From an uncultured Eubacteriales bacterium (GTDB lineage: Bacteria > Bacillota > Clostridia > Oscillospirales > Oscillospiraceae): DNA of 53,451 nucleotides. Location: positions 1 through 53,451 of the forward strand of contig CASFJB010000003.1 of the NCBI GenBank assembly GCA_949294945.1, in the 5' to 3' direction. Shown here piece by piece: positions 1 to 53,451 of this stretch (positions are counted from its first letter, which is position 1; the number at the start of each line of letters is the position of its first letter). The notes beneath the pieces are model-generated. The model ran no database searches. It was not told the DNA's origin and saw nothing but the letters and a program-made list of their open reading frames with translations. The position numbers were made by a program, and so were the translations under genes.

Positions 1-478
1 CCAGGTTGGGCTCTATCTCGCTCTTCTTCAGCTTGTCCAGCTTGTTGGCTACCACCACCAGAGCGCAGCCGGAGGCCTTGAACCATTGGGCCATGGTGAC
101 GTCGTCCGCCGTAGGCTTGTGCCTGGCGTCCACGATCATCACCCCCAGGTCGATAAGCCCCGGTTGGGCGAAGAAATCCTCCATCAGCCTGCCCCAGCGC
201 TCTCTCTCGCTCTGGGAGACCTTGGCATAGCCGTAGCCCGGCAGGTCCACAAAATACAGCTTTTCATCTATGCAGAAGTAGTTCACGTGGACCGTCTTGC
301 CGGGGGATGCCCCCACCCTGGCAAAGTTCTTCCGGTTGAGCAGCCGGTTTATCACGGAGGACTTGCCCACATTGGACTTGCCGGCAAAAACCACGCTGGG
401 CATGGAGCTGCGGATAAACTGGGCCGGGGATGCGGCGGATTTTATAAACTCCGCCTTGTTCACGTTCAGTCCCGCCAT
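1..478 (-). CDS. engB: ribosome-biogenesis GTP-binding protein EngB/YsxC; C-terminal end runs off the window
   Basis: Manual minus-strand translation from the ATG at 478 gives MAGLNVNKAEFIKSAASPAQ. It has P-loop GKSNVGKSS, DLPGYGY and an NKLDK G4 motif. It is not in the ORF track because no stop lies in the window. It follows lon, as in the B. subtilis lon-ysxC order. Confidence 0.85.
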   Translation of the reverse strand, partial: MAGLNVNKAEFIKSAASPAQFIRSSMPSVVFAGKSNVGKSSVINRLLNRKNFARVGASPGKTVHVNYFCIDEKLYFVDLPGYGYAKVSQSERERWGRLMEDFFAQPGLIDLGVMIVDARHKPTADDVTMAQWFKASGCALVVVANKLDKLKKSEIEPNL

Positions 479-485
479 AGTCCAC

Positions 486-2876
486 CTACTGTCTCACGGC
501 GCAGCGTTCGCCGCCCAGGATGCCGGGAGCCGTACACAGGGGCAGCTCCTCTTCCCCGCCGCGCACCAGAGCCAGGTTCAGTATATTGTCCACATGCTCC
601 GTAGGCAGGAAGTTAAGCTGCTTTCTCACCAGGGGGTCTATCTTCTCCAGGTCGGGTTCGTTCTCTGCGGGGATGATGACGGTCTTGACTCCGGCTCTCA
701 GGGCCGCCATGGTCTTTTCCCTCAGCCCGCCTATGGCCATTACTCGGCCTCTCAGGGTTATCTCCCCGGTCATGGCAATGTCATGGCGCACCGGTATGCC
801 CGTAAGGGCGGATATCATGGCGATGGTCATGGTGATGCCGGCAGAGGGACCGTCCTTGGGAATGGCCCCTTCCGGGAAGTGGATGTGTATATCCTTTTTC
901 TTATGGAAGTCCGGGTCAATGCCCAGCATATCCGCCCGGCTGCGTATATAGCTTAGCGCGGCCTTGGCGGACTCCTTCATGACCTCTCCCAGGTTGCCGG
1001 TGAGCTCCAGGTGGCCGGAGCCGTCCATAACGGCCACCTCCACATCCAGGACTTCACCGCCCACTGAGGTGTAGGCCAAGCCTCTTACCAGGCCCACCTC
1101 ATCCCGCAGCCGCAGCTCGTCGGCCTTGTATTTGGCGGGACCCAGTACGCTCTCCAGCTGACCGGCCTTCAGGCTAAGGCTCTTGAACTTCTCCTCGGCA
1201 ATGCCGCTGGCGGCCTTGCGGCAGGCGGCGGCGATCTCCCGTTCCAGAAGTCTCACGCCGGACTCCCGGGTGTAGGAGCGTATGATCTCCCGCACTGCGG
1301 CGTCCTCTATGCGCAGCTGGTTTGCTCTCAGCCCGTGCTTTTTCCGCTGCTTGGGTATCAGGTGCTCTTTGGCTATCTGAAGCTTTTCCTCGTCGGTGTA
1401 GCTGTTGAGTTCTATTATCTCCATCCTGTCCAGCAAAGCTCTGGGTATGGTGTCCAGAGAGTTGGCGGTGGTGATGAAGAAAACTTCGGAGAGGTCAAAG
1501 GGAATTTCCAGGAAATTATCTCTGAAGGCGTAGTTCTGCTCCCCGTCGAAGGCCTCCAGAAGGGCGGCGGAGGGGTCGCCCCGGTAGTCGGAAGCCAGCT
1601 TGTCGATCTCGTCCAGGACCATCAGGGGGTTGCAGCTGCCCGCCTGGATGATGCCGCTGATGATGCGGCCGGGCATGGAGCCTATGTAAGTGCGCCGGTG
1701 GCCCCGTATCTCCGCCTCATCGTGGACGCCTCCCAGAGAAATGCGCACCAGCTTGCGGTTGGTGGCCCTGGCTATGCTCTGGGCTATGCTGGTCTTGCCG
1801 GTGCCCGGAGGCCCCACAAGGCAGATAAGGCCGCCCTTTATATCCGGGCTCAGCTGCTTTACCGCCAAATACTCGCAGATGCGCTCCTTAACCTTTTCCA
1901 GGCCGTAGTGCTCATCGTCCAGGATCTTTCTGGCCTTGGCGATGTTTATAGTCTCCTGGGTCTTTTTCCCCCAGGGGATCTCCAGACAGGTGTCCAGATA
2001 GCTGCGGATGACCGCCGCCTCGGAGGAACCGAAGGGCTGCTTGGAAAGTCTGCCCAGCTCCTTGTTCAGGCGGGCTCTTATCTCGTCACCGACAGGGAGG
2101 GCCTCTATCTTGCCGCGGTAGCTCTCAATGTCGTCATCCTCGCCCAGCTCGGCCTGGATGACCTTCATCTCTTCCCGGAGATAGTACTCTCTCTGGTTGT
2201 GGTTCATGGCCTCCTGAGTTGCCTCATTCAGCTCTTTTTCGATGTTCAGCACTTCCAGCTCGGCGCTGAGGAGGCGGCAGAGCAGGGCCAGCCTGCGGCT
2301 GGGGTACAGCTCCTCCAGGACCCGCTGCTTATCCTCCATGGCAAAGTGGACGTTCTGGGCCACATAGTTGGAGACATAGCCGGGCTGGGGATTTGCCAGC
2401 AGGTTCAGCAGCTGCTCGCTTATCATATCCTGATTGAAGTGGATGTATTCCTCAAAGAGGGAGATGCAGTTTCTCAGCAGCGCCTCTTTTCTGGCGGCTC
2501 CCACCCGTTCTTCCTTATCCGGCAGAGGGATTATCTCTGCGGTGTAGCCCTTGGGGTCGCAGTTGATGCCGATGAATTTGGCCCTGTACAGACCCTCCAC
2601 CATCACCCGGCATACGCTGCCTCTGGGCTGGCGCAGTTGCTGGCGGATGCGGCAAACCGTGCCCACCTGGTAGACGTCCTCCTCCTGGGGCATATCTGCG
2701 GTGAGGTTCTTCTGAGTAGAGAGGAAGATGAGCTGTCCATATTTTGCCGCCATGGCAAGAGCGCCCACGGAGGCCTGCCGCTCCACGTCGAAGGTCAGCA
2801 GCATTTCCGGGAATACATGCAGGCCTCTCAGGGCCAGCATTGGCAGGGTCTTGGTTTGAATACTGTTGTCGATCAT
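486..2876 (-). CDS. lon: ATP-dependent Lon protease (LonA type)
   Basis: 796-aa ORF with an N-terminal LON domain, Walker [10 protein letters not shown] and protease serine motif PKDGPSAG. It sits in a tig-clpP-clpX-lon context. Confidence 0.96.
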
Positions 2877-2904
2877 GTTATCCTCCTTTCCGGAGATGGG
2901 CCGC

Positions 2905-4155
2905 TCAGCTCCGGCGGTGCTCCACGATGGGCTCTGCGCCCTGGTTCACTGACTGAGCGGTAATGATTATTTTGCTGGCGCTGGCATCGGAGGGCACGGA
3001 ATACATCACGTCGGTCATGACGCCTTCCATGACGCTTCTCAGGCCTCTTGCGCCTATCTTCATTGCAATGGCCTTGTCGGCAATGGCCTCCAGGGCCTCA
3101 TCCTGGTATTCCAGCTCCACGTTGTCCATGGCCATGAGGGAGCGGTATTGCTTGGTCATGGCGTTCTTGGGCTCGGTGAGTATGCGCACCAGATCGTCCC
3201 GGTTGAGACTCTCCAGGCTGGCTACCACCGGCAGGCGGCCGATGAGCTCAGGAATGATGCCGAACTGGAGCAGGTCGTGCTGCTGGACCTGGGCGAATAT
3301 CTCTCCCACGTCCCGGTCGGCCCGGCTGGTGATCTCGGCGCCGAAGCCCATGGTCTTTTTGTCGGTGCGCTTTTCTATTATCTTATCCAGGCCGTCAAAG
3401 GCTCCGCCGCAGATGAACAGGATGTTGGTGGTGTCCACCTGGATGAATTCCTGATGCGGGTGCTTGCGGCCGCCCTGGGGCGGTACGTTTGCCACGGTAC
3501 CCTCCAGCAGCTTCAGCAGCGCCTGCTGCACGCCCTCGCCGGATACGTCCCTGGTGATGGAGGTATTCTCGCTCTTGCGGGCTATCTTGTCGATCTCGTC
3601 GATATAGATGATGCCCTTCTGGGCTCTCTCCACGTCGAAGTCCGCCGCCTGCAGCAGCTTCAGGATCACGTTCTCCACGTCCTCGCCCACGTAGCCCGCC
3701 TCGGTGAGAGTGGTGGCGTCGGCAATGGCAAAGGGCACATCCAGCATCTTGGCCATAGTCTGGGCGAAAAGGGTCTTGCCGCTGCCGGTGGGGCCGATGA
3801 GCAGTATGTTGCTCTTTTGCAGCTCCACCTCGTCCTCCACAGGATGGAGGATGCGCTTATAGTGGTTGTATACCGCCACGGACAGCACCTTTTTCGCTCT
3901 GTCCTGGCCGATGACATAGTCGTCCAGCCTGGCCTTTATCTGCATGGGCTTAGGGAGCTTGGCGAACTCCAGGGGCAGCCCGTCATAGCCGGTGAGCTGG
4001 GAAGTTTCCTCGGCCTCCCCCACAATACTGGCGCACATGCGCACGCACTCGTCGCAGATATAGCAGTTGTTGCCCGCTATCATCCGCTCCACCAGGGACT
4101 GGGGCTTGCCGCAAAAAGAGCATCTTATGCTTCTTCTGTCTTCATTTCTAGCCAT
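2905..4155 (-). CDS. clpX: ATP-dependent Clp protease ATP-binding subunit ClpX
   Basis: 416 aa with zinc ribbon CSFCGK...CDEC and Walker A GPTGSGKT. The length and context are typical. Confidence 0.97.
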
Positions 4156-4209
4156 ATGTTATCCCCTCTTAAAAGTATGGGGGAACTGCCGTTCCCCCAT
4201 AAGAAAGTA

Positions 4210-4791
4210 TCAACGCTTGTAGATGACCTTATCTATGAGTCCGTAGTCCTTGGCTTCCTCTGCGGTCATAAAGTGGTCACGCTCGCAGTCCCGCTCGATC
4301 TCCTCCACGCTCTTTCCCGTGTTTTCGGACAGGATGGCGTTGAGTTTCTTCTTGATCTTCAGGATCTGCTCTGCCTGGATCTGGATATCGGTGCACTGGC
4401 CCTGGCTGCCGCCGGAGGGCTGGTGGATCATTATCTCCGCGTTGGGCAGAGCAATGCGCTTGCCCTTGGCCCCTGAGGACAGGAGGAAGGCGCCCATAGA
4501 AGCGGCCATACCTATGCAGATGGTGGACACATCCGGCTTTATATACTGCATAGTGTCGTATATAGCCAGACCGGAGGTGACGCTGCCGCCGGGGCTGTTG
4601 ATGTAGAACTGTATGTCCTTATCCGGGTCCTGGGCTTCCAGATAGAGAAGCTGGGCCACCACAAGGCTTGCGGTGGTGTCGTTGACCTCTTCCGACAGCA
4701 TGACGATGCGGTCGTTAAGCAGTCTTGAGAAAATGTCGTAAGAGCGCTCGCCTCTGCTGGTCTGCTCTACAACATAAGGAACTAAACTCAT
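4210..4791 (-). CDS. clpP: ATP-dependent Clp protease proteolytic subunit ClpP
   Basis: Catalytic motifs [11 protein letters not shown] and MIHQP are present. The ATG at 4791 (MSLVPYV) is preceded by GGAAGGAGAG. The track start at 4812 is a TTG inside that RBS. Confidence 0.95.
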
Positions 4792-4852
4792 TGTATTAAA
4801 CTCTCCTTCCAAATATCAGCATCCAAGAGAGCATATCCTTATCGGCGGAAAA

Positions 4853-6145
4853 TTATTCAGCCTTGTCCTGGGCTTCTTCCACCACGGCGCTGTCTATGAT
4901 AATGTTGGTGGCACGCTCTTTCTTCAGCTCGTCCTGGATGAACTCCTTGCTGAAGTAGTTCTTCATGTCCTCAGCCTTGGCGCCAATGCCCTCGGCCACC
5001 TTATTGATGTACTCCTCGGTGTCCTCCTGGGTGACTTCCATGTTCTCGGCCTTCACCACAGCCTCCAGGAGCAGCTCGGTCTTGACCTGCATCTCGGCGG
5101 AGGGACGGATGGCGGCGGCGTCAACGCCCATCATCTTCAGCAGGTCCTCCAGGGAGGTGTTCCTGTCGGTGAAGCCGAAGTTGGCGGCGTAGTTGCGAAC
5201 GATCTCCTCCAGCTTGTCGTCGATCATGACGGCGGGGATATCCACGGTCATGTTCTCGCAGGCCTTGCGGATGATCTCGGAGCGGAACTTATTGTCGGCC
5301 ATCTCCTGCTGCTGCTTTTCCTGCTTTGCACGGATGTCGGCCTTGTACTCGTCCAGGGTATCGAACTCGGAGACGTCCTTGGCAAACTCGTCGTCCAGCT
5401 CAGGCAGCTCCTTGGCGGAGAGGCTGTTGAGCTTTACCTTGAATACCACAGCCTTGCCGGCCAGGTCGGCAACGTAGTCCTGAGGGAAGGTGATGTTCAC
5501 GTCCTTCTCCTCGCCTATCTTCATGCCCACGACCTGCTCCTCGAAGCCGGGAACGAAGGAGCCGGAGCCCAGCTCCAGGTCATAACCCTCGGCCTTGCCT
5601 CCATCGAAGCGCTCGCCGTCCAGATAGCCGTCGAAGTCGATGTTGGCGGTGTCGCCCATCTGGGCCTCCCGGTCATCCACGGTGAGGATACGGGCGCTGC
5701 GCTTGCGGGCAGCCTCCAGCTCCTTGTCCACGTCCTCGTCGCTGACCTTGACCTCATCTTTCTGGGCGCTGAGGCCCTTGTACTGGCCCAGAGTGACCTC
5801 AGGGTAGAGGGTGACTTCAAAGGTGTATTCCACGGTGCGCTCCTCGGTGACCTTCACGTCGGAGATGGAGGGAGCGCCAACTATACGCAGCTGGGACTCC
5901 TTCAGGCCCTGGTCGAAGGCCTTGGGGGCCAACTCGTCCATAGCGTCCTGATAGAATACCTCATGGCCGTACATGCCTTCAACAACTGCACGGGGGGCCT
6001 TGCCCTTGCGGAAACCGGGGATATATATAGAGCTCTTGCTCTTCAGGTAAGCGCCGTTGACTGCTGCTTCAAACTCGGCGGCGTCGGTCTCCACCTGAAA
6101 AGTAGCGGTATTATTCTCTTTTTTCTCAACATTCTTGACTGTCAT
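4853..6145 (-). CDS. tig: trigger factor (ribosome-associated PPIase chaperone)
   Basis: 430 aa with the GFRKGKAP ribosome-binding signature and an FKBP-like central region. It lies upstream of clpP-clpX. Confidence 0.95.
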   Translation of the reverse strand: MTVKNVEKKENNTATFQVETDAAEFEAAVNGAYLKSKSSIYIPGFRKGKAPRAVVEGMYGHEVFYQDAMDELAPKAFDQGLKESQLRIVGAPSISDVKVTEERTVEYTFEVTLYPEVTLGQYKGLSAQKDEVKVSDEDVDKELEAARKRSARILTVDDREAQMGDTANIDFDGYLDGERFDGGKAEGYDLELGSGSFVPGFEEQVVGMKIGEEKDVNITFPQDYVADLAGKAVVFKVKLNSLSAKELPELDDEFAKDVSEFDTLDEYKADIRAKQEKQQQEMADNKFRSEIIRKACENMTVDIPAVMIDDKLEEIVRNYAANFGFTDRNTSLEDLLKMMGVDAAAIRPSAEMQVKTELLLEAVVKAENMEVTQEDTEEYINKVAEGIGAKAEDMKNYFSKEFIQDELKKERATNIIIDSAVVEEAQDKAE

Positions 6146-6241
6146 GTTTCTTTCCTCCTATATATGTGTCTGCACGCACTGTAGAATAATAACAGATATC
6201 AGCTGTAAAATCAATGACAAATTAATGAATTTGCGCTTTTT

Positions 6242-6931
6242 CTAGTCCATAAGTTTCACCGGGTTAAAGTCCAGATAGTCCGCCGACACAAGCTTGAATT
6301 CCGTGCCGTCCCTCCAGCCCTTGAAAGCGGCGGAGCAGCCCCGGCCGTGGATATGTCCGTAGCAGCAGAGCCGCACCTGGTGCTCCTTCAAAAGCTCCAG
6401 TATTTCCGGGCAGCTGTAGTGGAGATACAGCGGCGGATAGTGTAGAAAGACCAGCTTCTCTTTGTCCCCGGCGGCCTTCAGGGAGGCCTCCAGGCGCATG
6501 ATCTCCCGGCGCATTATCTTCTTGTCGTGTTCTCCGCCCTTTTCCTCCTCGTAGAACCAGCCCCTGGTGCCGCAGATGGCAAAGCCCTTGTAATCAAAAC
6601 AGTTGTTGTAGAGTATATCTATGCTGTCTATGCCGTTTTCCCCAAAAAAGCGCCGGGCCTTTGCGGCCGTGCTCCACCAGTAGTCGTGGTTGCCTTTCAG
6701 GATTATCTTTTTCCCCGGCAGAGAATTTATAAAGAGGAAATCCTCCCGGCACTCCTCAATCCCCATGCCCCAGCTGATATCCCCGCAGATGACGCAGGTA
6801 TCATCCGGCCCTAAGGAAGCAAAGCCCTTTTTCAGTTTTTCGGCGTGGTTCTCCCATTTGTCTCCGAAGATGTCCATGGGCTTGCTGCTGCCCAGAGACA
6901 GATGGGTATCGCCTATTGCGTAGAGCGCCAT
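6242..6931 (-). CDS. calcineurin-like metallophosphoesterase
   Basis: Metal-ligand motifs occur in the canonical order: GDTHLS, GDISWG, GNHDYWW, GHIHG. Confidence 0.8.
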   Translation of the reverse strand: MALYAIGDTHLSLGSSKPMDIFGDKWENHAEKLKKGFASLGPDDTCVICGDISWGMGIEECREDFLFINSLPGKKIILKGNHDYWWSTAAKARRFFGENGIDSIDILYNNCFDYKGFAICGTRGWFYEEEKGGEHDKKIMRREIMRLEASLKAAGDKEKLVFLHYPPLYLHYSCPEILELLKEHQVRLCCYGHIHGRGCSAAFKGWRDGTEFKLVSADYLDFNPVKLMD

Positions 6932-7005
6932 AGAATCCGTCCTTAGAATAAATAAAGTCGAAGCTCAAATACTAACAGAGCAATTCAATTATTGGAGGCA
7001 TAAAA

Positions 7006-7182
7006 ATGAGCGACAAGAGAACATCCGGCACCAATCCCGGCGTAGGCTGCGACGTGACAAACTGCAAGTACAACACTGTGGACTGCAAATGCAGCGCCGC
7101 CAGGATCAGCGTCCAGAACGAAAAGGCCAGCACCAAGGGTGAGACCTATTGCTCCACCTTCTGTCCCAGAGGCACTTGCTGA
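7006..7182 (+). CDS. small cysteine-rich DUF1540-like protein (58 aa)
   Basis: Manual translation gives MSDKRTSGTNPGVGCDVTNCKYNTVDCKCSAARISVQNEKASTKGETYCSTFCPRGTC. A GGAGG RBS at 6995-6999 precedes it. The ORF is below the track length cutoff. The C-x4-C ... C-x-C ... C-x3-C pattern matches the DUF1540 layout as I recall it. Confidence 0.65.
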   Translation: MSDKRTSGTNPGVGCDVTNCKYNTVDCKCSAARISVQNEKASTKGETYCSTFCPRGTC

Positions 7183-7216
7183 ATCCGCCCCGGCCCGGCC
7201 GGGGATACATAGCCTG

Positions 7217-7579
7217 TCATTGGAAGGCGTCCTGTATATGGTTTATCTCTATCCTCCGGCTCTTCTCTCCCGCCGGAGCGTAGAGCTCTATCACATCGAA
7301 GCGGGGCTGAAGGCCCGTGTCATGGCAGCTGAGCCAGAGCTCTGCCGCAGTGATTATACGCCGCTGTTTTCCCCTGTCTACAAATTCTCTGGCCTGGGCA
7401 AAGTCCGCATCTTTTCTCAGCTTGACCTCCGCAAAAACCAGATATCCGCCCCGGCTGGCGATGATGTCTATCTCTCCGAAGCGGCAGGAGAAATTCCTCT
7501 CCAGTATCTTGTAGCCTCTGCGCCGGAGATAGTTTGCGGCCCTGTCCTCTCCCCAGCTTCCCAGACTCTTTCTGTCCAT
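7217..7579 (-). CDS. yraN: YraN family (UPF0102) endonuclease-like protein
   Basis: 120 aa with GEDRAANYLRRRGYKILERNF, GEIDIIA and FAEVK. It lies downstream of rnhB, as in many Firmicutes. Confidence 0.85.
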   Translation of the reverse strand: MDRKSLGSWGEDRAANYLRRRGYKILERNFSCRFGEIDIIASRGGYLVFAEVKLRKDADFAQAREFVDRGKQRRIITAAELWLSCHDTGLQPRFDVIELYAPAGEKSRRIEINHIQDAFQ

Positions 7580-8178
7580 CAGTGCATCTTCCTCAGAAAG
7601 CTCATACGGTGGATGGGACTGGGTCCGTATTCCCGCAAAGCTTCATAATGGAGCTTTGTGCCGTAGCCCTTGTGCTGCCGAAAATGATACTGGGGGTACA
7701 GTTCATCCATTTCCAGCATATAGCGGTCACGGCTGACCTTTGCCAACACCGAGGCCGCCGCAATGTCGGCGCATAATGAATCCCCTTTCACCACACAGCG
7801 GCTGGCAAGCTCTATTCCCACGTTCCTGTTGCCGTCAATGAGGGCCAGCTCAGGCTGGGGTACGAGCTGGGCAATGGCCCGGTTCATGGCCAGGAAGGTG
7901 GCCCCCAGGATGTTCAGCTCCTCTATCTCCTCTACGCTGGCAAAGGCGACGGCAAAGCTCAAAGCGGCGGCTTTTATTGGCTCAAACAGTTCCTCCCGCT
8001 TTTTCTCCGTCAGCTTCTTGGAGTCATTGAGGCCGGGTATCTCCAGGCCCCGGGGCAATATTACTGCGGCGGCGCAGACCGGCCCGGCCAGGGGTCCCCG
8101 GCCCGCCTCGTCCACGCCGCAGATAAGCTCATAGCCCTGAGCATATATCCCGTTTTCCAGTTCCCACAGATCAGTCAT
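7579..8178 (-). CDS. rnhB: ribonuclease HII
   Basis: 199 aa with the DEAGRGPLAGPV active-site motif, in an rbgA-rnhB arrangement. Confidence 0.93.
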   Translation of the reverse strand: MTDLWELENGIYAQGYELICGVDEAGRGPLAGPVCAAAVILPRGLEIPGLNDSKKLTEKKREELFEPIKAAALSFAVAFASVEEIEELNILGATFLAMNRAIAQLVPQPELALIDGNRNVGIELASRCVVKGDSLCADIAAASVLAKVSRDRYMLEMDELYPQYHFRQHKGYGTKLHYEALREYGPSPIHRMSFLRKMH

Positions 8179-9052
8179 TTGGAGCCTCCAGACTGAGCCT
8201 GCCCAGCTTGCCCTCGTGGTATTCCCCCAGGAGGGTGTTGGCCATGCGCTCTATGTCGTATTCCCCTTTGGAGACAAGAAATCCCCGTTTTTTTGCCGCC
8301 TGTTCCAAAAGCTCAAAGCCGTTCATATCCGGGTCCGGAGCAAACTTGTAGCGCTCCTCTATGGCCTTGGGATACATCTCCCTCAGGCGCAGCATGAAGT
8401 TTGCCCCCAGGGTCTCCTTGTCCAGCACATCGGCCTTGATGGCGTTGGTGATGGCCAGCATCTCCCCCACCTCCTGGCTGTCAAAACGTGGCCAGAGTAT
8501 GCCGGGGGTGTCCAGCAGGTCAAGACCGGAGTCAATATTTATCCACTGCTTACCTCTTGTGACTCCGGGCCTGTCTCCGGCTATGGCAGCCTTGCGTCCG
8601 GCCACCTTGTTTATGAAAGTGGACTTGCCCACATTGGGTATGCCCAGTATCATCACCCGAAGGGTACGGCCAACCTGGCCCTTGCTCTCGTAGTCTCTCA
8701 GCTTTTCCGCCAGCAGACGACGCACGGCAGGGGCAAAGCCGCCGACGCCCTTACCGCTTTTGGCGTCGGTCTCCAAAACGGCGAAGCCCTTGGCCTCGTA
8801 ATATCTCTTCCATCTTGCGGTTATTGCCGGGTCCGCCAGGTCGATGCGGTTGAGGATGATGAGCCGGGGCTTGTCTCCCGCCAGACGGTCAATGTCCGGG
8901 TTCCGGCTGGCCCTGGGTATGCGGGCGTCCAGAAGCTCGCACACGGCGTCCACCATTTTCAGGTTCTCCTCAATCATGCGCTGGGCTTTGGTCATGTGGC
9001 CCGGGAACCACTGGATGTTCATTTTCTCGTACATATCTTTTCCCTGCGTCAC
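8171..9052 (-). CDS. rbgA: ribosome biogenesis GTPase A (YlqF/RbgA)
   Basis: Shows IQWFPGHMTKA, a circularly permuted GTPase (NRIDL before NVGKST) and DTPG. The true start may be MNIQWFPGHM at 9022. Confidence 0.92.
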   Translation of the reverse strand: MTQGKDMYEKMNIQWFPGHMTKAQRMIEENLKMVDAVCELLDARIPRASRNPDIDRLAGDKPRLIILNRIDLADPAITARWKRYYEAKGFAVLETDAKSGKGVGGFAPAVRRLLAEKLRDYESKGQVGRTLRVMILGIPNVGKSTFINKVAGRKAAIAGDRPGVTRGKQWINIDSGLDLLDTPGILWPRFDSQEVGEMLAITNAIKADVLDKETLGANFMLRLREMYPKAIEERYKFAPDPDMNGFELLEQAAKKRGFLVSKGEYDIERMANTLLGEYHEGKLGRLSLEAPND

Positions 9053-9639
9053 TCTATACTTCTCATCTGGGACAGGGGGTAGACCACGAAGTAGGCCTTG
9101 CCCAGAATAAGGCGGCTGTCCACCATGCCGATCTCCTTCTTGCGGCTGTCGGTGGAAGCGTTGCGGTTATCTCCCATCACAAAGACGCAGCCCTCCGGCA
9201 CAGTCTGGGGTCCGATGAAATCTATCTTGTTGGTGGTAGGCTCCATGATGTAGTCCTCCTGGATAGCCTCGCCATCCACATAGACGATGCCGTTGTCAAA
9301 GTCTATGTTTATCACCTGGCCCTCAGTGGCGATTACCCGCTTCACCAGAGCCCGCTCCGGGTCGTATTCGTCCTTTTTGAACACCACCACGTCCCCGGCC
9401 TTGGGGGAATAGAACAGGCCGGACACCAGCATCTTATCGCCGTTATTGAGGGTGGGGTTCATGGAGGTGCCCCTCACGTCGATAAGTCTGACAAAGAAGG
9501 CAAAGATCACCACGCAGATTATCAGGGCGATACTCAGGCAGTGTATCCAGTCGTATATCTCCCTGCGGGACTTCTCTCCAAAGGAGAGTTCCGGCAGGCT
9601 TTCCTGTTTCTTTGTATGTTTGCTCATTTCGATCTCCAT
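9049..9639 (-). CDS. lepB: signal peptidase I
   Basis: 196 aa with an N-terminal TM segment, catalytic Ser box GTSMNPTL and GDNRNASTDSR. Confidence 0.92.
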   Translation of the reverse strand: MEIEMSKHTKKQESLPELSFGEKSRREIYDWIHCLSIALIICVVIFAFFVRLIDVRGTSMNPTLNNGDKMLVSGLFYSPKAGDVVVFKKDEYDPERALVKRVIATEGQVINIDFDNGIVYVDGEAIQEDYIMEPTTNKIDFIGPQTVPEGCVFVMGDNRNASTDSRKKEIGMVDSRLILGKAYFVVYPLSQMRSIE

Positions 9640-9703
9640 TCATCATAAAGATTCATAGTATTATACACCTGGAAGCTATAATTAAGCAACTGTTTTTCTC
9701 CCC

Positions 9704-9733
9704 TTGAAAGCCTGACCTCAACTATGGTATGAT
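9704..9733 (+). promoter_or_regulatory. candidate sigma-A promoter for the glycan cluster (TTGAAA-18-TATGAT)
   Basis: TTGAAA lies at 9704-9709 and TATGAT at 9728-9733, with a TG two bases upstream. A GAGGTG RBS precedes the ATG at 9760. Confidence 0.45.
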
Positions 9734-9759
9734 GTTAAGCAATGATTTGAGGTGAAAAC

Positions 9760-10746
9760 ATGCCAAAGCTCAGCATCGTTATACCGGTATATAACGTGGA
9801 AAAATACCTGGCCAAATGCCTGGATTCAGTGATATATCCCGGCCTGAAGGACTATGAGATAGTCGTAGTAAATGACGGCTCCACCGACTCCTCCCTCTCT
9901 GTTGCGGAGGACTATGCCCATCGCCATCCCGCCCTCGTCCGGGTCATAAGCACGGAGAACGGCGGTCTGGGCGCCGCCAGAAACGTGGGGATGGAGGCGG
10001 CCCGGGGCGAATTTCTGCTGTTTCTGGACAGTGACGACCATCTCCGGGAAGGGGCCCTACCAGAGATAATGGGAAAACTGAAAGAGGATTTCGACATCTG
10101 CCTTTTTGACATCCTCTCGGTAACCGAGGATGGCACCGTCCTGGACGATATACCTCGCTGCGGCAGGCAGGGTCCCTTGTCCCTGGCCGCCTATCCCCGG
10201 TTGCTGCTGTGTCCCCCCTCCGCCTGCAGCAAGCTCTGCCGCCGCAGTCTCTTTATGGACAGCGGCCTGCGCTTTACCAGCCGGGTCTGGTATGAGGACA
10301 TGCGCACCATGCCGAAACTCTATCTGCATACAGACAAGATCACGGCCACGGACAGGCAGTGGTACATCTACGTCCAGCGCAGCGGCTCCATCACCCGCTC
10401 GGCAAATCTGGAGCGCAACCTGGAGATAATAGATGCTATGGATGACCTGAGCGGATATTATAAATCCAAAGGCAAATATAAAGAATACCGAAACGAGCTT
10501 GAGTATCTGGCCTTTTATAACCAGTTTCTCACCGCCGTGGTTCGCATCTGTCTTGCGGAGCCTGCAAACCCCGTGGCGGATAAGCTGCGGTCCGATTTTC
10601 TCGGCAAGTATCCGGACTTTCTCAAAAATCCTTATGTAAGGGAAATGCCCTTTAAATACCGGCTTCTGACCCGGCTCATTCTCCGCCGCCGCTACCGGAC
10701 GGTAGGACTTATAATGGGCCTCAACGAGCGCGTCAAGGGCAAGTGA
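9760..10746 (+). CDS. family 2 glycosyltransferase
   Basis: MPKLSIVIPVYNVEKYL, NDGSTD and DSDD motifs of the GT-A fold GT2 family. It is a paralog of the next gene. Confidence 0.88.
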   Translation: MPKLSIVIPVYNVEKYLAKCLDSVIYPGLKDYEIVVVNDGSTDSSLSVAEDYAHRHPALVRVISTENGGLGAARNVGMEAARGEFLLFLDSDDHLREGALPEIMGKLKEDFDICLFDILSVTEDGTVLDDIPRCGRQGPLSLAAYPRLLLCPPSACSKLCRRSLFMDSGLRFTSRVWYEDMRTMPKLYLHTDKITATDRQWYIYVQRSGSITRSANLERNLEIIDAMDDLSGYYKSKGKYKEYRNELEYLAFYNQFLTAVVRICLAEPANPVADKLRSDFLGKYPDFLKNPYVREMPFKYRLLTRLILRRRYRTVGLIMGLNERVKGK

Positions 10747-10759
10747 AAGGAGGGGCAGT

Positions 10760-11776
10760 ATGCCTAAGCTCAGTGTGGTGATCCCTGTCTATAACGTAGA
10801 GGGCTATATCCGCAAATGCCTGGACTCTCTGACGGAGCCGGGCCGCATCCGCCTTGCCTCCGGTCAGGAGCCGGGATATGAGATAATCATTGTCAACGAC
10901 GGCTCCACCGACACCTCTGGTGAGATTGCGGAGGAATACCGGCAGAGCTGTCCCCGGCTGATAAAACTCATCTCCATTGAAAACAGCGGCCAGGGCCAGG
11001 CACGGAATGTGGGCATGGAGGCCGCCTCCGGGGAATTTCTGTATTTTATAGACAGCGACGACTACCTGGCCCCAGGGGCCATGGCGGAACTGCTGGATAT
11101 TGTGGAGCAGGATTTCGACATCTGCATCTTTGATTCCATTGCGGTAAACACTCTGGGACAGGAGCTGGAATACCGTCCCGGCTGCCGGTGCAGCCCTCCC
11201 CTGACCCTGGCCGCCCACCCGGAGTTGCTGCTGGAAAATCCCGACGTGTGGAACAAGCTCTTTCGCCGCAGCCTCTTCATGGACAATGATATCCGCTTCA
11301 GCCCCCGGGTCTGGTTCGAGGACCTGCGGACGGTGCCCAAGCTCTATGCCTATACGGATAAGACCGTCTATATCCCCAAAGCCTTTCACCGCTATGTCCA
11401 GCGGCCTGACTCCGTCACCAACACCAGTAAGGTCCGGCGGAATCTGGAGATAATTCCGGCGGTGGACGAGCTGATCGGCTTCTATAAATCTCTTGGGATG
11501 TACGGACAGCTGAAGGATGTACTGGAATGCCTGGCCTTCCACAGCCAGTTTCTCACCTCCTCGGTGCGGGCAAACCTGGCGGATTGGAAAAGCCCGGTAC
11601 AGGCTGAGCTTGCCCGGGATTTCCTTGAAAAATTCCCGGACTATAAGGCAAACCCCTATGTGGGCAGTATGAGCCTTCAGCATAAGCTGCTGAGCTTTCT
11701 GCTGCTGCACCGGATGTATCTTGGCGTGCACATACTGATGAAGCTGAACAACAGGCTGAAAAACAAGAGAGTCTAA
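10760..11776 (+). CDS. family 2 glycosyltransferase (tandem paralog)
   Basis: MPKLSVVIPVYNVEGYI, NDGSTD and DSDD. It is collinear with the 9760-10746 product over its whole length. Confidence 0.88.
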   Translation: MPKLSVVIPVYNVEGYIRKCLDSLTEPGRIRLASGQEPGYEIIIVNDGSTDTSGEIAEEYRQSCPRLIKLISIENSGQGQARNVGMEAASGEFLYFIDSDDYLAPGAMAELLDIVEQDFDICIFDSIAVNTLGQELEYRPGCRCSPPLTLAAHPELLLENPDVWNKLFRRSLFMDNDIRFSPRVWFEDLRTVPKLYAYTDKTVYIPKAFHRYVQRPDSVTNTSKVRRNLEIIPAVDELIGFYKSLGMYGQLKDVLECLAFHSQFLTSSVRANLADWKSPVQAELARDFLEKFPDYKANPYVGSMSLQHKLLSFLLLHRMYLGVHILMKLNNRLKNKRV

Positions 11777-11798
11777 ACACGCAAGGGGGACGTCAGAT

Positions 11799-12392
11799 TT
11801 GATAAAGACTAGGGAAGATTTGAAATATTACCTGGAGTGCGACCGGCTGGCCCGGGGAGAGCAGAAGCTCCGCCCCTCCCTTCTGGGAGACAAGATGTGG
11901 AAATTCCAGATACTGTACCGGAAGGCAGAGTATCACTACAACAACCGCAGCAATCCCTGGCACCGGCTCATGTACTACGCCGACTATTTTACCTTCCGGC
12001 GCAAGCGGGACAGGCTGTGCTCCGAGCTGCCTCTCAACGTCTTTGCCGAGGGCCTGGTCATATGGCACGGCCAGAACATAATCGTCAACGAGAGTGCAAA
12101 GGTGGGCAGGAACTTCTCCATCTCCGCCGGCTGCTGCATAGGCCAGGCCCACGGTGAGGCTCCGGTCATCGGGGACAATGTGGAGATGACCATCGGCAGC
12201 ATGGTGCTGGGCGGCATCCGCATCGCCTCCGATGTGACCATCGGCGCCGGGGCCGTGGTGGTCAAGAACATTGACAGCCCCGGTACCAGCTGGGGCGGTG
12301 TTCCCGCCCGGTGCATCTCCCACCGGGAAAACGCCTATGTGGCCGAGAAAAAGCAGCGCCTCCAGGCCATACTCCGCCAGGACATAAAATGA
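11799..12392 (+). CDS. hexapeptide-repeat (LbH) O-acetyltransferase, serine acetyltransferase-like
   Basis: 197 aa with C-terminal hexapeptide repeats IGDNVEMTIGSMVLGGIRIASDVTIGAGAVVVKNI, in a glycan-cluster context. Confidence 0.8.
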   Translation: MIKTREDLKYYLECDRLARGEQKLRPSLLGDKMWKFQILYRKAEYHYNNRSNPWHRLMYYADYFTFRRKRDRLCSELPLNVFAEGLVIWHGQNIIVNESAKVGRNFSISAGCCIGQAHGEAPVIGDNVEMTIGSMVLGGIRIASDVTIGAGAVVVKNIDSPGTSWGGVPARCISHRENAYVAEKKQRLQAILRQDIK

Positions 12393-12403
12393 GCTTTTAC
12401 ATG

Positions 12404-12441
12404 AAAAATACACATCTCCCCGCCGGGAGATGTGTATTTTA
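12404..12441. terminator. bidirectional intrinsic terminator between convergent genes
   Basis: Perfect 15-bp stem AAATACACATCTCCC / GGGAGATGTGTATTT with loop CGCC. An A-run lies on the left and a T-run on the right. Confidence 0.8.
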
Positions 12442-12445
12442 ATAT

Positions 12446-13384
12446 CTATTTTGAGATCTTAGCCTTCATGTCCAGCAGGCCCATGGCCAGCCGGTCAAGA
12501 CCCATGTAATTCAGGCGCATCACCAGCCGCCTGTTCCGGCTCTCTCTCCGGTAGCAGGCACAGCTGCCCAGGTCTGGGATCTTCTCCCGCACATAGGCCC
12601 GGAGCCGGGAAAGCACCTCTCCCCGGTCCGGCGTATCCTGGCGGGACACCCGGCTGACGGCATCCAAAAGCACATGGTTAATCAGGAAAAACTCAAACTC
12701 CTCCCGGTGTTCCGGCAGCATCTGCTCCGAGAGCATGTCCATTATCTTCAGCATGTCCAGGTTTTTTGCGGAGTTGTTGTTGCGCATGGTGGAGTCCTGG
12801 TGCCTGCGGTAGATATACAGCGGCTCCCTGACATACTCTACCTTCTTTGCCCTGATGAGCATCATGGCGGAGAAATAGAAATCCTCATACCAGAGCCCCA
12901 CGGGAAAGCGCAGTTCCCCCACCAGTTCCCGGCGGAATATCTTGTTGCAGGCCGAGCCTGCGGAGGCCAGGGGGTGCTCCTGAACGCAGGCGGGGAGAGC
13001 TTCTTCCCTGCCGTCATCGTAGCGGGCCAGCCAGTCGCAGACCGCCACATCGGCCCCGGTCTCCTCCGCCCTGGCAATGAGCTTTTCGTACATGTCCGGG
13101 GCTATGGTATCGTCGCTGTCTATAAAGCCCAGGAATTCCCCCCGGGCCTCCGGGATGGCGAAGTTCCTGGCCCGGCCCTGGCCGCCGTTATCCACCCGGC
13201 GCAGTCTTATCAGCTCCGGGTATCTGTCTCTGTACTCCTCCAGCACGGCGGCGGTGCCGTCGGTGGAACCGTCGTCCACCAGGAGTATCTCAAAATCCCC
13301 GATGCTCTGTCCCACCAGGGAGTCCAGGCACTGGCGGATATAGGGCAGCACATTGTATACCGGTACGATAATACTAAGCTTCAT
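12446..13384 (-). CDS. family 2 glycosyltransferase
   Basis: MKLSIIVPVYNV, DDGSTDGT and DSDD. The ATG at 13384 has GGAG 9 nt upstream. The track start at 13399 is a GTG. Confidence 0.88.
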   Translation of the reverse strand: MKLSIIVPVYNVLPYIRQCLDSLVGQSIGDFEILLVDDGSTDGTAAVLEEYRDRYPELIRLRRVDNGGQGRARNFAIPEARGEFLGFIDSDDTIAPDMYEKLIARAEETGADVAVCDWLARYDDGREEALPACVQEHPLASAGSACNKIFRRELVGELRFPVGLWYEDFYFSAMMLIRAKKVEYVREPLYIYRRHQDSTMRNNNSAKNLDMLKIMDMLSEQMLPEHREEFEFFLINHVLLDAVSRVSRQDTPDRGEVLSRLRAYVREKIPDLGSCACYRRESRNRRLVMRLNYMGLDRLAMGLLDMKAKISK

Positions 13385-14865
13385 CACGGTTTTCTCCACA
13401 AATTGTTTTCCTCAGTCACCGGCTTGACTCTGGTCTGGTAGTATATGAGTCCCAGCACCAAAGCCATGTAGAAGGAGACGTTGGGCCGCCGCAGCACCGA
13501 GCCGGAGAATTGGGCCAGCCCTATAAACAGAGCGAAGGTAATAAGCAGGATAAAGTTGTCCGTAGTAAATGCCGTCTTGAAGTTTTTCAGCAGCCGCCAG
13601 ATTATCAGCAGGGCAAAGTAAGCCACAAAGGCCCCATAGGCCCCAAAGCCCAGATATCCATAGTAATAGAAAATGGCGGGCCAGTCGTTCTCCAGGTCGC
13701 AGCTGCCGGTGAGCCAGATGTCGGAGACGTCGATGCCGAAGAGATGGGTCAGGCCGTCGCTGTGCTTCCACATCATGGAGGCGTAGGCGCTTTTAAGCTG
13801 CCTAACGTTTATGAGGGTCTGGGCATCGGTGGTAAAGTCGTACTCGGCCATTATCTCATCGATGGTGAAGCGGTCGAACATGTTGGGCATGATGTTCCAC
13901 AGCATTTTCCTGTAGTAATACTCATAGACCTGATGCACCTGCGGGTCATTGAGTATATCCTCCCGGGTGATGCTGCCCGGGTCATAGCCCATATCCTCCA
14001 GTTGCTTGTCTATCTCGCTCTGGTTAAGTTCGGCAAAGCTGGTCTGAGCAAAGCGCACCTTGTACATGGGAGTATAGGGGGTCAGCACCACTGCCAGCAG
14101 CGACAGGGCCAGCAGAGTTATCACCACCGGCTTTTTGAGCTTTGTCCCTTTTATGAATTTTTCCGCTATCATGAATCCGGCAAAGCCTGTGAATATCACG
14201 TAGACTGCAAAGTAGCAGGCCTTGGTGCCGTTGGACAGGAGCACCAGCAGCGTTAGGGCAGGCACCAGTATATTCACCAAGAGTTTTTCCGACTTCACTG
14301 CGCAGAAGACGGAGAAGGCCGCCAGGGTTACAACTATCACACTGTTGGCGCAGCGGTTATCATCGATGACCCAGCCGCTTATTCCCAGGCCGTCGCCGTA
14401 GGTGACGTTGGCTGTGCCTGTTATCCAGGCAAGGCCGACAGAGGCGGCGGTGATGGCGGCGGCAAAGAAGAGGCCCCAGTAGGCCTGGTTTCTGGTCTGC
14501 TCATTGCGTATGCAATGGATAAAGCACACCGCCAGGATGGGCATCTGGGCGGTCTTTGCTGCATAGGAGATGTCGAAGCTCATGCTCACATAGCCTATGC
14601 GCAGGCAGTTAAGTATGTGCAGCAGGCAGACCGCTGCAATTGCCGCCATGGAAAGGACGAAGGCCCTCTTCTCCTTCAGGGTAAAGAGAAGATAAAGGGG
14701 CAGCAGCAGCATTATCAGCAGCCTGATAAGTCCCGCCAGGGTGCCCTCCGGGCTTTTGGTCCAGTAGGCCAGGATGTCCAGCACCGGCTGAAGAATGATC
14801 AGCAGCATGAGCCAGTGGTTCTGGATGTAGTTTTTCATTGATTTTATCTTGTAATTTTCACTCAT
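13384..14865 (-). CDS. polytopic membrane protein, O-antigen ligase/polymerase-like (Wzy_C type)
   Basis: About 10-12 hydrophobic segments with a large loop, an LLSNGTKACYF segment, and a glycan-cluster context. The ATG at 14865 overlaps the upstream stop (ATGA). Confidence 0.6.
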   Translation of the reverse strand: MSENYKIKSMKNYIQNHWLMLLIILQPVLDILAYWTKSPEGTLAGLIRLLIMLLLPLYLLFTLKEKRAFVLSMAAIAAVCLLHILNCLRIGYVSMSFDISYAAKTAQMPILAVCFIHCIRNEQTRNQAYWGLFFAAAITAASVGLAWITGTANVTYGDGLGISGWVIDDNRCANSVIVVTLAAFSVFCAVKSEKLLVNILVPALTLLVLLSNGTKACYFAVYVIFTGFAGFMIAEKFIKGTKLKKPVVITLLALSLLAVVLTPYTPMYKVRFAQTSFAELNQSEIDKQLEDMGYDPGSITREDILNDPQVHQVYEYYYRKMLWNIMPNMFDRFTIDEIMAEYDFTTDAQTLINVRQLKSAYASMMWKHSDGLTHLFGIDVSDIWLTGSCDLENDWPAIFYYYGYLGFGAYGAFVAYFALLIIWRLLKNFKTAFTTDNFILLITFALFIGLAQFSGSVLRRPNVSFYMALVLGLIYYQTRVKPVTEENNLWRKP

Positions 14866-17081
14866 GTCTCTATCACCGAATACCATTTCTCCGCCACCTT
14901 CTCCTCCGAGAACTCTCCGGCATGGAGCAGGGCACGGCGGCCCATCTGTCTCAGAAGTTCAGGCTTGGACATCATTTCCAGCAGTCTCTCTTCATAGGCG
15001 GCCTCATCTCCCTCCGCCGCCAGGTAGCCGTCCTCTCCCGGGTGGACGATGAAGCCGGGGCCCACCCGAACGTCATAGGCCAGGATGGGCAGAGCGCAGC
15101 TCTGGGCCTCCAGCAGCACGAAGGGGAAGCCCTCGGAGCTGGAGGACATGGCAAAGATGGAAGCTTTGCACATTTCCTCTTCCACCTGTTCCCCGTTTTT
15201 CCTTCCCGCCAGGAGGATGTAGTCCTCCGCTCCCAGCTCATGTATCTCCTGAGCCAGGGCAGCGGCATCCTCCCCGTCTCCCAGTATCTTCAGCTTCCAG
15301 TCCGGAGCCTGGGGATGTATGCGGGCAAACTGCCTTATCAGCAGGTCGAAGCGCTTCACCTTGGTGAGCCGCCCGGCGGCCAGTGCGGTTTTCTCTCTTT
15401 CCCTCAGCTCCGGGTGCTCAGGATAGTGCACCAGGAAATTGGGGATATACACAAGTTTCGTATGGCTGTTTTTACCTGCCATCATCCTCTCCGCCTCTTC
15501 CACCAGTTGAGGTGTCAGCAGAGCCATGATGTCTACGCCCTCATAGCCTTTTTCAAAACCCCGCACATATTTTTTCTCAAAGCGGTGGTCGTGGTGCAGC
15601 TGTCCTATCTTCAGGACATTGGGGCTGCCGTAACGGGACAGGAGCAGATTGTGCTCGTGGCGGGTGGTGATTATGACCCCATCATGGATATTCTTTATGA
15701 CCCGGGCCACGGTGCGCCGTTTTCCGGTGAGTATCTTCACGCTCCTTATGCTCTCTTTTATGAACCGAAGGGGCCTCAGCTCCCGGAGCGCCGCCTTCCA
15801 CTGTTCCCTGTTGGGAGTGTCGCCCAGCAGGTATAGCACCCGCACCCCCTCAGCCACGGGAAAGGCCGGGGAATCCGGCATGTCGTAGACGCTGAACAGC
15901 TTCACCTCATAGCGCTTGGCGAAGATGTTTGCCATGCTGATGATGGCTTTCTCCACTCCGCCCACGCCCAGGTGCAGGGCAATGATGCTTACGGTCTTTT
16001 TCTTCTCCGGCCTTGCCCGGAAGTCCTCTTCCGCCAGGGCCTTGATACTCTCAATTATCTCTGCGTTGTACTGGCGCAGGTCGTCTCTCCGCTTAGGTTC
16101 CTTTTTGGCATGCACCACCGCATCCAGTATATCCTCTCTGCCCACCAGGCCCCGGCTGTATCTCTCCAGATTCTTGGTGCAGTAGAGGGGCAGGCCCAGG
16201 GCCTTGGCCTCCATGATGTTCAAAGGCTGGCCCTCATAGCGGGAGGTGGAAACGAAGGCGTCCATCCTGTCCATGTATTTGAAGGGGTTGGTCTGCTGGC
16301 CCAGGAATGTGACCTTGTCGGTGAGGCCCAGGCTGTCCCTCTGGTATTCCAGGGCAAAGCGCTTGTCCCCGTTCCCAATGATATACAGATGCAGGTCATC
16401 CCTGTGTCTGGCCGCCTTGGCGAAGAGCTCCAGCATGATGTCGTAGCCCTTCTGATGGCAGAGCCTGCCCAGGGCGACGAAATTCAGTTTCTCCGGGTCC
16501 GGGGCAAAGTCAAAGTCCTCTTCCGCCTTCTGGTATATCTCCCCTGTGTCTATAGTGTTTTGGATGACGGTGAACTTCTCCGGGTCGTAGATGCCGCTGC
16601 TGACCATGAAAGGTTCGATCACGCCCTGGGAGACGCCCACGAATCTGTCGTAATATTTGAACTTGTCCTTGAAGTTGAACCAGAGCACACGGTACTTCCA
16701 CTCGTTTTCCAGCTTCACGCTCACATTGTTGTGTATCCACATCACCCGGCGCTTGGCGGGGACGGTGAGGGCCCCCAGGGCACAGGAAAACTGGTAGGAG
16801 TTAAAGTCGATGGCCAGGTCGTATTCCGGGCAATCTCCGAAATCCAGGCTCACCATATTCCTGGCAATGTCAAAAGGTATGAAGGAGCAGAGACGGGGCA
16901 GGTGCTTCAGGTATTTTATATTCAGCTGGGGCGGGAAATCCACTTTCCAGAAAGACTTCTTCTCCGAAAGGTAGAGGTCCACCTGATAGTTCTCATAGTC
17001 GAAGTTCCGCAGGAGGTTCACCAGGGACTTCTGTATTCCCCCCACGTCCAGATTATCCTGAAAGAAGGCTATCCTCTTCAT
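14862..17081 (-). CDS. two-module GT-B glycosyltransferase (GT4-GT4 fusion)
   Basis: 739 aa containing two complete GT4-like halves. Each has an E-x7-E segment: STSRYEGQPLNIMEAKALGLP and SSSEGFPFVLLEAQSCALP. Confidence 0.8.
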   Translation of the reverse strand: MKRIAFFQDNLDVGGIQKSLVNLLRNFDYENYQVDLYLSEKKSFWKVDFPPQLNIKYLKHLPRLCSFIPFDIARNMVSLDFGDCPEYDLAIDFNSYQFSCALGALTVPAKRRVMWIHNNVSVKLENEWKYRVLWFNFKDKFKYYDRFVGVSQGVIEPFMVSSGIYDPEKFTVIQNTIDTGEIYQKAEEDFDFAPDPEKLNFVALGRLCHQKGYDIMLELFAKAARHRDDLHLYIIGNGDKRFALEYQRDSLGLTDKVTFLGQQTNPFKYMDRMDAFVSTSRYEGQPLNIMEAKALGLPLYCTKNLERYSRGLVGREDILDAVVHAKKEPKRRDDLRQYNAEIIESIKALAEEDFRARPEKKKTVSIIALHLGVGGVEKAIISMANIFAKRYEVKLFSVYDMPDSPAFPVAEGVRVLYLLGDTPNREQWKAALRELRPLRFIKESIRSVKILTGKRRTVARVIKNIHDGVIITTRHEHNLLLSRYGSPNVLKIGQLHHDHRFEKKYVRGFEKGYEGVDIMALLTPQLVEEAERMMAGKNSHTKLVYIPNFLVHYPEHPELREREKTALAAGRLTKVKRFDLLIRQFARIHPQAPDWKLKILGDGEDAAALAQEIHELGAEDYILLAGRKNGEQVEEEMCKASIFAMSSSSEGFPFVLLEAQSCALPILAYDVRVGPGFIVHPGEDGYLAAEGDEAAYEERLLEMMSKPELLRQMGRRALLHAGEFSEEKVAEKWYSVIET

Positions 17082-17171
17082 TAAGACATCCTCACGAAAA
17101 CATGTTTTGACAGTTTATTTTAACTCAAAATCTCCCGCATGTAAAGTTCAAGCTGTCTCTTTATGTCCCGC

Positions 17172-17220
17172 ATGATGCAAAGGCTCCAGGGGCCGCCCGT
17201 CCCTAGAGCCTTTGCATCAT
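17172..17220 (-). terminator. hairpin at the end of the folate operon (no clear U-tract)
   Basis: 15-bp stem ATGATGCAAAGGCTC / GAGCCTTTGCATCAT with a 19-nt loop. It overlaps the MTHFS stop codon. Confidence 0.3.
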
Positions 17221-17771
17221 ATCTCTTTTCTTCTGTATACCCGCTCTTCCGTCACCACGGCATCCATGGGTACATCCCAGCTTTGGGCCTCCAGGACCTC
17301 CGCCCGCTGAAACTCGTAGGCCACGGCAACGAACTTGGCCCTGGTGCACCTGGGGAGAAAACGGTCGTAATATCCCCCGCCCATGCCAAGACGGCGGCAG
17401 CCGGCGTCAAAGGCGGTGCAGGGGCAGAGCACCAGGTCTATCTCCTCCGGGGCGATCTCCCGGGAGAGCTCCCGTACAGGCTCCGGTATGCCGAAGGCCC
17501 CTTTCTTCCAGGCCCCCTCCCCCTCCGGCAGCAGGGCGCACATCTCTCCCGCTCCGGTACAAAGAGGGTAGGCAAAGACCTTCCCCCGGAGCAGCTCCAG
17601 GCTCACCTCTCCCTGAACCGCCCTGTATATCATCACGGTCCGGGCCTGCCTGTATTCCGGCAGCTCCTCCACATTCTTTACGATACTCCGGGACAGCTTC
17701 TCCACAGTGTCCCGGTCCAGAGCCCTTCTGGCCCGGCGCATCTCCCGGCGAATGGTATCTGCATCCCTCAT
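17217..17771 (-). CDS. 5-formyltetrahydrofolate cyclo-ligase (MTHFS)
   Basis: 184 aa from MRDADTIRREMRRARRAL, with a GMGGGYYDR motif near the C-terminus. The ATG at 17771 overlaps the folD stop (ATGA). The 367-aa track ORF is an out-of-frame extension through folD. Confidence 0.85.
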   Translation of the reverse strand: MRDADTIRREMRRARRALDRDTVEKLSRSIVKNVEELPEYRQARTVMIYRAVQGEVSLELLRGKVFAYPLCTGAGEMCALLPEGEGAWKKGAFGIPEPVRELSREIAPEEIDLVLCPCTAFDAGCRRLGMGGGYYDRFLPRCTRAKFVAVAYEFQRAEVLEAQSWDVPMDAVVTEERVYRRKEI

Positions 17772-18649
17772 TTTAGGCTCCTCTCCGCCGCCGCTGCAAC
17801 ATGCTTCATCAGCACCCCAGAGGTGACCCGGCCCACTCCTCCCGGCACGGGGCTTATTGCCTCCACGGTCTTTTCCACTTCCCGGAATACCGTATCTCCC
17901 ACGAAGCCTCCCAGGCTTCCGTCGGCGTTTTTCAGCTCCGGCAGGAAGTTCATGGATACATCCAGCACCGTCTGCCCCGGCCGCACCATATCTCCGGTGA
18001 CAAGTCCCGGCCTGCCGGCGGCACAGATTATGATGTCCGCCTGGCGGCAGATGTCCCCCAGGCCTTCCGTGCGGCTGTGGCAGAGCGTTACGGTGGCATC
18101 TCTGGCCGTCAGAAGCATGGCCAGCGGCCTGCCCACCACCAGGCTTCTGCCTATCACTGCCGCTCTTTTGCCCCGGCATTCTATGCCGTAGTGATCCAAC
18201 ATCTCCAGACAGGCCTGGGCGGTACAGGGCGGGAAGCCCGCCCCCTCTCCGGTATATATTGTAGCAGCGGAGGCGGCGGTGCAGCCGTCCACGTCCTTTT
18301 CCGGGGCAAGGGCCTTGCATATTTCCCTCTGCTCCGCCGCAAGCTGCCCCGGCAAAGGCCGGAAAATAAGGCAGCCGTGTACGGTCCTGTCGGCGCTGAG
18401 CTCATTCAGCAGCTTTTTAAGCTCTTCCGGCGACGCCGTCTCAGGCAGCAAGCGCAGTCCTGCCTCTATCCCGCTGTGCCGGGCCTGGCGAAGGATGCTC
18501 TTTTCATAGGCAAGGTCCTCCTCCCGCTCTCCGCAGCGGACCAGGACAAGTTTCGGTACGATGCCCTGTTCCCTGAGCAGGGCGCTGCGCCCGGATATCT
18601 CTTTCTCCAGAGCTTCGGCCACCTCTTTGCCGGATAAAAGCTTTGCCAT
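17768..18649 (-). CDS. folD: bifunctional methylene-THF dehydrogenase / methenyl-THF cyclohydrolase
   Basis: MAKLLSGKEVAEAL start at 18649 with a GAGGAGGTAA RBS, plus GRSLVVGRPLAMLL and PGGVG motifs. Confidence 0.93.
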   Translation of the reverse strand: MAKLLSGKEVAEALEKEISGRSALLREQGIVPKLVLVRCGEREEDLAYEKSILRQARHSGIEAGLRLLPETASPEELKKLLNELSADRTVHGCLIFRPLPGQLAAEQREICKALAPEKDVDGCTAASAATIYTGEGAGFPPCTAQACLEMLDHYGIECRGKRAAVIGRSLVVGRPLAMLLTARDATVTLCHSRTEGLGDICRQADIIICAAGRPGLVTGDMVRPGQTVLDVSMNFLPELKNADGSLGGFVGDTVFREVEKTVEAISPVPGGVGRVTSGVLMKHVAAAAERSLK

Positions 18650-18650
18650 T

Positions 18651-19280
18651 TTACCTCCTCTGCTCCATGAGAGCGGCCATGACTTTGCCGTATATCTCCC
18701 CATGGAGCTCTTCGCAGCTCTTCTGTATCTCCAGACAGGCGGCATTCAGTCTCTCGGCCTCCGCTCTGTCCTTCAGACTTTTGGTGTTGATGTATACGTT
18801 AAGTGCCGCAGAATCTACGGCGGCCTTTAGCATGGCGGCGGCGCAGCCGGCGTCGGACACCGCCATCACCGAGCCCTTTTCCGCCATAAGCTTTGTCAGT
18901 TCCATGGCCCGGAGCGCAAGTTCCATTATCTTCTTCGGCGCGGTACAGGCGGTCAGAGTCGCCCATTCCAGCTTCTCCTCCCGGCCCGGCTCATCCTTGG
19001 GCAGTCTGTAGGTTTGACTGAGGGGTATGAAGCCCTCAGCATCCTCCATCACCGTATCCAGCAGCATTTCCCGGAGCTCTTCCAGTTCCGCCGCCGCTGC
19101 CCTTATCTCTTCCTCCACCCCGGCATAGCGCTTTTTGCCCACTGTCAGAGCGGCCACCATTTCCCCAAGGGCCGTCCCCAGGGCTCCGGCAAGAGCCGCC
19201 GCTCCGCCGCCGCCGGGAGTCGGGCTTTCGGAGGCCAGGAGGGCAGTAAAGTCCCGGCAGCTTTCCTTTGTGTAGTCCAT
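18651..19280 (-). CDS. cyclodeaminase/cyclohydrolase family protein (FTCD_C / FchA-like)
   Basis: 209 aa, all-helical, with N-terminal LASESPTPGGGGAAALAGALGTALGEMV, which is typical of the FTCD C-terminal domain family. Confidence 0.8.
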   Translation of the reverse strand: MDYTKESCRDFTALLASESPTPGGGGAAALAGALGTALGEMVAALTVGKKRYAGVEEEIRAAAAELEELREMLLDTVMEDAEGFIPLSQTYRLPKDEPGREEKLEWATLTACTAPKKIMELALRAMELTKLMAEKGSVMAVSDAGCAAAMLKAAVDSAALNVYINTKSLKDRAEAERLNAACLEIQKSCEELHGEIYGKVMAALMEQRR

Positions 19281-19292
19281 TCCCGCTCCCTC

Positions 19293-20504
19293 TCAGATTA
19301 TCAGTCCGTATCTGCTGCAGAGGGGCAGCAGCTCCTCTTCCCGAAGGCTTCCTTCGTACATTGCCCGGCCCTGATACAGTCTCAGGGCCTGCTCAAGGAG
19401 CTTGGCATCATCGCAGCAAAGGCAGAGGGGCTTTGAGATCATGAACTGGCAGTCGGCAAAGGCGGAGAGCTCCTCCTTTGACTTGATGGCTATGGCCACC
19501 ATTTCCCCTTCCGTTTCCTCCATAAGCTCCTCTTCCAGCTCCTCGTTGCAGCTGAGTATCCTGCCGTGTTCCGCAGAGGGCTCCAGAAAAAAGACCTCCT
19601 TCTCCGTGGCGCAGGGCAGCTTGTCAGCGTGCAAAGGCGCCGGGGACAGCATCTCCAGCGAGGCGCTGCCCTTGGCAATAGCCTCCACGTGGCCTGCCTC
19701 CGTGCCGCAGCAGCCGCCGAAGATGCAGACCCCCGCCCGGGCCATTCCGGGAATGCAGGCGGAGAACTCCTCCGGCGGGCAGTTGTACACCGTCTCTCCC
19801 TCCACCGTCTCCGGCATGCCGGCGTTGGGCTTTGCCAGCAGCGGTATGCAGGCTATTTCCCTCAGGCGCTCCAGCTGGACCAGCATCTCCTCCGGCCCCA
19901 CGGAACAGTTGAGTCCGAAGGCGTCGGCTCCCATGCCCTGCATTATCTGCAATGCCGCCCTCACATCGCTGCCGGTGAGGGTGCGGCCCTTCTCGTCGCA
20001 GGTGAAGGAGACAAACACCGGCTTTTCGCTGACGCTCTTCACCGCCAGCAGGGCGGCCCTGGCCTCCGCCACCGTCATCATGGTCTCTATGACATAGAGG
20101 TCCACCCCGGCGTTTTCCAAGGCGGCCGCCTGTTCGGTGTATATCTCCACCAGCTCGTCAAAGGATGCCGTGCCCAGGGGATAGAGCATCAGGCCCGTGG
20201 GGGCCAGGTCCCCGGCCACCCAGGCTCTGTCCCCCGCCGCCTTGCGGCTGAGGTTCACCAGGGCCTGGTTATATTCTTCCACCTTGCCGAAAATGCCGTG
20301 CTGCTCCAGCTTCACCCGGTTGGCCCCGAAGGTGGGGGCGTAGATGACCCGGCTGCCCGAGTCCACATAGCTGCGCTGTATCTCCAGTATGGCCTGGGGA
20401 TGGTTCAGCGTCCAGCTCTCGGCGCATTCCTCTCCGGTATAACCCCGCTTCTGCAGCTGGGTCCCGGTAGCCCCGTCCAATATAAGTGGAAAGCTCAGTT
20501 CCAT
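19293..20504 (-). CDS. homocysteine S-methyltransferase-family protein (MetH Hcy-domain-like) with an extra C-terminal ~100 aa
   Basis: ILDGATGTQLQ start and zinc-site GGCCGT. The tail KPLCLCCDDAKLLEQALRLYQGRAMYEG resembles part of a pterin-binding barrel. Confidence 0.8.
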   Translation of the reverse strand: MELSFPLILDGATGTQLQKRGYTGEECAESWTLNHPQAILEIQRSYVDSGSRVIYAPTFGANRVKLEQHGIFGKVEEYNQALVNLSRKAAGDRAWVAGDLAPTGLMLYPLGTASFDELVEIYTEQAAALENAGVDLYVIETMMTVAEARAALLAVKSVSEKPVFVSFTCDEKGRTLTGSDVRAALQIMQGMGADAFGLNCSVGPEEMLVQLERLREIACIPLLAKPNAGMPETVEGETVYNCPPEEFSACIPGMARAGVCIFGGCCGTEAGHVEAIAKGSASLEMLSPAPLHADKLPCATEKEVFFLEPSAEHGRILSCNEELEEELMEETEGEMVAIAIKSKEELSAFADCQFMISKPLCLCCDDAKLLEQALRLYQGRAMYEGSLREEELLPLCSRYGLII

Positions 20505-22045
20505 TCCAGTTCGTCCTCCTTGCTGAATGTCATATGTTCAGGGAAAGCCCGGTTGAAACGGGCATCCCCGGAAAGCTCTATATATCTGCACTTTTCCTGT
20601 ATCCTGTACAGCTCCTCCCGGCTGTCCATATCCAGCAGAGCCATGGCCGCCCCGCCAAGAGCGCTGTTTCCCAGAGCCTCTGCCCTGTCCGCCAGCTCCT
20701 CCGGCAGCATGCCTATGTCCGCCGCAGCCTTCACATCCAGGTGGGAGCCAAAGCCCCCGGCTATATACACCCGGCCAATATCTCCGGAACCTATGCCCAG
20801 CTCCTCCATGAGCACTTCTATCCCGGCGGCCACGGCGGCCTTGGCCAGCTGCAGCTGTCTCACGTCCCCGGCAGTTAGATATACTCTGTCGCTTAGGTAC
20901 AGGCAGCCGTTTCCCCTGTCATCTTCCCTCAGCCAGGGGCTGAGCTCTTCCGGGGCCTCTTCCGGAGGCAGCAGCCAGCCGCCCTCATCTACGGCTCCCA
21001 GCTCCAGCAGCAGGGCCAGCAGGCTGATGAGGCCGGAGCCGCACAGGCCCTTTGCCTCCCCGCCGCCAATGACATCCGTTTCAAAGCCCTTTCCCGTCCA
21101 TCTCACCGCCGTTACGGCCCCGGTCATGCTGGCCATCCCGCAGCTGATCCCGGCCCCCTCAAAGGCCGGGCCTGAGGCTACGGAGCAGGTGACAAAGCCG
21201 GCCCTGCCCCCCAGAGCCATCTCTCCGTTGGTGCCAATGTCCAGGAAAAGGTTCAGCCCTTCTCTGTCCCACAGGCCGGAAGAGAGCAGTCCCGCCATGA
21301 TATCCCCGCCCACATAGGCGGCTGCACAGGGAGCGGCCAAAGCTTTAACGTGTTTTATGTAAACCGGATCTCTCTTGGTGAACAGGCTTACAGGTCTGAA
21401 TGGGGCCACGGCAATACCAGCCGGGGAAAGGCCCATAAAAATGTGCTCCATCACCGTGTTGCCCACCGCGATGAGCTCTTCCAGGCTGTCGTCCTGTCTC
21501 CCTGAGCTGAGCATAAGCTCCCGGACAAGTTCAAAGACCTGGCTCCGTACCCGCTGTTTCAGCAGCTCCAGCCCGTCCTCATGTTCCATGATATACTGGC
21601 AGCGGCTGATGACGTCGGCCCCAAAGGGGCTCTGGCTGTTCCAGGCGCCCAGGCTGCCCAGCTCCAGGCCCTGCTCCAGATCAAAGAGCTTCACCGCCAG
21701 GGTGGTAGTGCCTATATCCACGGCAGCCCCCAGACCGCGGCGCCCGGTCCCGCGCCCGGATTCATGTGTTATGTCAACCTCTCTGCCCTCCCGGCAGATC
21801 TCTCCTGTTCCCCGCTCCGGAAGAAGCACTTCCATGTCCCCATCTATGTTATATCGGCAGGCCAGGACGCTTTCCCTGCCTCTGCCCCGGTCCACAATTA
21901 CCCGGCATTTGCCGCATTTCCCGTTTCCGCCGCAGGGCGCAGGCAGCTCCAGGCCGCCCCGGCGCAGGATTTCCAGAAGATTCTCCCCGTTTTTTGCTTT
22001 AAATTCAAAGTCTCTGTCCCCTTGACGGGCCAAAATCCTTGACAT
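20495..22045 (-). CDS. RACo-like reductive activator of corrinoid proteins (2Fe-2S ferredoxin + ASKHA ATPase, DUF4445 type)
   Basis: N-terminal plant-type ferredoxin CGGNGKCGKCRV. A long ASKHA-like body follows, with DIGTTT and DIGTNGE phosphate motifs. Confidence 0.85.
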   Translation of the reverse strand: MSRILARQGDRDFEFKAKNGENLLEILRRGGLELPAPCGGNGKCGKCRVIVDRGRGRESVLACRYNIDGDMEVLLPERGTGEICREGREVDITHESGRGTGRRGLGAAVDIGTTTLAVKLFDLEQGLELGSLGAWNSQSPFGADVISRCQYIMEHEDGLELLKQRVRSQVFELVRELMLSSGRQDDSLEELIAVGNTVMEHIFMGLSPAGIAVAPFRPVSLFTKRDPVYIKHVKALAAPCAAAYVGGDIMAGLLSSGLWDREGLNLFLDIGTNGEMALGGRAGFVTCSVASGPAFEGAGISCGMASMTGAVTAVRWTGKGFETDVIGGGEAKGLCGSGLISLLALLLELGAVDEGGWLLPPEEAPEELSPWLREDDRGNGCLYLSDRVYLTAGDVRQLQLAKAAVAAGIEVLMEELGIGSGDIGRVYIAGGFGSHLDVKAAADIGMLPEELADRAEALGNSALGGAAMALLDMDSREELYRIQEKCRYIELSGDARFNRAFPEHMTFSKEDELEWN

Positions 22046-22067
22046 ATATTTATCCTTTTCCTATAAT
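22039..22067 (+). promoter_or_regulatory. consensus sigma-A promoter TTGACA-17-TATAAT for the DUF2284/methyltransferase operon
   Basis: TTGACA lies at 22039-22044 and TATAAT at 22062-22067, giving an exact 17-nt spacer. Confidence 0.6.
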
Positions 22068-22070
22068 TAT

Positions 22071-22084
22071 TTAAAGTACTTTAA
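22071..22084. promoter_or_regulatory. 14-bp perfect palindrome TTAAAGTACTTTAA, candidate shared operator
   Basis: It lies immediately downstream of the plus-strand -10. It also lies next to a minus-strand TTGACA-16-TATATC promoter (22116-22111 / 22094-22089). Confidence 0.4.
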
Positions 22085-22140
22085 GTATGATATACAGTAG
22101 CCGGGGCTTTTGTCAAGGAGCATTGTGAAAGGAGCGAGGG

Positions 22141-22677
22141 ATGCCGGATTTTTTTCAGCTGGCCAGGCAAAACGGCTTTGAGCATATCGCTCCCCTTTGC
22201 ATGGAAGCACTGAAGCCTTTGCCTGAGGTGCGGGAAATGTGCGCCTCGGGGCGCTGTCTTAAATACGACCGCTGCTGGAGCTGTCCTCCCGCCTGCGGCA
22301 GCCTGGATGACACGGCCCGGCGCATGGGCCGTTACCGCCGGGGCATCCTGGTCCAGACCGTGGGAGAGCTGGAGGACGAGTTTGACAGCAGGGGCATAGC
22401 TCTGGCCCAGGCCAGGCACAAGTCGGCTTTTTCCAATCTGGCCAGGCAGGCCAGATGCCTGGAGCCGGACTGTCTGCCCCTCACCGCCGGGGCCTGCACC
22501 CTCTGCCATAAGTGCACCTGGCCGGACAGGCCCTGCCGCTTTCCCCAAAAGCGCCTGTCCTCCATGGAGGCCTACGGGCTGCTGGTGAGCGAAGTGTGCC
22601 TGCGCTCCGGGCTGGATTACAACTACGGTCCCGGCACCATTAGTTTCACTTCATGTATTCTGTTTGAAAAGGAGTAA
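22141..22677 (+). CDS. DUF2284-type metal-binding (Cys-rich) protein
   Basis: 178 aa with CASGRCLKYDRCWSCPPACG and CTLCHKCTWPDRPC cysteine clusters. This family recurs next to corrinoid methyltransferase genes. Confidence 0.7.
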   Translation: MPDFFQLARQNGFEHIAPLCMEALKPLPEVREMCASGRCLKYDRCWSCPPACGSLDDTARRMGRYRRGILVQTVGELEDEFDSRGIALAQARHKSAFSNLARQARCLEPDCLPLTAGACTLCHKCTWPDRPCRFPQKRLSSMEAYGLLVSEVCLRSGLDYNYGPGTISFTSCILFEKE

Positions 22678-22684
22678 AAGCGAG

Positions 22685-24400
22685 ATGCAGAGCCCTAAGG
22701 AAATTTTTCTGGAATTACTCAAGCCTGACGGCAGGCCGGAGCGGCAGCTGAAGCAATATGAGGCGCTGCATGTGGTGCTGAACGATCCTGTGAACGGCTA
22801 TCTCCGGGCCGGCCGGGGAAAGGGGCACACCAGTATCGACCGCTGGGGCACCACAATAATGTGGCCGGAGGATGCTCCCGGGCCCATGCCCCACATCACG
22901 CCGGAGACCAAGGTCTGCCCGGATATCACCCGCTGGCGGGAATATGTCCATGCCCCGGATCTGGAGTCCAACTGCACCCAGGGCTGGGAGGACTGTGCCG
23001 CCGCTGCCAGGGCAGCTGCTGGAGATGGCAAGATAATTGCCGGTTTCATGGGCACCGGCATTTTTGAGCAGTGCCATTTTCTCATGGGTTTCGAGGACAC
23101 TCTCACCAATCTTTACGAGCATCCGGAGGAAATGCATCAGCTTATTGATTATATTACGGACTACAGGCTACAATTCGTCAAATTACTTATTGACGGACTG
23201 GCCCCGGATATGATATTCTCCCATGACGACTGGGGCGCAAAGGATTCGCTGTTTATGAAGCCGGAAATGTGGCGGGAATTTTTCAAGGAACCCTACCGGC
23301 GTTTTTACGGCTACATCCGCTCCCGGGGCGTCATAGCCCTGCACCATGCCGACTCCTACCTGGCTCCCATTGTGGAGGACATGGCGGAGATAGGCATACA
23401 GATCTGGCAGGGTGTACTGCCGGATAACGATATCCCCGCTCTTCAGCGCCGGCTGAAGGGGCGCATGGTGCTCATGGGCGGCATAGGCGCCGCCATCGAC
23501 CGTCAGGACGCCTCCGAAGAGGAGATACGCAGCTATGTGGGCGCTGCTCTCAAAGCCTGCTGCCCCGGCGGCCATTTTATCCCCAGCATCACCTACGGTC
23601 TTGCCGGGACCGTATTCCCCCATGTAGACCCCATCATCGATGATGAGATAGACAAATACAACTCGGTGCTCCATATGCCTGCCCTTGACCTTCCCCCGGC
23701 GCCCCGGCGCGTCACGGCTCCTAAGGCCCATGTACAGGCCAAAGCCCAGGAGGATAAGCTTGACGGACTGCTCTCCCAGCTGTCCCAAGCCCTTTGCCGT
23801 GGGCAGAGGAAAAAGGTCCTGGAGCTCTGCCGTCAGGGTCTGGATCAGGGCTTTGAGGCCAGAGAGCTGCTGGAGCAAGGGCTTGTGGCCGGTATGACCA
23901 GGCTTGGCGACGACTTTACCGCAGGCCGGGCCTTTGTGCCGGAGATGCTTATGGCAGCCCGCTGCATGGCGGCGGCCACTGAGCTTTTAAAGCCTGGTCT
24001 TGTAAGCGGCGAAGAGAAAGCCGCAGGCCGGGTCGTTCTGGGCACGGTGAAGGGGGACATGCACGATATAGGCAAGAACCTGGTGAAGATAATGATGGAA
24101 GGCTGCGGCCTGGAGGTCATTGATCTGGGCCTGGACGTGAGTCCCGAGGCCTTTGTTGACACCGCTATCGAAAAAAACTGCGGTATTATAGCCTGCTCTT
24201 CCCTGCTTACCACCACCATGGCGGAAATGCGCCGGGTCGTAAACCTGGCGGTGGAAAAAGGTATCAGGGATAAAATAAAAATCATGGTTGGGGGCGCTCC
24301 CATCACTGAGAGCTTCTGCCAGGAGATCGGCGCTGACGCCTATACCGCCGACGCAGGTCAGGCGGCCAGGGTGGCCGTAAGTCTCCTGCAGGGCGCCTGA
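22685..24400 (+). CDS. URO-D-family (MtaA/CmuA/O-demethylase MT-I-like) methyltransferase fused to a cobalamin-binding domain
   Basis: The N-terminal ~340 aa are URO-D-like. The C-terminal ~215 aa carry a B12-binding cap plus a Rossmann domain with DMHDIGKN (DxHxxG), SSLLTTT and MVGGAP. The ATG at 22685 is preceded by AAAAGGAG. Confidence 0.85.
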   Translation: MQSPKEIFLELLKPDGRPERQLKQYEALHVVLNDPVNGYLRAGRGKGHTSIDRWGTTIMWPEDAPGPMPHITPETKVCPDITRWREYVHAPDLESNCTQGWEDCAAAARAAAGDGKIIAGFMGTGIFEQCHFLMGFEDTLTNLYEHPEEMHQLIDYITDYRLQFVKLLIDGLAPDMIFSHDDWGAKDSLFMKPEMWREFFKEPYRRFYGYIRSRGVIALHHADSYLAPIVEDMAEIGIQIWQGVLPDNDIPALQRRLKGRMVLMGGIGAAIDRQDASEEEIRSYVGAALKACCPGGHFIPSITYGLAGTVFPHVDPIIDDEIDKYNSVLHMPALDLPPAPRRVTAPKAHVQAKAQEDKLDGLLSQLSQALCRGQRKKVLELCRQGLDQGFEARELLEQGLVAGMTRLGDDFTAGRAFVPEMLMAARCMAAATELLKPGLVSGEEKAAGRVVLGTVKGDMHDIGKNLVKIMMEGCGLEVIDLGLDVSPEAFVDTAIEKNCGIIACSSLLTTTMAEMRRVVNLAVEKGIRDKIKIMVGGAPITESFCQEIGADAYTADAGQAARVAVSLLQGA

Positions 24401-24527
24401 ACCCCCGCACCGGCTGAGGCCTGCCATGTCACATCCAATGGAGGCCGTCCGCCGGGATATCTTCTCCGGCTTGCCGGGGAAACCGATGGGTAAAAATGCT
24501 TATCGATATTTGAAAGGAAGGTTTGTT

Positions 24528-26612
24528 ATGGCACGGAAAAAAGTTGATTCAGATGTGAAGAAAACCGCCGTGAAAGAGGCGGCAGCACCGGCTGCGGAAA
24601 AAGAAACCAAGGCCCCTGTCAAGGCTGCACCCGCTGAAAAGGCCGCTCCTGTAGAAAAAAAGACCGAGCCTGTTGTGGAGAAGAAAGCCGCTCCCGCTGA
24701 GAAGAAGGCCGAGCCCGTGGTGGAGAAAAAAGCCGCTCCCGCTGAGAAGAAGGCCGAGCCTGCAAAGAAGAAAGCTGCTCCCGCGAAAAAGAAGGCTGAG
24801 CCTGCCGAAAAGAAGGCTGAGCCTGCCGAGAAGAAGGCCGCTCCCGCAAAGAAGAAAGCCGCTCCCGCGAAAAAGAAGGCTGAGCCTGCCGAAAAGAAGG
24901 CTGAGCCTGCCGAGAAGAAGGCCGCTCCCGCAAAGAAGAAAGCCGCTCCTGCAAAGAAAAAGGCTGAACCCGCAGCAGAAGCCGCTCCCGTTGTAGAAGC
25001 TGCTCCCGTCGTTGAGGCCGCTCCCGTCGTTGAGGCCGCTCCCGTCGTTGAGACCACCCCCGTGGTGGAGGCCGCCCCCGTGGTGGAGGCCGCTCCTGTT
25101 GTTGAAGAAACCCCCGTTGTTGAGGAGGCTGCACCTGTGTTGGATATCTCTACTCTGCCCCGCAGAAGCGTGGCTTTCATCGGTTCCGAGTGTCATCCCT
25201 TTGTCAAGACCGGCGGGCTGGGGGATGTTATGTATGCCCTGCCCCGGGAGCTGGTCAAGCTCAACTGCGACGTGCGCGTGATCCTGCCCCGCTACGCCTG
25301 CATACCCAGGAAGTATCAGGACAAGATGGTTTACCGCGGCGAGTTCTACATGGACCTGGGCGGCACCGGTCGCGACTACTATGTAGGCATAATGGAATAC
25401 GTCTGTGACGGCGTTGTCTACGATTTCATCGACAACCAGGAGTTCTTCACCTCCGGCAATCCCTACACCAATCTTGTGGACGATATTCCCAAGTACTGCT
25501 TCTTCAGCAAGGCCGCCCTGGCTGCTCTCAACTACATGAACTGGATACCCGACATCATCCACTGCCACGACTGGCAGGCCGGTCTTGTCCCCGTGTATCT
25601 GCGTACCCTGTTCAAGGATACCCCTGTGGGCCGTGCCCGGTCTATACTTACCATACATAATCTCCGCTTCCAGGGCATCTTCAATATCCCCACCATAAAG
25701 TACTGGTCCGGTCTGCCCGACTCCGTATTCAACATGGGCGCTCTCCAGCAGGACTACGTCAACGCCAATATGCTCAAGGGCGGCCTGGCCTATGCCGACC
25801 GCATCACCACCGTCAGCGGCACCTACGCCTGGGAGATACAGACCGCCGAATACGGCGAGCGTCTGGAGGATCACCTGCGCTACCACAGCGGCAAGCTGAG
25901 AGGCATAGTCAACGGCATAGACTACGAAATGTGGAACCCTGAGACCGACCCGGCCCTGGCAGAGAATTACGGTCTGGCCAATGTGCTCAACCACAAGATG
26001 GAGAACAAGAAGGCCCTCCAGAGAGAGCTGGGCCTGGTGGAGGACGAAGGCAAGTTCGTCATTGGCCTCATCTCCCGTCTCACCAACCAGAAGGGTCTGG
26101 ATCTGGTGAGCACCATCGTGCCCCAGGTGCTGGACGGCAACACCCAGATCGTTGTCCTGGGTACCGGCGACGCCCAGTATGAGGACAGCTTCCGCTATTA
26201 TGAGGCCACCAACAAGGGCACCTTCAGCGCCTGCATCCAGTATGACGAGGCAAGAGCCCACCGCATTTATGCCGGCGCCGACGCTCTGCTGGTCCCCTCC
26301 CGCTTCGAGCCCTGCGGACTTACCCAGCTCAACGCCATGCACTACGGCACCCTGCCCATCGTCCGGGAGACCGGCGGCTTGAAGGACACCGTGCAGCCCT
26401 ACAATGATTTTACCGGCGAGGGCAACGGCTTTACCTTCGACCGCTACGACGCCGGATTGCTGCTGGATGCCATCAACCGGGCCAAGACCGTTTACTTCAC
26501 CAACCGCTATCACTGGGACGAGATAGTCCAGCGGGATATGGCCAAGGACGTGTCCTGGACCAACTCCGCAAGGCAGTACAAGGACCTGTATCTGGAACTG
26601 ACTCAGTGGTGA
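24528..26612 (+). CDS. glgA: glycogen (starch) synthase with a ~210-aa low-complexity N-terminal extension
   Basis: The GT5 core starts at RSVAFIGSECHPFVKTGGLGDV. The start MARKKVD at 24528 is preceded by AGGAAGG. Confidence 0.92.
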   Translation: MARKKVDSDVKKTAVKEAAAPAAEKETKAPVKAAPAEKAAPVEKKTEPVVEKKAAPAEKKAEPVVEKKAAPAEKKAEPAKKKAAPAKKKAEPAEKKAEPAEKKAAPAKKKAAPAKKKAEPAEKKAEPAEKKAAPAKKKAAPAKKKAEPAAEAAPVVEAAPVVEAAPVVEAAPVVETTPVVEAAPVVEAAPVVEETPVVEEAAPVLDISTLPRRSVAFIGSECHPFVKTGGLGDVMYALPRELVKLNCDVRVILPRYACIPRKYQDKMVYRGEFYMDLGGTGRDYYVGIMEYVCDGVVYDFIDNQEFFTSGNPYTNLVDDIPKYCFFSKAALAALNYMNWIPDIIHCHDWQAGLVPVYLRTLFKDTPVGRARSILTIHNLRFQGIFNIPTIKYWSGLPDSVFNMGALQQDYVNANMLKGGLAYADRITTVSGTYAWEIQTAEYGERLEDHLRYHSGKLRGIVNGIDYEMWNPETDPALAENYGLANVLNHKMENKKALQRELGLVEDEGKFVIGLISRLTNQKGLDLVSTIVPQVLDGNTQIVVLGTGDAQYEDSFRYYEATNKGTFSACIQYDEARAHRIYAGADALLVPSRFEPCGLTQLNAMHYGTLPIVRETGGLKDTVQPYNDFTGEGNGFTFDRYDAGLLLDAINRAKTVYFTNRYHWDEIVQRDMAKDVSWTNSARQYKDLYLELTQW
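24782..24949 (+). repeat. perfect 84-bp tandem duplication (2 copies) inside the glgA 5' extension
   Basis: 24782-24865 and 24866-24949 are identical base for base. Each encodes a 28-aa AKKKAEPAEKKAEPAEKKAAPAKKKAAP-type unit. Confidence 0.95.
24981..25124 (+). repeat. eight tandem 18-nt units encoding (A/T/E)(A/T)PVVE
   Basis: GCCGCTCCCGTCGTTGAG-like units translate to AAPVVE x8, with TTPVVE and ETPVVE variants. Confidence 0.9.
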
Positions 26613-26648
26613 TTTACCTCCGCTAAAAACCAATTTAACGTATTTTTT

Positions 26649-26677
26649 AAGTCCGGCAACCAGTGGTTGCCGGACTT
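26649..26677 (+). terminator. stem-loop after glgA (weak U-tract)
   Basis: 13-bp stem AAGTCCGGCAACC / GGTTGCCGGACTT with loop AGT. Only TTAAACTATTT follows it. Confidence 0.4.
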
Positions 26678-26758
26678 AAACTATTTCTTGCTTGCAATGC
26701 AACCGCCGCTTATGCTAATATCTGCACATCAGCAAAGGAAGAGAAAGGCGGTATATAC

Positions 26759-27382
26759 ATGAATCTATCCGAAAGAATACAGGAGCTGAGGAAGGCCAGG
26801 GGCCTGTCTCAGGAGGAGCTGGCGGAGGCCCTGGGCGTATCCCGGCAGGCAGTCTCCAAATGGGAGAGCGGCCAGAGCAGCCCCGACCTGGACAAGATAG
26901 TCCAGCTCAGCGAATATTTCGGCGTCAGCACCGACCATCTGCTGAAAGGGGCGGAGCTGCTTCCGGCAGACACCGAAGGGCTGAACACGGCCTTCATCTT
27001 TAACGCAGTGGCAACGGCCTTTGACCTGCTGTCCATCGTACTGTCCGCTCTTATCTGGTACGAGACTCAAGAGGCCGGAGCCCTGATAGCCGGATTGGTA
27101 TTTCTGATCTTCGGTCTTATGCTCCATGTCATAGGCTCCCGCTGGTCCAAGGGCAGAGACGGGCGAGTCCTCAAGCTCCGGTTCTGGAAGATAAATATCT
27201 GGCCGGTCCTTTTTCTGCCAATGTCCCTGGGCTACAATATCCTGGCCCTGGGCTGGCCTGCCCCCTACCCGCTGATGGCAATGAACCGTCTGGTCTCCTA
27301 TGCTCTCTTCTGGCTGCTGTACCTGGCTTCCGGCATGGCGGTGACTTTGAGCTGCGTCAAAGCGGAGCGGGCCATGAAATAA
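26759..27382 (+). CDS. XRE-family HTH regulator with C-terminal transmembrane segments
   Basis: [42 protein letters not shown] is an HTH_3 domain. About 4 hydrophobic helices follow. Confidence 0.85.
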
Positions 27383-27393
27383 GGCCGCATATG

Positions 27394-27433
27394 AAAATCC
27401 CGCCGCACCTATTTTCGGTGCGGCGGGATTTTT
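27394..27433. terminator. bidirectional intrinsic terminator
   Basis: 16-bp stem AAAATCCCGCCGCACC / GGTGCGGCGGGATTTT with loop TATTTTC, between convergent genes. Confidence 0.85.
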
Positions 27434-27451
27434 ATTCAAAGCGAATGGATA

Positions 27452-28624
27452 TCAGGTTCTGGCCACTCCGCTGTCCTTGGCTGCTTTATATACGGCGGCG
27501 GCCACGGCCTCCCGTACTCTGGGGTCGAAGGCCAGGGGGAGGATGTAATCGGCGGAGAGCTCTTCGTCGCTGACCAGAGAGGCTATGGCCTGGGCGGCAG
27601 CCAGCTTCATCTCTTCGTTTATGTCCCATGCCCTGGCATCCAGAGCGCCCCGGAAGATTCCGGGGAAGGCCAGGACATTGTTCACCTGGTTGGGATAGTC
27701 GCTGCGGCCGGTAGATACCACGGCGGCCCCGGCGGCCTTGGCCTGATCCGGCAGTATCTCCGGCACGGGATTGGCGCAGGCAAAGATTATTGAATCTTTA
27801 TTCATACTTCTCACCATGTCCTGGGTGAGAAGGCCGGGGGCGGAAACACCTATAAACACGTCGGCTCCCTTTATCACCTCCGCCAGGCTCCCCTGCTCCC
27901 GGCCGGGATTGGTCATTGCGGCGATCTCCGCCTTGGCCGGATTAAGTCCCGGGCGGCCGGAATATATGGCGCCGCTCCTGTCGCACATGACAATGTTTTT
28001 GACTCCCGCTCCAGCCAGCAGCTTCACCACGGCAGTACCTGCGGCTCCGGCTCCGGAGGTGACCACCTTGATCTCCTCCAGCTTCCTGCCCGTCAGGCGC
28101 AGGGCGTTTTTCAAAGCTGCCATGACTATGACCGCGGTACCGTGCTGATCATCGTGGAAAACGGGGATATCACAGCGCTGCTTCAGCTTCTCCTCTATCT
28201 CAAAGCAGCGGGGGGCGGAGATATCCTCCAGGTTCACTCCGCCGAAGGAGCCGGCAAGCAAAGCCACGGTATTTACTATATCGTCCACGTCCTTGCTGCG
28301 GATGCAGAGAGGTATGGCGTCCACTCCGCCGAACTCCTTAAAGAGGACGCACTTGCCCTCCATTACCGGCATGCCCGCCTCCGGGCCAATATCCCCAAGG
28401 CCCAGCACGGCGCTGCCGTCGGTTACAACAGCCACGGTATTCCAGCGGCGGGTGAGCTCATAGCTCTTGTCCGGGTCCTTCTGTATCTCCAGGCAGGGCT
28501 GGGCGACGCCGGGAGTATAGGCCAGGCTCAGGGCCTCACGGCTGTCCACCTTTGCCCGGGACACCACTTCTATCTTTCCTCTCAGCTGCCGGTGCAGCTC
28601 CAGAGACTTCTGGGCATAATCCAT
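27452..28624 (-). CDS. NAD(P)-dependent malic enzyme (short form)
   Basis: 390 aa with VVTDGSAVLGLGDIG and a dinucleotide-binding GAGAAG motif. Confidence 0.9.
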   Translation of the reverse strand: MDYAQKSLELHRQLRGKIEVVSRAKVDSREALSLAYTPGVAQPCLEIQKDPDKSYELTRRWNTVAVVTDGSAVLGLGDIGPEAGMPVMEGKCVLFKEFGGVDAIPLCIRSKDVDDIVNTVALLAGSFGGVNLEDISAPRCFEIEEKLKQRCDIPVFHDDQHGTAVIVMAALKNALRLTGRKLEEIKVVTSGAGAAGTAVVKLLAGAGVKNIVMCDRSGAIYSGRPGLNPAKAEIAAMTNPGREQGSLAEVIKGADVFIGVSAPGLLTQDMVRSMNKDSIIFACANPVPEILPDQAKAAGAAVVSTGRSDYPNQVNNVLAFPGIFRGALDARAWDINEEMKLAAAQAIASLVSDEELSADYILPLAFDPRVREAVAAAVYKAAKDSGVART

Positions 28625-28625
28625 A

Positions 28626-29201
28626 TCATTTACCGCCTTTCAAACTTTCAAGATAGGCCTCAGGGCCGCTCTCATATATATTTCCCCCAAGACTGTCTAT
28701 AGCCACGGTGAGAGGCATGTCTTTTATCTCCAGCCGCCGCACCGCCTCACAGCCCAGGTCCTCCCAGCATATCACTTCCGCGGACCTGATGCACTGGCTC
28801 ATCAGCGCCCCCGCTCCGCCCATGGCGGCCAGGTACACCGCGCCGTTTCGCACCATGGACTCTATTACTTCCTTATTGCGCATGCCCTTGCCTATCATAA
28901 GCTTCTGTCCCAGGTCAAGGAGCCTGGGTGAATAGGCGTCCATACGCCCGGAGGTGGTGGGACCGGCAGAGCCGATGGCCCGTCCGGGCGGTTCCGGCGT
29001 TGGCCCCACGTAGTAGACGGCGCTGTCTTTCAGTTCAAAAGGCAGCGGCTCCCCCCGGTCCAGACACTCCACCATCCGCTTGTGGGCAGCGTCCCTGGCG
29101 GTATATATCTCCCCGCTGAGATACACCATGTCCCCGGCCCGGAGCTTAGCCAGCTCCTCCCGGCTCAGGGGTGTTTTAAGGCTATATTCCATAGTGCTCA
29201 T
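28626..29201 (-). CDS. Fe-S hydro-lyase beta subunit (class I fumarate hydratase / tartrate dehydratase beta)
   Basis: 191 aa with a GPTTSGRMD motif. The start ATG overlaps the stop of the upstream GT-C gene (ATGA at 29198-29201). Confidence 0.88.
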   Translation of the reverse strand: MSTMEYSLKTPLSREELAKLRAGDMVYLSGEIYTARDAAHKRMVECLDRGEPLPFELKDSAVYYVGPTPEPPGRAIGSAGPTTSGRMDAYSPRLLDLGQKLMIGKGMRNKEVIESMVRNGAVYLAAMGGAGALMSQCIRSAEVICWEDLGCEAVRRLEIKDMPLTVAIDSLGGNIYESGPEAYLESLKGGK

Positions 29202-30880
29202 TCCTTTCTCTCCAGAACAAAAAATCCCCCATACTGTCTGGCATCAAACAGATCCATATCAAAGCAATCCAGCTCGTCCTCAGCTGCCACATATACCGCA
29301 TCCTCTTCCGGGTCTATCTCAATATCCTCCATAGGCGCAAAAGTATAGCGTTCATCAAAAGGCAGCAGCCCCTCCGGGCAGGTCTTGCCCTGGTAGTACT
29401 CCGCATCCGTCTCGTGATAGAAAAGAGTCAGAATCTCGCTGATGTTTCCCCGTGTATCGTCATGCAGGGAGGCGGTTATATACATCTTTTCCGCATCGTC
29501 GTCCTTTATGGACAGCATGGCATCTCCAAAGTCTTTATAGAAATAGTACTCAAGAGTCTTGGAATATTCCCCAAAATAGCTAAAGCACATCATCACAAAG
29601 GCAAGCATATAAACGGCAGCCAGGCCTGCTCTCAGCGGCACGGAGGCAAAGCTCCTCGCTGTCAGGTATATGCCCACGGCGGCAAAGATGATCTGGGGGT
29701 AAAAAATGATGTTTATCCGGTTTACATTCACCCCTATGGTACATACCCCGCACCACAGCCCGGTGATATAAAACAGGATCAGCAGCGCCGCAGCACTGTT
29801 TTTTCTGAATTGCAGCAAAGTCCAGCCCAGACCCAGCAGCACAAAGGGAATGGAAAATAAGTATATGGTTCCATAGGCGGGCATGCTGTTCCAGGGCTTG
29901 TCCGGCGCCTGGATGAACACCACCAGCAGCAGGCATTTGATATCGTACAGCAGCTGTATAATAAAGCTGTACTTCGGGTCATGGAAGAACAGAATGTCGC
30001 TGGAGCGGCGGCTGTCCGGGAAAAACGGCAGAGTGAAGGGCCCCAGCTCTATGGTCTCAAGCCCAAAGAAGTTTATGACCATTACCGTAATGAAGGGCCA
30101 GGACACCGCCAGCCACACCACCAATGCCAAAAATGCCTCCGGAATGCTGACCTCTTTCTTCACCAGCAAATATATACAGGCCATTACCAGAAACAAGGGC
30201 ATGGTATATATCGCTATTCCGTAGCAGTACATGCACAGGCCGAACATCACCATGCTGACGCTCAGAGTCAGCTTGCGGTGCCTGGCTTTCATGGAGCGGT
30301 TCAAAAAGTATATTCCAAACAGGAAGAAATGGGGATACAAATTGCAGTCCAAAGCCCAGCGGCTCTGCATAAAATGCCAGGGCGCAATACAGCCGAAAGC
30401 AAAAATGAACAATGCCGCTTTCTTGCCGAAGGCATCTCTGGAAAAAAGATACAAAACCGCCAAGCCCAGCAGGCTGACTATCAGTATGGGCAGGCGCGCC
30501 GATACCGGGCTGAAGCCCATGAGCTTTATAAAGGGCACCATCAGGTAGCTGAGCAAAGCGCTCATCTGGCCGTAGCCCCAGGCTGTGAGATGCACCGGCA
30601 GGCTCATGCCGTAGCGATCGGTGCCATGGTCCGCCAGCGCCTTGCCGTCTACCGCAGCCATGGCCCCGTCCTGATAGAAGCCTCCCGGCACCTGGCCGAA
30701 TTTATATACCCGGACAAATACGGCCACAAGGGCAAAAAACACAAATATTGTCCAATACAGCCTGTCGGACATCTCCAGCTCCAAGAGACTTCCGGAATTC
30801 TTGTACAGTCTCTTTGCCGTCATAAGGCAGAGCATGAGCACGGCAAAGGCCAGAACTATACTTATCGCTATCATAAGCAA
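29198..30880 (-). CDS. GT-C fold membrane glycosyltransferase, ArnT/PMT(GT39/GT83)-like; paralog 1 (intact)
   Basis: 560 aa and polytopic. The first loop reads GGFYQDGAMAA, followed by ARLPILIVSLLGLAVLYLFSRDAFGKKAALFIFAFGCIAPWH, which is typical of ArnT/PMT_2 proteins. A soluble C-terminal domain of ~140 aa follows. Confidence 0.7.
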   Translation of the reverse strand: MLMIAISIVLAFAVLMLCLMTAKRLYKNSGSLLELEMSDRLYWTIFVFFALVAVFVRVYKFGQVPGGFYQDGAMAAVDGKALADHGTDRYGMSLPVHLTAWGYGQMSALLSYLMVPFIKLMGFSPVSARLPILIVSLLGLAVLYLFSRDAFGKKAALFIFAFGCIAPWHFMQSRWALDCNLYPHFFLFGIYFLNRSMKARHRKLTLSVSMVMFGLCMYCYGIAIYTMPLFLVMACIYLLVKKEVSIPEAFLALVVWLAVSWPFITVMVINFFGLETIELGPFTLPFFPDSRRSSDILFFHDPKYSFIIQLLYDIKCLLLVVFIQAPDKPWNSMPAYGTIYLFSIPFVLLGLGWTLLQFRKNSAAALLILFYITGLWCGVCTIGVNVNRINIIFYPQIIFAAVGIYLTARSFASVPLRAGLAAVYMLAFVMMCFSYFGEYSKTLEYYFYKDFGDAMLSIKDDDAEKMYITASLHDDTRGNISEILTLFYHETDAEYYQGKTCPEGLLPFDERYTFAPMEDIEIDPEEDAVYVAAEDELDCFDMDLFDARQYGGFFVLERKE

Positions 30881-30937
30881 ACCTCGTTTCTCTTTTCTCT
30901 CTGCATAAGTCCGGTGGTCGCCGGACAGCCGTCTGCT

Positions 30938-32592
30938 TCAGTCCCTGGTCTCCAGCAGATAGTAAGTGCCAAACTGCTCCACATCGTAGAGCTCCAGCTC
31001 AAAACAGCCCAGCTCGTTTTCCGCCGCCACATAGGCGGCATCCTCCTGCGGGTCTATATCTATATCCTCCATATTGGCATAGGTATAGCGCTCCCCATAG
31101 GGCAGCAGCCCCTCCGGGCAGGTCTTGCCCTGATAGTACTCCGAATCTATCTGGTGATAGAACAGCGTCAGGACTTCGCTGACATAGGCGGTGTTCTCCC
31201 CCTGGCTCTTGCCGGTTATATAGAATCTCTCCGCATCGCTGTATTGCAGGGCCGAGACCGCCGTGCCGAAGTCCTTGAAAAAGCAATATTCCATCTGCCC
31301 GGCATAGTATCCAAAGTAAGTACTGCACAGCAGGGCAAAAGCCAGCAGATAGGCGGCAGCCACACCCAGGCGCAGGGGAAAGGCGTCCATGCGGCAGAAC
31401 ACCGTATATATGCCCAGGGCGGTAAAAAGGATTTGTGGGTAGAAGATGATGTTTATGCGGTTGATGTTCACTCCGTTGGTGCATAGGCCGCACCACAGCC
31501 CGGTGATGAAGAAGAACAGCAGCAGCACTGCCCCGTCGTTATTTTTAAGCCGCAGCAGTACATACACAAAGCCCAGCACCGCAAAGGGCATCGAGAACAG
31601 ATATATGCTGCCGAAGGCAGGGATATTGTTCCAGAGCAGGTCGCTCCCCTGAGCAAACACCGCAGTTTGCAGGGATTTAAGATTCTCCCACAGCTGGGAG
31701 AGTATATCATCGGAAAAGAAAAGTATATCGTTGGAACGGACGCTGCCGGAAAAATAGGGCAGAGTGAAAGGGCCTATCTCCACCGTATCCCAGCCGAAGT
31801 AGTTGATGGCCATGGCAAGGATGAAGGGCCAAGACACCGCCAGCCAGACCGCCATGGCCATCAGCGCCTCCCCTATGCTTACTTTTTTCTTCAGCAGCAG
31901 ATAAACGCAGGCAAGCACCAGAAACAGCGGCACACGCCATAGCAGTACATGCACAGGCCGAACATCACCATGCTCAGGCACAGCAGCAGCTTACGGCGCC
32001 CGGCTTTCAGGGAGCGGTTGAGAAAATATACTCCGAAGAGAAAGAAGTGGGGGTACAGATTGCAGTCCAGGGCCCAGCGGCTCTGAAGAATATGCCAGGG
32101 GGCTATGGCCCCAAAGGCAAAAACTATAAGCGCCGCCTTTTTCCCAAAAGCATCCCGGCTGAAGAAGTACAGGGCGGCCAGGCCCAGCAGGCTGACGATC
32201 AGCTGGGGCAGCCGGGCGGACACCGCATTCAGACCCATAAGCTTTATAAAGGGCACCATCAGGTAGCTGAGCAGAGCGCTCATCTGACCGTAGCCCCAGG
32301 CCGTGAGATGCACCGGCAGGCTCATGCCGTAGTGATCCGTGCCGTGTTCCGCCAGGGCCAAAGCATCTATGGCGGCCATAGCCCCGTCCTGGTTGAAGCC
32401 GCCGGGTACAGAGCCAAATTTATACACCCTAACCAGCACTGCCGCCAGGGCAAAAAACAGCAGCAGGGCTTTATACACCCGGTCATTCAGGGATAGCTCC
32501 AGATCGGAATGGGGCCGGGACAGCAGCCTGGCCATGGCCACAGTGGTCAGAAACAGGGACAAGGCATAAAAGATTAGATTTAATGAATCCAT
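30938..32592 (-). pseudogene. GT-C paralog 2, reading frame broken by a 13-nt deletion
   Basis: ORFs 31891-32592 (N-terminal half) and 30938-31981 (C-terminal half) are collinear with paralog 1. They sit in different frames. The sequence at 31931-31934 lacks the TGGTATATATGGA present in paralog 3. Confidence 0.75.
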
Positions 32593-32613
32593 ATTTTTAT
32601 TTACTGATGGCTC

Positions 32614-34288
32614 TTACTTTCTGTCCAGCACATAATAATATGGTCCGAACTGCTGGATATCGTATAGCTCTGTGTTAAAATACTCCAGTTCATGTACAGC
32701 CACAAGATACACTGCATTTTCGTTTTCGTCTATTTCCATATCGCTCAGATATCCATAAACATACCTCTCCTTATATGGAAGTATGTTTTCGGGCTCCGTT
32801 TTACCTAGGCAGTACTCGGCATCTAACTCATGGTAGAACATTGTAAGGACCTCGCTTGTCTGTATTCCGTGAGCTTCCGCTGTTATATATATTTTATCTG
32901 CATCACTGTCTCTTATCTCTGCAAGTGCCTGGCCGTAATATTTGTAAAAATACCGCTCAATTGACTGAGCTTGGGAATTATACGGGTCAAAATAGCAGCG
33001 TGCAAATAACACAAAAGACAAAAGGTATACCACTGCCGGCATAAGTCTAATCAGCCCTTTGGTATTTCTCATGAAAGCCGCTACTCCCAGGCCAAGAAAA
33101 ACTATTTGCGCATAGAAAATAATATTGATTCTGTTGATATTTACCGCATTGGTAATTATTCCGCACCATAGGCCTGTAAGCCACATAAGGAATATGAGGA
33201 CGGCTCCGGTGTTTACTTTCATCTGCTTGATAAGCCATCCCAATCCCAATAAGACAAATGGCAGAGAAAACTTATATATGCTGCCATACATGGGAATATT
33301 GTTCCACGGTACATCATCCCACTGAAGGAAAACCACCGATACTGTTGTCTTAATGTTTTCAAACAACTGCCTGAGTATATCGTCTGAGAAGAAAAGAATG
33401 TCACCAGCTCTGACACTGTCTTTAAAGTTTTGCAAGGTGAAAGGGCCTATCTCCACCGTATCCCAGCCGAAGTAGTTGATGGCCATGACAAGGATGAAGG
33501 GCCAGGACACCGCCAGCCAGACCGCCATGGCCATCAGCGCCTCCCCTATGCTTACTTTTTTCTTCAGCAGCAGATAAACGCAGGCAAGCACCAGAAACAG
33601 CGGCCAGAAACAGCGGCATGGTATATATGGACACGCCATAGCAGTACATGCACAGGCCGAACATCACCATGCTCAGGCACAGCAGAAGCTTACGGTGCCC
33701 GGCTTTCAGTGAACGGTTAAGGAAATAGATTCCGAAAAGGAAAAAGTGTGGGTAGAAGTTTGCCTCCAATGCCCAACGGCTTTGCATTATATGCCAAGGA
33801 GCTATAGCTGCAAAAAACAATATAATCAGTCCGGTTTTTCTGCCAAAAATATCTCTTGAGACTTTATATAGTACAATTAGCGACAGGCAGCTGACCAGCA
33901 GAGTTGGAATTCTTATAGTGACCGACGTCATGGAAAACATCTTTACTTTTGGGGCTATGAAGTAAGACATAAGTACGCTCATCTGAGCAAATTTCCATGC
34001 TTCGAAAAATACCGGATAAGATGTCCCATAAATGTCCGTACCATAATCAGCCAAGGCCTTGGCATTTATGGCGGCCATTGCTTCATCTTCTTTTATTCCG
34101 CAGGGCACCGCTCCAAATTCGTACAGACGAACGGCGAGCCCCAGAGCAACAATAATAAAAAGCAAGATTTTTTCTGCTTTCCTGGGTATAGACCAATGTC
34201 CTTCCTCAGGATTCTTGACTAACTTATGTGCAGTTAATATACAGAGTACGGCAAAAAATACGAACAATACCGGGTTAACCCTCGACAT
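32614..34288 (-). pseudogene. GT-C paralog 3 (AT-rich), reading frame broken by a 13-bp tandem duplication
   Basis: ORFs 33422-34288 and 32614-33639 are collinear with paralog 1. CCAGAAACAGCGG is directly duplicated at 33591-33616. Removing one copy restores ...YTMPLFLVLACVYLLLKKK. Confidence 0.75.
33591..33616 (-). repeat. 13-bp direct tandem duplication causing the paralog 3 frameshift
   Basis: CCAGAAACAGCGG occurs at 33591-33603 and again at 33604-33616. Confidence 0.95.
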
Positions 34289-34382
34289 TTAGCTTTCCAC
34301 CCTTTAGATCAATTGTTATCCACAACCCAATGAGACTGCTGTAATTTAAAATACATTAATATTAAGTATTTTGAGGTTAGGC

Positions 34383-35225
34383 TTAGTCCAAAATACATCC
34401 GGCTCTTCTGGTCACATGGCAGCTTATATTCACCGCCACCGGCAGGCCGGCCACGTGGGTAGGCATGGTCTCGATATTCACTGCCAGGGCCGTGGTGCGG
34501 CCGCCGAAGCCCTGGGGACCTATGCCCAGGGAATTGATCTCCCGGAGCATATCCGCCTCCAGAGCGGCATAGAATTCATCCTGGTTGGGGCGGTCCACAG
34601 GCCGCAGCAGGGCGTGCTTTGCCAGGGCCGCCGCCTTGTCAAAGGTGCCGCCTATGCCCACGCCCACCACTATGGGGGGGCAGGGGTTGGAACCGGCGGC
34701 CTTCACCGTGTCCAGCACGAAGCGCTTCACTCCTTCCACCCCGTCGGCTGGCTTGAGCATGGCAAGGCGGCTCATGTTCTCGCTGCCGAAGCCCTTGGGA
34801 ACAACGGTGAGCTCCAGCCGGTCCCCCGGCACCAGCTCCACCGTTATGGCGGCAGGGGTATTGTCCCCGGTGTTCACCCGGCGCAGAGGGTCGCCCACAA
34901 CGCTTTTGCGCAGGTAGCCCTGCTCATAGCCCCGGCGCACGCCTTCGTTCACCGCGGCATTGAAGTCCCCCTCTATGTGCACATCCTGGCCCAGGCTCGC
35001 AAAGACGCAGGCCATGCCCGTATCCTGGCAGACAGGCAGATCCATATTCCCGGCGGCCTCTATATTCCGGCACAGCACCCCCAGAGTGGCTTTCGCCACC
35101 GGCCATGGCTCCCCTTCCCGGGCGCTGTCCATGGCCCGGACTATGTCCTCCGGCAGCTGCTTATTGGCCCTTATGCAAAGCTCCGCCACTGCGGCGCTGA
35201 TATCCTCGGCTTTCACTGTACGCAT
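34383..35225 (-). CDS. Fe-S hydro-lyase alpha subunit (class I fumarate hydratase / tartrate dehydratase alpha)
   Basis: 280 aa with the LPVCQDTGMA motif and GVGIGGT. Confidence 0.9.
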   Translation of the reverse strand: MRTVKAEDISAAVAELCIRANKQLPEDIVRAMDSAREGEPWPVAKATLGVLCRNIEAAGNMDLPVCQDTGMACVFASLGQDVHIEGDFNAAVNEGVRRGYEQGYLRKSVVGDPLRRVNTGDNTPAAITVELVPGDRLELTVVPKGFGSENMSRLAMLKPADGVEGVKRFVLDTVKAAGSNPCPPIVVGVGIGGTFDKAAALAKHALLRPVDRPNQDEFYAALEADMLREINSLGIGPQGFGGRTTALAVNIETMPTHVAGLPVAVNISCHVTRRAGCILD

Positions 35226-35412
35226 AGCATTAAAACGGCCCCGCCTCCATGGGGCTCTCCCTTTCCGTTATAGACGGGAATATTATTCCACCCCTTCACC
35301 CGCCTGTCAAGTCCAAGAAAGCTTTGAAAGCCAGGCATATTTAAAAAATTTTACATATTGGTGCTTGCTAAATGCAGCACCCCTGTGTTAAACTCCCCTG
35401 CGAGGTGAATGT

Positions 35413-36210
35413 ATGAATACACTTAATTTCAATGAAAAGACCGGTTTCATCTGCGATATGGACGGTGTTATATATAAAGGAAACCAGATCCTGCCAGGTG
35501 TCACCGAGTTTATCCAGTGGCTCCAGGAAGAGAAAAAAGAATACCTTTTCCTTACCAACAACAGCGGCTATACTCCCAGAGAGCTGAACCAGAAGCTGGA
35601 GCGCATGGGCCTGGATGTGCCTGAAGAGCACTTCTACACCAGTGCCCTGGCCACCGCCGCCTTCCTTAAGGACCAGGCCCCCGGCTGCTCCGTGTTTGCC
35701 ATAGGCGAGGCCGGGCTGCTCAACGCCCTGTATGACGCCGGAATAACTATGAACGACGTAAATCCCGACTACGTGGTGGTGGGCGAAGGGCGCTCCTATT
35801 CCCTGGACTCCCTTACCAAGGCCACCAATCTGGTCATGGGCGGAGCAAAACTCATAGGCGCAAACTCCGACGTCTCCGGCCCCATCGAGGGCGGCATAGC
35901 TCCCGCCTGCCGGGCTCTGGTGGCTCCCATCGAGATGGCCACCGGCATCCAGGCTTATTACTGCGGCAAGCCAAATCCCCTGATGATGCGCACCGGACTG
36001 CGCATGCTCCACTGCCACTCCGCCGAGGCCGTCATGATAGGCGACCGGATGGACACGGACATAATCTCCGGTCTGGAGAGCGGCATGTCCACCGTTCTGG
36101 TGCTCTCCGGCTGCTCCACCATGGACACCCTCAAGACCTACGCCTACCGCCCCTCCGCAGTGGTGGACGGCGTGGGAGACATTGTCTCCATGGCAAGGGC
36201 CATGAAATAA
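35413..36210 (+). CDS. HAD-IIA family hydrolase (NagD/sugar-phosphatase-like)
   Basis: 265 aa with CDMDGVIY (DxDG), LTNNS and GDRMDTDI motifs. Confidence 0.88.
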   Translation: MNTLNFNEKTGFICDMDGVIYKGNQILPGVTEFIQWLQEEKKEYLFLTNNSGYTPRELNQKLERMGLDVPEEHFYTSALATAAFLKDQAPGCSVFAIGEAGLLNALYDAGITMNDVNPDYVVVGEGRSYSLDSLTKATNLVMGGAKLIGANSDVSGPIEGGIAPACRALVAPIEMATGIQAYYCGKPNPLMMRTGLRMLHCHSAEAVMIGDRMDTDIISGLESGMSTVLVLSGCSTMDTLKTYAYRPSAVVDGVGDIVSMARAMK

Positions 36211-36236
36211 GGCAGCATAATTTATATTACATAAGC

Positions 36237-36285
36237 ATGGGCCCGGCGCAGCTGCACCGGGCCCATTTTACTGTTTATTTTTTTT
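36237..36285 (+). terminator. intrinsic terminator after the HAD gene
   Basis: 10-bp stem ATGGGCCCGG / CCGGGCCCAT followed by a T-rich run, TTTTACTGTTTATTTTTTTT. Confidence 0.75.
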
Positions 36286-36310
36286 GCCTGGTTTGCCAGG
36301 GTGAGCCTGC

Positions 36311-36341
36311 AAAAAACCACCGCAGTTCAAAACTGCGGCGG
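36311..36341 (-). terminator. intrinsic terminator after xerD
   Basis: The minus strand reads CCGCCGCAGTT-loop-AACTGCGGTGG followed by TTTTTT. Confidence 0.7.
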
Positions 36342-36357
36342 TATGTTTTATAAGACC

Positions 36358-37248
36358 TCAGGCTCTGGGATGGGCCTTGTTATACACGTCCTTCAGCTGT
36401 TTCTTTACCAGCTGGGAATACATATGGGTGGAGGATATATCCGCATGGCCAAGCATCTCCTGGATGGCGTGGATATCTGCGCCGTTTTCCAGCAAATGGG
36501 CGGCAAAGGAATGGCGCAGGGTATGGGGGGTTATATCCTTCTCTATCCCCGCCTTCTTCTGATAGTGCTTGACTATCTTCCAGAAGCCCTGGCGGGACAT
36601 GCGCTCGCCGCTGACGTTTACAAAGAGGGACTGTTCATCCGGACTGGAGATCATCTGGGGACGCACCAGTGTGATATATTCACTGAGAGCTTTCACCGCC
36701 GCATTGTACATGGGGATGAAGCGCTCCTTATTGCGGCTGCTGCAGCGGATGACTCCGGCGCCCAGGTTCACATCGCTGATGTTCAGGTCGATGAGCTCGC
36801 TGACTCTGATGCCGGTGGCATACAGCAGCTCCAGCATTGCCTTGTCCCTGTAGCCTTTGGCATCCACGCACTGAGGCTGCTCCAGCAGCAGCTCCACTTC
36901 TTTGCTGGTAAGTATCTGGGGCAGCTTCTGGGTGCTCTTCTCCGGCACCAGGCCCAGAGCCGGATTGGTCTTTACCATCTGCTTTATGCAGAAATAGGAG
37001 TAGAGGCACTTTATTGAGGCGATGCTCCTGGATACCGTGGCAACAGATTTGCCCTTGGAACGGAGCATGGCTATGTAGCCGCTCAGATCCTCCTCGTCGG
37101 CGTCAATGATGCCGTGCTCGGAGTGGTCGTCAAGATATTCTCCCAGCTGCCTGATATCACGCAGATAGGAACTGAGGGTGTTTGCAGAGGATTTCTTATC
37201 GTCTCTCAGGTATTTTTCAAAGATATCGATACATTCCTGATTCTGCAT
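36358..37248 (-). CDS. xerD: site-specific tyrosine recombinase, XerD/XerC family
   Basis: 296 aa with ATGIRVSELIDL (Arg), HTLRHSFA (HxxR) and LGHADISSTHMY (His...Tyr). Confidence 0.85.
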   Translation of the reverse strand: MQNQECIDIFEKYLRDDKKSSANTLSSYLRDIRQLGEYLDDHSEHGIIDADEEDLSGYIAMLRSKGKSVATVSRSIASIKCLYSYFCIKQMVKTNPALGLVPEKSTQKLPQILTSKEVELLLEQPQCVDAKGYRDKAMLELLYATGIRVSELIDLNISDVNLGAGVIRCSSRNKERFIPMYNAAVKALSEYITLVRPQMISSPDEQSLFVNVSGERMSRQGFWKIVKHYQKKAGIEKDITPHTLRHSFAAHLLENGADIHAIQEMLGHADISSTHMYSQLVKKQLKDVYNKAHPRA

Positions 37249-37279
37249 AGCAACGCCCTCCTTTCTCCTTAAGAATTAT

Positions 37280-37795
37280 CTATCTAAAAACGATGCAGAC
37301 CGTGAGCACGGCGGCAGCCGCAGCGGACAGGAGCACCATGATATTCTGCTTTCTCAGATATGCCGCGGCAGCACCGGGACCGGAACAAGCTGCCCTGCGC
37401 AGCAGAGCCGAGCCTTGCATGCCCCAGACAGCCATTGCAAATTGCAGCGGGACGCCCAGCAGCAATGCCGGCAGCAAACAGAGGCAGGCCCTTTCCCCCG
37501 CTCTCAGCTCCACAGCCAGGAGGCAGAAAGCGCAGGAGCACACGGCACCCATCAGCGCTGTCACTGCCGGCAGACATATCTCGCCGCAGCAGGAACCGCT
37601 GTAGGCCGCCGTGAGCAGCAGAAGCAAAGCCAGACTGGCCGCCAGCCATCTCCCCTCAGGCAGAGCCTCAAAGGACCGGGCATCCAGATAGAGCAGAGAC
37701 AGCAGAGATGAACAGATAAAGCTGAAAAAAAGGAACATGGAAGCGCTTCCGGAGCGCTCCCTGTCCGGCCTGTTTCGTACTGCCAGAGCTCTCAT
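37280..37795 (-). CDS. hypothetical Ala/Leu/Cys-rich integral membrane protein
   Basis: 171-aa ORF with ~5 hydrophobic segments and no recognisable motif. The start is uncertain; MFLFFSF is an internal candidate. Confidence 0.4.
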   Translation of the reverse strand: MRALAVRNRPDRERSGSASMFLFFSFICSSLLSLLYLDARSFEALPEGRWLAASLALLLLLTAAYSGSCCGEICLPAVTALMGAVCSCAFCLLAVELRAGERACLCLLPALLLGVPLQFAMAVWGMQGSALLRRAACSGPGAAAAYLRKQNIMVLLSAAAAAVLTVCIVFR

Positions 37796-38006
37796 AGGCA
37801 GACACCGGAAAATAATTTTTCGATTGACATAATCGACTGTGGTAACAATATATTACAAACTCGCAAAATAATCAAGTCCTTTTTTCAAAAATAACGAAAA
37901 AATTTTTCGTTTATGTCAACTCTTGTTTCTGAAATGCGTTTTAATTTCACTATAATTATATCAAATTGAGCTACTTTTGTCCATATTATTGTATTTATTA
38001 TGTCAA

Positions 38007-38423
38007 TTATTTTCTGTAACGTTTTTTATGGCTCTTGCCTTTTTTCCCTCCGGACAGCACTGCGCCTGTCAGGCAACCGGCAAAGCTGAAGCTGACCACG
38101 CTCAAAACCCCCGAAGACTGTAGGTCGGCCCCCTCCACCATAAAGCCTATGGTCAGCAGGGCCGTGACCAGCACGGCGGCGGTGATGAGGGCGGGATAAA
38201 TACAGCCTCCCGACTTGGCCCGGCCCAAAGCCGCGCCGGCAAACACCGCCGAGAAAAAGCTCAGAGCGGAGCTCACATAGCCTATGGCCCCCTCTCCCAG
38301 ACTGAGTCTGGACAGGATCAGGCTGGCTATACACAGCAGCACAAAGGCGGATATGGCCCAGGCTGCCAGCGCCGACAGTATGGTCCTTGGTTCCCAGGCC
38401 TCAACTTTTACATTGGACAGCAA
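38007..38423 (-). CDS. small membrane protein, TIGR04086-like (commonly follows yajC in Clostridia)
   Basis: 138 aa with 4 TM segments and a basic C-terminal tail, KKGKSHKKRYRK. It lies directly after yajC. Confidence 0.55.
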   Translation of the reverse strand: MLSNVKVEAWEPRTILSALAAWAISAFVLLCIASLILSRLSLGEGAIGYVSSALSFFSAVFAGAALGRAKSGGCIYPALITAAVLVTALLTIGFMVEGADLQSSGVLSVVSFSFAGCLTGAVLSGGKKGKSHKKRYRK

Positions 38424-38480
38424 AAAAACACCCCCGCGAAATAAGATTTGTACATCCTATTTCCCAGGGGGTGTTTTTTA
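38422..38480 (-). terminator. long hairpin terminator after yajC
   Basis: AAAAAACACCCCC ... GGGGGTGTTTTTT outer stem with an inner GAAATA/TATTTC pairing. The minus strand has a T-run after the hairpin. Confidence 0.55.
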
Positions 38481-38496
38481 TACCCGGCGGAGCCGC

Positions 38497-38832
38497 TTAT
38501 TTTTTCTTCTTGGTACGGGCCTCGGCCTCAGCGGCCTCCATCTTGGCGGTGGTGGAAATGCCCCACTTCTTGATCTGGATGCGGACTCTGTCCTCACCGG
38601 TCTCAAAAGTGACGGTATCCTCGGTTATCTGGACCAGCTTACCGGTCATGCCGCCGATGGTGGTGATCTCATCGCCCAGGCTCAGGGAGCTGCGCATCTC
38701 CTCAGTCTTCTTTTTCTTCTTGTTCTCGGGGCGGATGATGAAGAAGTAGAAAACGGCGAACATCAGCACCAGCATGAAGATCATGGAACCGCTGCCGGCT
38801 GCTGCGCTTGTGGTTGTAAGGATCAGGTTCAT
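38497..38832 (-). CDS. yajC: preprotein translocase subunit YajC
   Basis: 111 aa with a single TM segment, then FFIIRPENKKKKK, GDEITTIGGMTGKLV. Confidence 0.92.
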   Translation of the reverse strand: MNLILTTTSAAAGSGSMIFMLVLMFAVFYFFIIRPENKKKKKTEEMRSSLSLGDEITTIGGMTGKLVQITEDTVTFETGEDRVRIQIKKWGISTTAKMEAAEAEARTKKKK

Positions 38833-38903
38833 TATGGGTTTACCTCCGATAACTATATGTCGATTTTGTATTATAAATGTTTATCCTTTAAATTTCAAGA
38901 TAA

Positions 38904-40034
38904 TTAAATGCGTTTATCAAGAATTTCTGAATATTCTCTGCGGAAAGAGTCAAAAGAGCCCCTGTCCAGGCTTTCCCGGATACCTTCCGTCAGCTTGTTG
39001 TAGAAATAGAGATTGTGCATCACTGCAAAGCGCATGGCCAGCATCTCCTCCGCTTTGAACAGATGGCGCAGGTAAGCCCTGGAATAGCTGCGGCAAACCG
39101 GGCAGTCACAGTCCGGATCTATGGGCTGAAGGTCCCTGGCGTACTTCTCATTCTTGATGTTGATTATGCCCTTCCAGGTGAACAGGTGTCCGTGGCGTCC
39201 GTTGCGGGCGGGCATGACGCAGTCGAAGAAATCCACGCCCCGGGCCACGGATTCGATGATGTTACCCGGAGTGCCCACGCCCATCAGGTAGCGGGGCTTG
39301 TCCTTGGGCATGTACTCCTCCACAGCCTCTATGGTGTCGTACATCTCCTGGTGGCTCTCCCCCACGGCCAGGCCGCCGATGGCGTAACCGGGCAGGTCCA
39401 GCTCCGCTATCTTCTTCATGTGCTCTATGCGGATGTCGTGGAACACCGCCCCCTGGTTTATGCCGAAGAGCATCTGCCCGGGATTCACCGCGTCCTCCCG
39501 GCTGTTGCATTCGGCCAAAGCCGTCTTGCAGCGCCGGAGCCAGCGGTAGGTCCGCTCACAGGACTTCTCCACATAGTCCCTGGGGGAGGGTATCTTGATG
39601 CACTCGTCAAAGGCCATGGCGATGTCCGAGCCCAGGTTGGACTGGATCTGCATGCTCTCCTCCGGGCCCATGAAGATGTGACGCCCGTCCACATGGGAAT
39701 TGAAGCTGACGCCCTCCTCCTTGATTTTCCTCAGCTGGGCCAGGGAGAAGATCTGAAAGCCGCCGCTGTCGGTGAGGATGGGGCCGTTCCAGTTCATGAA
39801 CTTGTGCAGGCCTCCCAGTTCCTTTATAAGGCCGTCTCCCGGGCGCACATGGAGGTGGTAGGTGTTGGACAGCTCCACCTGGCAGCCGATGTTTTTTAGA
39901 TCCCGGGCGGACAGAGCGCCCTTTATGGCCCCCTGAGTGCCCACATTCATAAACACCGGGGTCTGGACGGTGCCGTGGGGAGTCTCAAATTCGCCCCGTC
40001 TTGCCCGGCCTTCCTGTTTTAAAAGTCTGTACAC
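38904..40034 (-). CDS. tgt: queuine tRNA-ribosyltransferase (tRNA-guanine transglycosylase)
   Basis: TDSGGFQ and zinc site CDCPVCRSYSRAYLRHL. A GTG start at 40034 (VYRLLKQEG) lies 6 nt after AGGAGG. The longer track ORF overlaps queA. Confidence 0.93.
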   Translation of the reverse strand: MYRLLKQEGRARRGEFETPHGTVQTPVFMNVGTQGAIKGALSARDLKNIGCQVELSNTYHLHVRPGDGLIKELGGLHKFMNWNGPILTDSGGFQIFSLAQLRKIKEEGVSFNSHVDGRHIFMGPEESMQIQSNLGSDIAMAFDECIKIPSPRDYVEKSCERTYRWLRRCKTALAECNSREDAVNPGQMLFGINQGAVFHDIRIEHMKKIAELDLPGYAIGGLAVGESHQEMYDTIEAVEEYMPKDKPRYLMGVGTPGNIIESVARGVDFFDCVMPARNGRHGHLFTWKGIINIKNEKYARDLQPIDPDCDCPVCRSYSRAYLRHLFKAEEMLAMRFAVMHNLYFYNKLTEGIRESLDRGSFDSFRREYSEILDKRI

Positions 40035-40044
40035 TGCGTACCTC

Positions 40045-41085
40045 CTACTCAATAAACATGGCGTCCCCAAAGGAGAAGAAGCGATAGCGCTGCCGCACCG
40101 CCTCGTTATAGGCATTGAGGATATGCTCTCTCCCCGCCAGGGCAGACACCAGCATGATGAGGGTGCTCTCCGGCAGGTGGAAGTTTGTCACCAGAGCGTC
40201 GATGCACTTGAACTTATAGCCGGGGTAGATAAAGATATTGGTCCAGCCGGAAGTCACCGGCAGGCTGCCGTCCTCCCGGGCAAAGCTCTCCAGGGTGCGG
40301 CAGGAAGTGGTGCCCACGGCAATGACCCGGCCGCCGCTGCGCTTGGTCTCGGTGACTATGCGGGCAGTCTCCTCCGGCACCATGCAAAATTCCGAGTGCA
40401 TCTCGTGGTCCTCTATCTCCTCCGCCTTCACAGGGCGGAAGGTGCCCAGGCCCACGTGGAGAGTGACGAAGCACAGCTTGACGCCCTTGGCGGCTATCTT
40501 CTCCATCAGTTCCTTTGTGAAATGCAGTCCCGCCGTAGGGGCGGCGGCGCTGCCTATTTCCCGGGAATACACGGTCTGGTACCGCTCCCCGTCCTGGAGC
40601 TCCTCCTTTATATAGGGAGGCAGTGGCATTTTGCCCAGGCGCTCCAGCACCTCCAGGAAGATGCCCTCATAGTCGAAACGGACTATGCGGTTACCTCCCT
40701 CCGCCACGGCTTCCACGGTGGCTTTCAGCTCCCCGTTTCCAAAATGTATCTCCGTGCCGGGCTTGGTCTTTCTGCCGGGGCGGCTGAGACACTCCCAGCG
40801 GCCTTCACCCAGGTCCCGCAGCAGCACCAGCTCCACGCTGCCGCCGCTGGGCCGGGCTCCTATGAGCCGGGCAGGCAGCACCCGGGAGTCGTTAAAGACC
40901 ATGCAGTCCCCTTCATGGAGATAGTCCAGCAGGTCGTAAAAATGCCGGTGTTCCATCTCCCCGGTGACTTTATCCAGATGGAGAAGCCGGGAGCTGTCCC
41001 GCTTCTCCAGAGGGGTCTGAGCGATGAGTTCCTCCGGGAGCTCAAAATAAAAATCCGATTTCTTCAAAAGTTTCACCTGTTTCAA
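40045..41085 (-). CDS. queA: S-adenosylmethionine:tRNA ribosyltransferase-isomerase
   Basis: 346 aa with N-terminal [26 protein letters not shown] and an internal [13 protein letters not shown]-type motif ([12 protein letters not shown]). Confidence 0.95.
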
Positions 41086-41301
41086 TATATCTGGCGTATC
41101 CGCACAACGGCTTGATTATACCAGAGCCTTAAAAGTTTTTCAATGAATTCAGTAATAATATTCTCGCCCTGTCCGTATGATTTGAGATGTAAACAGCCGG
41201 GCAAGCGGCAAACGCAGTACAGGCCGCATATCTCCGCCCGCCGCTTCCGGAGATATGCAGGGGGCTGTGCTGACTACATAAGCGGCAGAATGGAGTATTA
41301 T

Positions 41302-42192
41302 ATGGTCAAGACACCTATCTTCAAAGGCTCATGCACCGCCATCGTCACCCCCTTCAACGAACACGGTGTGGATTTCGACAGGCTTAAAAAAAATATTGAC
41401 TACCAATATGAAAACGGCACGGCGGCCATAGTGGTCTGCGGCACCACCGGGGAGGCCGCCACCCAGTCCCTGTGCGAGCAGTATGAGACCATACGCCAGG
41501 CCATAAAGTTCAACCAGGGGCGCATGAAGCTCATAGTGGGCGTGGGCAGCAACAACACGGAGACGGCCCTGAAAAACGCCGAGAACGCCAAAAGCGCCGG
41601 TGCCGACGGCATCCTGATGGTCACCCCTTATTACAACAAGAGCACGCAAAAGGGCCTGGTGGAGCATTTCACTTATGTGGCAGACCGGGTGGACATTCCC
41701 ATGATCCTGTACAATGTGCCCAGCCGCACCGGCATAGGTATCACCGCCGACACCTACCGCATACTCTCCCAGCATCCCAATATTAACGGCGTCAAGGAGG
41801 CCTCCGGGGACATCGCCCTGGTGGGCACCACCCGCAGTCTCTGCGGCGACGACCTGTATATATGGAGCGGCAACGACGACAACACCGTGGCCATGATGGC
41901 TCTGGGGGCCCTGGGGGTCATATCCGTGGCCTCCAATATCATCCCCGGCGTCATATCCAAGCTCTGCGCCCTGTGTCTGGAGGGGGACTTCGTCCAGGCC
42001 ACGGCCCTTTACACCCGCTATGCCCAGCTCTTCTCCGCCCTGTTTATAGAGACCAACCCCATCCCGGTAAAGGCGGCCATGCGGGAGCTGAACATGGACT
42101 CCGGCCTTCTGCGCCTGCCCCTTACGGAGATAGGCAGGGAGAGCCTGGCAAAGCTCATATCAACCATGCGGGAAGTGGGACTGAACGTATAA
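41302..42192 (+). CDS. dapA: 4-hydroxy-tetrahydrodipicolinate synthase
   Basis: MVKTPIFKGSCTAIVTPF start with GGAG upstream, plus GTTGE, YNVPSRTG and catalytic Lys in GVKEASG. Confidence 0.93.
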   Translation: MVKTPIFKGSCTAIVTPFNEHGVDFDRLKKNIDYQYENGTAAIVVCGTTGEAATQSLCEQYETIRQAIKFNQGRMKLIVGVGSNNTETALKNAENAKSAGADGILMVTPYYNKSTQKGLVEHFTYVADRVDIPMILYNVPSRTGIGITADTYRILSQHPNINGVKEASGDIALVGTTRSLCGDDLYIWSGNDDNTVAMMALGALGVISVASNIIPGVISKLCALCLEGDFVQATALYTRYAQLFSALFIETNPIPVKAAMRELNMDSGLLRLPLTEIGRESLAKLISTMREVGLNV

Positions 42193-42241
42193 ACAATTTG
42201 GAGCGTATCCGCAAAGATACGCTCCAAATTGTTATTTATTT
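42193..42241. terminator. strong bidirectional terminator after dapA
   Basis: 17-bp perfect stem ACAATTTGGAGCGTATC / GATACGCTCCAAATTGT with loop CGCAAA, followed by TATTTATTTT. Confidence 0.85.
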
Positions 42242-42661
42242 TCCGTTCCGGGAAAGAAGTGCATTGGCATAGGAGTTAAGGGCCTGGCAGGGCTCATACT
42301 TGGCCTTATAGCCAACGCCGTCGATTATGACAAAGGGCGTATAGTCCGTTATTTCCGCTGCCGTTCCGTCTCTCATGCTGAGGGTAAAAACGGCTGCCTG
42401 GCCTGCATAGTCTTTATAACTGTCGTCCTGGCGGTAAATTACCACCGAGCTCAGAAGCTCTGCCAGCTTCTCCGTATCCGACACATCCAGCTCCACATCC
42501 GGCGGCATAAGCTCCACCTTTGCGGAAAGTATGTCCGCCCCCTCAATATCCTTGAAAGGTCTTTTTCCAAAGACCCCCGGGGCCAGGCAGATAAGCAGGA
42601 TAGCCAGGATAGCCAGGGCCAGGCAGAGCCCGGCGGCTGCAAAAAATAATTTATGTTTCAT
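42236..42661 (-). CDS. hypothetical membrane-anchored/secreted protein
   Basis: 141 aa with the N-terminal signal/anchor MKHKLFFAAAGLCLALAILAILLICLA. A GGAGGAGACC RBS is present. Confidence 0.6.
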   Translation of the reverse strand: MKHKLFFAAAGLCLALAILAILLICLAPGVFGKRPFKDIEGADILSAKVELMPPDVELDVSDTEKLAELLSSVVIYRQDDSYKDYAGQAAVFTLSMRDGTAAEITDYTPFVIIDGVGYKAKYEPCQALNSYANALLSRNGK

Positions 42662-42677
42662 GGTCTCCTCCGCACTT

Positions 42678-42866
42678 TCACTCCCGGTCCTTGAAGGGGG
42701 CGATAAAAAGCAGCAGCATCAGCAGCCCATAGGCAAGGTACAGGGTATATGTCACTGCATTGCTCCAGGGGAAGGAGGCTTCCGGATGGCCCAGAGCATA
42801 GGCCAAGAAAGCTGCTGCGGCCAGCAGCATCAGCCAGGCTATGATTCTTGAAGTTTTCTTTCGCAT
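42678..42866 (-). CDS. hypothetical small two-TM membrane protein
   Basis: 62 aa with two hydrophobic helices, tightly coupled to the downstream gene. Confidence 0.5.
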   Translation of the reverse strand: MRKKTSRIIAWLMLLAAAAFLAYALGHPEASFPWSNAVTYTLYLAYGLLMLLLFIAPFKDRE

Positions 42867-42950
42867 GTTCTCCCCCGCTTTCCCTCTTCCTATACAACAA
42901 GTTTACTTTAAAGGGAGGGAAAAATCAAGGGGGCCGTAATACCGCCTTAC

Positions 42951-44876
42951 TCAGAGCTTATACACCAGCAGGCAGCGCATGGCATTGAGCACTGCCAGCA
43001 CCATGACCCCCACGTCGGCAAAGATGGCCAGCCACATGTTGGCTATGCCCAGGGCCCCCAGGATGAGGCAGATGAGCTTTATGCCTATGGCAAAGACGAT
43101 GTTTTCATACACTATGCCCAGGCACTTTCTGGAAATCTTTATGGCCTTGGCAATTTTCAGAGGGTCGTCGTCCATGAGCACCACGTCTGCCGCCTCTATG
43201 GCGGCGTCGGAGCCCAGGGCGCCCATGGCTATGCCTATATCCGCCCGGGCCAGCACCGGGGCGTCGTTGATGCCGTCCCCAACGAAGGCCAGCTTGCCGC
43301 CGCCCTTTTCCTCCGCCAGCAGCCGCTCCAGCTTCTCTACCTTGTCTCCCGGCAGCAGTCGGCTGTAAAAGCTGTCTATGCCCAGCTTTGAGGCCACGTG
43401 CTCTGCCACGGCCTCCGAGTCCCCGGTGAGCATGACGGTCTTTCTGACCCCCAGCTCTTTCAGGGCGGCCACCGCCGCCTTTGCATGGGCCTTTATCATG
43501 TCGGAGATAAGGATGTGTCCGGCGTACTTTCCCTCTACGGCCATGTGTATAATGGTACCTACGCTGTGGCAGTCCCTATACTCCACGCCCAGCGTTTTCA
43601 TCAGCTTGTCGTTGCCGGCGGCCACCTGCCTTCCGTCCACTGTGGCAAGCACTCCTGCACCGCTTATCTCCCGGATGTCCTCCACCCGGCTCCTGTCCGG
43701 CTCCCTGCCGTGGGCCTTCAGCAGGCTGCGGCTTATGGGGTGGGAGGAGGCGCTCTCCGCCAGGGCCGCATACTCCAGCAGCTTTTCCTCTTCCATGGTG
43801 CTGTGGTGTATGCCCTCCACCTCAAAGACCCCCTGGGTGAGGGTGCCGGTCTTGTCAAAGACCACGCAGTCGGTTTTGGAGAGGGCCTCCAGGAAGTTGG
43901 AGCCCTTTACCAGTATGCCCGCCCGGCTGGCTCCGCCTATGCCTGCAAAGAAGCTGAGGGGTATGCTTATCACCAGGGCACAGGGACAGCTTATCACCAG
44001 GAAGGTCAGGGCCCGGTAGAGCCACACTCCCCACATGGGGGCAAGGCCCATGAACAGCAGCCGCACCAGAGGCGGCAGCAGGGCCAGAGCCAGAGCGCTG
44101 TAGCACACGGCGGGGGTATAGACCCGGGCAAACTTGGATATAAAATCCTCCTGCCGGGACTTCCGCTCCCCGGCGTTCTCCACCAGCTCAAGGATCTTGG
44201 ACACGGTGGACTCGCCGAAGGCTTTGGAAGTGCGCACCTTCAGCACGCCGCTGAGGTTTATGCAGCCGCTGATGATCTCGTCTCCGGCTGCCACCTCCCG
44301 GGGCAGGCTCTCCCCGGTGAGGGCGGCAGTGTCCAGGGCCGAACTGCCCTCAGCCACCACTCCGTCAATGGGCACCTTCTCCCCGGGCTGCACCACTATG
44401 ACGCTGCCCGGCTCCACCTCCTCCGGGTCCACCCGGATGAGATGTCCCTCCTGCTCTATGTTAGCGTAGTCCGGGCGGATATCCATGAGCTGGCTTATGT
44501 TCCGGCGGCTCTTGCCTACGGCATAGTTCTCAAACCACTCCCCCAACTGATAGAAGAGCATAACGGCTATGGCCTCGGCATAGTCCCCGTTTTCGTATAT
44601 GGCCAGGGCCAGAGCCCCCAGGGTGGCCACCGCCATGAGGAAGTTCTCGTCAAAGACCTGGCGGTTCATGATGCCTTTGAAGGCCTTTTTCAGGGTCCCC
44701 CAGCCGATTATATAGTAGTTCACCAGATACAGGGCCAGGCGCAGCCAGCGGCCCGCCCCGGGGAAAAGCAGGGAATCTATAGTGGAAAACTGCTGTGCCG
44801 ATATCAGTTGAAGGCAAACAAGCAGCGCCGCCGAGATAAGTATGCGCCGGAGCATATCCTTCTGTTTTTTGTTCAT
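42951..44876 (-). CDS. cadA: heavy-metal translocating P1B-type ATPase (CadA/ZntA-like, CPC motif) lacking a fused N-terminal HMA domain
   Basis: 641 aa with SCPCALVISIP, DKTGTLT, GDGINDAP and the TGES-type motif TGESLP. Confidence 0.9.
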   Translation of the reverse strand: MNKKQKDMLRRILISAALLVCLQLISAQQFSTIDSLLFPGAGRWLRLALYLVNYYIIGWGTLKKAFKGIMNRQVFDENFLMAVATLGALALAIYENGDYAEAIAVMLFYQLGEWFENYAVGKSRRNISQLMDIRPDYANIEQEGHLIRVDPEEVEPGSVIVVQPGEKVPIDGVVAEGSSALDTAALTGESLPREVAAGDEIISGCINLSGVLKVRTSKAFGESTVSKILELVENAGERKSRQEDFISKFARVYTPAVCYSALALALLPPLVRLLFMGLAPMWGVWLYRALTFLVISCPCALVISIPLSFFAGIGGASRAGILVKGSNFLEALSKTDCVVFDKTGTLTQGVFEVEGIHHSTMEEEKLLEYAALAESASSHPISRSLLKAHGREPDRSRVEDIREISGAGVLATVDGRQVAAGNDKLMKTLGVEYRDCHSVGTIIHMAVEGKYAGHILISDMIKAHAKAAVAALKELGVRKTVMLTGDSEAVAEHVASKLGIDSFYSRLLPGDKVEKLERLLAEEKGGGKLAFVGDGINDAPVLARADIGIAMGALGSDAAIEAADVVLMDDDPLKIAKAIKISRKCLGIVYENIVFAIGIKLICLILGALGIANMWLAIFADVGVMVLAVLNAMRCLLVYKL

Positions 44877-44971
44877 CTTCCTGTCGTCCTCCTATGCTTT
44901 TACATATGTTCATCTATTCATATATTGTTCCGTTTAATGCACCCGGGGCCTTATCCCGGGTGCCGTATGTA

Positions 44972-45190
44972 TCAAAGGAATATTTCGCAGTCGCTCTCAA
45001 CCTTTTTGCAGTTTTTCAGCACCTGCTCCATGACGGCGGACTCCTCCTGCCCCTCCTGGAATTCCACGGTCATTTTAAGGGCCATGTAGTTCACCCGGGC
45101 GCTTTTCACTCCCGGAGTGCCGGCAGCGGCCCGCTCCATCTTATCGGCGCAGTTTGCGCAGTCCACGTCTATCTTATAAGTCTTTTTCAT
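44972..45190 (-). CDS. stand-alone heavy-metal-associated (HMA) domain protein
   Basis: 72 aa with YKIDVDCANCADKMERA (CxxC metal site) and a ferredoxin-like length. Confidence 0.8.
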   Translation of the reverse strand: MKKTYKIDVDCANCADKMERAAAGTPGVKSARVNYMALKMTVEFQEGQEESAVMEQVLKNCKKVESDCEIFL

Positions 45191-45392
45191 ATCCGGCCTC
45201 CTGAAGCTCTATAAACGATTAAACGTTTGCTTAATCTTTCAAGCATTATGATACACCAGAGCTGCCGCTGAGTCAAGTGCTTTTTGGAGTTTTTATAAAT
45301 TTATTTTCTCCCTGTCCTTCCGGGAAAATAGATTTGCCTTTCCCCGGCATTTGGGTTAAAATATTATAAAAAGATCTACAGGAGCGCTGCCC

Positions 45393-45712
45393 ATGGAAAA
45401 ATCGATGCTGCCCCACGACCACGGCCAATCTGCCGGGGAAGTTCTGGGCCTCTGTCCCCCCGCCGCCGATTTTCAGAAGCTCTCCCAGCTGCTGCGCCAG
45501 CTGGACGACGGGACCCGCCTGAAGCTGTTCTGGATACTGTGCCACTGCGAGGAGTGCGTTATAAATCTCTGCGCCAGCTGCGCTCTGCCGGGCTGATAGT
45601 CAGCCGCCGGGAGGGCAAGGAGGTCTACTACAAGGCCGCCGATACGGCCCAGGCAAAGCTCTTCCACCGGCTCATTGAGGAGCTGCTGGAGATAAGCTGT
45701 CCAAAGGATTAG
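45393..45712 (+). pseudogene. ArsR/SmtB(CadC)-family metalloregulator, internally deleted and frameshifted
   Basis: Frame 1 gives ...DGTRLKLFWILCHCEECVINL, then runs out of frame to a stop at 45596. A second frame continues RQLRSAGLIVSRREGKEVYYKAADT...SCPKD to 45712. About 14 aa are missing, including the recognition-helix SHHL segment. Confidence 0.6.
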
Positions 45713-45733
45713 GAAGATATATAAAATTCAAAC

Positions 45734-45764
45734 AAAAAAACTGCCGGACGACCGGCAGTTTTTT
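45734..45764. terminator. bidirectional intrinsic terminator
   Basis: AAAAAAA-CTGCCGG-ACGA-CCGGCAG-TTTTTT between convergent genes. Confidence 0.8.
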
Positions 45765-45778
45765 GCTTTATATTATGT

Positions 45779-47944
45779 TCATCCGTACTGTTCGGACACA
45801 TAGATGGAGGCCCTGGACTGGATAAGCTCCACCGTTTCCTCCAGGCTCTTGTCCCCGGCCAGGTAGGCCTGGCCGCATTCCAGGATGATGTCCCTCAGCT
45901 GGCTGTCGGAGCAGCGTTCGGCGCCTTGGGTGTTTTCCAGCAGGCCCATGAACCGCTCCACCTGTTCCCCGCTCAGCTCCTCCTCCGCCATGCGCAGCAG
46001 GGCCTGTCGGTTCACCGGCAGGCAGTATTCAATGTCCATCTGCTTGTCCATGGACAGCTGCTCCTTTATAAAGGCCCAGGCTCCCTCCTTGTTGGCGGAG
46101 TTTGCCGGTATGGCCATGCTGCCACCGTAGTCGCAGTTGAAGCAGCTGAAGCCGCTGCCCCCGTCGGGGAAGCCCACAAAGGCGCAGGGCTCGCCGAAAA
46201 GCTCATCCAAGGCCTTCAGCCTTGCGGGACTGGAGATAGGCTCCACAGACAGCACCACCTGGGAGAACTCCAGGTAGGGCACGGCGCTGCCCTCCTCCAC
46301 CGCATCCCCCATGGCGCTGCACCAGGCCAGAAGCCCGGCAAAGGAGGCATCGTCAAAGCTGCACCGGGCATTCTCCCTGTCCACATACTTTACCGTCCCC
46401 AGCTGAGCCACCCATCTGAGCATATTCTGCTTGTCCATAAAGGTCATGAACACAGCCTCATACCGGTCGCTCTGCTCCAATATCTCCTGGTAATCCTGAG
46501 GGCTGAGATTTTCCCGGCCCTCCACGTCGGAGGCCCTGGCCGCCAGGGTATCCACGCTCACCCCGGCCCATAGCTCGTGGAGCTGCTCCCCGTCGCTGAG
46601 AGCCTCCAGTATGCCTGGGATGAAGTCCTCCCGGCCAATGTCCGCATCACTGTCTATATAGCCGTACAGGTTTTCATAGGCGGCGGAGCTCACGTTCAGG
46701 TTGTTGTTGAAAATGATAAGGTCTATCTTTCCCCCGGCAGCCAGGTCGGCCAGCAGCCTCTGCTCTTCGTCCTTGCCATACTCGGTTATCTCGTAGATAT
46801 AGGGGCCGCCCTTCATATTCAGCTCGTAGGCGTTGCCCACTGCGTTGGAGTTGCCCATGTCGTAGAGGGCCAGCTTCACCGTGCTTTTCTCCGTGACAGG
46901 CTGCTCCACCAGACCCGTGACCAGCATATAGTCCTCCACCAGGGTGCAGATAAAGAAGTTCTCACTGAGGCGGCAGGCAAATTCGCAGCTGCCAATGTAA
47001 GCGCTGTAGCTCCACTGGTAGAGCTCTCTTGTGCTGCCCGTCTCCACGTCGCAGGCCACGAAACGGCCTTCCGAGGAGACGATATATTCCCCCTCCAGGT
47101 TCTGGCATGTGCACCAGTTGGGCACGCTCACCGTTCTGTTTTCCCCCGGGTCCTTATAGCTCAGCTCCCTCAGGCTGTCCGGGCTCTCCATCAGAAAGTA
47201 TTTGAAAGCGTCCCTCTCATTCATGGCCAGCACCACTCCCTGGGCGGTGAGCTGCATGGAGTACACCTCAGCGTTTTCCCGCCGTATAGTGCTGATATCC
47301 TCCGTCTGCCAGGGGAAGGAGGATACATAGTCATTACCCATGAGATAGACCCGCTTTGAGGCGTCCACCACTATGCATGAGGCCCATCCCTCCTGCCAGC
47401 CGGATATCTCCATCTTGTCCAGCAGTTCCCCTTGGGGCGAGTATTGCAGTATGGCTATTCGGCCCTGGTAGTCCTCGTTGGTATAGACTTCATAGCCCCG
47501 CATATAAATTGGGGCATGCTCTCCCGCCAGCACATAGAAGCAGCCGTCTCCCCCGGCGGTGACGCAGTATACCGAATCATTGTAGGGCGGCTGGACATCC
47601 AGAGGCAGCAGCTCCGTCTCCCCGAATTGGGGGACGCCGCCCTCCGGGATCTCATAATTCGTCAGGGCCAGCACCGGCACGCCGTCCTGATAGCCGCTGA
47701 GCAGCAGCTTGTGGTCTATCCGGGCAATGCCCCGCACGGAGCAGCCCGCAGGCATGGGGTATTCCTTTTTGGAATAGAACACCGGCTCCGTCTCCACGTT
47801 CTCCGTCTCTTCCTGGACGGTGTTCTGAGCCTGGGGTGCAGCCTCCATGTCCCCCGTCTCTGCGCTCTCCCCGGTCTGTCTGCCGCAGCCCAAAAGGGAA
47901 ATGACCAGAACCAGGGCCAACAGCATGGATATAGCTCTTTTCAC
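45779..47944 (-). CDS. lipoprotein with a C-terminal solute-binding-protein-like domain and an uncharacterised N-terminal ~350 aa
   Basis: Lipobox LVISLLGC. The C-terminal half resembles family-1 extracellular solute-binding proteins (AIPANSANKEGAWAFIKEQLS). No ABC permease or ATPase gene is nearby. Confidence 0.6.
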   Translation of the reverse strand: MKRAISMLLALVLVISLLGCGRQTGESAETGDMEAAPQAQNTVQEETENVETEPVFYSKKEYPMPAGCSVRGIARIDHKLLLSGYQDGVPVLALTNYEIPEGGVPQFGETELLPLDVQPPYNDSVYCVTAGGDGCFYVLAGEHAPIYMRGYEVYTNEDYQGRIAILQYSPQGELLDKMEISGWQEGWASCIVVDASKRVYLMGNDYVSSFPWQTEDISTIRRENAEVYSMQLTAQGVVLAMNERDAFKYFLMESPDSLRELSYKDPGENRTVSVPNWCTCQNLEGEYIVSSEGRFVACDVETGSTRELYQWSYSAYIGSCEFACRLSENFFICTLVEDYMLVTGLVEQPVTEKSTVKLALYDMGNSNAVGNAYELNMKGGPYIYEITEYGKDEEQRLLADLAAGGKIDLIIFNNNLNVSSAAYENLYGYIDSDADIGREDFIPGILEALSDGEQLHELWAGVSVDTLAARASDVEGRENLSPQDYQEILEQSDRYEAVFMTFMDKQNMLRWVAQLGTVKYVDRENARCSFDDASFAGLLAWCSAMGDAVEEGSAVPYLEFSQVVLSVEPISSPARLKALDELFGEPCAFVGFPDGGSGFSCFNCDYGGSMAIPANSANKEGAWAFIKEQLSMDKQMDIEYCLPVNRQALLRMAEEELSGEQVERFMGLLENTQGAERCSDSQLRDIILECGQAYLAGDKSLEETVELIQSRASIYVSEQYG

Positions 47945-47983
47945 ATCTTCCGCTTCCTTTCTGTTGCAGATTATGCCAAAGGT

Positions 47984-48784
47984 TTAAAAACCTTTTTTCC
48001 CCATAAGATAGCGCTTCCTGTATTTCAGCTCCACGTAGTCCATTATTTTCTTGTAATACACCGGGTTTGCCGCCCCGCCGACGACTCCCACTATGGGCAG
48101 GCCCTGGACGAATTTAAGCAGCAGCATATCCAAGGCGAAAGCGGAAGAAGTCACTTCTATCTGCCTTTCCAGCTCCTCATCCCTCACGCTTTTACCGCCT
48201 GCCGGGAGAAGCAGGTCCACTTCCCGGTCCCGCCGCTCATAGTCCTCCCCGCTGCTGAGGGAGGCGGCGAGCATTTTAAGGATGAGCAGCTTTTCAAAGT
48301 CCGACTTATATTCAAAGCCGTAGCTCAGGGCCGTCTCATACACGCCCCTTAGCAGCATGGCTATGAACAGCACTATGTCCGGCAGGCCTATGCCCAGGAC
48401 TCCCAGGCCCAGGCCCTCCGCCGTGGTCACGGTCATGTTCACCAGCCGGGAGCGGCGGGCCCCCTTGAAGAGCTGCCGCAGTTCCCGGCGGCCGCCCCAG
48501 GCCCGGAAGGCATAGTCCCTGACGCTGTGCTCCGTGGTGATCTTATCCACGGCATAGCTCTTTTCTATAATTGCTCCGCCCCGGTCGAACACCAGGGCAA
48601 AACCCTTGCAGAAGGCCGCCTCCAGGCCGGCGTACACCTTTTTCGGCACCTTCGCCTCCAGGCTCTCCTTCCACTTTGACCCCCTGCGCTTTGCAGCGGC
48701 GGCGGCCAGCTTTTCCTCCCGCTTCTCTATCAGGGCCAGCTCCCTGTCCACCGGGGTGCGGGGCCTTTTCCCTTTCAGCAGCAT
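47984..48784 (-). CDS. EcsC-family protein
   Basis: 266 aa whose overall pattern (N-terminal KREEKL, AAFCKGF, central hydrophobic GLGVLGIGLPDIVLF) matches EcsC-like proteins as I recall them. Confidence 0.55.
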   Translation of the reverse strand: MLLKGKRPRTPVDRELALIEKREEKLAAAAAKRRGSKWKESLEAKVPKKVYAGLEAAFCKGFALVFDRGGAIIEKSYAVDKITTEHSVRDYAFRAWGGRRELRQLFKGARRSRLVNMTVTTAEGLGLGVLGIGLPDIVLFIAMLLRGVYETALSYGFEYKSDFEKLLILKMLAASLSSGEDYERRDREVDLLLPAGGKSVRDEELERQIEVTSSAFALDMLLLKFVQGLPIVGVVGGAANPVYYKKIMDYVELKYRKRYLMGKKGF

Positions 48785-49221
48785 AAGTCCTCCCCTTCTG
48801 CCGGGCCCTCCCCCAGCTTTAAATTTATTCCGTATATATCCTCTATGGCTACGGCGCTGCCGTCGGCCATTATGAGTTTCCCCTCATATTCGTCTATCTT
48901 CTTCACCCGGCCGCCGAGGGTGACCAGAGCGCCTCCGGCCTTCCGTTCATCCGCTTTGAAGCAGACTATCTCCGCCTCAGGCCGCTCCTTTATATGCTCC
49001 CTGAGCCTGCGAAGCTCCCGGTCCAGCTCCTCTATCCGGTCCCCGGCCAGCTCTGTTTTGCTATCGGTGAGGCGGGCGGCCTCCTCCACCGCCTCCTCAT
49101 AACCTGTGAGGGCGGCAAAGGGGGCGAACTGGGCCGCCCTGTCCCCCACCGGCATCGGCGCATGCAGCCTGGAGACTGGATGGGGCAGAGCGATTATATC
49201 ATCATATTTTCCTGCTCTCAT
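48775..49221 (-). CDS. YolD-like protein (accessory to Y-family polymerase)
   Basis: 148 aa with MPVGDRAAQFAPFAALTGYEE, typical of the YolD family. Its start overlaps the polymerase stop. Confidence 0.7.
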   Translation of the reverse strand: MRAGKYDDIIALPHPVSRLHAPMPVGDRAAQFAPFAALTGYEEAVEEAARLTDSKTELAGDRIEELDRELRRLREHIKERPEAEIVCFKADERKAGGALVTLGGRVKKIDEYEGKLIMADGSAVAIEDIYGINLKLGEGPAEGEDLCC

Positions 49222-50717
49222 GCTCTGTGCCCCCCTATCTGGCGGTTCCTGTCCCGGCCTGTGGCCCCCTCCTGGTAGCTGGTGCCGTGGAGTATGGCGT
49301 TCTTGCCGTATTTCTTTTTTATCTTCAGCATGGCCTGCTGCCTTTTTTCCTCCCGCGCCAGGGCTGCGCTGTCCATATCCCGGCAGTCCTCCGGCTCCCC
49401 GAAGAGGTCCAGCTGCCGAAAGCAGCTTTCCTCCCCGGCGCCCTTCGGCTTCACGTTTGCGGCCACCACATACATCCGCCGGACCTGGAGCTTTCTATCC
49501 ACTATCCTGTCAAAGAGCTCCAGGGTCATCTCCGTTATCAGCCGGTTGGAGGAGCTGAAGCGGCCCAGATTCACGGAGCCGTGGGCCGCCTTGGGGATAT
49601 CCCTCCCGTACAAGTCGGTTTTCACTTCTCCCTCAAAGCTGCTGCCTCTCCCCAGCATCTCATAGCCCACGGTGAGGACCATCTGGTCGGTGACCAGGCC
49701 CTTGTCTGCCAGGTCCAGCACCAGGGCATCCGTCATCTCCCGGACTATCATCCGGGCCCCGTTGAAATCATAGGGCTGCTGGAGCACCTGGCCGCTGCTG
49801 ATGCTGTTGGTCTCCGGCCTGTAGCTCTTTATGTCCTTTATGGTGCAGGGCTCCCAGCCCCAGGCGTGGTCTATAAGCAGCTGGGCGTTGACGCCGAAGA
49901 GCTTATACAGCAGCTCCTCATTGTAATAGTCCCCGGCTCCCCCCAGGGAGCAGCGGGCTATATCCCCCATGGTATAGAGGCCCACGGCCTCCAGCTTTTT
50001 CGCATAGCCCCGGCCTACACGCCAGAAGTCCGTCAAAGGCCGGTGATTCCATAATATTTGACGGTAGCTGTCCTCATTTAGTTCCCCTATACGCACCCCG
50101 TCTTTATCGGCCTTTGCCCGCTTTGCCACCACGTCCATGGCCACCTTGCACAGGTACAGGTTGCTGCCTATCCCCGCCGTAGCAGTGATGCCGGTCTGCT
50201 CCAGTACCTCATGTATCATCAGCCGGGCAAAATCATGGGCGGAGATATTCCTGGTCCTGATATAGTCGGTGACGTCCATGAACACCTCGTCTATGGAATA
50301 GACATGTATATCCTCCGGGGCCACGAAGCGGGTGTATATGTTATAGATGCGGGTGCTGTATTCTATATATTTTGCCATCCTGGGCTTTGCCACGATATAG
50401 TCCAGCTCCAGAGCCGGATCTCCCTTCAGCTCCCCGGCGCTGAAGGACTTGCCGCCAAAGTCCCCGCCTTTCAGCCGTCCCCGGCGGCGGGCATTTTCCG
50501 TCTTTACCTGCTGCACCACTTCAAAGAGCCGGGGCCGGCCCGGGATGCCTATGGCCTTCAGGGACGGGGACACCGCAAGACAGATGGTCTTTTCCGTGCG
50601 GCTGCTGTCCGCCACCACCAGGTTTGTGTCCAGAGGGTCCAATCCCAGCTCCGCGCACTCCACCGAGGCGTAGAAGGACTTCAAGTCTATAGCTATATAA
50701 GTACGCTCTCCCACCAC
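49218..50717 (-). CDS. Y-family translesion DNA polymerase (UmuC/UvrX/DinB-like)
   Basis: 499 aa with YIAIDLKSFYASVE (catalytic Asp) and SIDEVFMDVT (the SIDE motif). It uses a GTG start. Confidence 0.88.
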   Translation of the reverse strand: MVGERTYIAIDLKSFYASVECAELGLDPLDTNLVVADSSRTEKTICLAVSPSLKAIGIPGRPRLFEVVQQVKTENARRRGRLKGGDFGGKSFSAGELKGDPALELDYIVAKPRMAKYIEYSTRIYNIYTRFVAPEDIHVYSIDEVFMDVTDYIRTRNISAHDFARLMIHEVLEQTGITATAGIGSNLYLCKVAMDVVAKRAKADKDGVRIGELNEDSYRQILWNHRPLTDFWRVGRGYAKKLEAVGLYTMGDIARCSLGGAGDYYNEELLYKLFGVNAQLLIDHAWGWEPCTIKDIKSYRPETNSISSGQVLQQPYDFNGARMIVREMTDALVLDLADKGLVTDQMVLTVGYEMLGRGSSFEGEVKTDLYGRDIPKAAHGSVNLGRFSSSNRLITEMTLELFDRIVDRKLQVRRMYVVAANVKPKGAGEESCFRQLDLFGEPEDCRDMDSAALAREEKRQQAMLKIKKKYGKNAILHGTSYQEGATGRDRNRQIGGHRA

Positions 50718-50750
50718 TGTTCACCGCCTTAATTTTCCTAACGCGATAAT

Positions 50751-50779
50751 ATTATAGCATATATTGTCTTAATTGGCAA
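50751..50779 (-). promoter_or_regulatory. candidate sigma-A promoter TTGCCA-17-TATAAT for the polymerase operon
   Basis: On the minus strand, TTGCCA lies at 50779-50774 and TATAAT at 50756-50751. Confidence 0.5.
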
Positions 50780-50820
50780 TAGCGCTTTATAGCCGCCATA
50801 AAAGCCTATGGGGAAAAGGC

Positions 50821-50850
50821 ATAAAAGATCCCCGGCCGGAAAGGCCGGGG
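50821..50850 (-). terminator. intrinsic terminator after the VanZ gene
   Basis: CCCCGGCC-GGAAA-GGCCGGGG hairpin. The minus strand continues ATCTTTTATGCCTTTT. Confidence 0.65.
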
Positions 50851-50856
50851 AGCAGT

Positions 50857-51333
50857 TCAGGAAAACCTGTCTCTGTCTATTCGTTTTTCTATGAAGCGCT
50901 CAAATATCACGGCACAGAGCCAGAGCCCCACCATATAGCCGCAGAAATCCAGCAGCACGTCCTGGACCTGGGAGCCCCGGCTGGAGATGAGCTGCAGGGA
51001 CTCGTCAATTACGGCGGCGGAGAGCCCGGCAAAGGCACAGTTAACGTAGCCCTGAGGGCCCTGCTTGTCTCTCAGGTGCAGCAGCAGACTGAACTCGGCG
51101 CCCAATATGCCGAACTCCACGAAATGGGCCAGCTTTCTTAGGAAGTGGTCGCTCTTTGGTGAGAGGTGTATGCCCAAGACCCTCAGCAGCTCCACTATTC
51201 GCTCCAGCAGTCCCTGGCTCACAGCCTGGGACTCCGCCCTGGGCATAAGGGAGTTGACCCAGATAAAGGCCAGAGTCAGGGCTATGAGTATCTTGATAAG
51301 GCGGCAGAGCCGCTCATAATCCCGTTTATCCAT
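50857..51333 (-). CDS. VanZ-family membrane protein
   Basis: 158 aa with 4 TM segments and FLRKLAHFVEFGILG, typical of VanZ-like proteins. Confidence 0.8.
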   Translation of the reverse strand: MDKRDYERLCRLIKILIALTLAFIWVNSLMPRAESQAVSQGLLERIVELLRVLGIHLSPKSDHFLRKLAHFVEFGILGAEFSLLLHLRDKQGPQGYVNCAFAGLSAAVIDESLQLISSRGSQVQDVLLDFCGYMVGLWLCAVIFERFIEKRIDRDRFS

Positions 51334-52136
51334 CAGTCTTTATACTCGAACATCAAATCGTACATGCTCACGGTGTCCCCGTCCTTCACGCCCATCTCCT
51401 CCATGCGCTGGCCGACAGACATCTTTTGAAGCCGCTCATAAAGGGCATTGAGCTCCTTGGACTTGATGGCATCTTTGGGTTTCTTGTCGAGCAGGCGATG
51501 AGCCTTGTTGATGTTACCGCCCGACCCGATGAGGGCCGACGGCCGGTAACGACTGGCTTTCTCACCCAGCCACGCGGCGAACGCCTCTTCCTCGCTGGCC
51601 GAAACGGCCCCGCTGATGTAACGCACGGTTCCCAAGCGGAAAGAGCGGGCCTCTACTTGACGGTTCTCGGCATAGACGACAACTTCGGTGGAGCCTCCTC
51701 CCACGTCGATATAGAAATAGGATTTCTCCTTGTCGAGCACTTTTTCGAGGCCGCCGGCCTCATATATCGTGCGGGCTTCGGTATTGCCATCGACGATGGT
51801 GATGTCGATACCGCAAGTGCGGGCTATCGTCCCGGCCACCTCGGCCCCGTTTTCCGCCTCGCGCATGGCACTGGTGGCGCAGGCTTTGTAAGCATCGATG
51901 TCGAACGTCTTGAACAAGGCGGCAAAGGCCGACATGGCTTGCGTAAGCGCCGCCACCTTCCCGGGTGTGACATGCCCGAGCGAGAAAACATCTTCGCCCA
52001 GACGTATGGGCACCCGCACAAAGGCGGCTTTTTTAAACTCAGGAGCATCATACTCCTCGACATAGTCAATAAGAAGGCGTATGGCGTTTGAGCCGATGTC
52101 GATGGCTCCAAACGTGTATCTCTTCGGTTCCTGCAT
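51333..52136 (-). CDS. ppx: Ppx/GppA-family phosphatase N-terminal (ASKHA) domain protein, C-terminally atypical
   Basis: YTFGAIDIGSNAIRLLI and YIDVGGGSTEVV phosphate-binding motifs. The ORF ends at 267 aa with a non-Ppx tail, GVKDGDTVSMYDLMFEYKD. Confidence 0.75.
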   Translation of the reverse strand: MQEPKRYTFGAIDIGSNAIRLLIDYVEEYDAPEFKKAAFVRVPIRLGEDVFSLGHVTPGKVAALTQAMSAFAALFKTFDIDAYKACATSAMREAENGAEVAGTIARTCGIDITIVDGNTEARTIYEAGGLEKVLDKEKSYFYIDVGGGSTEVVVYAENRQVEARSFRLGTVRYISGAVSASEEEAFAAWLGEKASRYRPSALIGSGGNINKAHRLLDKKPKDAIKSKELNALYERLQKMSVGQRMEEMGVKDGDTVSMYDLMFEYKD

Positions 52137-52187
52137 ATCTGCCTTTCGTTAGTAGTGTGTATTCGATTCCGGGAACGTCCCTGACAA

Positions 52188-53451
52188 TTATTTCTCGTAA
52201 TTCGACAAGCGGCCGTAATACTCATATAGGGCCGCCTGGCTGCGCAAAGGTTCTTCGCCCGGGGTGGGGTGCACATAGGTATTTTGGTGCCCCTCGTCGA
52301 GCAGACGTGCCTTGACCGTGTCGTGCCATTGTATGTCGAATACCTCCCGGGCCTTTTTGCGTATGACCTCGTCGTAGAGCGGCACACACACTTCGACACG
52401 ACGGTCGAGGTTGCGTGCCATCCAGTCGGCGCTTCCCGTGTAGATAGTCTCATGGCCTCCGTTGCAGAAGATATAGAGACGGGCATGTTCGAGGTATTTG
52501 TCGACGATGCTTATTGCCCGAATGTTCGGGCTCAACCCTTCGACCTGCGGCAAGAGGCAACAGGCGCCGCGCACGATAAGGCGCACTTCGACCCCGGCAC
52601 GTCCGGCCTCGTAGAGTTTCTCGATAATCCCCACATCGGTGAGCGAATTGCACTTGGCATAGATATAGGCTCTTTCGCCCTTGCGCGCATGATGTATCTC
52701 GTTATCGATCTTATCATAAAACTCTTGCCGCATGTAATAAGGCGAGACCATCAGGTGCTTGAAGGTAAACTGCTTGTGGCTGTTCGACAAGAAAAGAAAC
52801 ACATTGAGGACATCTTGCGTAATCTCGGCATGGGAAGTGAAAAGCCCGAAATCGGAATAGATGAGCGCCGTGTTTTCATTGAAATTTCCGGTTCCGATAT
52901 AGGCATAACGTTTCAACCCGCGATGCTCCCGGCGTTCGACGAGGACCACTTTGCTGTGCACTTTGAGGTCTTCCATGGTGTGGAGTATCTTCACGCCCTC
53001 GCGTTGCAGGAGGTCGGTATTTTCCATGTTCTGTTCCTCGTCAAAGCGGGCTTTGAGTTCGAGCATGGCATAGACCTTCTTGCCGTTTTTCACCGCATTG
53101 ACCAAGGCGTTTATCACTTTGGAATGTTCGGCCGTACGGTACAGGGTGATGTAGATGCTCTCGACACGGGGGTCGATGGCGGCTTCGCGCAGGAAATCGA
53201 TAAAGTGCTGGAAAGTGTGGTAGGGATAATTCAGGAATATATCGCGCCGGGCAATGACGTCGAGGATACTCGAAAAGAGGGAAATCGAGGGGTGTTGTAT
53301 GGGTTTCTGCTGGGTATAGAGGAGGTCGGGACGCACCTTGGGAAACTTCATGAGGTCTTTCATCATGTGATAGCGTTCGCCGGGAGCCAACATTTCGACA
53401 TTGTCGAGGCCGAGTTTCCCGGCCAGGATTTCGACCATGTCGACCGGCATG
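52188..53451 (-). CDS. ppk1: polyphosphate kinase 1, C-terminal ~420 aa (N-terminus beyond the window)
   Basis: Two PLD-like modules (LKVHSKVVLV, YLEHARLYIF) with PPK1-type spacing. The ORF is open to the window edge. Confidence 0.88.
   Translation of the reverse strand, partial: MPVDMVEILAGKLGLDNVEMLAPGERYHMMKDLMKFPKVRPDLLYTQQKPIQHPSISLFSSILDVIARRDIFLNYPYHTFQHFIDFLREAAIDPRVESIYITLYRTAEHSKVINALVNAVKNGKKVYAMLELKARFDEEQNMENTDLLQREGVKILHTMEDLKVHSKVVLVERREHRGLKRYAYIGTGNFNENTALIYSDFGLFTSHAEITQDVLNVFLFLSNSHKQFTFKHLMVSPYYMRQEFYDKIDNEIHHARKGERAYIYAKCNSLTDVGIIEKLYEAGRAGVEVRLIVRGACCLLPQVEGLSPNIRAISIVDKYLEHARLYIFCNGGHETIYTGSADWMARNLDRRVEVCVPLYDEVIRKKAREVFDIQWHDTVKARLLDEGHQNTYVHPTPGEEPLRSQAALYEYYGRLSNYEK

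Follow-up and report, generated by a model that had tools for sequence, protein, structure and literature searches.

A divergent locus in the 53,451-nt stretch of DNA analysed here (hereafter the window), whose nearest kin is Candidatus Limivicinus (Oscillospiraceae), raises the question of where the methyl group goes, and where it comes from, in a corrinoid system that has a homocysteine module and no visible pterin-binding partner. The first-pass annotation described a non-canonical parts list, and our searches bear this out: all the domains that it named are present where it placed them, with very strong Pfam scores, and alongside a RACo activase and an MT-I-type protein in which UroD and corrinoid domains are fused, a MetH-type homocysteine module occupies the usual position of the pterin-binding MT-II. 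We favour, with moderate confidence, the reading that the locus is a modular B12-dependent methionine synthase built of non-standard parts and fed by a non-folate donor.

A conserved four-gene cassette in Clostridia

The conserved unit consists of the UroD::corrinoid fusion, a DUF2284 protein, a RACo/RamA-type activase and a 403-aa homocysteine methyltransferase (HcyMT), and GTDB species-level loci place it in many Clostridia of the gut, rumen and mouth. Sequence of at least 4.5 kb 5' of the homocysteine gene is available for 31 GTDB species-level loci. In 29 of these the UroD::B12 fusion adjoins the homocysteine gene, in 23 the RACo gene lies between the DUF2284 and homocysteine genes, and in 22 all four genes occur together, showing that the core gene order is conserved in relatives, a point on which the first-pass annotation had made its reading depend. 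The genes around the cassette are unrelated from lineage to lineage, and the DUF2284 gene is directly 5' of the fusion gene in most cassettes. Cultured carriers include Vescimonas fastidiosa MM35, Eubacterium pyruvativorans i6, Mogibacterium kristiansenii and Hominicoprocola fusiformis. A paralogous cassette (L093) carries the fusion, DUF2284 and RACo without an adjacent homocysteine gene, indicating that the fusion protein can serve other acceptors. The four-gene cassette is undescribed in the literature searched and is akin to known split or modular methionine synthases.

The fusion protein and its presumed activation partners

The fusion protein (22685..24400, plus strand; 571 aa) joins a UroD-fold methyltransferase (Pfam URO-D, E 4.6e-15) to a corrinoid domain made of a cap and a B12 domain (B12-binding_2 and B12-binding), and is presumed to be the methyl-loading module, with MT-I and corrinoid protein in one chain. 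Its homologues measure ~570 aa and always occur as fusions, with 72-91% identity among the best 120 matches listed, and the 571-aa homologues indicate that translation most likely starts at the ATG at 22685, not at 22664 as previously assigned. The AlphaFold2 model (mean pLDDT 80) has a disordered linker at residues 331-359, and Foldseek relates the N-domain to the UroD fold and the C-domain to corrinoid proteins and the MetH B12 domain. Residues 186-548 are collinear with CmuA of Methylorubrum extorquens CM4 (tblastn; 28% identity, E 4e-26), which has the same domain order, also with a flexible ~30-residue inter-domain linker. Among UroD-superfamily proteins are MT-I enzymes that act on aryl ethers or haloalkanes; CmuA is itself an MT-I and corrinoid fusion (PMC13222342).

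The UroD-superfamily barrel (residues ~1-332; 22685..23680, plus strand) belongs, by a representative search and an alignment, to an uncharacterised clade of the superfamily that carries H221-A-D223. The representative search returned 4036 relatives; stand-alone relatives of ~330 aa and relatives with the fusion in either order show 35-54% identity, and no NCBIfam model matches the barrel at cutoff, with weak MtaA/CmuA matches only. WG, E128, DDxG (181-184) and H221 are invariant in the clade alignment. Whereas MtaA/CmuA-type relatives carry the zinc motif H-x-C, the clade here has H-x-D and the third Cys is missing; H-x-C is present in distant clade members. The corrinoid-binding cap and Rossmann B12 domain (23768..24400, plus strand; PF02607, 1.6e-17; PF02310, 2.1e-27) contain DxHxxG as GDMHDIG (about 24056-24073), with D458, H460 and G463 invariant in 36 homologues, and their best PDB sequence match is 1y80, the Moorella corrinoid protein (E 6e-51).

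The 178-aa DUF2284 protein (22141..22677, plus strand; PF10050, E 1.5e-43) has seven conserved cysteines (C34, C39, C48, C119, C122, C125 and C132), which are kept in at least 90% of 36 sequences, and it probably works with the fusion protein and the activase as an Fe-S partner; we found no relative in the PDB and no functional literature on DUF2284. The 516-aa RACo/RamA-type ATP-dependent reductive activase of corrinoid proteins (20495..22045, minus strand; Fer2, Raco_middle and RACo_C_ter; Pfam E 3.7e-68) has a 2Fe-2S ferredoxin, a middle and an ASKHA domain, and its NCBIfam match, AcsV-like, is sub-threshold. RamA-like proteins with Fer2 and DUF4445 serve those MetH enzymes in which the AdoMet domain is missing (bioRxiv 10.1101/192971).

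The homocysteine methyltransferase is a truncated MetH

The HcyMT gene (19293-20504, minus strand) encodes a 403-aa protein that matches PF02574 over residues 7-278 (E 1.3e-70) and Thermotoga maritima MetH (1q7m) with E 4.8e-62. Its homocysteine/zinc barrel (residues 1-~285; 19650..20504, minus strand; PF02574 and MetH matches), the presumed methylcorrinoid:homocysteine methyltransferase, carries GLNCS and GGCCGT, and DGATGT, ETMM, NCS (C200), PNAG (N227) and GGCCGT (C265/C266) are invariant in 38 homologues. The C-terminal ~115 residues, earlier regarded as unassigned filler, derive from the folate (pterin-binding) barrel of MetH and form a vestige of it (residues ~286-403; 19293..19649, minus strand), as detected by phmmer, tblastn, AlphaFold2 and Foldseek. 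In phmmer, the vestige weakly matches residues 380-420 of T. maritima MetH as a second stretch. In tblastn, residues 63-116 of the Roseburia MetH folate domain match 19305-19472 (E 4.6e-5), and of the folate domain residues ~63-119 alone are detectable. AlphaFold2 models the vestige as four strand-helix units with pLDDT >90, Foldseek places the whole 403-aa model on T. maritima MetH(1-566) with TMq 0.84 over 430 columns, and a Lachnospiraceae MetH aligns with residues 6-400 before continuing into a full folate barrel and a B12 domain. The vestige is thus the conserved first third to half of a folate barrel, ending after about the fourth strand. By-eye comparison with MetH shows that, at the pterin-contact positions, the Asp of LDTS is replaced by a variable residue and the Asn of INS by E or D, and that GERINPTG is missing; Pfam detects no PF00809 in the 403-aa protein. 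The protein is therefore the N-terminal half of MetH with its homocysteine/zinc barrel intact and its pterin-binding residues lost. The first-pass annotation had considered that it might be an ordinary MetH fragment co-varying with separate pterin and B12 modules. It is a MetH fragment, but its identity across loci follows that of the UroD domain of the UroD::B12 fusion (r = 0.87), not a pterin module, and it represents a truncated family that is fixed and conserved and keeps half a folate barrel in degenerate form, not a stray MetH piece.

The earlier observation that no pterin-binding MT-II is visible also holds. No PF00809 protein is encoded by the 45 larger ORFs scanned of the 49 called in the window, and the sole tblastn match of the MetH folate domain in the whole 53-kb window is the 3' end of the HcyMT gene. 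None of the 49 group-1 loci has a full pterin domain within 10 kb, nor was such a domain found on the 860-kb Vescimonas replicon among the best 40 records listed.

Operon layout and folate neighbours

The RACo and HcyMT genes overlap by 10 nt, and the HcyMT gene is followed after 12 nt by FchA (18651-19280, minus strand; FTCD_C, 9e-56; NCBIfam FchA match sub-threshold) and, 1 nt further on, by FolD (17768-18649, minus strand; Pfam), which shares an ATGA overlap with MTHFS (17217-17771, minus strand; TIGR02727, above cutoff). No promoter or terminator was found between the homocysteine gene and FchA, and the three folate genes are predicted to be co-transcribed with the cassette in the window. 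On the plus strand, 7 nt separate the DUF2284 gene from the fusion gene, counted from the ATG at 22685. In the 95-nt divergent spacer, two sigma-70-like promoter-like sites stand face to face, TTGACA-17-TATAAT (22039-22067, plus strand; 12/12 consensus matches) and TTGACA-18-TATCAT (22116-22087, minus strand; 11/12), and a consensus scan of the spacer region gives 8 promoter-like sites versus 2.3 expected. The spacer has no Rfam riboswitch, and no SAM or T-box riboswitch was found 5' of the cassette, which weighs little because the canonical Roseburia MetH also lacks one in the same search.

The link to folate C1 genes drawn in the first-pass annotation does not extend beyond close kin. Of the group-1 loci, only those of the two nearest relatives, both Limivicinus (L008 and L009), have FchA and MTHFS 3' of the cassette, at least one of them without FolD; in all other group-1 loci FchA and MTHFS are absent after the cassette. 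FchA, FolD and MTHFS are thus Limivicinus-specific operon neighbours, or passengers, outside the conserved cassette. In Vescimonas, a glycine-cleavage operon (gcvT-H-P) lies 2.7 kb from the cassette.

A proposed route from a non-folate donor to methionine

The cassette would form a self-contained, cobalamin-dependent module for two-step methyl transfer ending at homocysteine. The fusion protein, whose two domains are joined by the flexible ~30-residue linker, would take a methyl group from a non-folate donor, and its methylated B12 domain would dock onto the 403-aa MetH-derived protein. There, a zinc-activated homocysteine thiolate would accept the methyl group to give methionine and Co(I). 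If the cofactor slipped to Co(II), the RACo/RamA-type activase would re-reduce the cobalt with ATP, and the cysteine-rich DUF2284 protein would probably feed or assist the re-reduction. Most probably the donor is a compound other than 5-methyl-THF, because the sole folate-barrel remnant lacks the pterin contacts and because the characterised UroD-superfamily corrinoid methyltransferases described in PMC13222342 and PMC8630106 all use other substrates, namely aryl methyl ethers, halomethanes or thiols/thioethers; MtoA, which uses a pterin, is MtrH-like (PMC8630106). In MtgBCDE, a non-folate donor methylates a corrinoid protein, from which a stand-alone PF02574 protein takes the methyl group, a precedent for a split MetH-like methionine synthase that works through a corrinoid protein with non-folate donors (PMC12478193). 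The interpretation in the first-pass annotation is accordingly supported in its parts list, its conserved core and this precedent, and not in its folate C1 link. If the preferred reading is correct, methionine is probably made in many Clostridia from a methyl donor other than methyl-folate.

It is less probable that the UroD-fold domain stands in for the lost folate barrel and loads the corrinoid with the methyl group of 5-methyl-THF, making the cassette a housekeeping methionine synthase with a net reaction identical to that of MetH. Between species, UroD domains share 60-89% identity (mean 71%), a housekeeping-like conservation that suggests a universal substrate, fits methyl-THF better than a dietary compound and counts against the non-folate reading. 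There is one cassette per locus, in varied contexts, and asaccharolytic or oral taxa have kept the cassette, among them Mogibacterium and [Eubacterium] saphenum; its retention in a MAG labelled as the latter (L037), which we take to be a small-genome oral species, likewise suggests a housekeeping substrate and speaks against our reading. The strong face-to-face promoter-like sites may point to constitutive expression. The adjacency of C1/folate genes in two lineages, FchA/FolD/MTHFS in the same operon here and glycine cleavage near the cassette in Vescimonas, also counts against a non-folate donor, but it amounts to ~2 of ~30 independent contexts, roughly chance level. None of the characterised UroD-superfamily enzymes named in the papers cited here uses a pterin, and the bacterial MT-II enzymes and MtoA are of the pterin-binding/MtrH type (PMC13222342, PMC8630106). 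There is also no evident reason to destroy and replace a working folate barrel if the substrate is unchanged.

We consider it unlikely that the cassette serves catabolic demethylation with tetrahydrofolate as the main acceptor of the methyl groups, reached through a pterin methyltransferase elsewhere, with the homocysteine module as a side outlet. MtgBCDE shows the same branching to THF and methionine (PMC12478193), and Clostridium ljungdahlii has corrinoid clusters without a local THF methylase and THF methylases elsewhere in its genome (PMC10418091). The paralogous cassette without a local acceptor gene and the folate C1 genes 3' of the cassette in the window would also fit. However, the conserved neighbour of the fusion is the homocysteine gene (29/31 loci), and pterin domains are lacking both within 10 kb of the group-1 loci (0/49) and among the best 40 Vescimonas records listed. 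In addition, some carriers presumably belong to non-acetogen taxa, which would gain little from methyl-THF.

Very improbable is a reverse run, in which the MetH-derived protein moves a methyl group from methionine, or from some other S-methyl compound, to the corrinoid and the UroD domain, as an MtaA-like MT-II, passes it on to a further acceptor: the methanogen UroD-family proteins MtaA, MtbA and MtsA do act as MT-II, with reversible thioether demethylation by MtsA, several cultured carriers are presumably amino-acid fermenters, and distant clade members keep the H-x-C thiol-zinc motif, but the clade here has H-x-D without the third Cys, no acceptor pathway is encoded, methionine donates its methyl group poorly to cob(I)alamin, and the fusion order is that of CmuA, a loading enzyme.

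Gene content and layout of the locus

A Pfam scan of seven ORFs confirmed the domains that the first-pass annotation had named at this locus. The minus strand encodes a predicted activase (RACo, 20495-22045; Fer2, E = 7e-09; Raco_middle, E = 1.9e-39; RACo_C_ter, E = 3.7e-68), a PF02574 homocysteine S-methyltransferase of 403 aa (HcyMT, 19293-20504; E = 1.3e-70), FchA (FTCD_C, 18651-19280), FolD (start at 18649) and MTHFS (start at 17771). The plus strand encodes DUF2284 (22141-22677) and a fusion protein with URO-D, B12-binding_2 and B12-binding domains (22685-24400), whose start is most likely the ATG at 22685, giving a homologue-like length of 571 aa. NCBIfam is consistent with Pfam and gives the core proteins no specific name. 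Inspection of start codons and ribosome-binding sites, from which the starts of FolD and MTHFS were also set, shows that RACo and HcyMT overlap by 10 nt; HcyMT and FchA are separated by 12 nt and FchA and FolD by 1 nt, and FolD and MTHFS overlap in an ATGA. In the 95-nt divergent spacer lie two sigma-70-like promoters that face each other and fit the consensus at 12/12 and 11/12 positions, and a scan of the HcyMT-FchA gap found no promoter-like or terminator-like element. MTHFS (minus strand) is directly followed by a GC-rich inverted repeat (GCAAAGGCTC...GAGCCTTTGC, 17176-17216) that resembles an operon terminator stem but, having no T-run, escaped the terminator scan. At gathering thresholds, Rfam detected no riboswitch of the SAM, T-box, cobalamin or THF class in the window or in four related loci; as the canonical Roseburia MetH locus gave none either, this negative carries no information.

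The rest of the window encodes housekeeping and cell-envelope functions (Lon, trigger factor, glycosyltransferases, starch synthase, malic enzyme, Tgt and polyphosphate kinase). In the window, neither the scanned proteins nor a MetH folate-domain probe revealed a pterin-binding protein. The earlier remark that no pterin-binding MT-II (the methyl-acceptor-side methyltransferase) is visible holds for the window, and none lies within 10 kb of the 49 related cassette-type loci either.

HcyMT is the N-terminal half of a MetH cut within its folate barrel

Residues 7-278 of HcyMT match the homocysteine barrel of Thermotoga maritima MetH (1q7m; E = 4.8e-62), and HMMER gives a weak second match of HcyMT residues 353-393 to residues 380-420 of T. 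maritima MetH, at the start of the folate barrel. Lachnospiraceae relatives (Roseburia, Agathobacter and others; about 40% identical) align to HcyMT residues 6-400 and then run about 175 residues further, into the B12 domain; these are ordinary MetH proteins of about 800 aa. A Roseburia folate-domain probe finds a full-length match in nearly all Lachnospiraceae-type MetH loci. In the window it matches 19305-19472 only (E = 4.6e-5), which is the last ~55 codons of the HcyMT gene, and the cassette-type loci with any match again show only the end of the HcyMT gene, corresponding to folate-domain residues ~63-119. No Pfam match to PF00809 was obtained in HcyMT, whose chain ends after about strand 4. 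The AlphaFold2 model (pLDDT 90.6, pTM 0.91) shows the tail as four strand-helix units, and Foldseek places the whole chain on T. maritima MetH(1-566) with a TMq of 0.84 over 430 columns. HcyMT is thus a truncated N-terminal half of MetH that ends in a dead half folate barrel.

The tail shows strong conservation (LPCATEK, KPLC, LRLYQGRAxYEG and YGLII). Alignment by eye shows that, at the position of the MetH LDTS motif, the Asp is variable, that the Asn of INS is replaced by Glu or Asp, and that GERINPTG is absent from the tail; we take these positions to be pterin contacts, from the MetH and MeTr structures. The motifs DGATGT, ETMM, NCS, PNAG and GGCCGT are invariant, as are C200, C265, C266, N227 and E140. 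By analogy with MetH structures, these motifs provide the three cysteines that bind zinc, the Asn ligand of the resting-state zinc and the Glu that anchors the amino group of homocysteine. Their invariance indicates that the acceptor is very probably still homocysteine.

The possibility that the truncation reflects a pseudogene or an assembly artefact was rejected, as more than 100 independent clusters contain the 403-405-aa form at full length and its tail is both conserved and modelled with confidence. The first-pass annotation had raised the alternative that the 403-aa protein is an ordinary MetH fragment co-varying with pterin/B12 modules encoded elsewhere. It is a MetH fragment, but not an ordinary one, since it forms a fixed and conserved truncated family; and it co-varies with the fusion rather than with pterin modules, the identities of HcyMT and of the UroD domain being correlated across loci with r = 0.87.

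Two further homologues depart from this form. In a related MAG, a 485-aa protein (L079:9950-11407) comprises PF02574 and only the first half of PF00809 (profile positions 2-130 of 244) with no B12 domain after it; it looks like an intermediate toward the truncated MetH, or else a broken MetH. Another homologue (P0003, 603 aa) has an internal duplication of ~200 residues, most likely an assembly artefact, and was left out of the HcyMT alignments.

A UroD-fold methyltransferase is fused to a corrinoid domain

The C-terminal 210 residues of the fusion form a standard methyltransferase corrinoid domain (best PDB match 1y80, E = 6e-51) in which DxHxxG is invariant, and the N-terminal 330 residues have a UroD fold (Foldseek 2eja and 3gw0, E ~1e-9). 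The two are joined by a disordered linker at residues 331-359. The fusion is collinear with CmuA of Methylorubrum extorquens CM4 over residues 186-548 (28% identity, E = 4e-26).

A search of 1.8 billion representatives returned 4,036 relatives of the UroD domain, both stand-alone proteins of ~330 aa (35-54% identical) and fusions in either domain order. Neither the domain nor the 10 distant relatives scanned gave an above-threshold NCBIfam match, TIGR01463 scoring 29.7 bits on the fusion against a cutoff of 235, and a PDB sequence search with the domain returned UroD only (E = 0.085). Substrate clues did not emerge from the Foldseek matches, which are generic for the UroD fold, or from the contexts of the stand-alone relatives, which are uninformative. 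Across the clade alignment WG, E128, DDxG (residues 181-184) and H221 are kept, and the clade has H221-A-D223 where distant members have H-x-C. H-x-C-x(n)-C is the zinc motif of the MtaA/CmuA family.

A 613-aa relative in locus L094 (L094:3169-10801) has the reversed order, with the corrinoid domain followed by a UroD domain 36% identical to that of the window, and also carries HHSDSY. It adjoins a CfbA-E-like coenzyme F430 biosynthesis cluster, and its source is presumably a methanogen or an alkane-oxidising archaeon.

DUF2284 and the predicted activase

Seven cysteines of DUF2284 are kept in at least 90% of 36 sequences, in the patterns C-x4-C-x8-C-PP and C-x2-C-x2-C-x6-C, an arrangement that fits Fe-S binding. 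No relative was found in the PDB, and the literature yielded no functional description of DUF2284, its two mentions being incidental. The RACo of the window has the domain set of RACo/RamA-type proteins (2Fe-2S ferredoxin, middle and C-terminal ASKHA ATPase domains) and is predicted to be an activase. RamA-like Fer2 + DUF4445 proteins are genetically tied to MetH without the AdoMet domain (bioRxiv 10.1101/192971).

A paralogous cassette (L093:431-5577) encodes a formate/nitrite-family (FNT) transporter, a 589-aa UroD::B12 fusion, DUF2284 and RACo. The UroD part of its fusion is 41% identical to that of the window, and no homocysteine methyltransferase gene lies nearby. DUF2284 therefore belongs with the fusion and the activase, and this cassette suggests a wider family of fusion, DUF2284 and RACo with other acceptors.

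Distribution of the cassette and its neighbours

Related loci from metagenome contigs and one scan of GTDB species genomes were analysed by tblastn with the window proteins. They share a divergent four-gene unit, UroD::B12 fusion <- DUF2284 <-|-> RACo -> HcyMT. Upstream of the homocysteine gene, 31 species-level loci have 4.5 kb of sequence or more; the fusion gene is adjacent in 29 of them and all four genes are present in 22, RACo being locally missing in some. The question of whether the gene order is kept in relatives is thus answered positively for the four-gene core. HcyMT relatives at E <= 1e-20 fall into more than 2,600 clusters at 90% identity, a count that includes canonical MetH relatives; the closest 120 are cassette-type and almost all 403-405 aa long, with full-length coverage and 59-98% identity.

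Carriers include Candidatus Limivicinus, many Oscillospiraceae MAGs, Scatomorpha, Hominicoprocola fusiformis, Vescimonas fastidiosa, Mogibacterium kristiansenii, Eubacterium pyruvativorans and [Eubacterium] saphenum. Identities of 91% and 87% to Candidatus Limivicinus place the window in or near that genus. In Vescimonas fastidiosa MM35 the RefSeq names are generic ("homocysteine S-methyltransferase family protein", "DUF2284 domain-containing protein" and "cobalamin-dependent protein"). The PF02574 gene of the cassette is the sole one on the 860-kb Vescimonas replicon, and no pterin match was found there among the matches listed.

The flanks of the cassette vary between lineages, and clustering of 414 flanking ORFs from 48 loci revealed no recurrent neighbour function. 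The first-pass annotation had tied the locus to folate C1 genes. This link did not survive the comparison: FchA and MTHFS follow the cassette only in two Limivicinus genomes (L008 and L009), where FolD does not lie between them, so the folate genes are co-transcribed passengers of this lineage and lie outside the system. A glycine-cleavage operon (gcvT-H-P) lies 2.7 kb from the cassette in Vescimonas, and both folate-gene adjacencies were judged compatible with chance. The gene annotated gcvT in this operon (L088:13488-16133, on V. fastidiosa pMM35_01) encodes 881 aa with serine-hydroxymethyltransferase-like motifs in the C-terminal half; it looks like a GcvT-SHMT fusion heading a gcvH-PA-PB-lpdA operon.

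An NSS-family sodium-dependent transporter gene was seen near the cassette in two lineages only, beside it in Vescimonas (L088:5515-6843) and at a distance of a few kb in the Mogibacterium group (L050:14525-15994; 33% identical to the former). The transporter may bring in the methyl donor or an amino acid, unless its placement is coincidental.

Comparison with known methyl-transfer systems

Among the closest known systems are two from Rhodobacterales: the three-part MetH of Phaeobacter inhibens, which works with a RamA-like activase (Price et al., bioRxiv 10.1101/192971), and the MtgBCDE system that Mausz et al. (2025, PMC12478193) described in Ruegeria pomeroyi. In MtgBCDE either glycine betaine or methyl-THF loads the corrinoid protein on which a free PF02574 protein draws. 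Like the cassette, both systems combine a stand-alone PF02574 protein with a corrinoid domain on another chain, have a Fer2 + DUF4445 (RamA/RACo) protein in place of the AdoMet reactivation domain, and are accompanied by an accessory protein without known function (DUF1638 there, DUF2284 here). In MtgBCDE a non-folate donor can load the corrinoid. However, the corrinoid protein of MtgBCDE is free, whereas here it is fused to a UroD-fold loader, and the alternative loader there is of the MttB family. The separate pterin methyltransferase MtgD is essential in MtgBCDE, and the cassette is without a pterin module in the 53-kb window and in the 10 kb around the 49 loci. The homocysteine protein of MtgBCDE is equated by its authors with the Sinorhizobium bhmt product (PMC12478193), whereas that of the cassette is a truncated MetH N-terminal half. 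The hosts also differ, the cassette being found in strictly anaerobic Clostridia.

CmuA is a known protein in which MT-I, the methyl-loading methyltransferase, and the corrinoid protein form a single chain (PMC13222342). Like the fusion, it begins with a UroD-superfamily methyltransferase and ends with a corrinoid domain. The cmu genes are linked to folD, purU and metF, which recalls the FolD neighbour in the window. CmuA passes its methyl group to the pterin-type CmuB and on to THF, whereas the partner in the cassette is a PF02574 homocysteine methyltransferase, and no CmuB-like pterin MT-II was found near the cassette. In addition, the identity of the UroD parts is low, and the H-x-C of CmuA and MtaA is H-x-D in the cassette.

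HcyMT aligns at ~40% identity to the first ~420 residues of canonical Clostridial MetH (Hcy, pterin, cap and B12 domains, ~800 aa; Roseburia faecis, L083). The two have in common the zinc/homocysteine motifs, the type of B12 domain and the start of the folate barrel, but in the cassette this barrel is cut after about four strands with loss of the pterin contacts, and the cap and the B12 domain (DxHxxG) lie on the separate 571-aa protein behind the UroD barrel. The AdoMet reactivation domain PF02965 was not found in the scanned window proteins, where RACo is present instead.

Bacterial O-demethylase and Cdm systems (MT-I, corrinoid protein, pterin MT-II and activating enzyme) share the UroD superfamily and a RACE/Ram activase with the cassette. 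They have a free corrinoid protein and a pterin MT-II, whereas the cassette has its corrinoid domain on the MT-I chain and another protein in place of MT-II. Type 1 mlp clusters, widespread in Firmicutes of anoxic habitats, are also without a THF methylase, but they have two or three Mlp paralogues (at least Mlp2 and Mlp3), a free corrinoid protein and Ram in place of a single fused UroD domain; a term search of the preprint found no DUF2284 or homocysteine component in them (Kountz & Balskus, PMC10418091). The core MetE-type MesA-D (PMC7857596, PMC7005905) follow the same concept, taking the methyl group for homocysteine from a corrinoid protein and not from methyl-THF. Their MetE fold is unrelated to the MetH PF02574 barrel of the cassette, and they are without a dedicated cassette of loader and activase. 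No published description of the present gene combination was found in the literature searched, and we classify the cassette as a predicted variant of the modular B12-dependent methionine synthases, not as a system new in kind.

Proposed mechanism, methyl donor and significance

The functional readings of the cassette draw on sequence, predicted structure and gene context. Using a donor, the UroD domain would methylate the Co(I) corrinoid tethered to it, the B12 domain would then swing to the MetH-derived protein and methylate the zinc-bound homocysteine, and RACo and DUF2284 would rescue Co(II). The split, MetH-like route from a donor through a corrinoid to homocysteine, suggested by the first-pass annotation, is the best-supported reading and has a published analogue in MtgBCDE; the folate independence that was part of the suggestion is favoured only.

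A non-folate donor is favoured because the folate site has been destroyed and not kept, because no pterin module lies beside the cassette in 49 loci, and because known corrinoid enzymes of the UroD superfamily use other donors. Those described act on aryl methyl ethers, halomethanes, thiols or thioethers, and never on pterins (PMC13222342, PMC8630106). MtoA was considered as a precedent for a UroD-family pterin methyltransferase and dropped, as it is MtrH-like (PMC8630106).

A rival reading, in which the UroD domain would act as a novel type of methyl-THF module, is regarded as unlikely. In its favour, the UroD domain is conserved like a housekeeping protein, and C1/folate genes lie near the cassette in two cases, the window and the gcvT-H-P operon of Vescimonas. 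The cassette also occurs in Mogibacterium and in a MAG labelled [Eubacterium] saphenum, which are asaccharolytic organisms.

A broader proposal, put forward tentatively and considered less likely than not, is that the cassette, with a non-folate donor entering through the UroD loader and DUF2284 acting as an Fe-S reactivation component, is the only methionine synthase of many gut, rumen and oral Clostridia, by which we mean the Mogibacterium/[Eubacterium] group together with the Oscillospiraceae as GTDB defines them. If so, it would represent a further class of B12-dependent, folate-independent methionine synthase.

The family is large and concentrated in the abundant but little-studied Oscillospiraceae of the gut. 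If the favoured reading is correct, automated metabolic reconstructions would miscall methionine synthesis and B12 dependence in the carriers, an external or unconventional methyl donor would have a new route into the methionine/SAM pool of gut bacteria, and DUF2284 would acquire a function. The cassette also illustrates module swapping: a MetH severed within its folate barrel has gained a CmuA-like loader as its new partner. Four of the carriers are cultured, and all four proteins are of a soluble type suited to anaerobic reconstitution.

Other features of the window

Two observations concern the flanking DNA. The starch synthase (24426-26612; Glyco_transf_5 and GT1) has an N-terminal extension of ~245 residues without an assigned domain. 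The stretch at 29198-37248 has a low GC content (0.47 at 32-34 kb versus ~0.57 elsewhere) and contains two PMT_2-type glycosyltransferase genes and several ORFs without a Pfam match; it is closed by a tyrosine recombinase gene (36358-37248) and may be a horizontally acquired cell-surface island.

Follow-up and report, generated by a model that had tools for sequence, protein, structure and literature searches.

Membrane glycosyltransferase genes between the two fumarate hydratase subunit genes in a clade of uncultured gut Oscillospiraceae

In the 53,451-nt stretch of DNA analysed here (the window), the genes for the two subunits of a fumarate hydratase are held apart by a row of putative surface glycosylation genes, which raises the question of whether an insertion has split a metabolic operon or whether the two activities are functionally coupled, the two explanations offered by the original prediction. 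The order of genes on the minus strand is fumA (alpha), three tandem GT-C genes, fumB (beta) and malic enzyme. The identities and positions proposed for the subunit genes are borne out by Pfam and NCBIfam models: the alpha subunit (34383-35225, minus strand; 280 aa) matches PF05681 (Fumerase, E 2e-115) and the equivalog model NF004885 'fumarate hydratase' (409 bits, cutoff 276), and the beta subunit (28626-29201, minus strand; 191 aa), a protein of which an identical copy is found on 7 other contigs, matches PF05683 (Fumerase_C, E 9e-59) and NF005310 (277 bits, cutoff 238). By these curated equivalog models, both subunits belong to the two-subunit class I (Fe-S) fumarate hydratases. Tartrate dehydratase was considered as another identity of the hydro-lyase and rejected, since the TtdA and TtdB models remained below their cutoffs while the fumarate hydratase and Fe-S hydro-lyase models exceeded theirs. 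The proposed separation of the subunit genes is real, the interval of 5,181 nt being occupied by three co-directional, homologous PMT_2 genes. Reading of the sequence also located the predicted ATGA at 29198-29201, in which the stop codon of the beta-proximal GT-C gene overlaps the beta start, and placed the start of the malic enzyme gene (27452-28624, minus strand; 390 aa; Pfam malic and Malic_M) 1 nt past the beta stop codon, as had been claimed.

The interval had been described as holding three paralogs of about 555 aa; the three homologs are there, but the beta-proximal copy is the sole intact open reading frame. This copy 1 (29198-30874, minus strand; 'p3' lineage) encodes 558 aa from the ATG at 30874, a 560-aa version with a TTG start being an artefact of mechanical ORF listing, and is 99% identical to its counterpart in a contig of the same species (P0001, gene 3 of L001). 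Copy 2, in the middle (30938-32592, minus strand; 'core' lineage; PMT_2 E 1.1e-7), is disrupted and encodes 555 aa once repaired. The alpha-proximal copy 3 (32614-34288, minus strand; 'p1' lineage; PMT_2 E 4.7e-10 in the N-terminal half) is likewise disrupted, encodes 553 aa when one repeat unit is subtracted, and has a G+C content below that of its surroundings (0.445 in 33001-34000). The PF13231 (PMT_2) scores of 31.4 bits for copy 1, 32.6 bits for the N-terminal half of copy 2 and 40.3 bits for that of copy 3 all lie above the gathering cutoff of 26.1 bits, and the domain is carried by 120 of 120 homologs among the matches listed. A profile search of the PDB by sequence gave no match for the GT-C proteins, and no NCBIfam model matched them; only comparison of folds was informative. 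An AlphaFold2 model of copy 1 (pLDDT 88.9, pTM 0.91) found ArnT (5F15) as its best PDB match in Foldseek, with E 2.6e-8 and a TM-score of 0.56-0.58, and its top 37 PDB matches were all GT-C or GT-C-related polytopic enzymes, among them ArnT, AglB, STT3, PglB, ALG12, AftA, Pmt4, DPY19, AftB, Emb and the GPI-transamidase complex. In 44 homologs, D69, an aspartate of the first loop, is invariant and D76 nearly so; each of the three window copies, like gene 1 of L001, has an Asp aligned with D69, and this residue would be equivalent to the catalytic Asp of ArnT. The predicted assignment of the window proteins to the GT-C (ArnT/PMT-like) membrane glycosyltransferases is thus confirmed in its fold by Pfam, the structural model and the PDB match. 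The suggestion that each copy carries a distinct soluble C-terminal domain did not hold: these are homologous copies of one domain of about 125 aa with a mutual identity of 45-60%. A search of solved structures with this domain alone gave no significant match (best E 0.48).

How old the arrangement is can be judged from related genomes. The order fumA-GT-C(n)-fumB-malic enzyme, with n being 1, 2 or 3, recurs at L008-L012, L014, L017, L022, L089/L090, L091, L171 and L001/L003, loci whose FumA and FumB are 81-95% and 77-90% identical to the window proteins, and the GT-C genes of this clade always abut fumB, either overlapping it or ending no more than about 12 nt before it. Outgroups, defined as loci with a FumB at most 75% identical to that of the window, lack a GT-C gene between fumA and fumB in all 67 cases, and in 49 of them the spacer is at most 45 nt, supporting the earlier proposal that an insertion split a once-adjacent pair. 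GT-C homologs of 53% identity or less never lie beside fum genes. The same comparison turned up what the original prediction had held against its own reading, namely an ancient and fixed arrangement shared by relatives, here at least 10 related species. Gene order and sequence identity thus show an old split that is a constant feature of Candidatus Limivicinus and its relatives within the Oscillospiraceae, each species carrying one, two or three GT-C genes. The comparison points to a single ancestral insertion in these uncultured gut bacteria: a GT-C gene entered a fumA-fumB-malic enzyme operon between its first two genes in the ancestor of the clade and then became fixed. A literature search returned nothing on this gene arrangement. 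Neutral hitchhiking alone leaves the clade-wide retention at exactly this position, between the alpha and beta genes, unexplained.

The GT-C genes themselves fall into three lineages in a neighbour-joining tree, a core, a beta-proximal duplicate and a divergent alpha-proximal type. The core lineage, to which copy 2 belongs, was present in every species of the clade found; by comparison of the loci, the array grew by the beta-proximal duplication in some species and by addition of the divergent alpha-proximal gene in others, and the combination of both accounts for the three copies in the species of the window. Between species, dN/dS is 0.07-0.12 in all three lineages (0.07 for copy 1 against its L008 ortholog), values that indicate purifying selection. 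Copy 3 and its positional counterpart in L001 are only 55% identical in amino acid sequence, yet the flanks are 98.5-99% identical, and copy 3 is 86% identical to the intact gene at this position in L171. This comparison shows that the alpha-proximal gene is exchanged between strains as a whole allele. The earlier idea that diversified copies reflect varying specificity gains from the copy number of one to three and from the allele replacement, but specificity itself stays an idea: the copies could differ in this respect.

A promoter for the whole row of genes may lie at 35282-35310 (minus strand), where TTGACA is followed after a 17-nt spacer by TG-AATAAT; the site, a candidate by its consensus match of 11/12, is the best match in the region and lies 57 nt upstream of the alpha start. 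At the other end, 17 nt past the malic enzyme stop, a hairpin (inverted repeat I3; 27391-27435, minus strand) with 19-nt arms of 95% complementarity is followed by a T run and is likely the intrinsic terminator closing the operon. Promoter-like and terminator-like matches within the row were no commoner than in shuffled sequence. Since no convincing promoter or terminator serves the GT-C genes alone, and since they closely abut fumB, the likeliest mode of expression is a transcript shared with fumarase and malic enzyme and started upstream of fumA, as far as spacing and consensus scans can indicate; a separate promoter for copy 3 could lie in the AT-rich spacer of 94 nt that precedes it. The strict retention next to fumB in every species of the clade found, together with the purifying selection on the GT-C genes, might be taken as a sign of selected coupling, in which surface glycosylation is co-regulated with fumarate and malate catabolism or the proteins interact physically or metabolically. 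We regard such coupling, the second of the two explanations originally offered, as highly improbable, and no evidence for a functional link to C4-dicarboxylate metabolism was found. To our knowledge, no pathway joins class I fumarate hydratase or malic enzyme to glycosylation from polyprenyl-phosphate sugars, and a literature search gave none that connects these enzymes with glycosylation. The fumAB operons of the outgroups work without GT-C genes, and of the more distant GT-C homologs, never found beside fum genes, one belongs to a standard module of the Gtr-like type. Species and strains differ freely in the number of copies and in the alleles they carry, which fits a surface-variation gene rather than a fixed metabolic partner. 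The GT-C genes would rather appear to use a constitutively expressed housekeeping operon without any biochemical link to C4-dicarboxylates.

A further question concerns the disruption of copies 2 and 3. In copy 2, a deletion of 13 nt with its junction at 31931/31932 leaves two ORFs, 31891-32592 and 30938-31981; the missing CCATATATACCAT is retained in the intact equivalent of this copy in L001 (555 aa, 99% identical). In copy 3, the two ORFs 33422-34288 and 32614-33639 result from a tandem duplication of 13 nt, read directly from the sequence at 33592-33617 (minus strand), where GCCGCTGTTTCTG occurs twice on the coding strand. An intact site would read GGCGTGTCCATATATACCATGCCGCTGTTTCTGGTG in both copies, and both indels are exactly 13 nt long and share the breakpoint CCAT|GCCG. 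They are enclosed by a tract of about 250 nt over which the two copies are nearly identical (33437-33709 of copy 3, minus strand, is 97-99% identical to 31764-32010 of copy 2), while elsewhere their DNA is 30-68% identical; the tract is probably the result of gene conversion, and the corresponding tract in L171 shows 93-97% similarity.

As the same-species contigs L001-L004 carry intact GT-C genes, the frameshifts of the window are either private mutations or assembly errors, and we consider the two about equally likely. There is an even chance that they are true and recent mutations, specific to the strain, that knocked out two transferases and spared a third, predicted to be active; such knock-outs could be reversible, as a 13-nt tandem duplication can collapse, and might then switch surface glycans on and off under pressure from phages or the host. 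Indels of 13 nt are atypical of sequencing errors, the roughly 7.4 kb of the window alignable to L001 contain no further indels in coding sequence, and the locus diversifies in other ways as well, by allele replacement and change in copy number; phage-driven loss is known for glycan-decorating GT-C genes (PMC8035078). The chances are just as good that the frameshifts are artefacts of assembly or polishing at a two-copy repeat of about 250 nt and that the organism has three intact GT-C genes, as the long-term purifying selection on all three lineages would suggest. An independent coincidence of equal size and common breakpoint inside the sole near-identical tract is unlikely for true mutations, while an error at a repeat would easily yield both. 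The L171 contig ends inside the corresponding tract of its second GT-C gene, which fits a tract that breaks short-read assemblies. The mutant forms were found in the window alone, with neither of the two mutant junctions, nor the duplication in copy 3, being present in any of the 171 loci compared; the intact junction was found in 5 other loci. Exact-protein look-ups with the two truncated N-terminal ORFs and the FumA of the window returned no record, hence no independent assembly with these frameshifts. Against an artefact stands the fact that assembly by de Bruijn graph needs the junction k-mers to be present in the reads, so that novel junctions are unexpected, and we can name no particular pipeline from which precisely this pair of changes would result.

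There is no sign of recurrent switching. The out-of-frame tail created by the duplication in copy 3 has no match in a collection of 5.8 billion protein clusters, which indicates that the frameshift is not recurrent and weakens a reading as phase variation. No simple-sequence repeat or invertible element was detected at the GT-C locus; without a switching repeat, and with the mutant state seen only in the window, it does not qualify as a phase-variable (contingency) surface locus. A neighbouring tyrosine recombinase, considered as a possible switch, is the housekeeping XerD. There is only an outside chance that selection ties the decoration of surface glycans to expression of the fumarate/malate operon and that allele swaps, together with on/off frameshifts in the homogenised tract, turn the array into a cassette for surface variation under a metabolic promoter.

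Homology and fold suggest that each GT-C enzyme would use a polyprenyl-phosphate-linked sugar as donor at the outer face of the membrane and pass the sugar on to an acceptor in the cell envelope, such as teichoic acid, a wall polysaccharide or a surface protein, so that decoration of cell-envelope glycans is the presumed function. Pfam and fold identify the extracytoplasmic GT-C transferase component of a multi-component glycosylation system in the window. The original prediction proposed a search for partner GtrB-like genes, and no GT2 gene of this type, with C-terminal membrane helices, occurs in the 53-kb window, nor did tblastn with the GtrA of L088 find a match there. The three GT2 genes of the window (9760-10746, 10760-11776 and 12446-13399) have no predicted membrane helices and encode soluble enzymes of a separate glycan cluster. 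A GT2 donor synthase and a GtrA-type flippase are thus assumed to be encoded elsewhere in the genome. One 52%-identical homolog (P0076) resides in a row of the order GT2-GtrA-GT2-PMT_2-PMT_2; most distant homologs do not adjoin GT2 or GtrA genes, and a census of the genes upstream of 67 of them showed a heterogeneous set in which neither GT2 nor GtrA is conserved. Among these neighbours, an unannotated membrane protein of about 680 aa recurs. Sugar or acceptor probably varies among the paralogs and alleles, which would result in a strain-variable surface decoration. Taken together, an ancient insertion, co-transcribed with a housekeeping operon and encoding enzymes that decorate cell-envelope glycans, is in our view the probable explanation of the locus.

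The locus represents a clean and datable case of a foreign gene between two subunit genes that was fixed and amplified while the enzyme genes were kept. That the insertion was fixed without loss of the fum genes shows that this hydro-lyase does not depend on tight adjacency of its alpha and beta genes. The arrangement is unusual but composed of ordinary enzymes, and implies neither a new class of enzyme nor a new mechanism. The surface glycosyltransferases of this abundant uncultured group of the gut and rumen form a set that varies between strains and could matter for the host range of phages or for host recognition, and annotation from the window sequence would call two of the three GT-C genes pseudogenes, possibly wrongly.

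Among characterized systems, the closest parallel is provided by the Gram-positive multi-component glycosylation systems, whose extracellular transferases are GT-C proteins of the PMT_2 type, namely GtlB and GttB of Listeria, YkcB of B. subtilis, CsdD and CsdF of L. lactis, GtsC of B. anthracis and GacL of S. pyogenes, and whose products have several roles, that of phage receptor among them (PMC8035078). Likened by domain and fold, the window proteins have in common with them the PMT_2 domain, the polytopic GT-C fold, a host among the Bacillota and several paralogs per genome; the location of the 52%-identical homolog in a GT2-GtrA-GT2-GT-C row and the variation between strains, as in surface decoration genes, are further likenesses. 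In contrast to these systems, the window genes are housed between the subunit genes of a metabolic enzyme instead of within a cell-wall cluster, they have no partner GT2 or flippase close by, and the C-terminal alpha/beta domain of about 125 aa, which lacks a structural match, is specific to the family. The likeness to ArnT (5F15/5EZM) extends over the whole length of the fold, with a protein size of about 550 aa and the same Pfam clan, but with a sequence identity of 13-14% and an rmsd of 8-9 Å only the general fold is shared. ArnT transfers 4-amino-4-deoxy-L-arabinose to the lipid A of Gram-negative bacteria, and the bacteria of the window have no lipid A. The alpha, beta and malic enzyme genes, finally, are orthologous to those of the class I fumA-fumB operons of Clostridia, which often include malic enzyme, at 58-78% identity to the outgroups, and the nearest outgroups have the order fumA-fumB-malic enzyme as in the window apart from the GT-C genes; the difference lies in the gap between alpha and beta, which measures 6-45 nt in most outgroups and 1.7-5.2 kb in the clade.

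The GT-C paralogs located between the fumarate hydratase alpha and beta subunit genes, fumA and fumB, are a real observation, which the original prediction had in part misdescribed. The whole gene row (27,391-35,310, reverse strand) comprises fumA (34383-35225), three homologous PMT_2 genes, fumB (28626-29201) and a malic enzyme gene (27452-28624), all encoded on that strand. The alpha and beta subunits match the Pfam models Fumerase (E 2e-115) and Fumerase_C (E 9e-59) and the NCBIfam models NF004885 (409 bits; cutoff 276) and NF005310 (277 bits; cutoff 238), respectively. The models of tartrate dehydratase, considered as another identity, remained below their cutoffs, so that fumarate hydratase is the better name. 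The distance from alpha to beta is 5,181 nt in the window. As noted earlier, the last PMT_2 gene (copy 1) and fumB overlap in an ATGA at 29198-29201 that combines the fumB start with the copy 1 stop codon, and the malic enzyme gene begins one base past the fumB stop. A candidate sigma-70-like site with a good match is positioned upstream of fumA (35310-35282, reverse strand). A hairpin (27391-27435, reverse strand) lies 3' of the malic enzyme gene; its arms measure 19 nt, and a T tail follows it. Shuffled sequence gives promoter-like and terminator-like matches at least as often as the interior of the row does.

All three copies score above the gathering score of Pfam PMT_2 and possess the first-loop aspartate that is invariant among the homologs. 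NCBIfam holds no model for the protein, and a PDB search with its sequence profile returned no relative. The AlphaFold2 model of copy 1, calculated from 44 homologs (pLDDT 88.9, pTM 0.91), had ArnT as its top Foldseek match in the PDB (5F15, E 2.6e-8, TM 0.56-0.58), followed exclusively by other GT-C enzymes (AglB, STT3, PglB, ALG12, AftA, Pmt4 and DPY19). The predicted assignment to the GT-C fold is thus confirmed as far as prediction allows, and these proteins add to an enzyme kind that is already well known. The soluble C-terminal domains, previously proposed to be distinct in each paralog, are one homologous domain of about 125 aa that is 45-60% identical between the copies. In copy 1 this family-specific alpha/beta domain spans 127 aa (29198-29581, reverse strand), with equivalents in copies 2 and 3; when predicted alone, it was modeled confidently (pLDDT 91.5) and gave no significant match to PDB structures (best E 0.48).

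Three co-directional homologous genes are indeed present; only copy 1, the beta-proximal gene (29198-30874; 558 aa counted from the ATG), is intact in the window. The middle gene, copy 2 (30938-32592), and the alpha-proximal copy 3 (32614-34288) are each broken into two overlapping open reading frames. DNA alignment of the three copies and comparison with a same-species contig located the lesions at a shared site, the intact form of which would read ...GTGTCCATATATACCATGCCGCTGTTTCTGGTG... in both genes. Copy 2 lacks 13 nt (CCATATATACCAT) at the junction 31931/31932, which now reads GGCGTGT followed directly by GCCGCTG, while in copy 3 the next 13 nt are tandemly duplicated (GCCGCTGTTTCTG twice, 33592-33617), so that both lesions touch one breakpoint. 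Repair yields proteins of 555 aa (copy 2) and 553 aa (copy 3). Both lesions reside within a shared tract (31764-32010 in copy 2, 33437-33709 in copy 3) that is 97-99% identical, whereas outside this tract the two copies are 30-68% identical at the DNA level. The mutant junctions occurred in none of the 171 fetched loci and the intact junction in five; the out-of-frame tail resulting from the duplication had no match in a collection of 5.8 billion protein clusters. The contig of L171, a relative with an intact copy-3-like gene, terminates inside the same tract in its second GT-C gene, which fits a repeat that disrupts assemblies. The frameshifts might about equally well be a private double knock-out or an error of assembly or polishing. 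Elsewhere in the window, a 267-aa open reading frame (51333-52136, reverse strand) matches the N-terminal half of Ppx/GppA phosphatase and DUF1967 (Obg C-terminal); it is overlapped by a second one (51824-52486), adjoins a polyphosphate kinase gene (52188-53450) and could be another frameshift or a fusion.

Two same-species contigs, L001 and L003, with flanks of 98.5-99% DNA identity to the window, have three intact GT-C genes (555, 555 and 558 aa) between alpha and beta, followed by malic enzyme. Three intact GT-C genes are the normal state of the species, whichever origin the frameshifts have. A survey of species representatives, in which copy 1 was the query of a first scan and the fum and malic enzyme proteins were then searched by tblastn, identified further split loci, all in records named Oscillospiraceae or Candidatus Limivicinus (fumA 81-95% and fumB 77-90% identical to the window proteins). 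One GT-C copy separates alpha and beta in L009, L010, L011, L014, L017, L089/L090 and L091, two copies in L008 and L012, and three in the window and L001/L003; where the contig ends, there is at least one (L022) or at least two (L171). A scan with the beta subunit recovered 67 outgroup loci with both fum genes and no GT-C gene between them (fumB at most 75% identical), 49 of which have a fumA-fumB spacer of 45 nt or less. The nearest outgroups show the order fumA-fumB-malic, a further group malic-fumA-fumB. These loci and their mostly short spacers indicate that the adjacent state is ancestral and support the earlier suggestion that an insertion split the fum genes. By this sequence comparison, the insertion was probably a single old event that was subsequently fixed in one clade. 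The position of the GT-C genes is unusual, yet ancient and fixed, an outcome that had been named beforehand as speaking against special significance. Downstream of the operon, a conserved corrinoid methyltransferase/C1 cluster (18651-24400; FTCD_C, S-methyl_trans, RACo activator, DUF2284 and a URO-D/B12-binding fusion) is syntenic in all clade relatives. A starch/glycogen-synthase-like protein (24426-26612, forward strand; Glyco_transf_5 plus GT1) is extended at its N-terminus by about 240 aa of A/P/E/K-rich and PVVE repeats, and this extension explains the strong AT skew at 24-25 kb. The protein varies in length among strains (728 aa as a mechanical ORF in the window, called 685 in L001 and 670 in L002).

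When all GT-C genes of the fum loci were placed in a neighbour-joining tree, three groups were resolved: a core lineage that every species has, a duplicate in beta-proximal position in the window's species and L008, and a deeply divergent alpha-proximal lineage in the window, L171, L012 and L001. For each group, dN/dS between species is 0.07-0.12, indicating that all three have been functional genes over the long term. Repaired copy 3 shares only 55% identity with its positional counterpart in L001, and the segment replaced extends from the last fumA codons to about 58 nt 5' of the GT-C stop codon. An intact relative of copy 3 (86% identical) occupies this position in L171, and the G+C content of the copy 3 region is low (0.445 vs 0.55-0.60). 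The striking within-species variation of the alpha-proximal gene is a case of alleles being replaced through recombination, as is typical for genes of surface structures; variability in copy number and alleles is as expected of genes for surface decoration.

With respect to the location between alpha and beta, we found no evidence for a biochemical link between the GT-C enzymes and the fumarase-malic operon, and a literature search gave nothing. The functional coupling to C4-dicarboxylate metabolism that had been offered as an explanation is unsupported, and a selected co-regulation with the fum operon appears very improbable. Across the fum/GT-C loci, the GT-C genes always adjoin fumB, either overlapping it or lying no more than about 12 nt away, and in the window they have no convincing signals of their own; the simplest reading is that they hitchhike on a constitutively expressed operon. 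At least one further invasion of the alpha-beta junction took place, in a human-gut outgroup lineage (fumB about 68% identical, order malic-fumA-fumB) with a variable insert of 0.4-0.6 kb containing segments in both orientations. The spacer is 22 nt in most of its contigs and 418-641 nt in about a dozen (L101, 7361-8000; also L110, L111, L115, L118, L121-L123, L127, L128, L131 and L136). The 3' part of the insert is a constant 257 nt with a small ORF (about 80 aa), the 5' part consists of 60-180-nt segments in opposite orientation between contigs, and the whole may be an invertible or mosaic element.

No GtrA homolog was found in the 53-kb window, which contains no donor-synthase or flippase partner genes, and its three GT2 genes (9760-13399) encode no predicted membrane segments. 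As partner genes are commonly unlinked in known systems, this is a gap rather than a contradiction. The GT2 genes, a tandem pair (forward strand) and a third (reverse strand), belong to a separate cell-surface glycan cluster (9760-17081) that also encodes an O-antigen-ligase-like membrane protein (13384-14886) and a 739-aa double GT4 protein (14862-17081), both on the reverse strand, and that could produce the polymer decorated by the GT-C enzymes. In the single-copy relative L089 (354-7033)/L090, with a GT-C protein 58% identical, a wall-polymer cluster adjoins the fum/GT-C row: directly 5' of fumA, on the same strand, lie genes of polysaccharide and teichuronopeptide type (PS_pyruv_trans, two GT2, ATPgrasp_TupA, Octopine_DH and two ATPgrasp_ST). 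In Lachnospiraceae, 19 loci (L028 7931-9979, L030 1920-3971, L031 754-2808 and 16 more) encode, directly upstream of the GT-C homolog, a conserved membrane protein that is polytopic and about 600-730 aa long. It matches no Pfam model at E 1e-5 or better and might be a partner protein or a further transferase that has escaped annotation.

The acceptor of the window enzymes would be a teichoic acid, wall polysaccharide or surface protein, to which they would pass a sugar taken from a polyprenyl-phosphate carrier; the sugar or the acceptor would vary among paralogs and alleles. According to a review, the extracellular transferases of three-component glycosylation systems in Gram-positives include the PMT_2-type GT-C enzymes GtlB, GttB, YkcB, CsdD, CsdF, GtsC and GacL, and the sugars they add serve as phage receptors, among other roles (PMC8035078). 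The GT-C homologs that are at most 53% identical, mostly from Lachnospiraceae, never adjoin fum genes; one of them, P0076 (52% identical), is encoded within a GT2-GtrA-GT2-PMT_2-PMT_2 row, the classical arrangement for such three-component systems.

Follow-up and report, generated by a model that had tools for sequence, protein, structure and literature searches.

Paired 13-nt lesions in a glycosyltransferase array of an Oscillospiraceae MAG are probably assembly errors within a gene-conversion tract

Introduction

Three paralogous glycosyltransferase genes, here called p1, p2 and p3, follow one another in tandem on the minus strand of contig CASFJB010000003.1, the whole 53,451-nt stretch of which was analysed and is referred to below as the window. 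As deposited, p1 is open, p2 lacks 13 nt, and p3 carries a 13-nt tandem duplication; both frames are broken, and at the same homologous base. Why should two neighboring genes be disrupted by changes of equal length and opposite sign inside a stretch of sequence that they share? A preliminary description of this DNA, made from the letters of the window, offered misaligned recombination between the copies, a reversible on/off mechanism, or a consensus artefact in a repeat. We compared the locus with related scaffolds and with contigs and unitigs from independent sequencing runs, and asked which parts of this picture belong to the organism and which to its assembly.

The glycosyltransferase array

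The features of the locus, together with comparable features elsewhere in the same MAG, are collected in Table 1.

Table 1. Features of the glycosyltransferase array and of other contigs of the MAG (positions without a contig prefix are those of the window)
Feature	Position	Strand	Remarks
Fumarate hydratase beta-type subunit gene	28626-29201	-	Downstream flank of the array; ORF; syntenic L021 gene matches Pfam Fumerase_C
p1	29198-30880	-	Intact 560-aa membrane glycosyltransferase (Pfam PMT_2, GT39-like, GT-C type); ORF
p2	30938-32592	-	Assembled length 1655 nt; broken frame leaves ORFs of 233 and 347 aa
Patch in p2	31764-32010	-	Native donor sequence; equals L021 gene B except for a 13-nt gap; GC 57%
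p2 13-nt 'deletion' junction	31931-31933	-	ATGGTATATATGG (plus strand) absent; probable assembly error
p3	32614-34288	-	Assembled length 1675 nt; broken frame leaves ORFs of 288 and 341 aa
Patch in p3	33437-33709	-	Conversion recipient; 4 substitutions relative to p2; GC 56%
p3 13-nt tandem 'duplication'	33591-33616	-	CCAGAAACAGCGG twice (plus strand); probable assembly error
Fumarate hydratase alpha-type subunit gene	34383-35225	-	Upstream flank of the array; ORF; syntenic genes in L020 and L021 match Pfam Fumerase
1-N scaffold gap	C57:11631		Flanks overlap by 17 nt
55-nt duplication	C165:1428		Skipped by X1 contigs at single-copy depth (joint 328 to 384; 55 letters fit either side)
52-nt duplication	C184:3626		Absent from X1 contigs
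40-nt duplication	C187:429		Perfect, out of frame, shortens the ORF (scan)

GT39/PMT_2 proteins are GT-C fold glycosyltransferases of the ArnT/PMT-like kind, of which YkcB is a Firmicutes example. The array proteins resemble this family in their length of about 555 aa, in Pfam PMT_2 matches above the cutoff of 26.1 bits (31.4 for p1, 32.6 for the N-terminal part of p2 and 40.3 for the N-terminal part of p3), and in the public annotation of their relatives, which are named 'glycosyltransferase family 39 protein' (Oscillospiraceae, Candidatus Limivicinus). They differ from it in that an NCBIfam search of the p1-p3 family matched no model and a PDB sequence search found no relative. Enzymes of this class have an acidic catalytic motif in the first extracytoplasmic loop and cross the membrane several times; by eye, QDGAM in p1 and p2 and EDEAM in p3 lie after the first hydrophobic stretch, as candidates for such a motif. 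The whole array is wedged between the genes for the alpha- and beta-type subunits of fumarate hydratase (28626-35225), an order that is kept in L020 and L021.

These two sequences, with L022, supply the closest comparisons. L020 is a syntenic Logan contig of a relative, with flanking DNA 88-89% identical to that of the window. L021 and L022, two scaffolds from ENA, match the window at about 99% identity and hold three open genes of 555, 555 and 558 aa. The ortholog of p2, P0006, is an intact protein of 555 aa; at the nucleotide level, L021 gene B is 99.1% identical to p2 and the L021 gene at 6984-8660 is 99.6% identical to p1.

The patch shared by p2 and p3

How alike are p2 and p3 around the lesions? 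Sliding identity between the two genes is 0.97-1.00 within the patch and about 0.45-0.68 in its flanks. Exactly four substitutions (31997/33696, 31987/33686, 31832/33505 and 31815/33488) and one 26-nt indel separate the two copies, close to the roughly four substitutions counted in the preliminary description. Its further remark, that the patch sits between diverged flanks, is borne out by a sharp step in identity: with a background of 62%, the binomial chance of at least 243 matches in 247 positions is ~1e-44. Base composition follows the same outline. The patch has a GC content of ~56-57%, as does p2 (~55-57%) and the window as a whole (57%), compared with 41% for p3 outside the patch.

Judged by sequence comparison, the shared patch is a genuine gene-conversion tract of ~250 nt that passed from p2 to p3, as the preliminary description had proposed. 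The run that matches the window most closely, X1, contains unitigs with 0 differences that run from p3-unique sequence into the patch at either edge (32244-33466 and 33656-34020), and it holds the middle of the patch at about double the single-copy depth (15.1 and 16.9 versus ~7). In L020, the p3 ortholog P0002 is an intact protein of 553 aa whose gene carries the same patch. It is scarcely conceivable that the patch is instead a chimera in which p2 sequence was mis-threaded into p3 during assembly. Local errors are indeed demonstrable in this MAG, but such a chimera would have to be reconciled with joins to p3-unique sequence on both sides and a double-depth middle in X1, and with the presence of the patch inside an intact p3 in an independently assembled relative.

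The direction of transfer is indicated by L021. Its p2 ortholog, gene B, matches the patch base for base apart from the 13-nt gap of the window, and its slot-3 gene lacks the patch, with 60-70% identity over that stretch. Because the tract is present in the p2 of L021 and missing from the slot-3 gene, and because the GC content of the patch matches p2 and not p3, p2 is the donor and p3 the recipient. The jump in identity from ~60% to ~98%, the donor state kept in a strain whose slot-3 gene is without the tract, and the compositional island in the recipient (56% versus 41% GC) are all as in interparalog, or ectopic, gene conversion. Compared with ordinary cases the p2/p3 tract has nothing unusual about it; it is short, ~250 nt.

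At the centre of the converted tract lies the transmembrane core that is most conserved in the family. Within the tract, the core ATAGCAGTACATGCACAGGCCGAACATCACCAT, which encodes MVMFGLCMYCYG, occurs at 31940-31986, 33639-33685 and 30222-30268, and has a summed depth of ~190x in run X2. This depth implies that many related genes and strains of the community share a core conserved at the nucleotide level, and the core is likely an anchor for recombination. Two pairs of blocks in p1 and p2 (30511-30637 with 32229-32355, and 29352-29412 with 31092-31152) are also ~90% identical in a background of 69%. These look like older conversion tracts.

The two lesions as deposited

Set against p1 and the intact orthologs, p2 is without CCATATATACCAT (coding strand) after 31932, and p3 has CCAGAAACAGCGG at 33591-33603 and again at 33604-33616. 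Both the 13-nt loss and the adjoining 13-bp tandem duplication had been recognized beforehand, and the comparison confirms each of them as a departure of the deposited sequence from its relatives. On the coding strand the unit doubled in p3 is GCCGCTGTTTCTG, the 13 nt next to those that p2 lost. The assembled deletion junction reads ...CAGCGGCACACGCC... and the assembled duplication junction reads ...CAGCGGCCAGAAACAGCGGCATGG..., also given as ...CAGCGGCCAGAAAC.... One homologous base, on the plus strand the C after CAGCGG, can serve as the site of both lesions; from there on p3 jumps back by 13 nt and p2 skips 13 nt forward. Microhomology at the lesion breakpoints amounts to 1 nt, and the intact sequence holds a single copy of each 13-mer.

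The lesion junctions in independent data

Are these junctions present in data other than the MAG? The evidence from sequencing runs consists of Logan contigs and unitigs, which drop rare variants and serve as a proxy for raw reads. The runs that contain sequence of the MAG are mostly chicken-gut or other gut metagenomes. Run X1, which may not be the source run of the MAG, holds the same clone as the window: over 9001-29000, pieces of 1094, 1038, 5058, 1442, 1121 and 1186 nt show 0 differences, and 0 differences are likewise found in all p2-unique and p3-unique X1 pieces. X2, a run of the same study as X1, has many SNPs relative to the window.

At 90% likeness, no X1 contig spans the p2 junction (31935-31939), where depth is zero, and none spans the p3 junction (33606-33635). 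An X1 contig with either lesion would be a perfect match and would therefore have aligned at this threshold. The intact unitig is excluded at 90% owing to the 13-nt gap, which mimics a hole in coverage, and is recovered at 80%. At this lower threshold a 77-nt unitig with a depth of 16.9 lies on 33579-33668 without the 13-nt repeat and with 0 other differences. It is overlapped by 30 nt by a 103-nt unitig with a depth of 15.1, whose terminal 3-4 letters fit neither lesion form. The 47-nt core common to p1, p2 and p3 has a depth of 25.3 in X1. Since the intact form stands at ~2x single-copy depth in X1, it accounts for both the p2 and the p3 copies.

The intact junction is also found, with 0-2 mismatches, in X2 (11.9x), X8, X11 and X16, and contigs of X3 (61x) and X4 run from 31917 into the sequence from 33604 on, which is the form of an intact p2. 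Sampled 31-mers across the lesion junctions (four for the deletion and two for the duplication) are absent from every indexed run, although other parts of the locus are present in 20 runs. A scan of metagenome and genome contigs with the pattern CACCAGAAACAGCGGN{0,30}CACGCCATAGCAGTACATGC, which covers all three forms, returned no match and is uninformative, as the locus's own record and near records may be excluded from it.

The preliminary description had reasoned that uniform support of the reads for intact frames would indicate an error of assembly. As far as independent assemblies show, the support is of this kind: the intact junction is present in X1 at double depth with no lesion beside it, and p2 and p3 are intact in conspecific and related sequences. 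All three genes of the array are most likely intact in the organism.

Origin of the lesions

Of the explanations at hand, the evidence favors an assembly or consensus artefact within a repeat, which the preliminary description had listed last: the double-depth intact junction of X1 and the intact related contigs speak for it. Both genes are intact in independent data from the same strain, and the same MAG has other tandem duplications that lack support; for these reasons we read the p2 deletion and the p3 duplication as, with high probability, local errors of MAG building and not features of the organism. What if they were real, two independent and private 13-nt indels by which p2 and p3 were lost, through decay or selection for loss, with p1 alone left functional? 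The junctions do stand in the deposited contig, an assembler that uses only read k-mers would need them in the reads, and the array differs between strains, slot 3 being replaced or missing elsewhere, so that loss of function would be tolerated. Nevertheless, the clone-identical X1 is intact at both copies, at double depth and with no lesion junction, and it also lacks at least two further gene-breaking duplications of the MAG; neither lesion appears in any other run or contig; and two indels of equal size at one base of two paralogs, with no accompanying SNPs, are themselves very improbable. We therefore regard real inactivation as improbable.

The equal and opposite changes at one shared breakpoint, inside a patch that recombines, gave the ideas of a site-specific reversible switch and of misaligned recombination between copies their appeal; a hotspot would then generate -13, intact and +13 forms in a mixed population. 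In five runs (X1, X2, X8, X11 and X16), however, unitigs pass unbranched through the intact junction, even if Logan contigs can hide minority alleles. The site has no pre-existing repeat, just the 1-nt microhomology, and no tract to slip, and 13 nt is not a multiple of 3. Nor can the lost and gained 13-mers be reciprocal products of one exchange, since they are different segments. The missing repeat tract, the unbranched unitigs and the difference between the two 13-mers thus speak against both proposals, and together we give them a very small chance of being right. Much the same slight chance attaches to a variant in which the -13 and +13 forms are minority products of a fixed breakpoint (for example, through staggered repair, by 13 nt, of a break at a specific site) and the assembler of the MAG picked the minority paths. 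Were such minority alleles true, they would act as a switch that turns p2 and p3 off and leaves p1 on.

At first reading, frame-shifting length changes in paralogs recall the slipped-strand phase variation of surface glycosyltransferases. The p2/p3 site differs from such systems in having no repeat tract. It also differs in showing no mixed alleles in X1, X2, X8, X11 and X16, where a minority below the threshold of contig cleaning would escape, and the lesions are in no other data set. Two further candidates were set aside. Reciprocal unequal exchange is ruled out, as the 13-mer lost and the 13-mer duplicated are neighboring but distinct segments. An excision footprint of a transposon with a 13-nt target duplication would call for an element or a second example, neither of which was found, and the intact form in X1 speaks against it.

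Other errors in the same MAG

The reading of the lesions as assembly errors leads to the rest of the MAG, which comprises 228 contigs with an N50 of 13.3 kb and 47 Ns and is 85% complete. Scanning the entire MAG for tandem duplications with identical copies returned in-frame protein repeats and out-of-frame units of 13, 40, 52 and 55 nt. For each of the out-of-frame units, removal of one copy gives a longer ORF. All three of the out-of-frame duplications that were tested, the 13-nt unit of p3 included, are absent from X1, a tally that covers duplications only. The scaffold gaps of the MAG are 1-32 Ns long. Separately, an X1 contig with a depth of 19 skips 324 nt of the window at 25577-25902, where the short side has 24 letters. 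This could be variation in repeat number or a local assembly difference in a repetitive coding region.

Known classes of MAG error include consensus without read support, sequence duplicated where the flanks of a join overlap, and wrong repeat numbers (Chen et al. 2020, Genome Res, PMC7111523). The p2 and p3 lesions resemble these errors in lacking support in independent read-derived data, in their location at a repeat, and in falsely breaking genes; duplication of sequence at joins with overlapping flanks is a further point of likeness. They differ in that the joins in p2 and p3 carry no Ns, and in that one copy has lost 13 nt and its sister copy has gained 13 nt at the same homologous base.

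How might such a pair of errors arise? The exact assembler step behind them is one that we infer. If intact, the two near-identical patches would form an exact repeat of 167 nt between discriminating SNPs, and the assembly path through each copy may have been interrupted inside this repeat. Rejoining with a mis-set overlap would then produce the duplication in p3, where the overlap would be 13 nt too little, and the deletion in p2, where it would be 13 nt too much. New junction k-mers cannot arise in a pure de Bruijn assembler, so the reading as an artefact needs a step of scaffolding, gap closing or path joining. The shared left breakpoint is 99 nt past the nearest SNP that discriminates p2 from p3, which would fit a k or a read length of 100; as a clue to an assembler parameter, this spacing is only a pointer. 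The right-hand breakpoints fit no single k-mer size or read length.

Significance and the third slot of the array

What follows for the annotation of this MAG? Two surface glycosyltransferases that seem to be pseudogenized are probably intact, so that annotations and counts for pangenomes or pseudogenes would be wrong here. The same annotation error would extend to at least two other genes of the MAG that are broken by unsupported tandem duplications. The main value of the locus is thus one of caution, and what remains as real biology is modest and follows a known pattern. By way of a strain-variable GT39-like array, with short conversion tracts and swapping of its third gene, a chicken-gut Oscillospiraceae bacterium could plausibly diversify the glycans of its cell surface.

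The third gene itself, p3, is an AT-rich, strain-variable, swapped cassette. The slot that it fills in the window (32671-34388) is occupied in L021 (3415-5165) by a different GT39 paralog, 60% identical to p3. Runs X3 and X4 lack p3 and have other sequence after p2.

Follow-up and report, generated by a model that had tools for sequence, protein, structure and literature searches.

Bacteroidales ppk1–ppx DNA joined in frame to an Oscillospiraceae obg gene at a contig end: a very probable interspecies assembly mis-join in a metagenome-assembled genome

Introduction

Chimeric joins in metagenome assemblies have been documented as contigs whose phylogenetic profiles differ between the two sides of the join (Chen et al. 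2020, PMC7111523). In CAMI data, one or more chimeric contigs were reported in 69% of near-complete MAGs assembled with MEGAHIT and in 21% of near-complete MAGs assembled with metaSPAdes (DeepMM preprint, bioRxiv 10.64898/2026.10.15.759294). The contig considered here resembles the interspecies chimeric contigs of short-read metagenome assemblies (PMC7111523; 10.64898/2026.10.15.759294) in carrying sequences of two organisms with two phylogenetic and compositional profiles; as in the published examples, the marker-based contamination of the genome stays low (2.2%), and foreign annotation enters the MAG. Nothing essential distinguishes it from those examples, although this case, known from sequence alone, is unusually tidy, with an in-frame word that leaves an uninterrupted ORF.

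The closest described relatives of the two sides of the join are the ppk1–ppx gene pair of Bacteroidales of the Candidatus Caccoplasma type and the Obg protein of Bacillota with the OCT domain (PF09269), encoded in the arrangement rplU-rpmA-obg. Residues 1–248 of the ORF at the join, together with the ppk1 fragment beside them, align collinearly with the Bacteroidales pair at 99% DNA identity, but, compared with the intact pair, Ppx is without its last 52 residues and ppk1 without its first 268. Shared with the obg locus of same-genus genomes are the last 25 residues of the ORF and the stop–start overlap with vanZ, and rpmA is located before the 5′ part of obg on another contig of the same MAG (C16). 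In contrast to obg of Bacillota, the gene is split here between two contigs and lacks its middle 192 codons.

A transfer island or a recombination scar would likewise be sharply bounded and foreign in composition. Unlike such a structure, the locus has a single boundary, no mobility genes and truncated cargo, it would imply the interruption of an essential gene, and it is found in no other assembly.

Genome and Sequence Composition

The window, i.e., the whole stretch of DNA analysed, is the complete contig C3, 53,451 nt in length, of a metagenome-assembled genome (G000) comprising 2.21 Mb in 228 contigs, with an estimated completeness of 85% and an estimated contamination of 2.2%. The source organism is an Oscillospiraceae-type gut bacterium. 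The anomaly in sequence style is confined to the last 2 kb of C3, at a contig end.

The window contains 99 copies of the tetranucleotide TCGA, 35 of which are located in the tail at positions 51412–53451 (2,040 nt). This corresponds to about 1 per 58 nt, and the sequence-only reading made earlier by eye had estimated one per 50–60 nt. Outside the tail, TCGA occurs at about 1.2 per kb, and none was counted in positions 45781–46380, as that reading had stated. At the rate of the remaining window, 2.5 copies would be expected in the tail (Poisson P(≥35) = 7e-28), while AGCT was found there once against 14.5 expected. The tetranucleotides CAGC, CCAG and CTGC are also depleted in the tail, and CGAC, CGAG, ATCG and CGAA are enriched. 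A scan of the whole MAG gave a mean of 2.5 TCGA per 2,040-nt window (n = 9,078 windows) with a maximum of 18 elsewhere than in the C3 tail; in composition, no other part of the MAG deviates as far as this tail. Among all MAG contigs checked, none has more than 3 TCGA per kb overall, and a 21-mer search for the tail sequence on the remaining MAG contigs revealed no contig sharing it.

Codon usage of the tail differs from that of the native genes, represented by four neighbouring genes (chi-square 171, 52 degrees of freedom, p = 1.5e-14), in agreement with the difference in codon choice that had been noticed by eye. The native genes prefer CTG, ATA, AGG/CGG and AGC/TCC, whereas the tail prefers CTC, ATC, CGC/CGT and TCG and is devoid of AGG. 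GC content and GC skew over 44–53.4 kb showed no clear step at the join; since both are nearly flat, the break is visible in tetranucleotides and codons and not in GC. Of the two sliding-window profiles suggested earlier, the tetranucleotide profile thus revealed a break (35 TCGA versus 2.5), whereas GC skew hardly changes.

Hybrid ORF and Gene Order

All features at this end of the contig are encoded on the minus strand. The native gene vanZ (158 aa, positions 50857–51333) encodes a protein with a VanZ domain (Pfam, E = 6.4e-15), and the same gene follows intact obg in the genome G006 and in five more genomes of the same genus. It is preceded by a hybrid ORF of 267 aa (positions 51333–52136), composed of Ppx residues 1–242, the residues QRMEEM (243–248) common to both proteins, and an Obg tail (249–267). 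The 5′ part of ppx, codons 1–242 of 300, occupies positions 51412–52136 and is foreign, of the Candidatus Caccoplasma (Bacteroidales) type. It is followed by the 20-nt junction word CCAGCGCATGGAGGAGATGG (positions 51392–51411), which is common to the Bacteroidales ppx and obg of the native type. The 3′ end of obg (positions 51333–51391), comprising the last 19 codons, GVKDGDTVSMYDLMFEYKD, and the stop codon, falls within PF09269, is native and is not present in the donor. The ATG of vanZ overlaps this stop codon by 1 nt. Upstream of the hybrid ORF, the foreign 3′ part of ppk1 (positions 52188–53451; the last 420 of 688 codons), containing the Pfam domains PP_kinase_C_1 and PP_kinase_C, is cut by the end of the contig.

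In the hybrid ORF, Pfam domains Ppx-GppA and PF09269 (DUF1967, the Obg C-terminal domain) were identified at residues 44–174 and 227–265, respectively. Both are partial: the PF09269 match covers only profile positions 31/32–70 of 70 and is not a whole OCT domain, and the Ppx/GppA match (PF02541) covers profile positions 20–148 of about 285, short of the full two-domain protein. The intact Ppx of the donor type is 300 aa in length, and the last 52 authentic Ppx residues are replaced in the hybrid; the earlier estimate that Ppx is about 40 aa short was roughly right. The Obg-like ending noted in the same reading is evident both from the PF09269 match and from the last 25 residues of the ORF, which are identical to the end of Obg of G006 (QRMEEMGVKDGDTVSMYDLMFEYKD).

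Among about 15 billion proteins, the exact 267-aa hybrid is recorded for a single contig, which is this window. All 13 of the other Ppx cluster members among those listed (15 of 41) are 300 aa in length, and the intact 300-aa forms among the members listed are present on 3 to 149 contigs each.

Origin of the Foreign Part

The Ppx part of the hybrid has 83–84% amino acid identity to proteins of Bacteroidales MAGs. Candidatus Caccoplasma intestinavium and a complete chromosome named ‘uncultured Bacteroides’ are among these matches, and Candidatus Caccoplasma merdavium is among the members listed of the Ppx cluster at 90% identity.

For the donor search, metagenome contigs were scanned once with a 30-nt pattern from the sequence immediately beyond the junction, which returned one contig, ERZ780178 NODE_6633 (L096), of 5,129 nt, with a coverage of 1.9 according to its name. 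An ungapped alignment of 2,060 nt with 19 mismatches (99.08% identity) links it to positions 53451–51392 of the window and ends exactly at position 51392. Past the junction word, the donor contig carries on as an ordinary 300-aa ppx, the product of which is present on 56 contigs. The gene ppk1 of this contig (688 aa, positions 2069–4135) precedes ppx and is collinear with the fragment in the window. The comparison proposed earlier for the tail gave Bacteroidales at the protein level and an independent contig at the DNA level.

Of 100 other genomes of the Oscillospiraceae genus, 39 carry a native ppk1. The notion that ppk1 is as such a trait alien to the genus was rejected on this count.

Native Part and the Split obg Gene

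In genomes of the same genus, DNA similar to vanZ and the end of obg was found, and none of the matches extends beyond positions 51409–51417. The vanZ–obg stretch was matched in 10 of 168 genomes of the genus, with G000 itself counted. In the six genomes examined (G148, G146, G111, G092, G006 and G150), an uninterrupted obg of 427 aa is located directly upstream of vanZ, and at the Obg end of the hybrid ORF the DNA shares 89–99% identity with the 3′ ends of obg in these relatives. An arrangement of ppx next to vanZ in orthologous genomes, which would have spoken for a natural gene order, was not found; intact obg adjoins vanZ instead. A VanZ cluster-mate at ≥90% identity carries the name ‘Oscillospiraceae bacterium’, and the identical VanZ protein is on record from three further contigs.

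As the sequence-only reading had suggested, the remaining contigs were searched for a complete obg, and none was found in the MAG; the missing 5′ part is located at the start of C16. The sole Obg N-terminal domain found in the MAG is encoded at C16:155–616 (minus strand). This obg, with rpmA before it, begins at C16:631 and leaves the contig at position 1 after residue 210, so that C16 opens inside obg, with no foreign DNA attached. A tblastn search of the MAG with Obg of G006 located residues 1–210 on C16 (98.6% identity) and the C-terminus on C3, whereas residues 211–395 gave only distant GTPase paralogues. Residues 211–402 are absent from all MAG contigs. Since the two pieces of obg are located on C16 and C3, the native order is C3 (to about position 51411), followed on the same strand by about 576 nt missing from the assembly and then by C16. 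The place expected for the middle of obg is taken by the foreign 2,040 nt.

The split gene bears on a real recombination, in which, in some or all of the population, Bacteroidales ppk1–ppx DNA would have been integrated in obg at 20 nt of microhomology. Such an event, which is very unlikely, would truncate obg, a gene held to be essential, and no second obg was found in the MAG; moreover, C16 begins within obg without foreign DNA, and in all six relatives examined obg beside vanZ is intact. On the other hand, both organisms share the gut habitat, and a foreign composition that has not been ameliorated is equally expected of a very recent transfer.

Junction Word

The junction was analysed in an alignment of eight sequences, in which the window and the donor contig were set against obg of the six relatives. 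The window is the same as the donor through CCAGCGCATGGAGGAGATGG and after that word follows obg of the relatives, while the donor contig departs from the window from position 51391 onward. The word encodes QRMEEM in the same frame in ppx and obg, and because of this the hybrid ORF stays open. The proposal that a native obg 3′ end with vanZ behind it is joined in frame to foreign, Bacteroidota-like ppx–ppk1 DNA is thereby substantiated, since the Pfam domains, the relatives, the Bacteroidales matches and the alignment all agree.

These data also bear on the possibility that there is no chimera, i.e., that the tail is native DNA of odd composition and Ppx naturally ends in an Obg-like motif. 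The occurrence of native ppk1 in other genomes of the genus would fit this explanation; however, the tail is 99% identical to a contig of Bacteroidales type, the last 25 residues of the ORF are those of Obg of G006, the underlying DNA matches obg 3′ ends of the relatives, and no other part of the MAG is compositionally so extreme. The donor alignment, obg of the relatives and the junction alignment refute this explanation, which is practically out of the question.

Exact words of this length are not exceptional. A BLAST comparison of 670 kb of unrelated loci with the 2.2-Mb MAG revealed six exact words of at least 20 nt common to both and no exact match longer than 22 nt. Extrapolated from these six, a second whole genome should share a few tens of such words with the MAG. 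Accordingly, 20-nt exact words common to unrelated DNA are ordinary and frequent by chance. A short microhomology at the junction is equally expected of a very recent transfer, and if illegitimate recombination had taken place very recently at these 20 nt of microhomology, the sequence would be identical.

Second Join in the Same MAG

Scanning of the MAG for the style of the C3 tail picked the starts of the contigs C4 and C77. The region C77:200–1821 encodes HemD and a DUF4271 protein. Next to it is a hybrid ORF of 584 aa (C77:1828–3579, minus strand), composed of a fragment of V-ATPase subunit I and a complete LOG-family protein. Over its last 195 residues, this ORF has 90% identity to the LOG protein of Barnesiella viscericola (195 aa), beginning from Met1 of that protein. 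For the 584-aa hybrid, a single contig is recorded, and for the intact 195-aa forms up to 166 contigs each. The native part of C77 was matched in 55 of 60 genomes of the same genus, and nearly all long matches begin at positions 2398–2399. C77 from position 1 to about 2412 is assigned to hemD-DUF4271-LOG DNA of Barnesiella viscericola, in frame with the native gene of V-ATPase subunit I.

A common donor for C77 and C3 was rejected, as the DUF4271 protein of C77 is only 31–32% identical to the DUF4271 proteins of Caccoplasma-like genomes and belongs to Barnesiella. Together, C3 and C77 indicate that contig ends of one assembly were joined in frame at least twice, in these two cases to DNA of different Bacteroidales donors. 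A join of the same kind with a different donor on an unrelated contig points to software and not to biology, which argues against recombination at C3.

The start of C4 (position 1 to about 1250, encoding a HAD hydrolase) is rich in TCGA. No match to it was found in three Caccoplasma-like genomes, the first 3.5 kb of C4 had no match in 60 genomes of the same genus, and the exact HAD hydrolase protein is absent from protein records.

Origin of the Join

The end of C3 is very probably an interspecies assembly mis-join, in which Bacteroidales DNA was placed on an Oscillospiraceae contig, and not a gene transfer; this follows from sequence comparison. The two sides belong to different lineages, the composition changes abruptly between them, both parents are intact elsewhere, and the parents have an exact word in common, as is characteristic of chimeric contigs. 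A mis-join is favoured because the foreign DNA has a single junction and runs to the contig end, because obg of the MAG is divided in the way expected of a mis-join, and because the same error recurs at C77. Of the two causes considered in the earlier reading, a contig mis-join is therefore favoured, and a recombination or transfer scar disfavoured.

The true chromosome probably has the order dinB-like gene, vanZ, obg, rpmA. During assembly, the middle of obg (residues 211–402, about 576 nt) would have been left out, and at CCAGCGCATGGAGGAGATGG the assembler would have switched to reads of a co-occurring Bacteroidales species of the Candidatus Caccoplasma type, the ppx gene of which by chance holds this word in the same reading frame. 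The switch would have added 2,040 nt of ppk1–ppx DNA, as far as the contig end. The join may stem from a de Bruijn graph built with a small k, as the 20-base overlap equals k−1 for k = 21; k = 21 is a common smallest k in assembly. Read support across positions 51392–51411 would then be lacking. The Ppx–Obg hybrid ORF is almost certainly a by-product without biological existence.

The structure of the foreign segment likewise argues against recombination. A horizontally transferred island would have native DNA on both sides and would recur, whereas here there is one junction, the foreign DNA ends with the contig, and the hybrid was not found in the relatives examined. Neither captured gene is complete, mobility genes are absent, and the hybrid protein, known from this one contig, has no counterpart in other assemblies. 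A real junction, formed when a sub-population of the Oscillospiraceae bacterium took up Bacteroidales ppk1–ppx by microhomology-mediated illegitimate recombination inside obg, is scarcely probable; if true, it would represent cross-phylum DNA uptake in the gut caught as it happened.

Significance of the Mis-Join

With the end of C3 read as a mis-join, the public MAG would hold at least two interspecies joins that were not flagged by marker-based checks. These joins would supply the false hybrid protein of the MAG and its only ppk1/ppx annotation, and would mask the adjacency of C3 and C16. The hybrid sequences are now present in the NCBI and ENA protein collections. Reading of sequence style by eye can place such joins within about 20 bases. 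For the biology of the organism, the finding would mean very little: neither a Ppx–Obg fusion protein nor a gene transfer should be attributed to this Oscillospiraceae bacterium.

Ends of other contigs

A second interspecies join is present in the same metagenome-assembled genome, namely at the start of contig C77, where positions 1 to approximately 2412 (1-2412 in the examined stretch L106) are occupied by hemD-DUF4271-LOG DNA of Barnesiella viscericola. The native gene for V-ATPase subunit I is joined in frame to this DNA, forming a hybrid ORF of 584 aa on the reverse strand (L106:1828-3579), the sole recorded source of which is contig C77. Nearly all long same-genus matches start at position 2398-2399 of the contig.

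The start of contig C4, from position 1 to approximately 1250 (stretch L105), contains 18 TCGA within ~850 nt and little AGCT; this TCGA-rich stretch covers a gene for a HAD-family hydrolase. No matches to the first 3.5 kb of C4 were found among 60 same-genus genomes, and no matches to the hydrolase were found in three Caccoplasma-like genomes. The start of C4 may represent a third foreign end or else an accessory region.

TCGA is moderately increased (14-17 per 2 kb) in contigs C67 (10.0-12.8 kb) and C18 (6.6-10 kb), with AGCT at normal levels in both regions.

On the reverse strand of contig C16 (1-631, stretch L003), obg follows rpmA and is cut off by the contig start after 210 codons. C16 probably adjoins C3 in the genome, with a gap of ~576 unassembled bases.

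Codon usage and distribution of ppk1

The commonest isoleucine codon is ATA, both at positions 47984-51333 of the window and in long ORFs of the whole genome, which is unusual at a genome GC content of ~57%. ATA accounts for 73% of isoleucine codons in the four native genes adjoining the foreign tail of C3 and for 43% in a crude genome-wide selection of long ORFs.

The gene ppk1 (PF13090) is patchily distributed in the genus, being present in 39 of 100 other genomes, and its sole copy in the studied genome is the foreign fragment.
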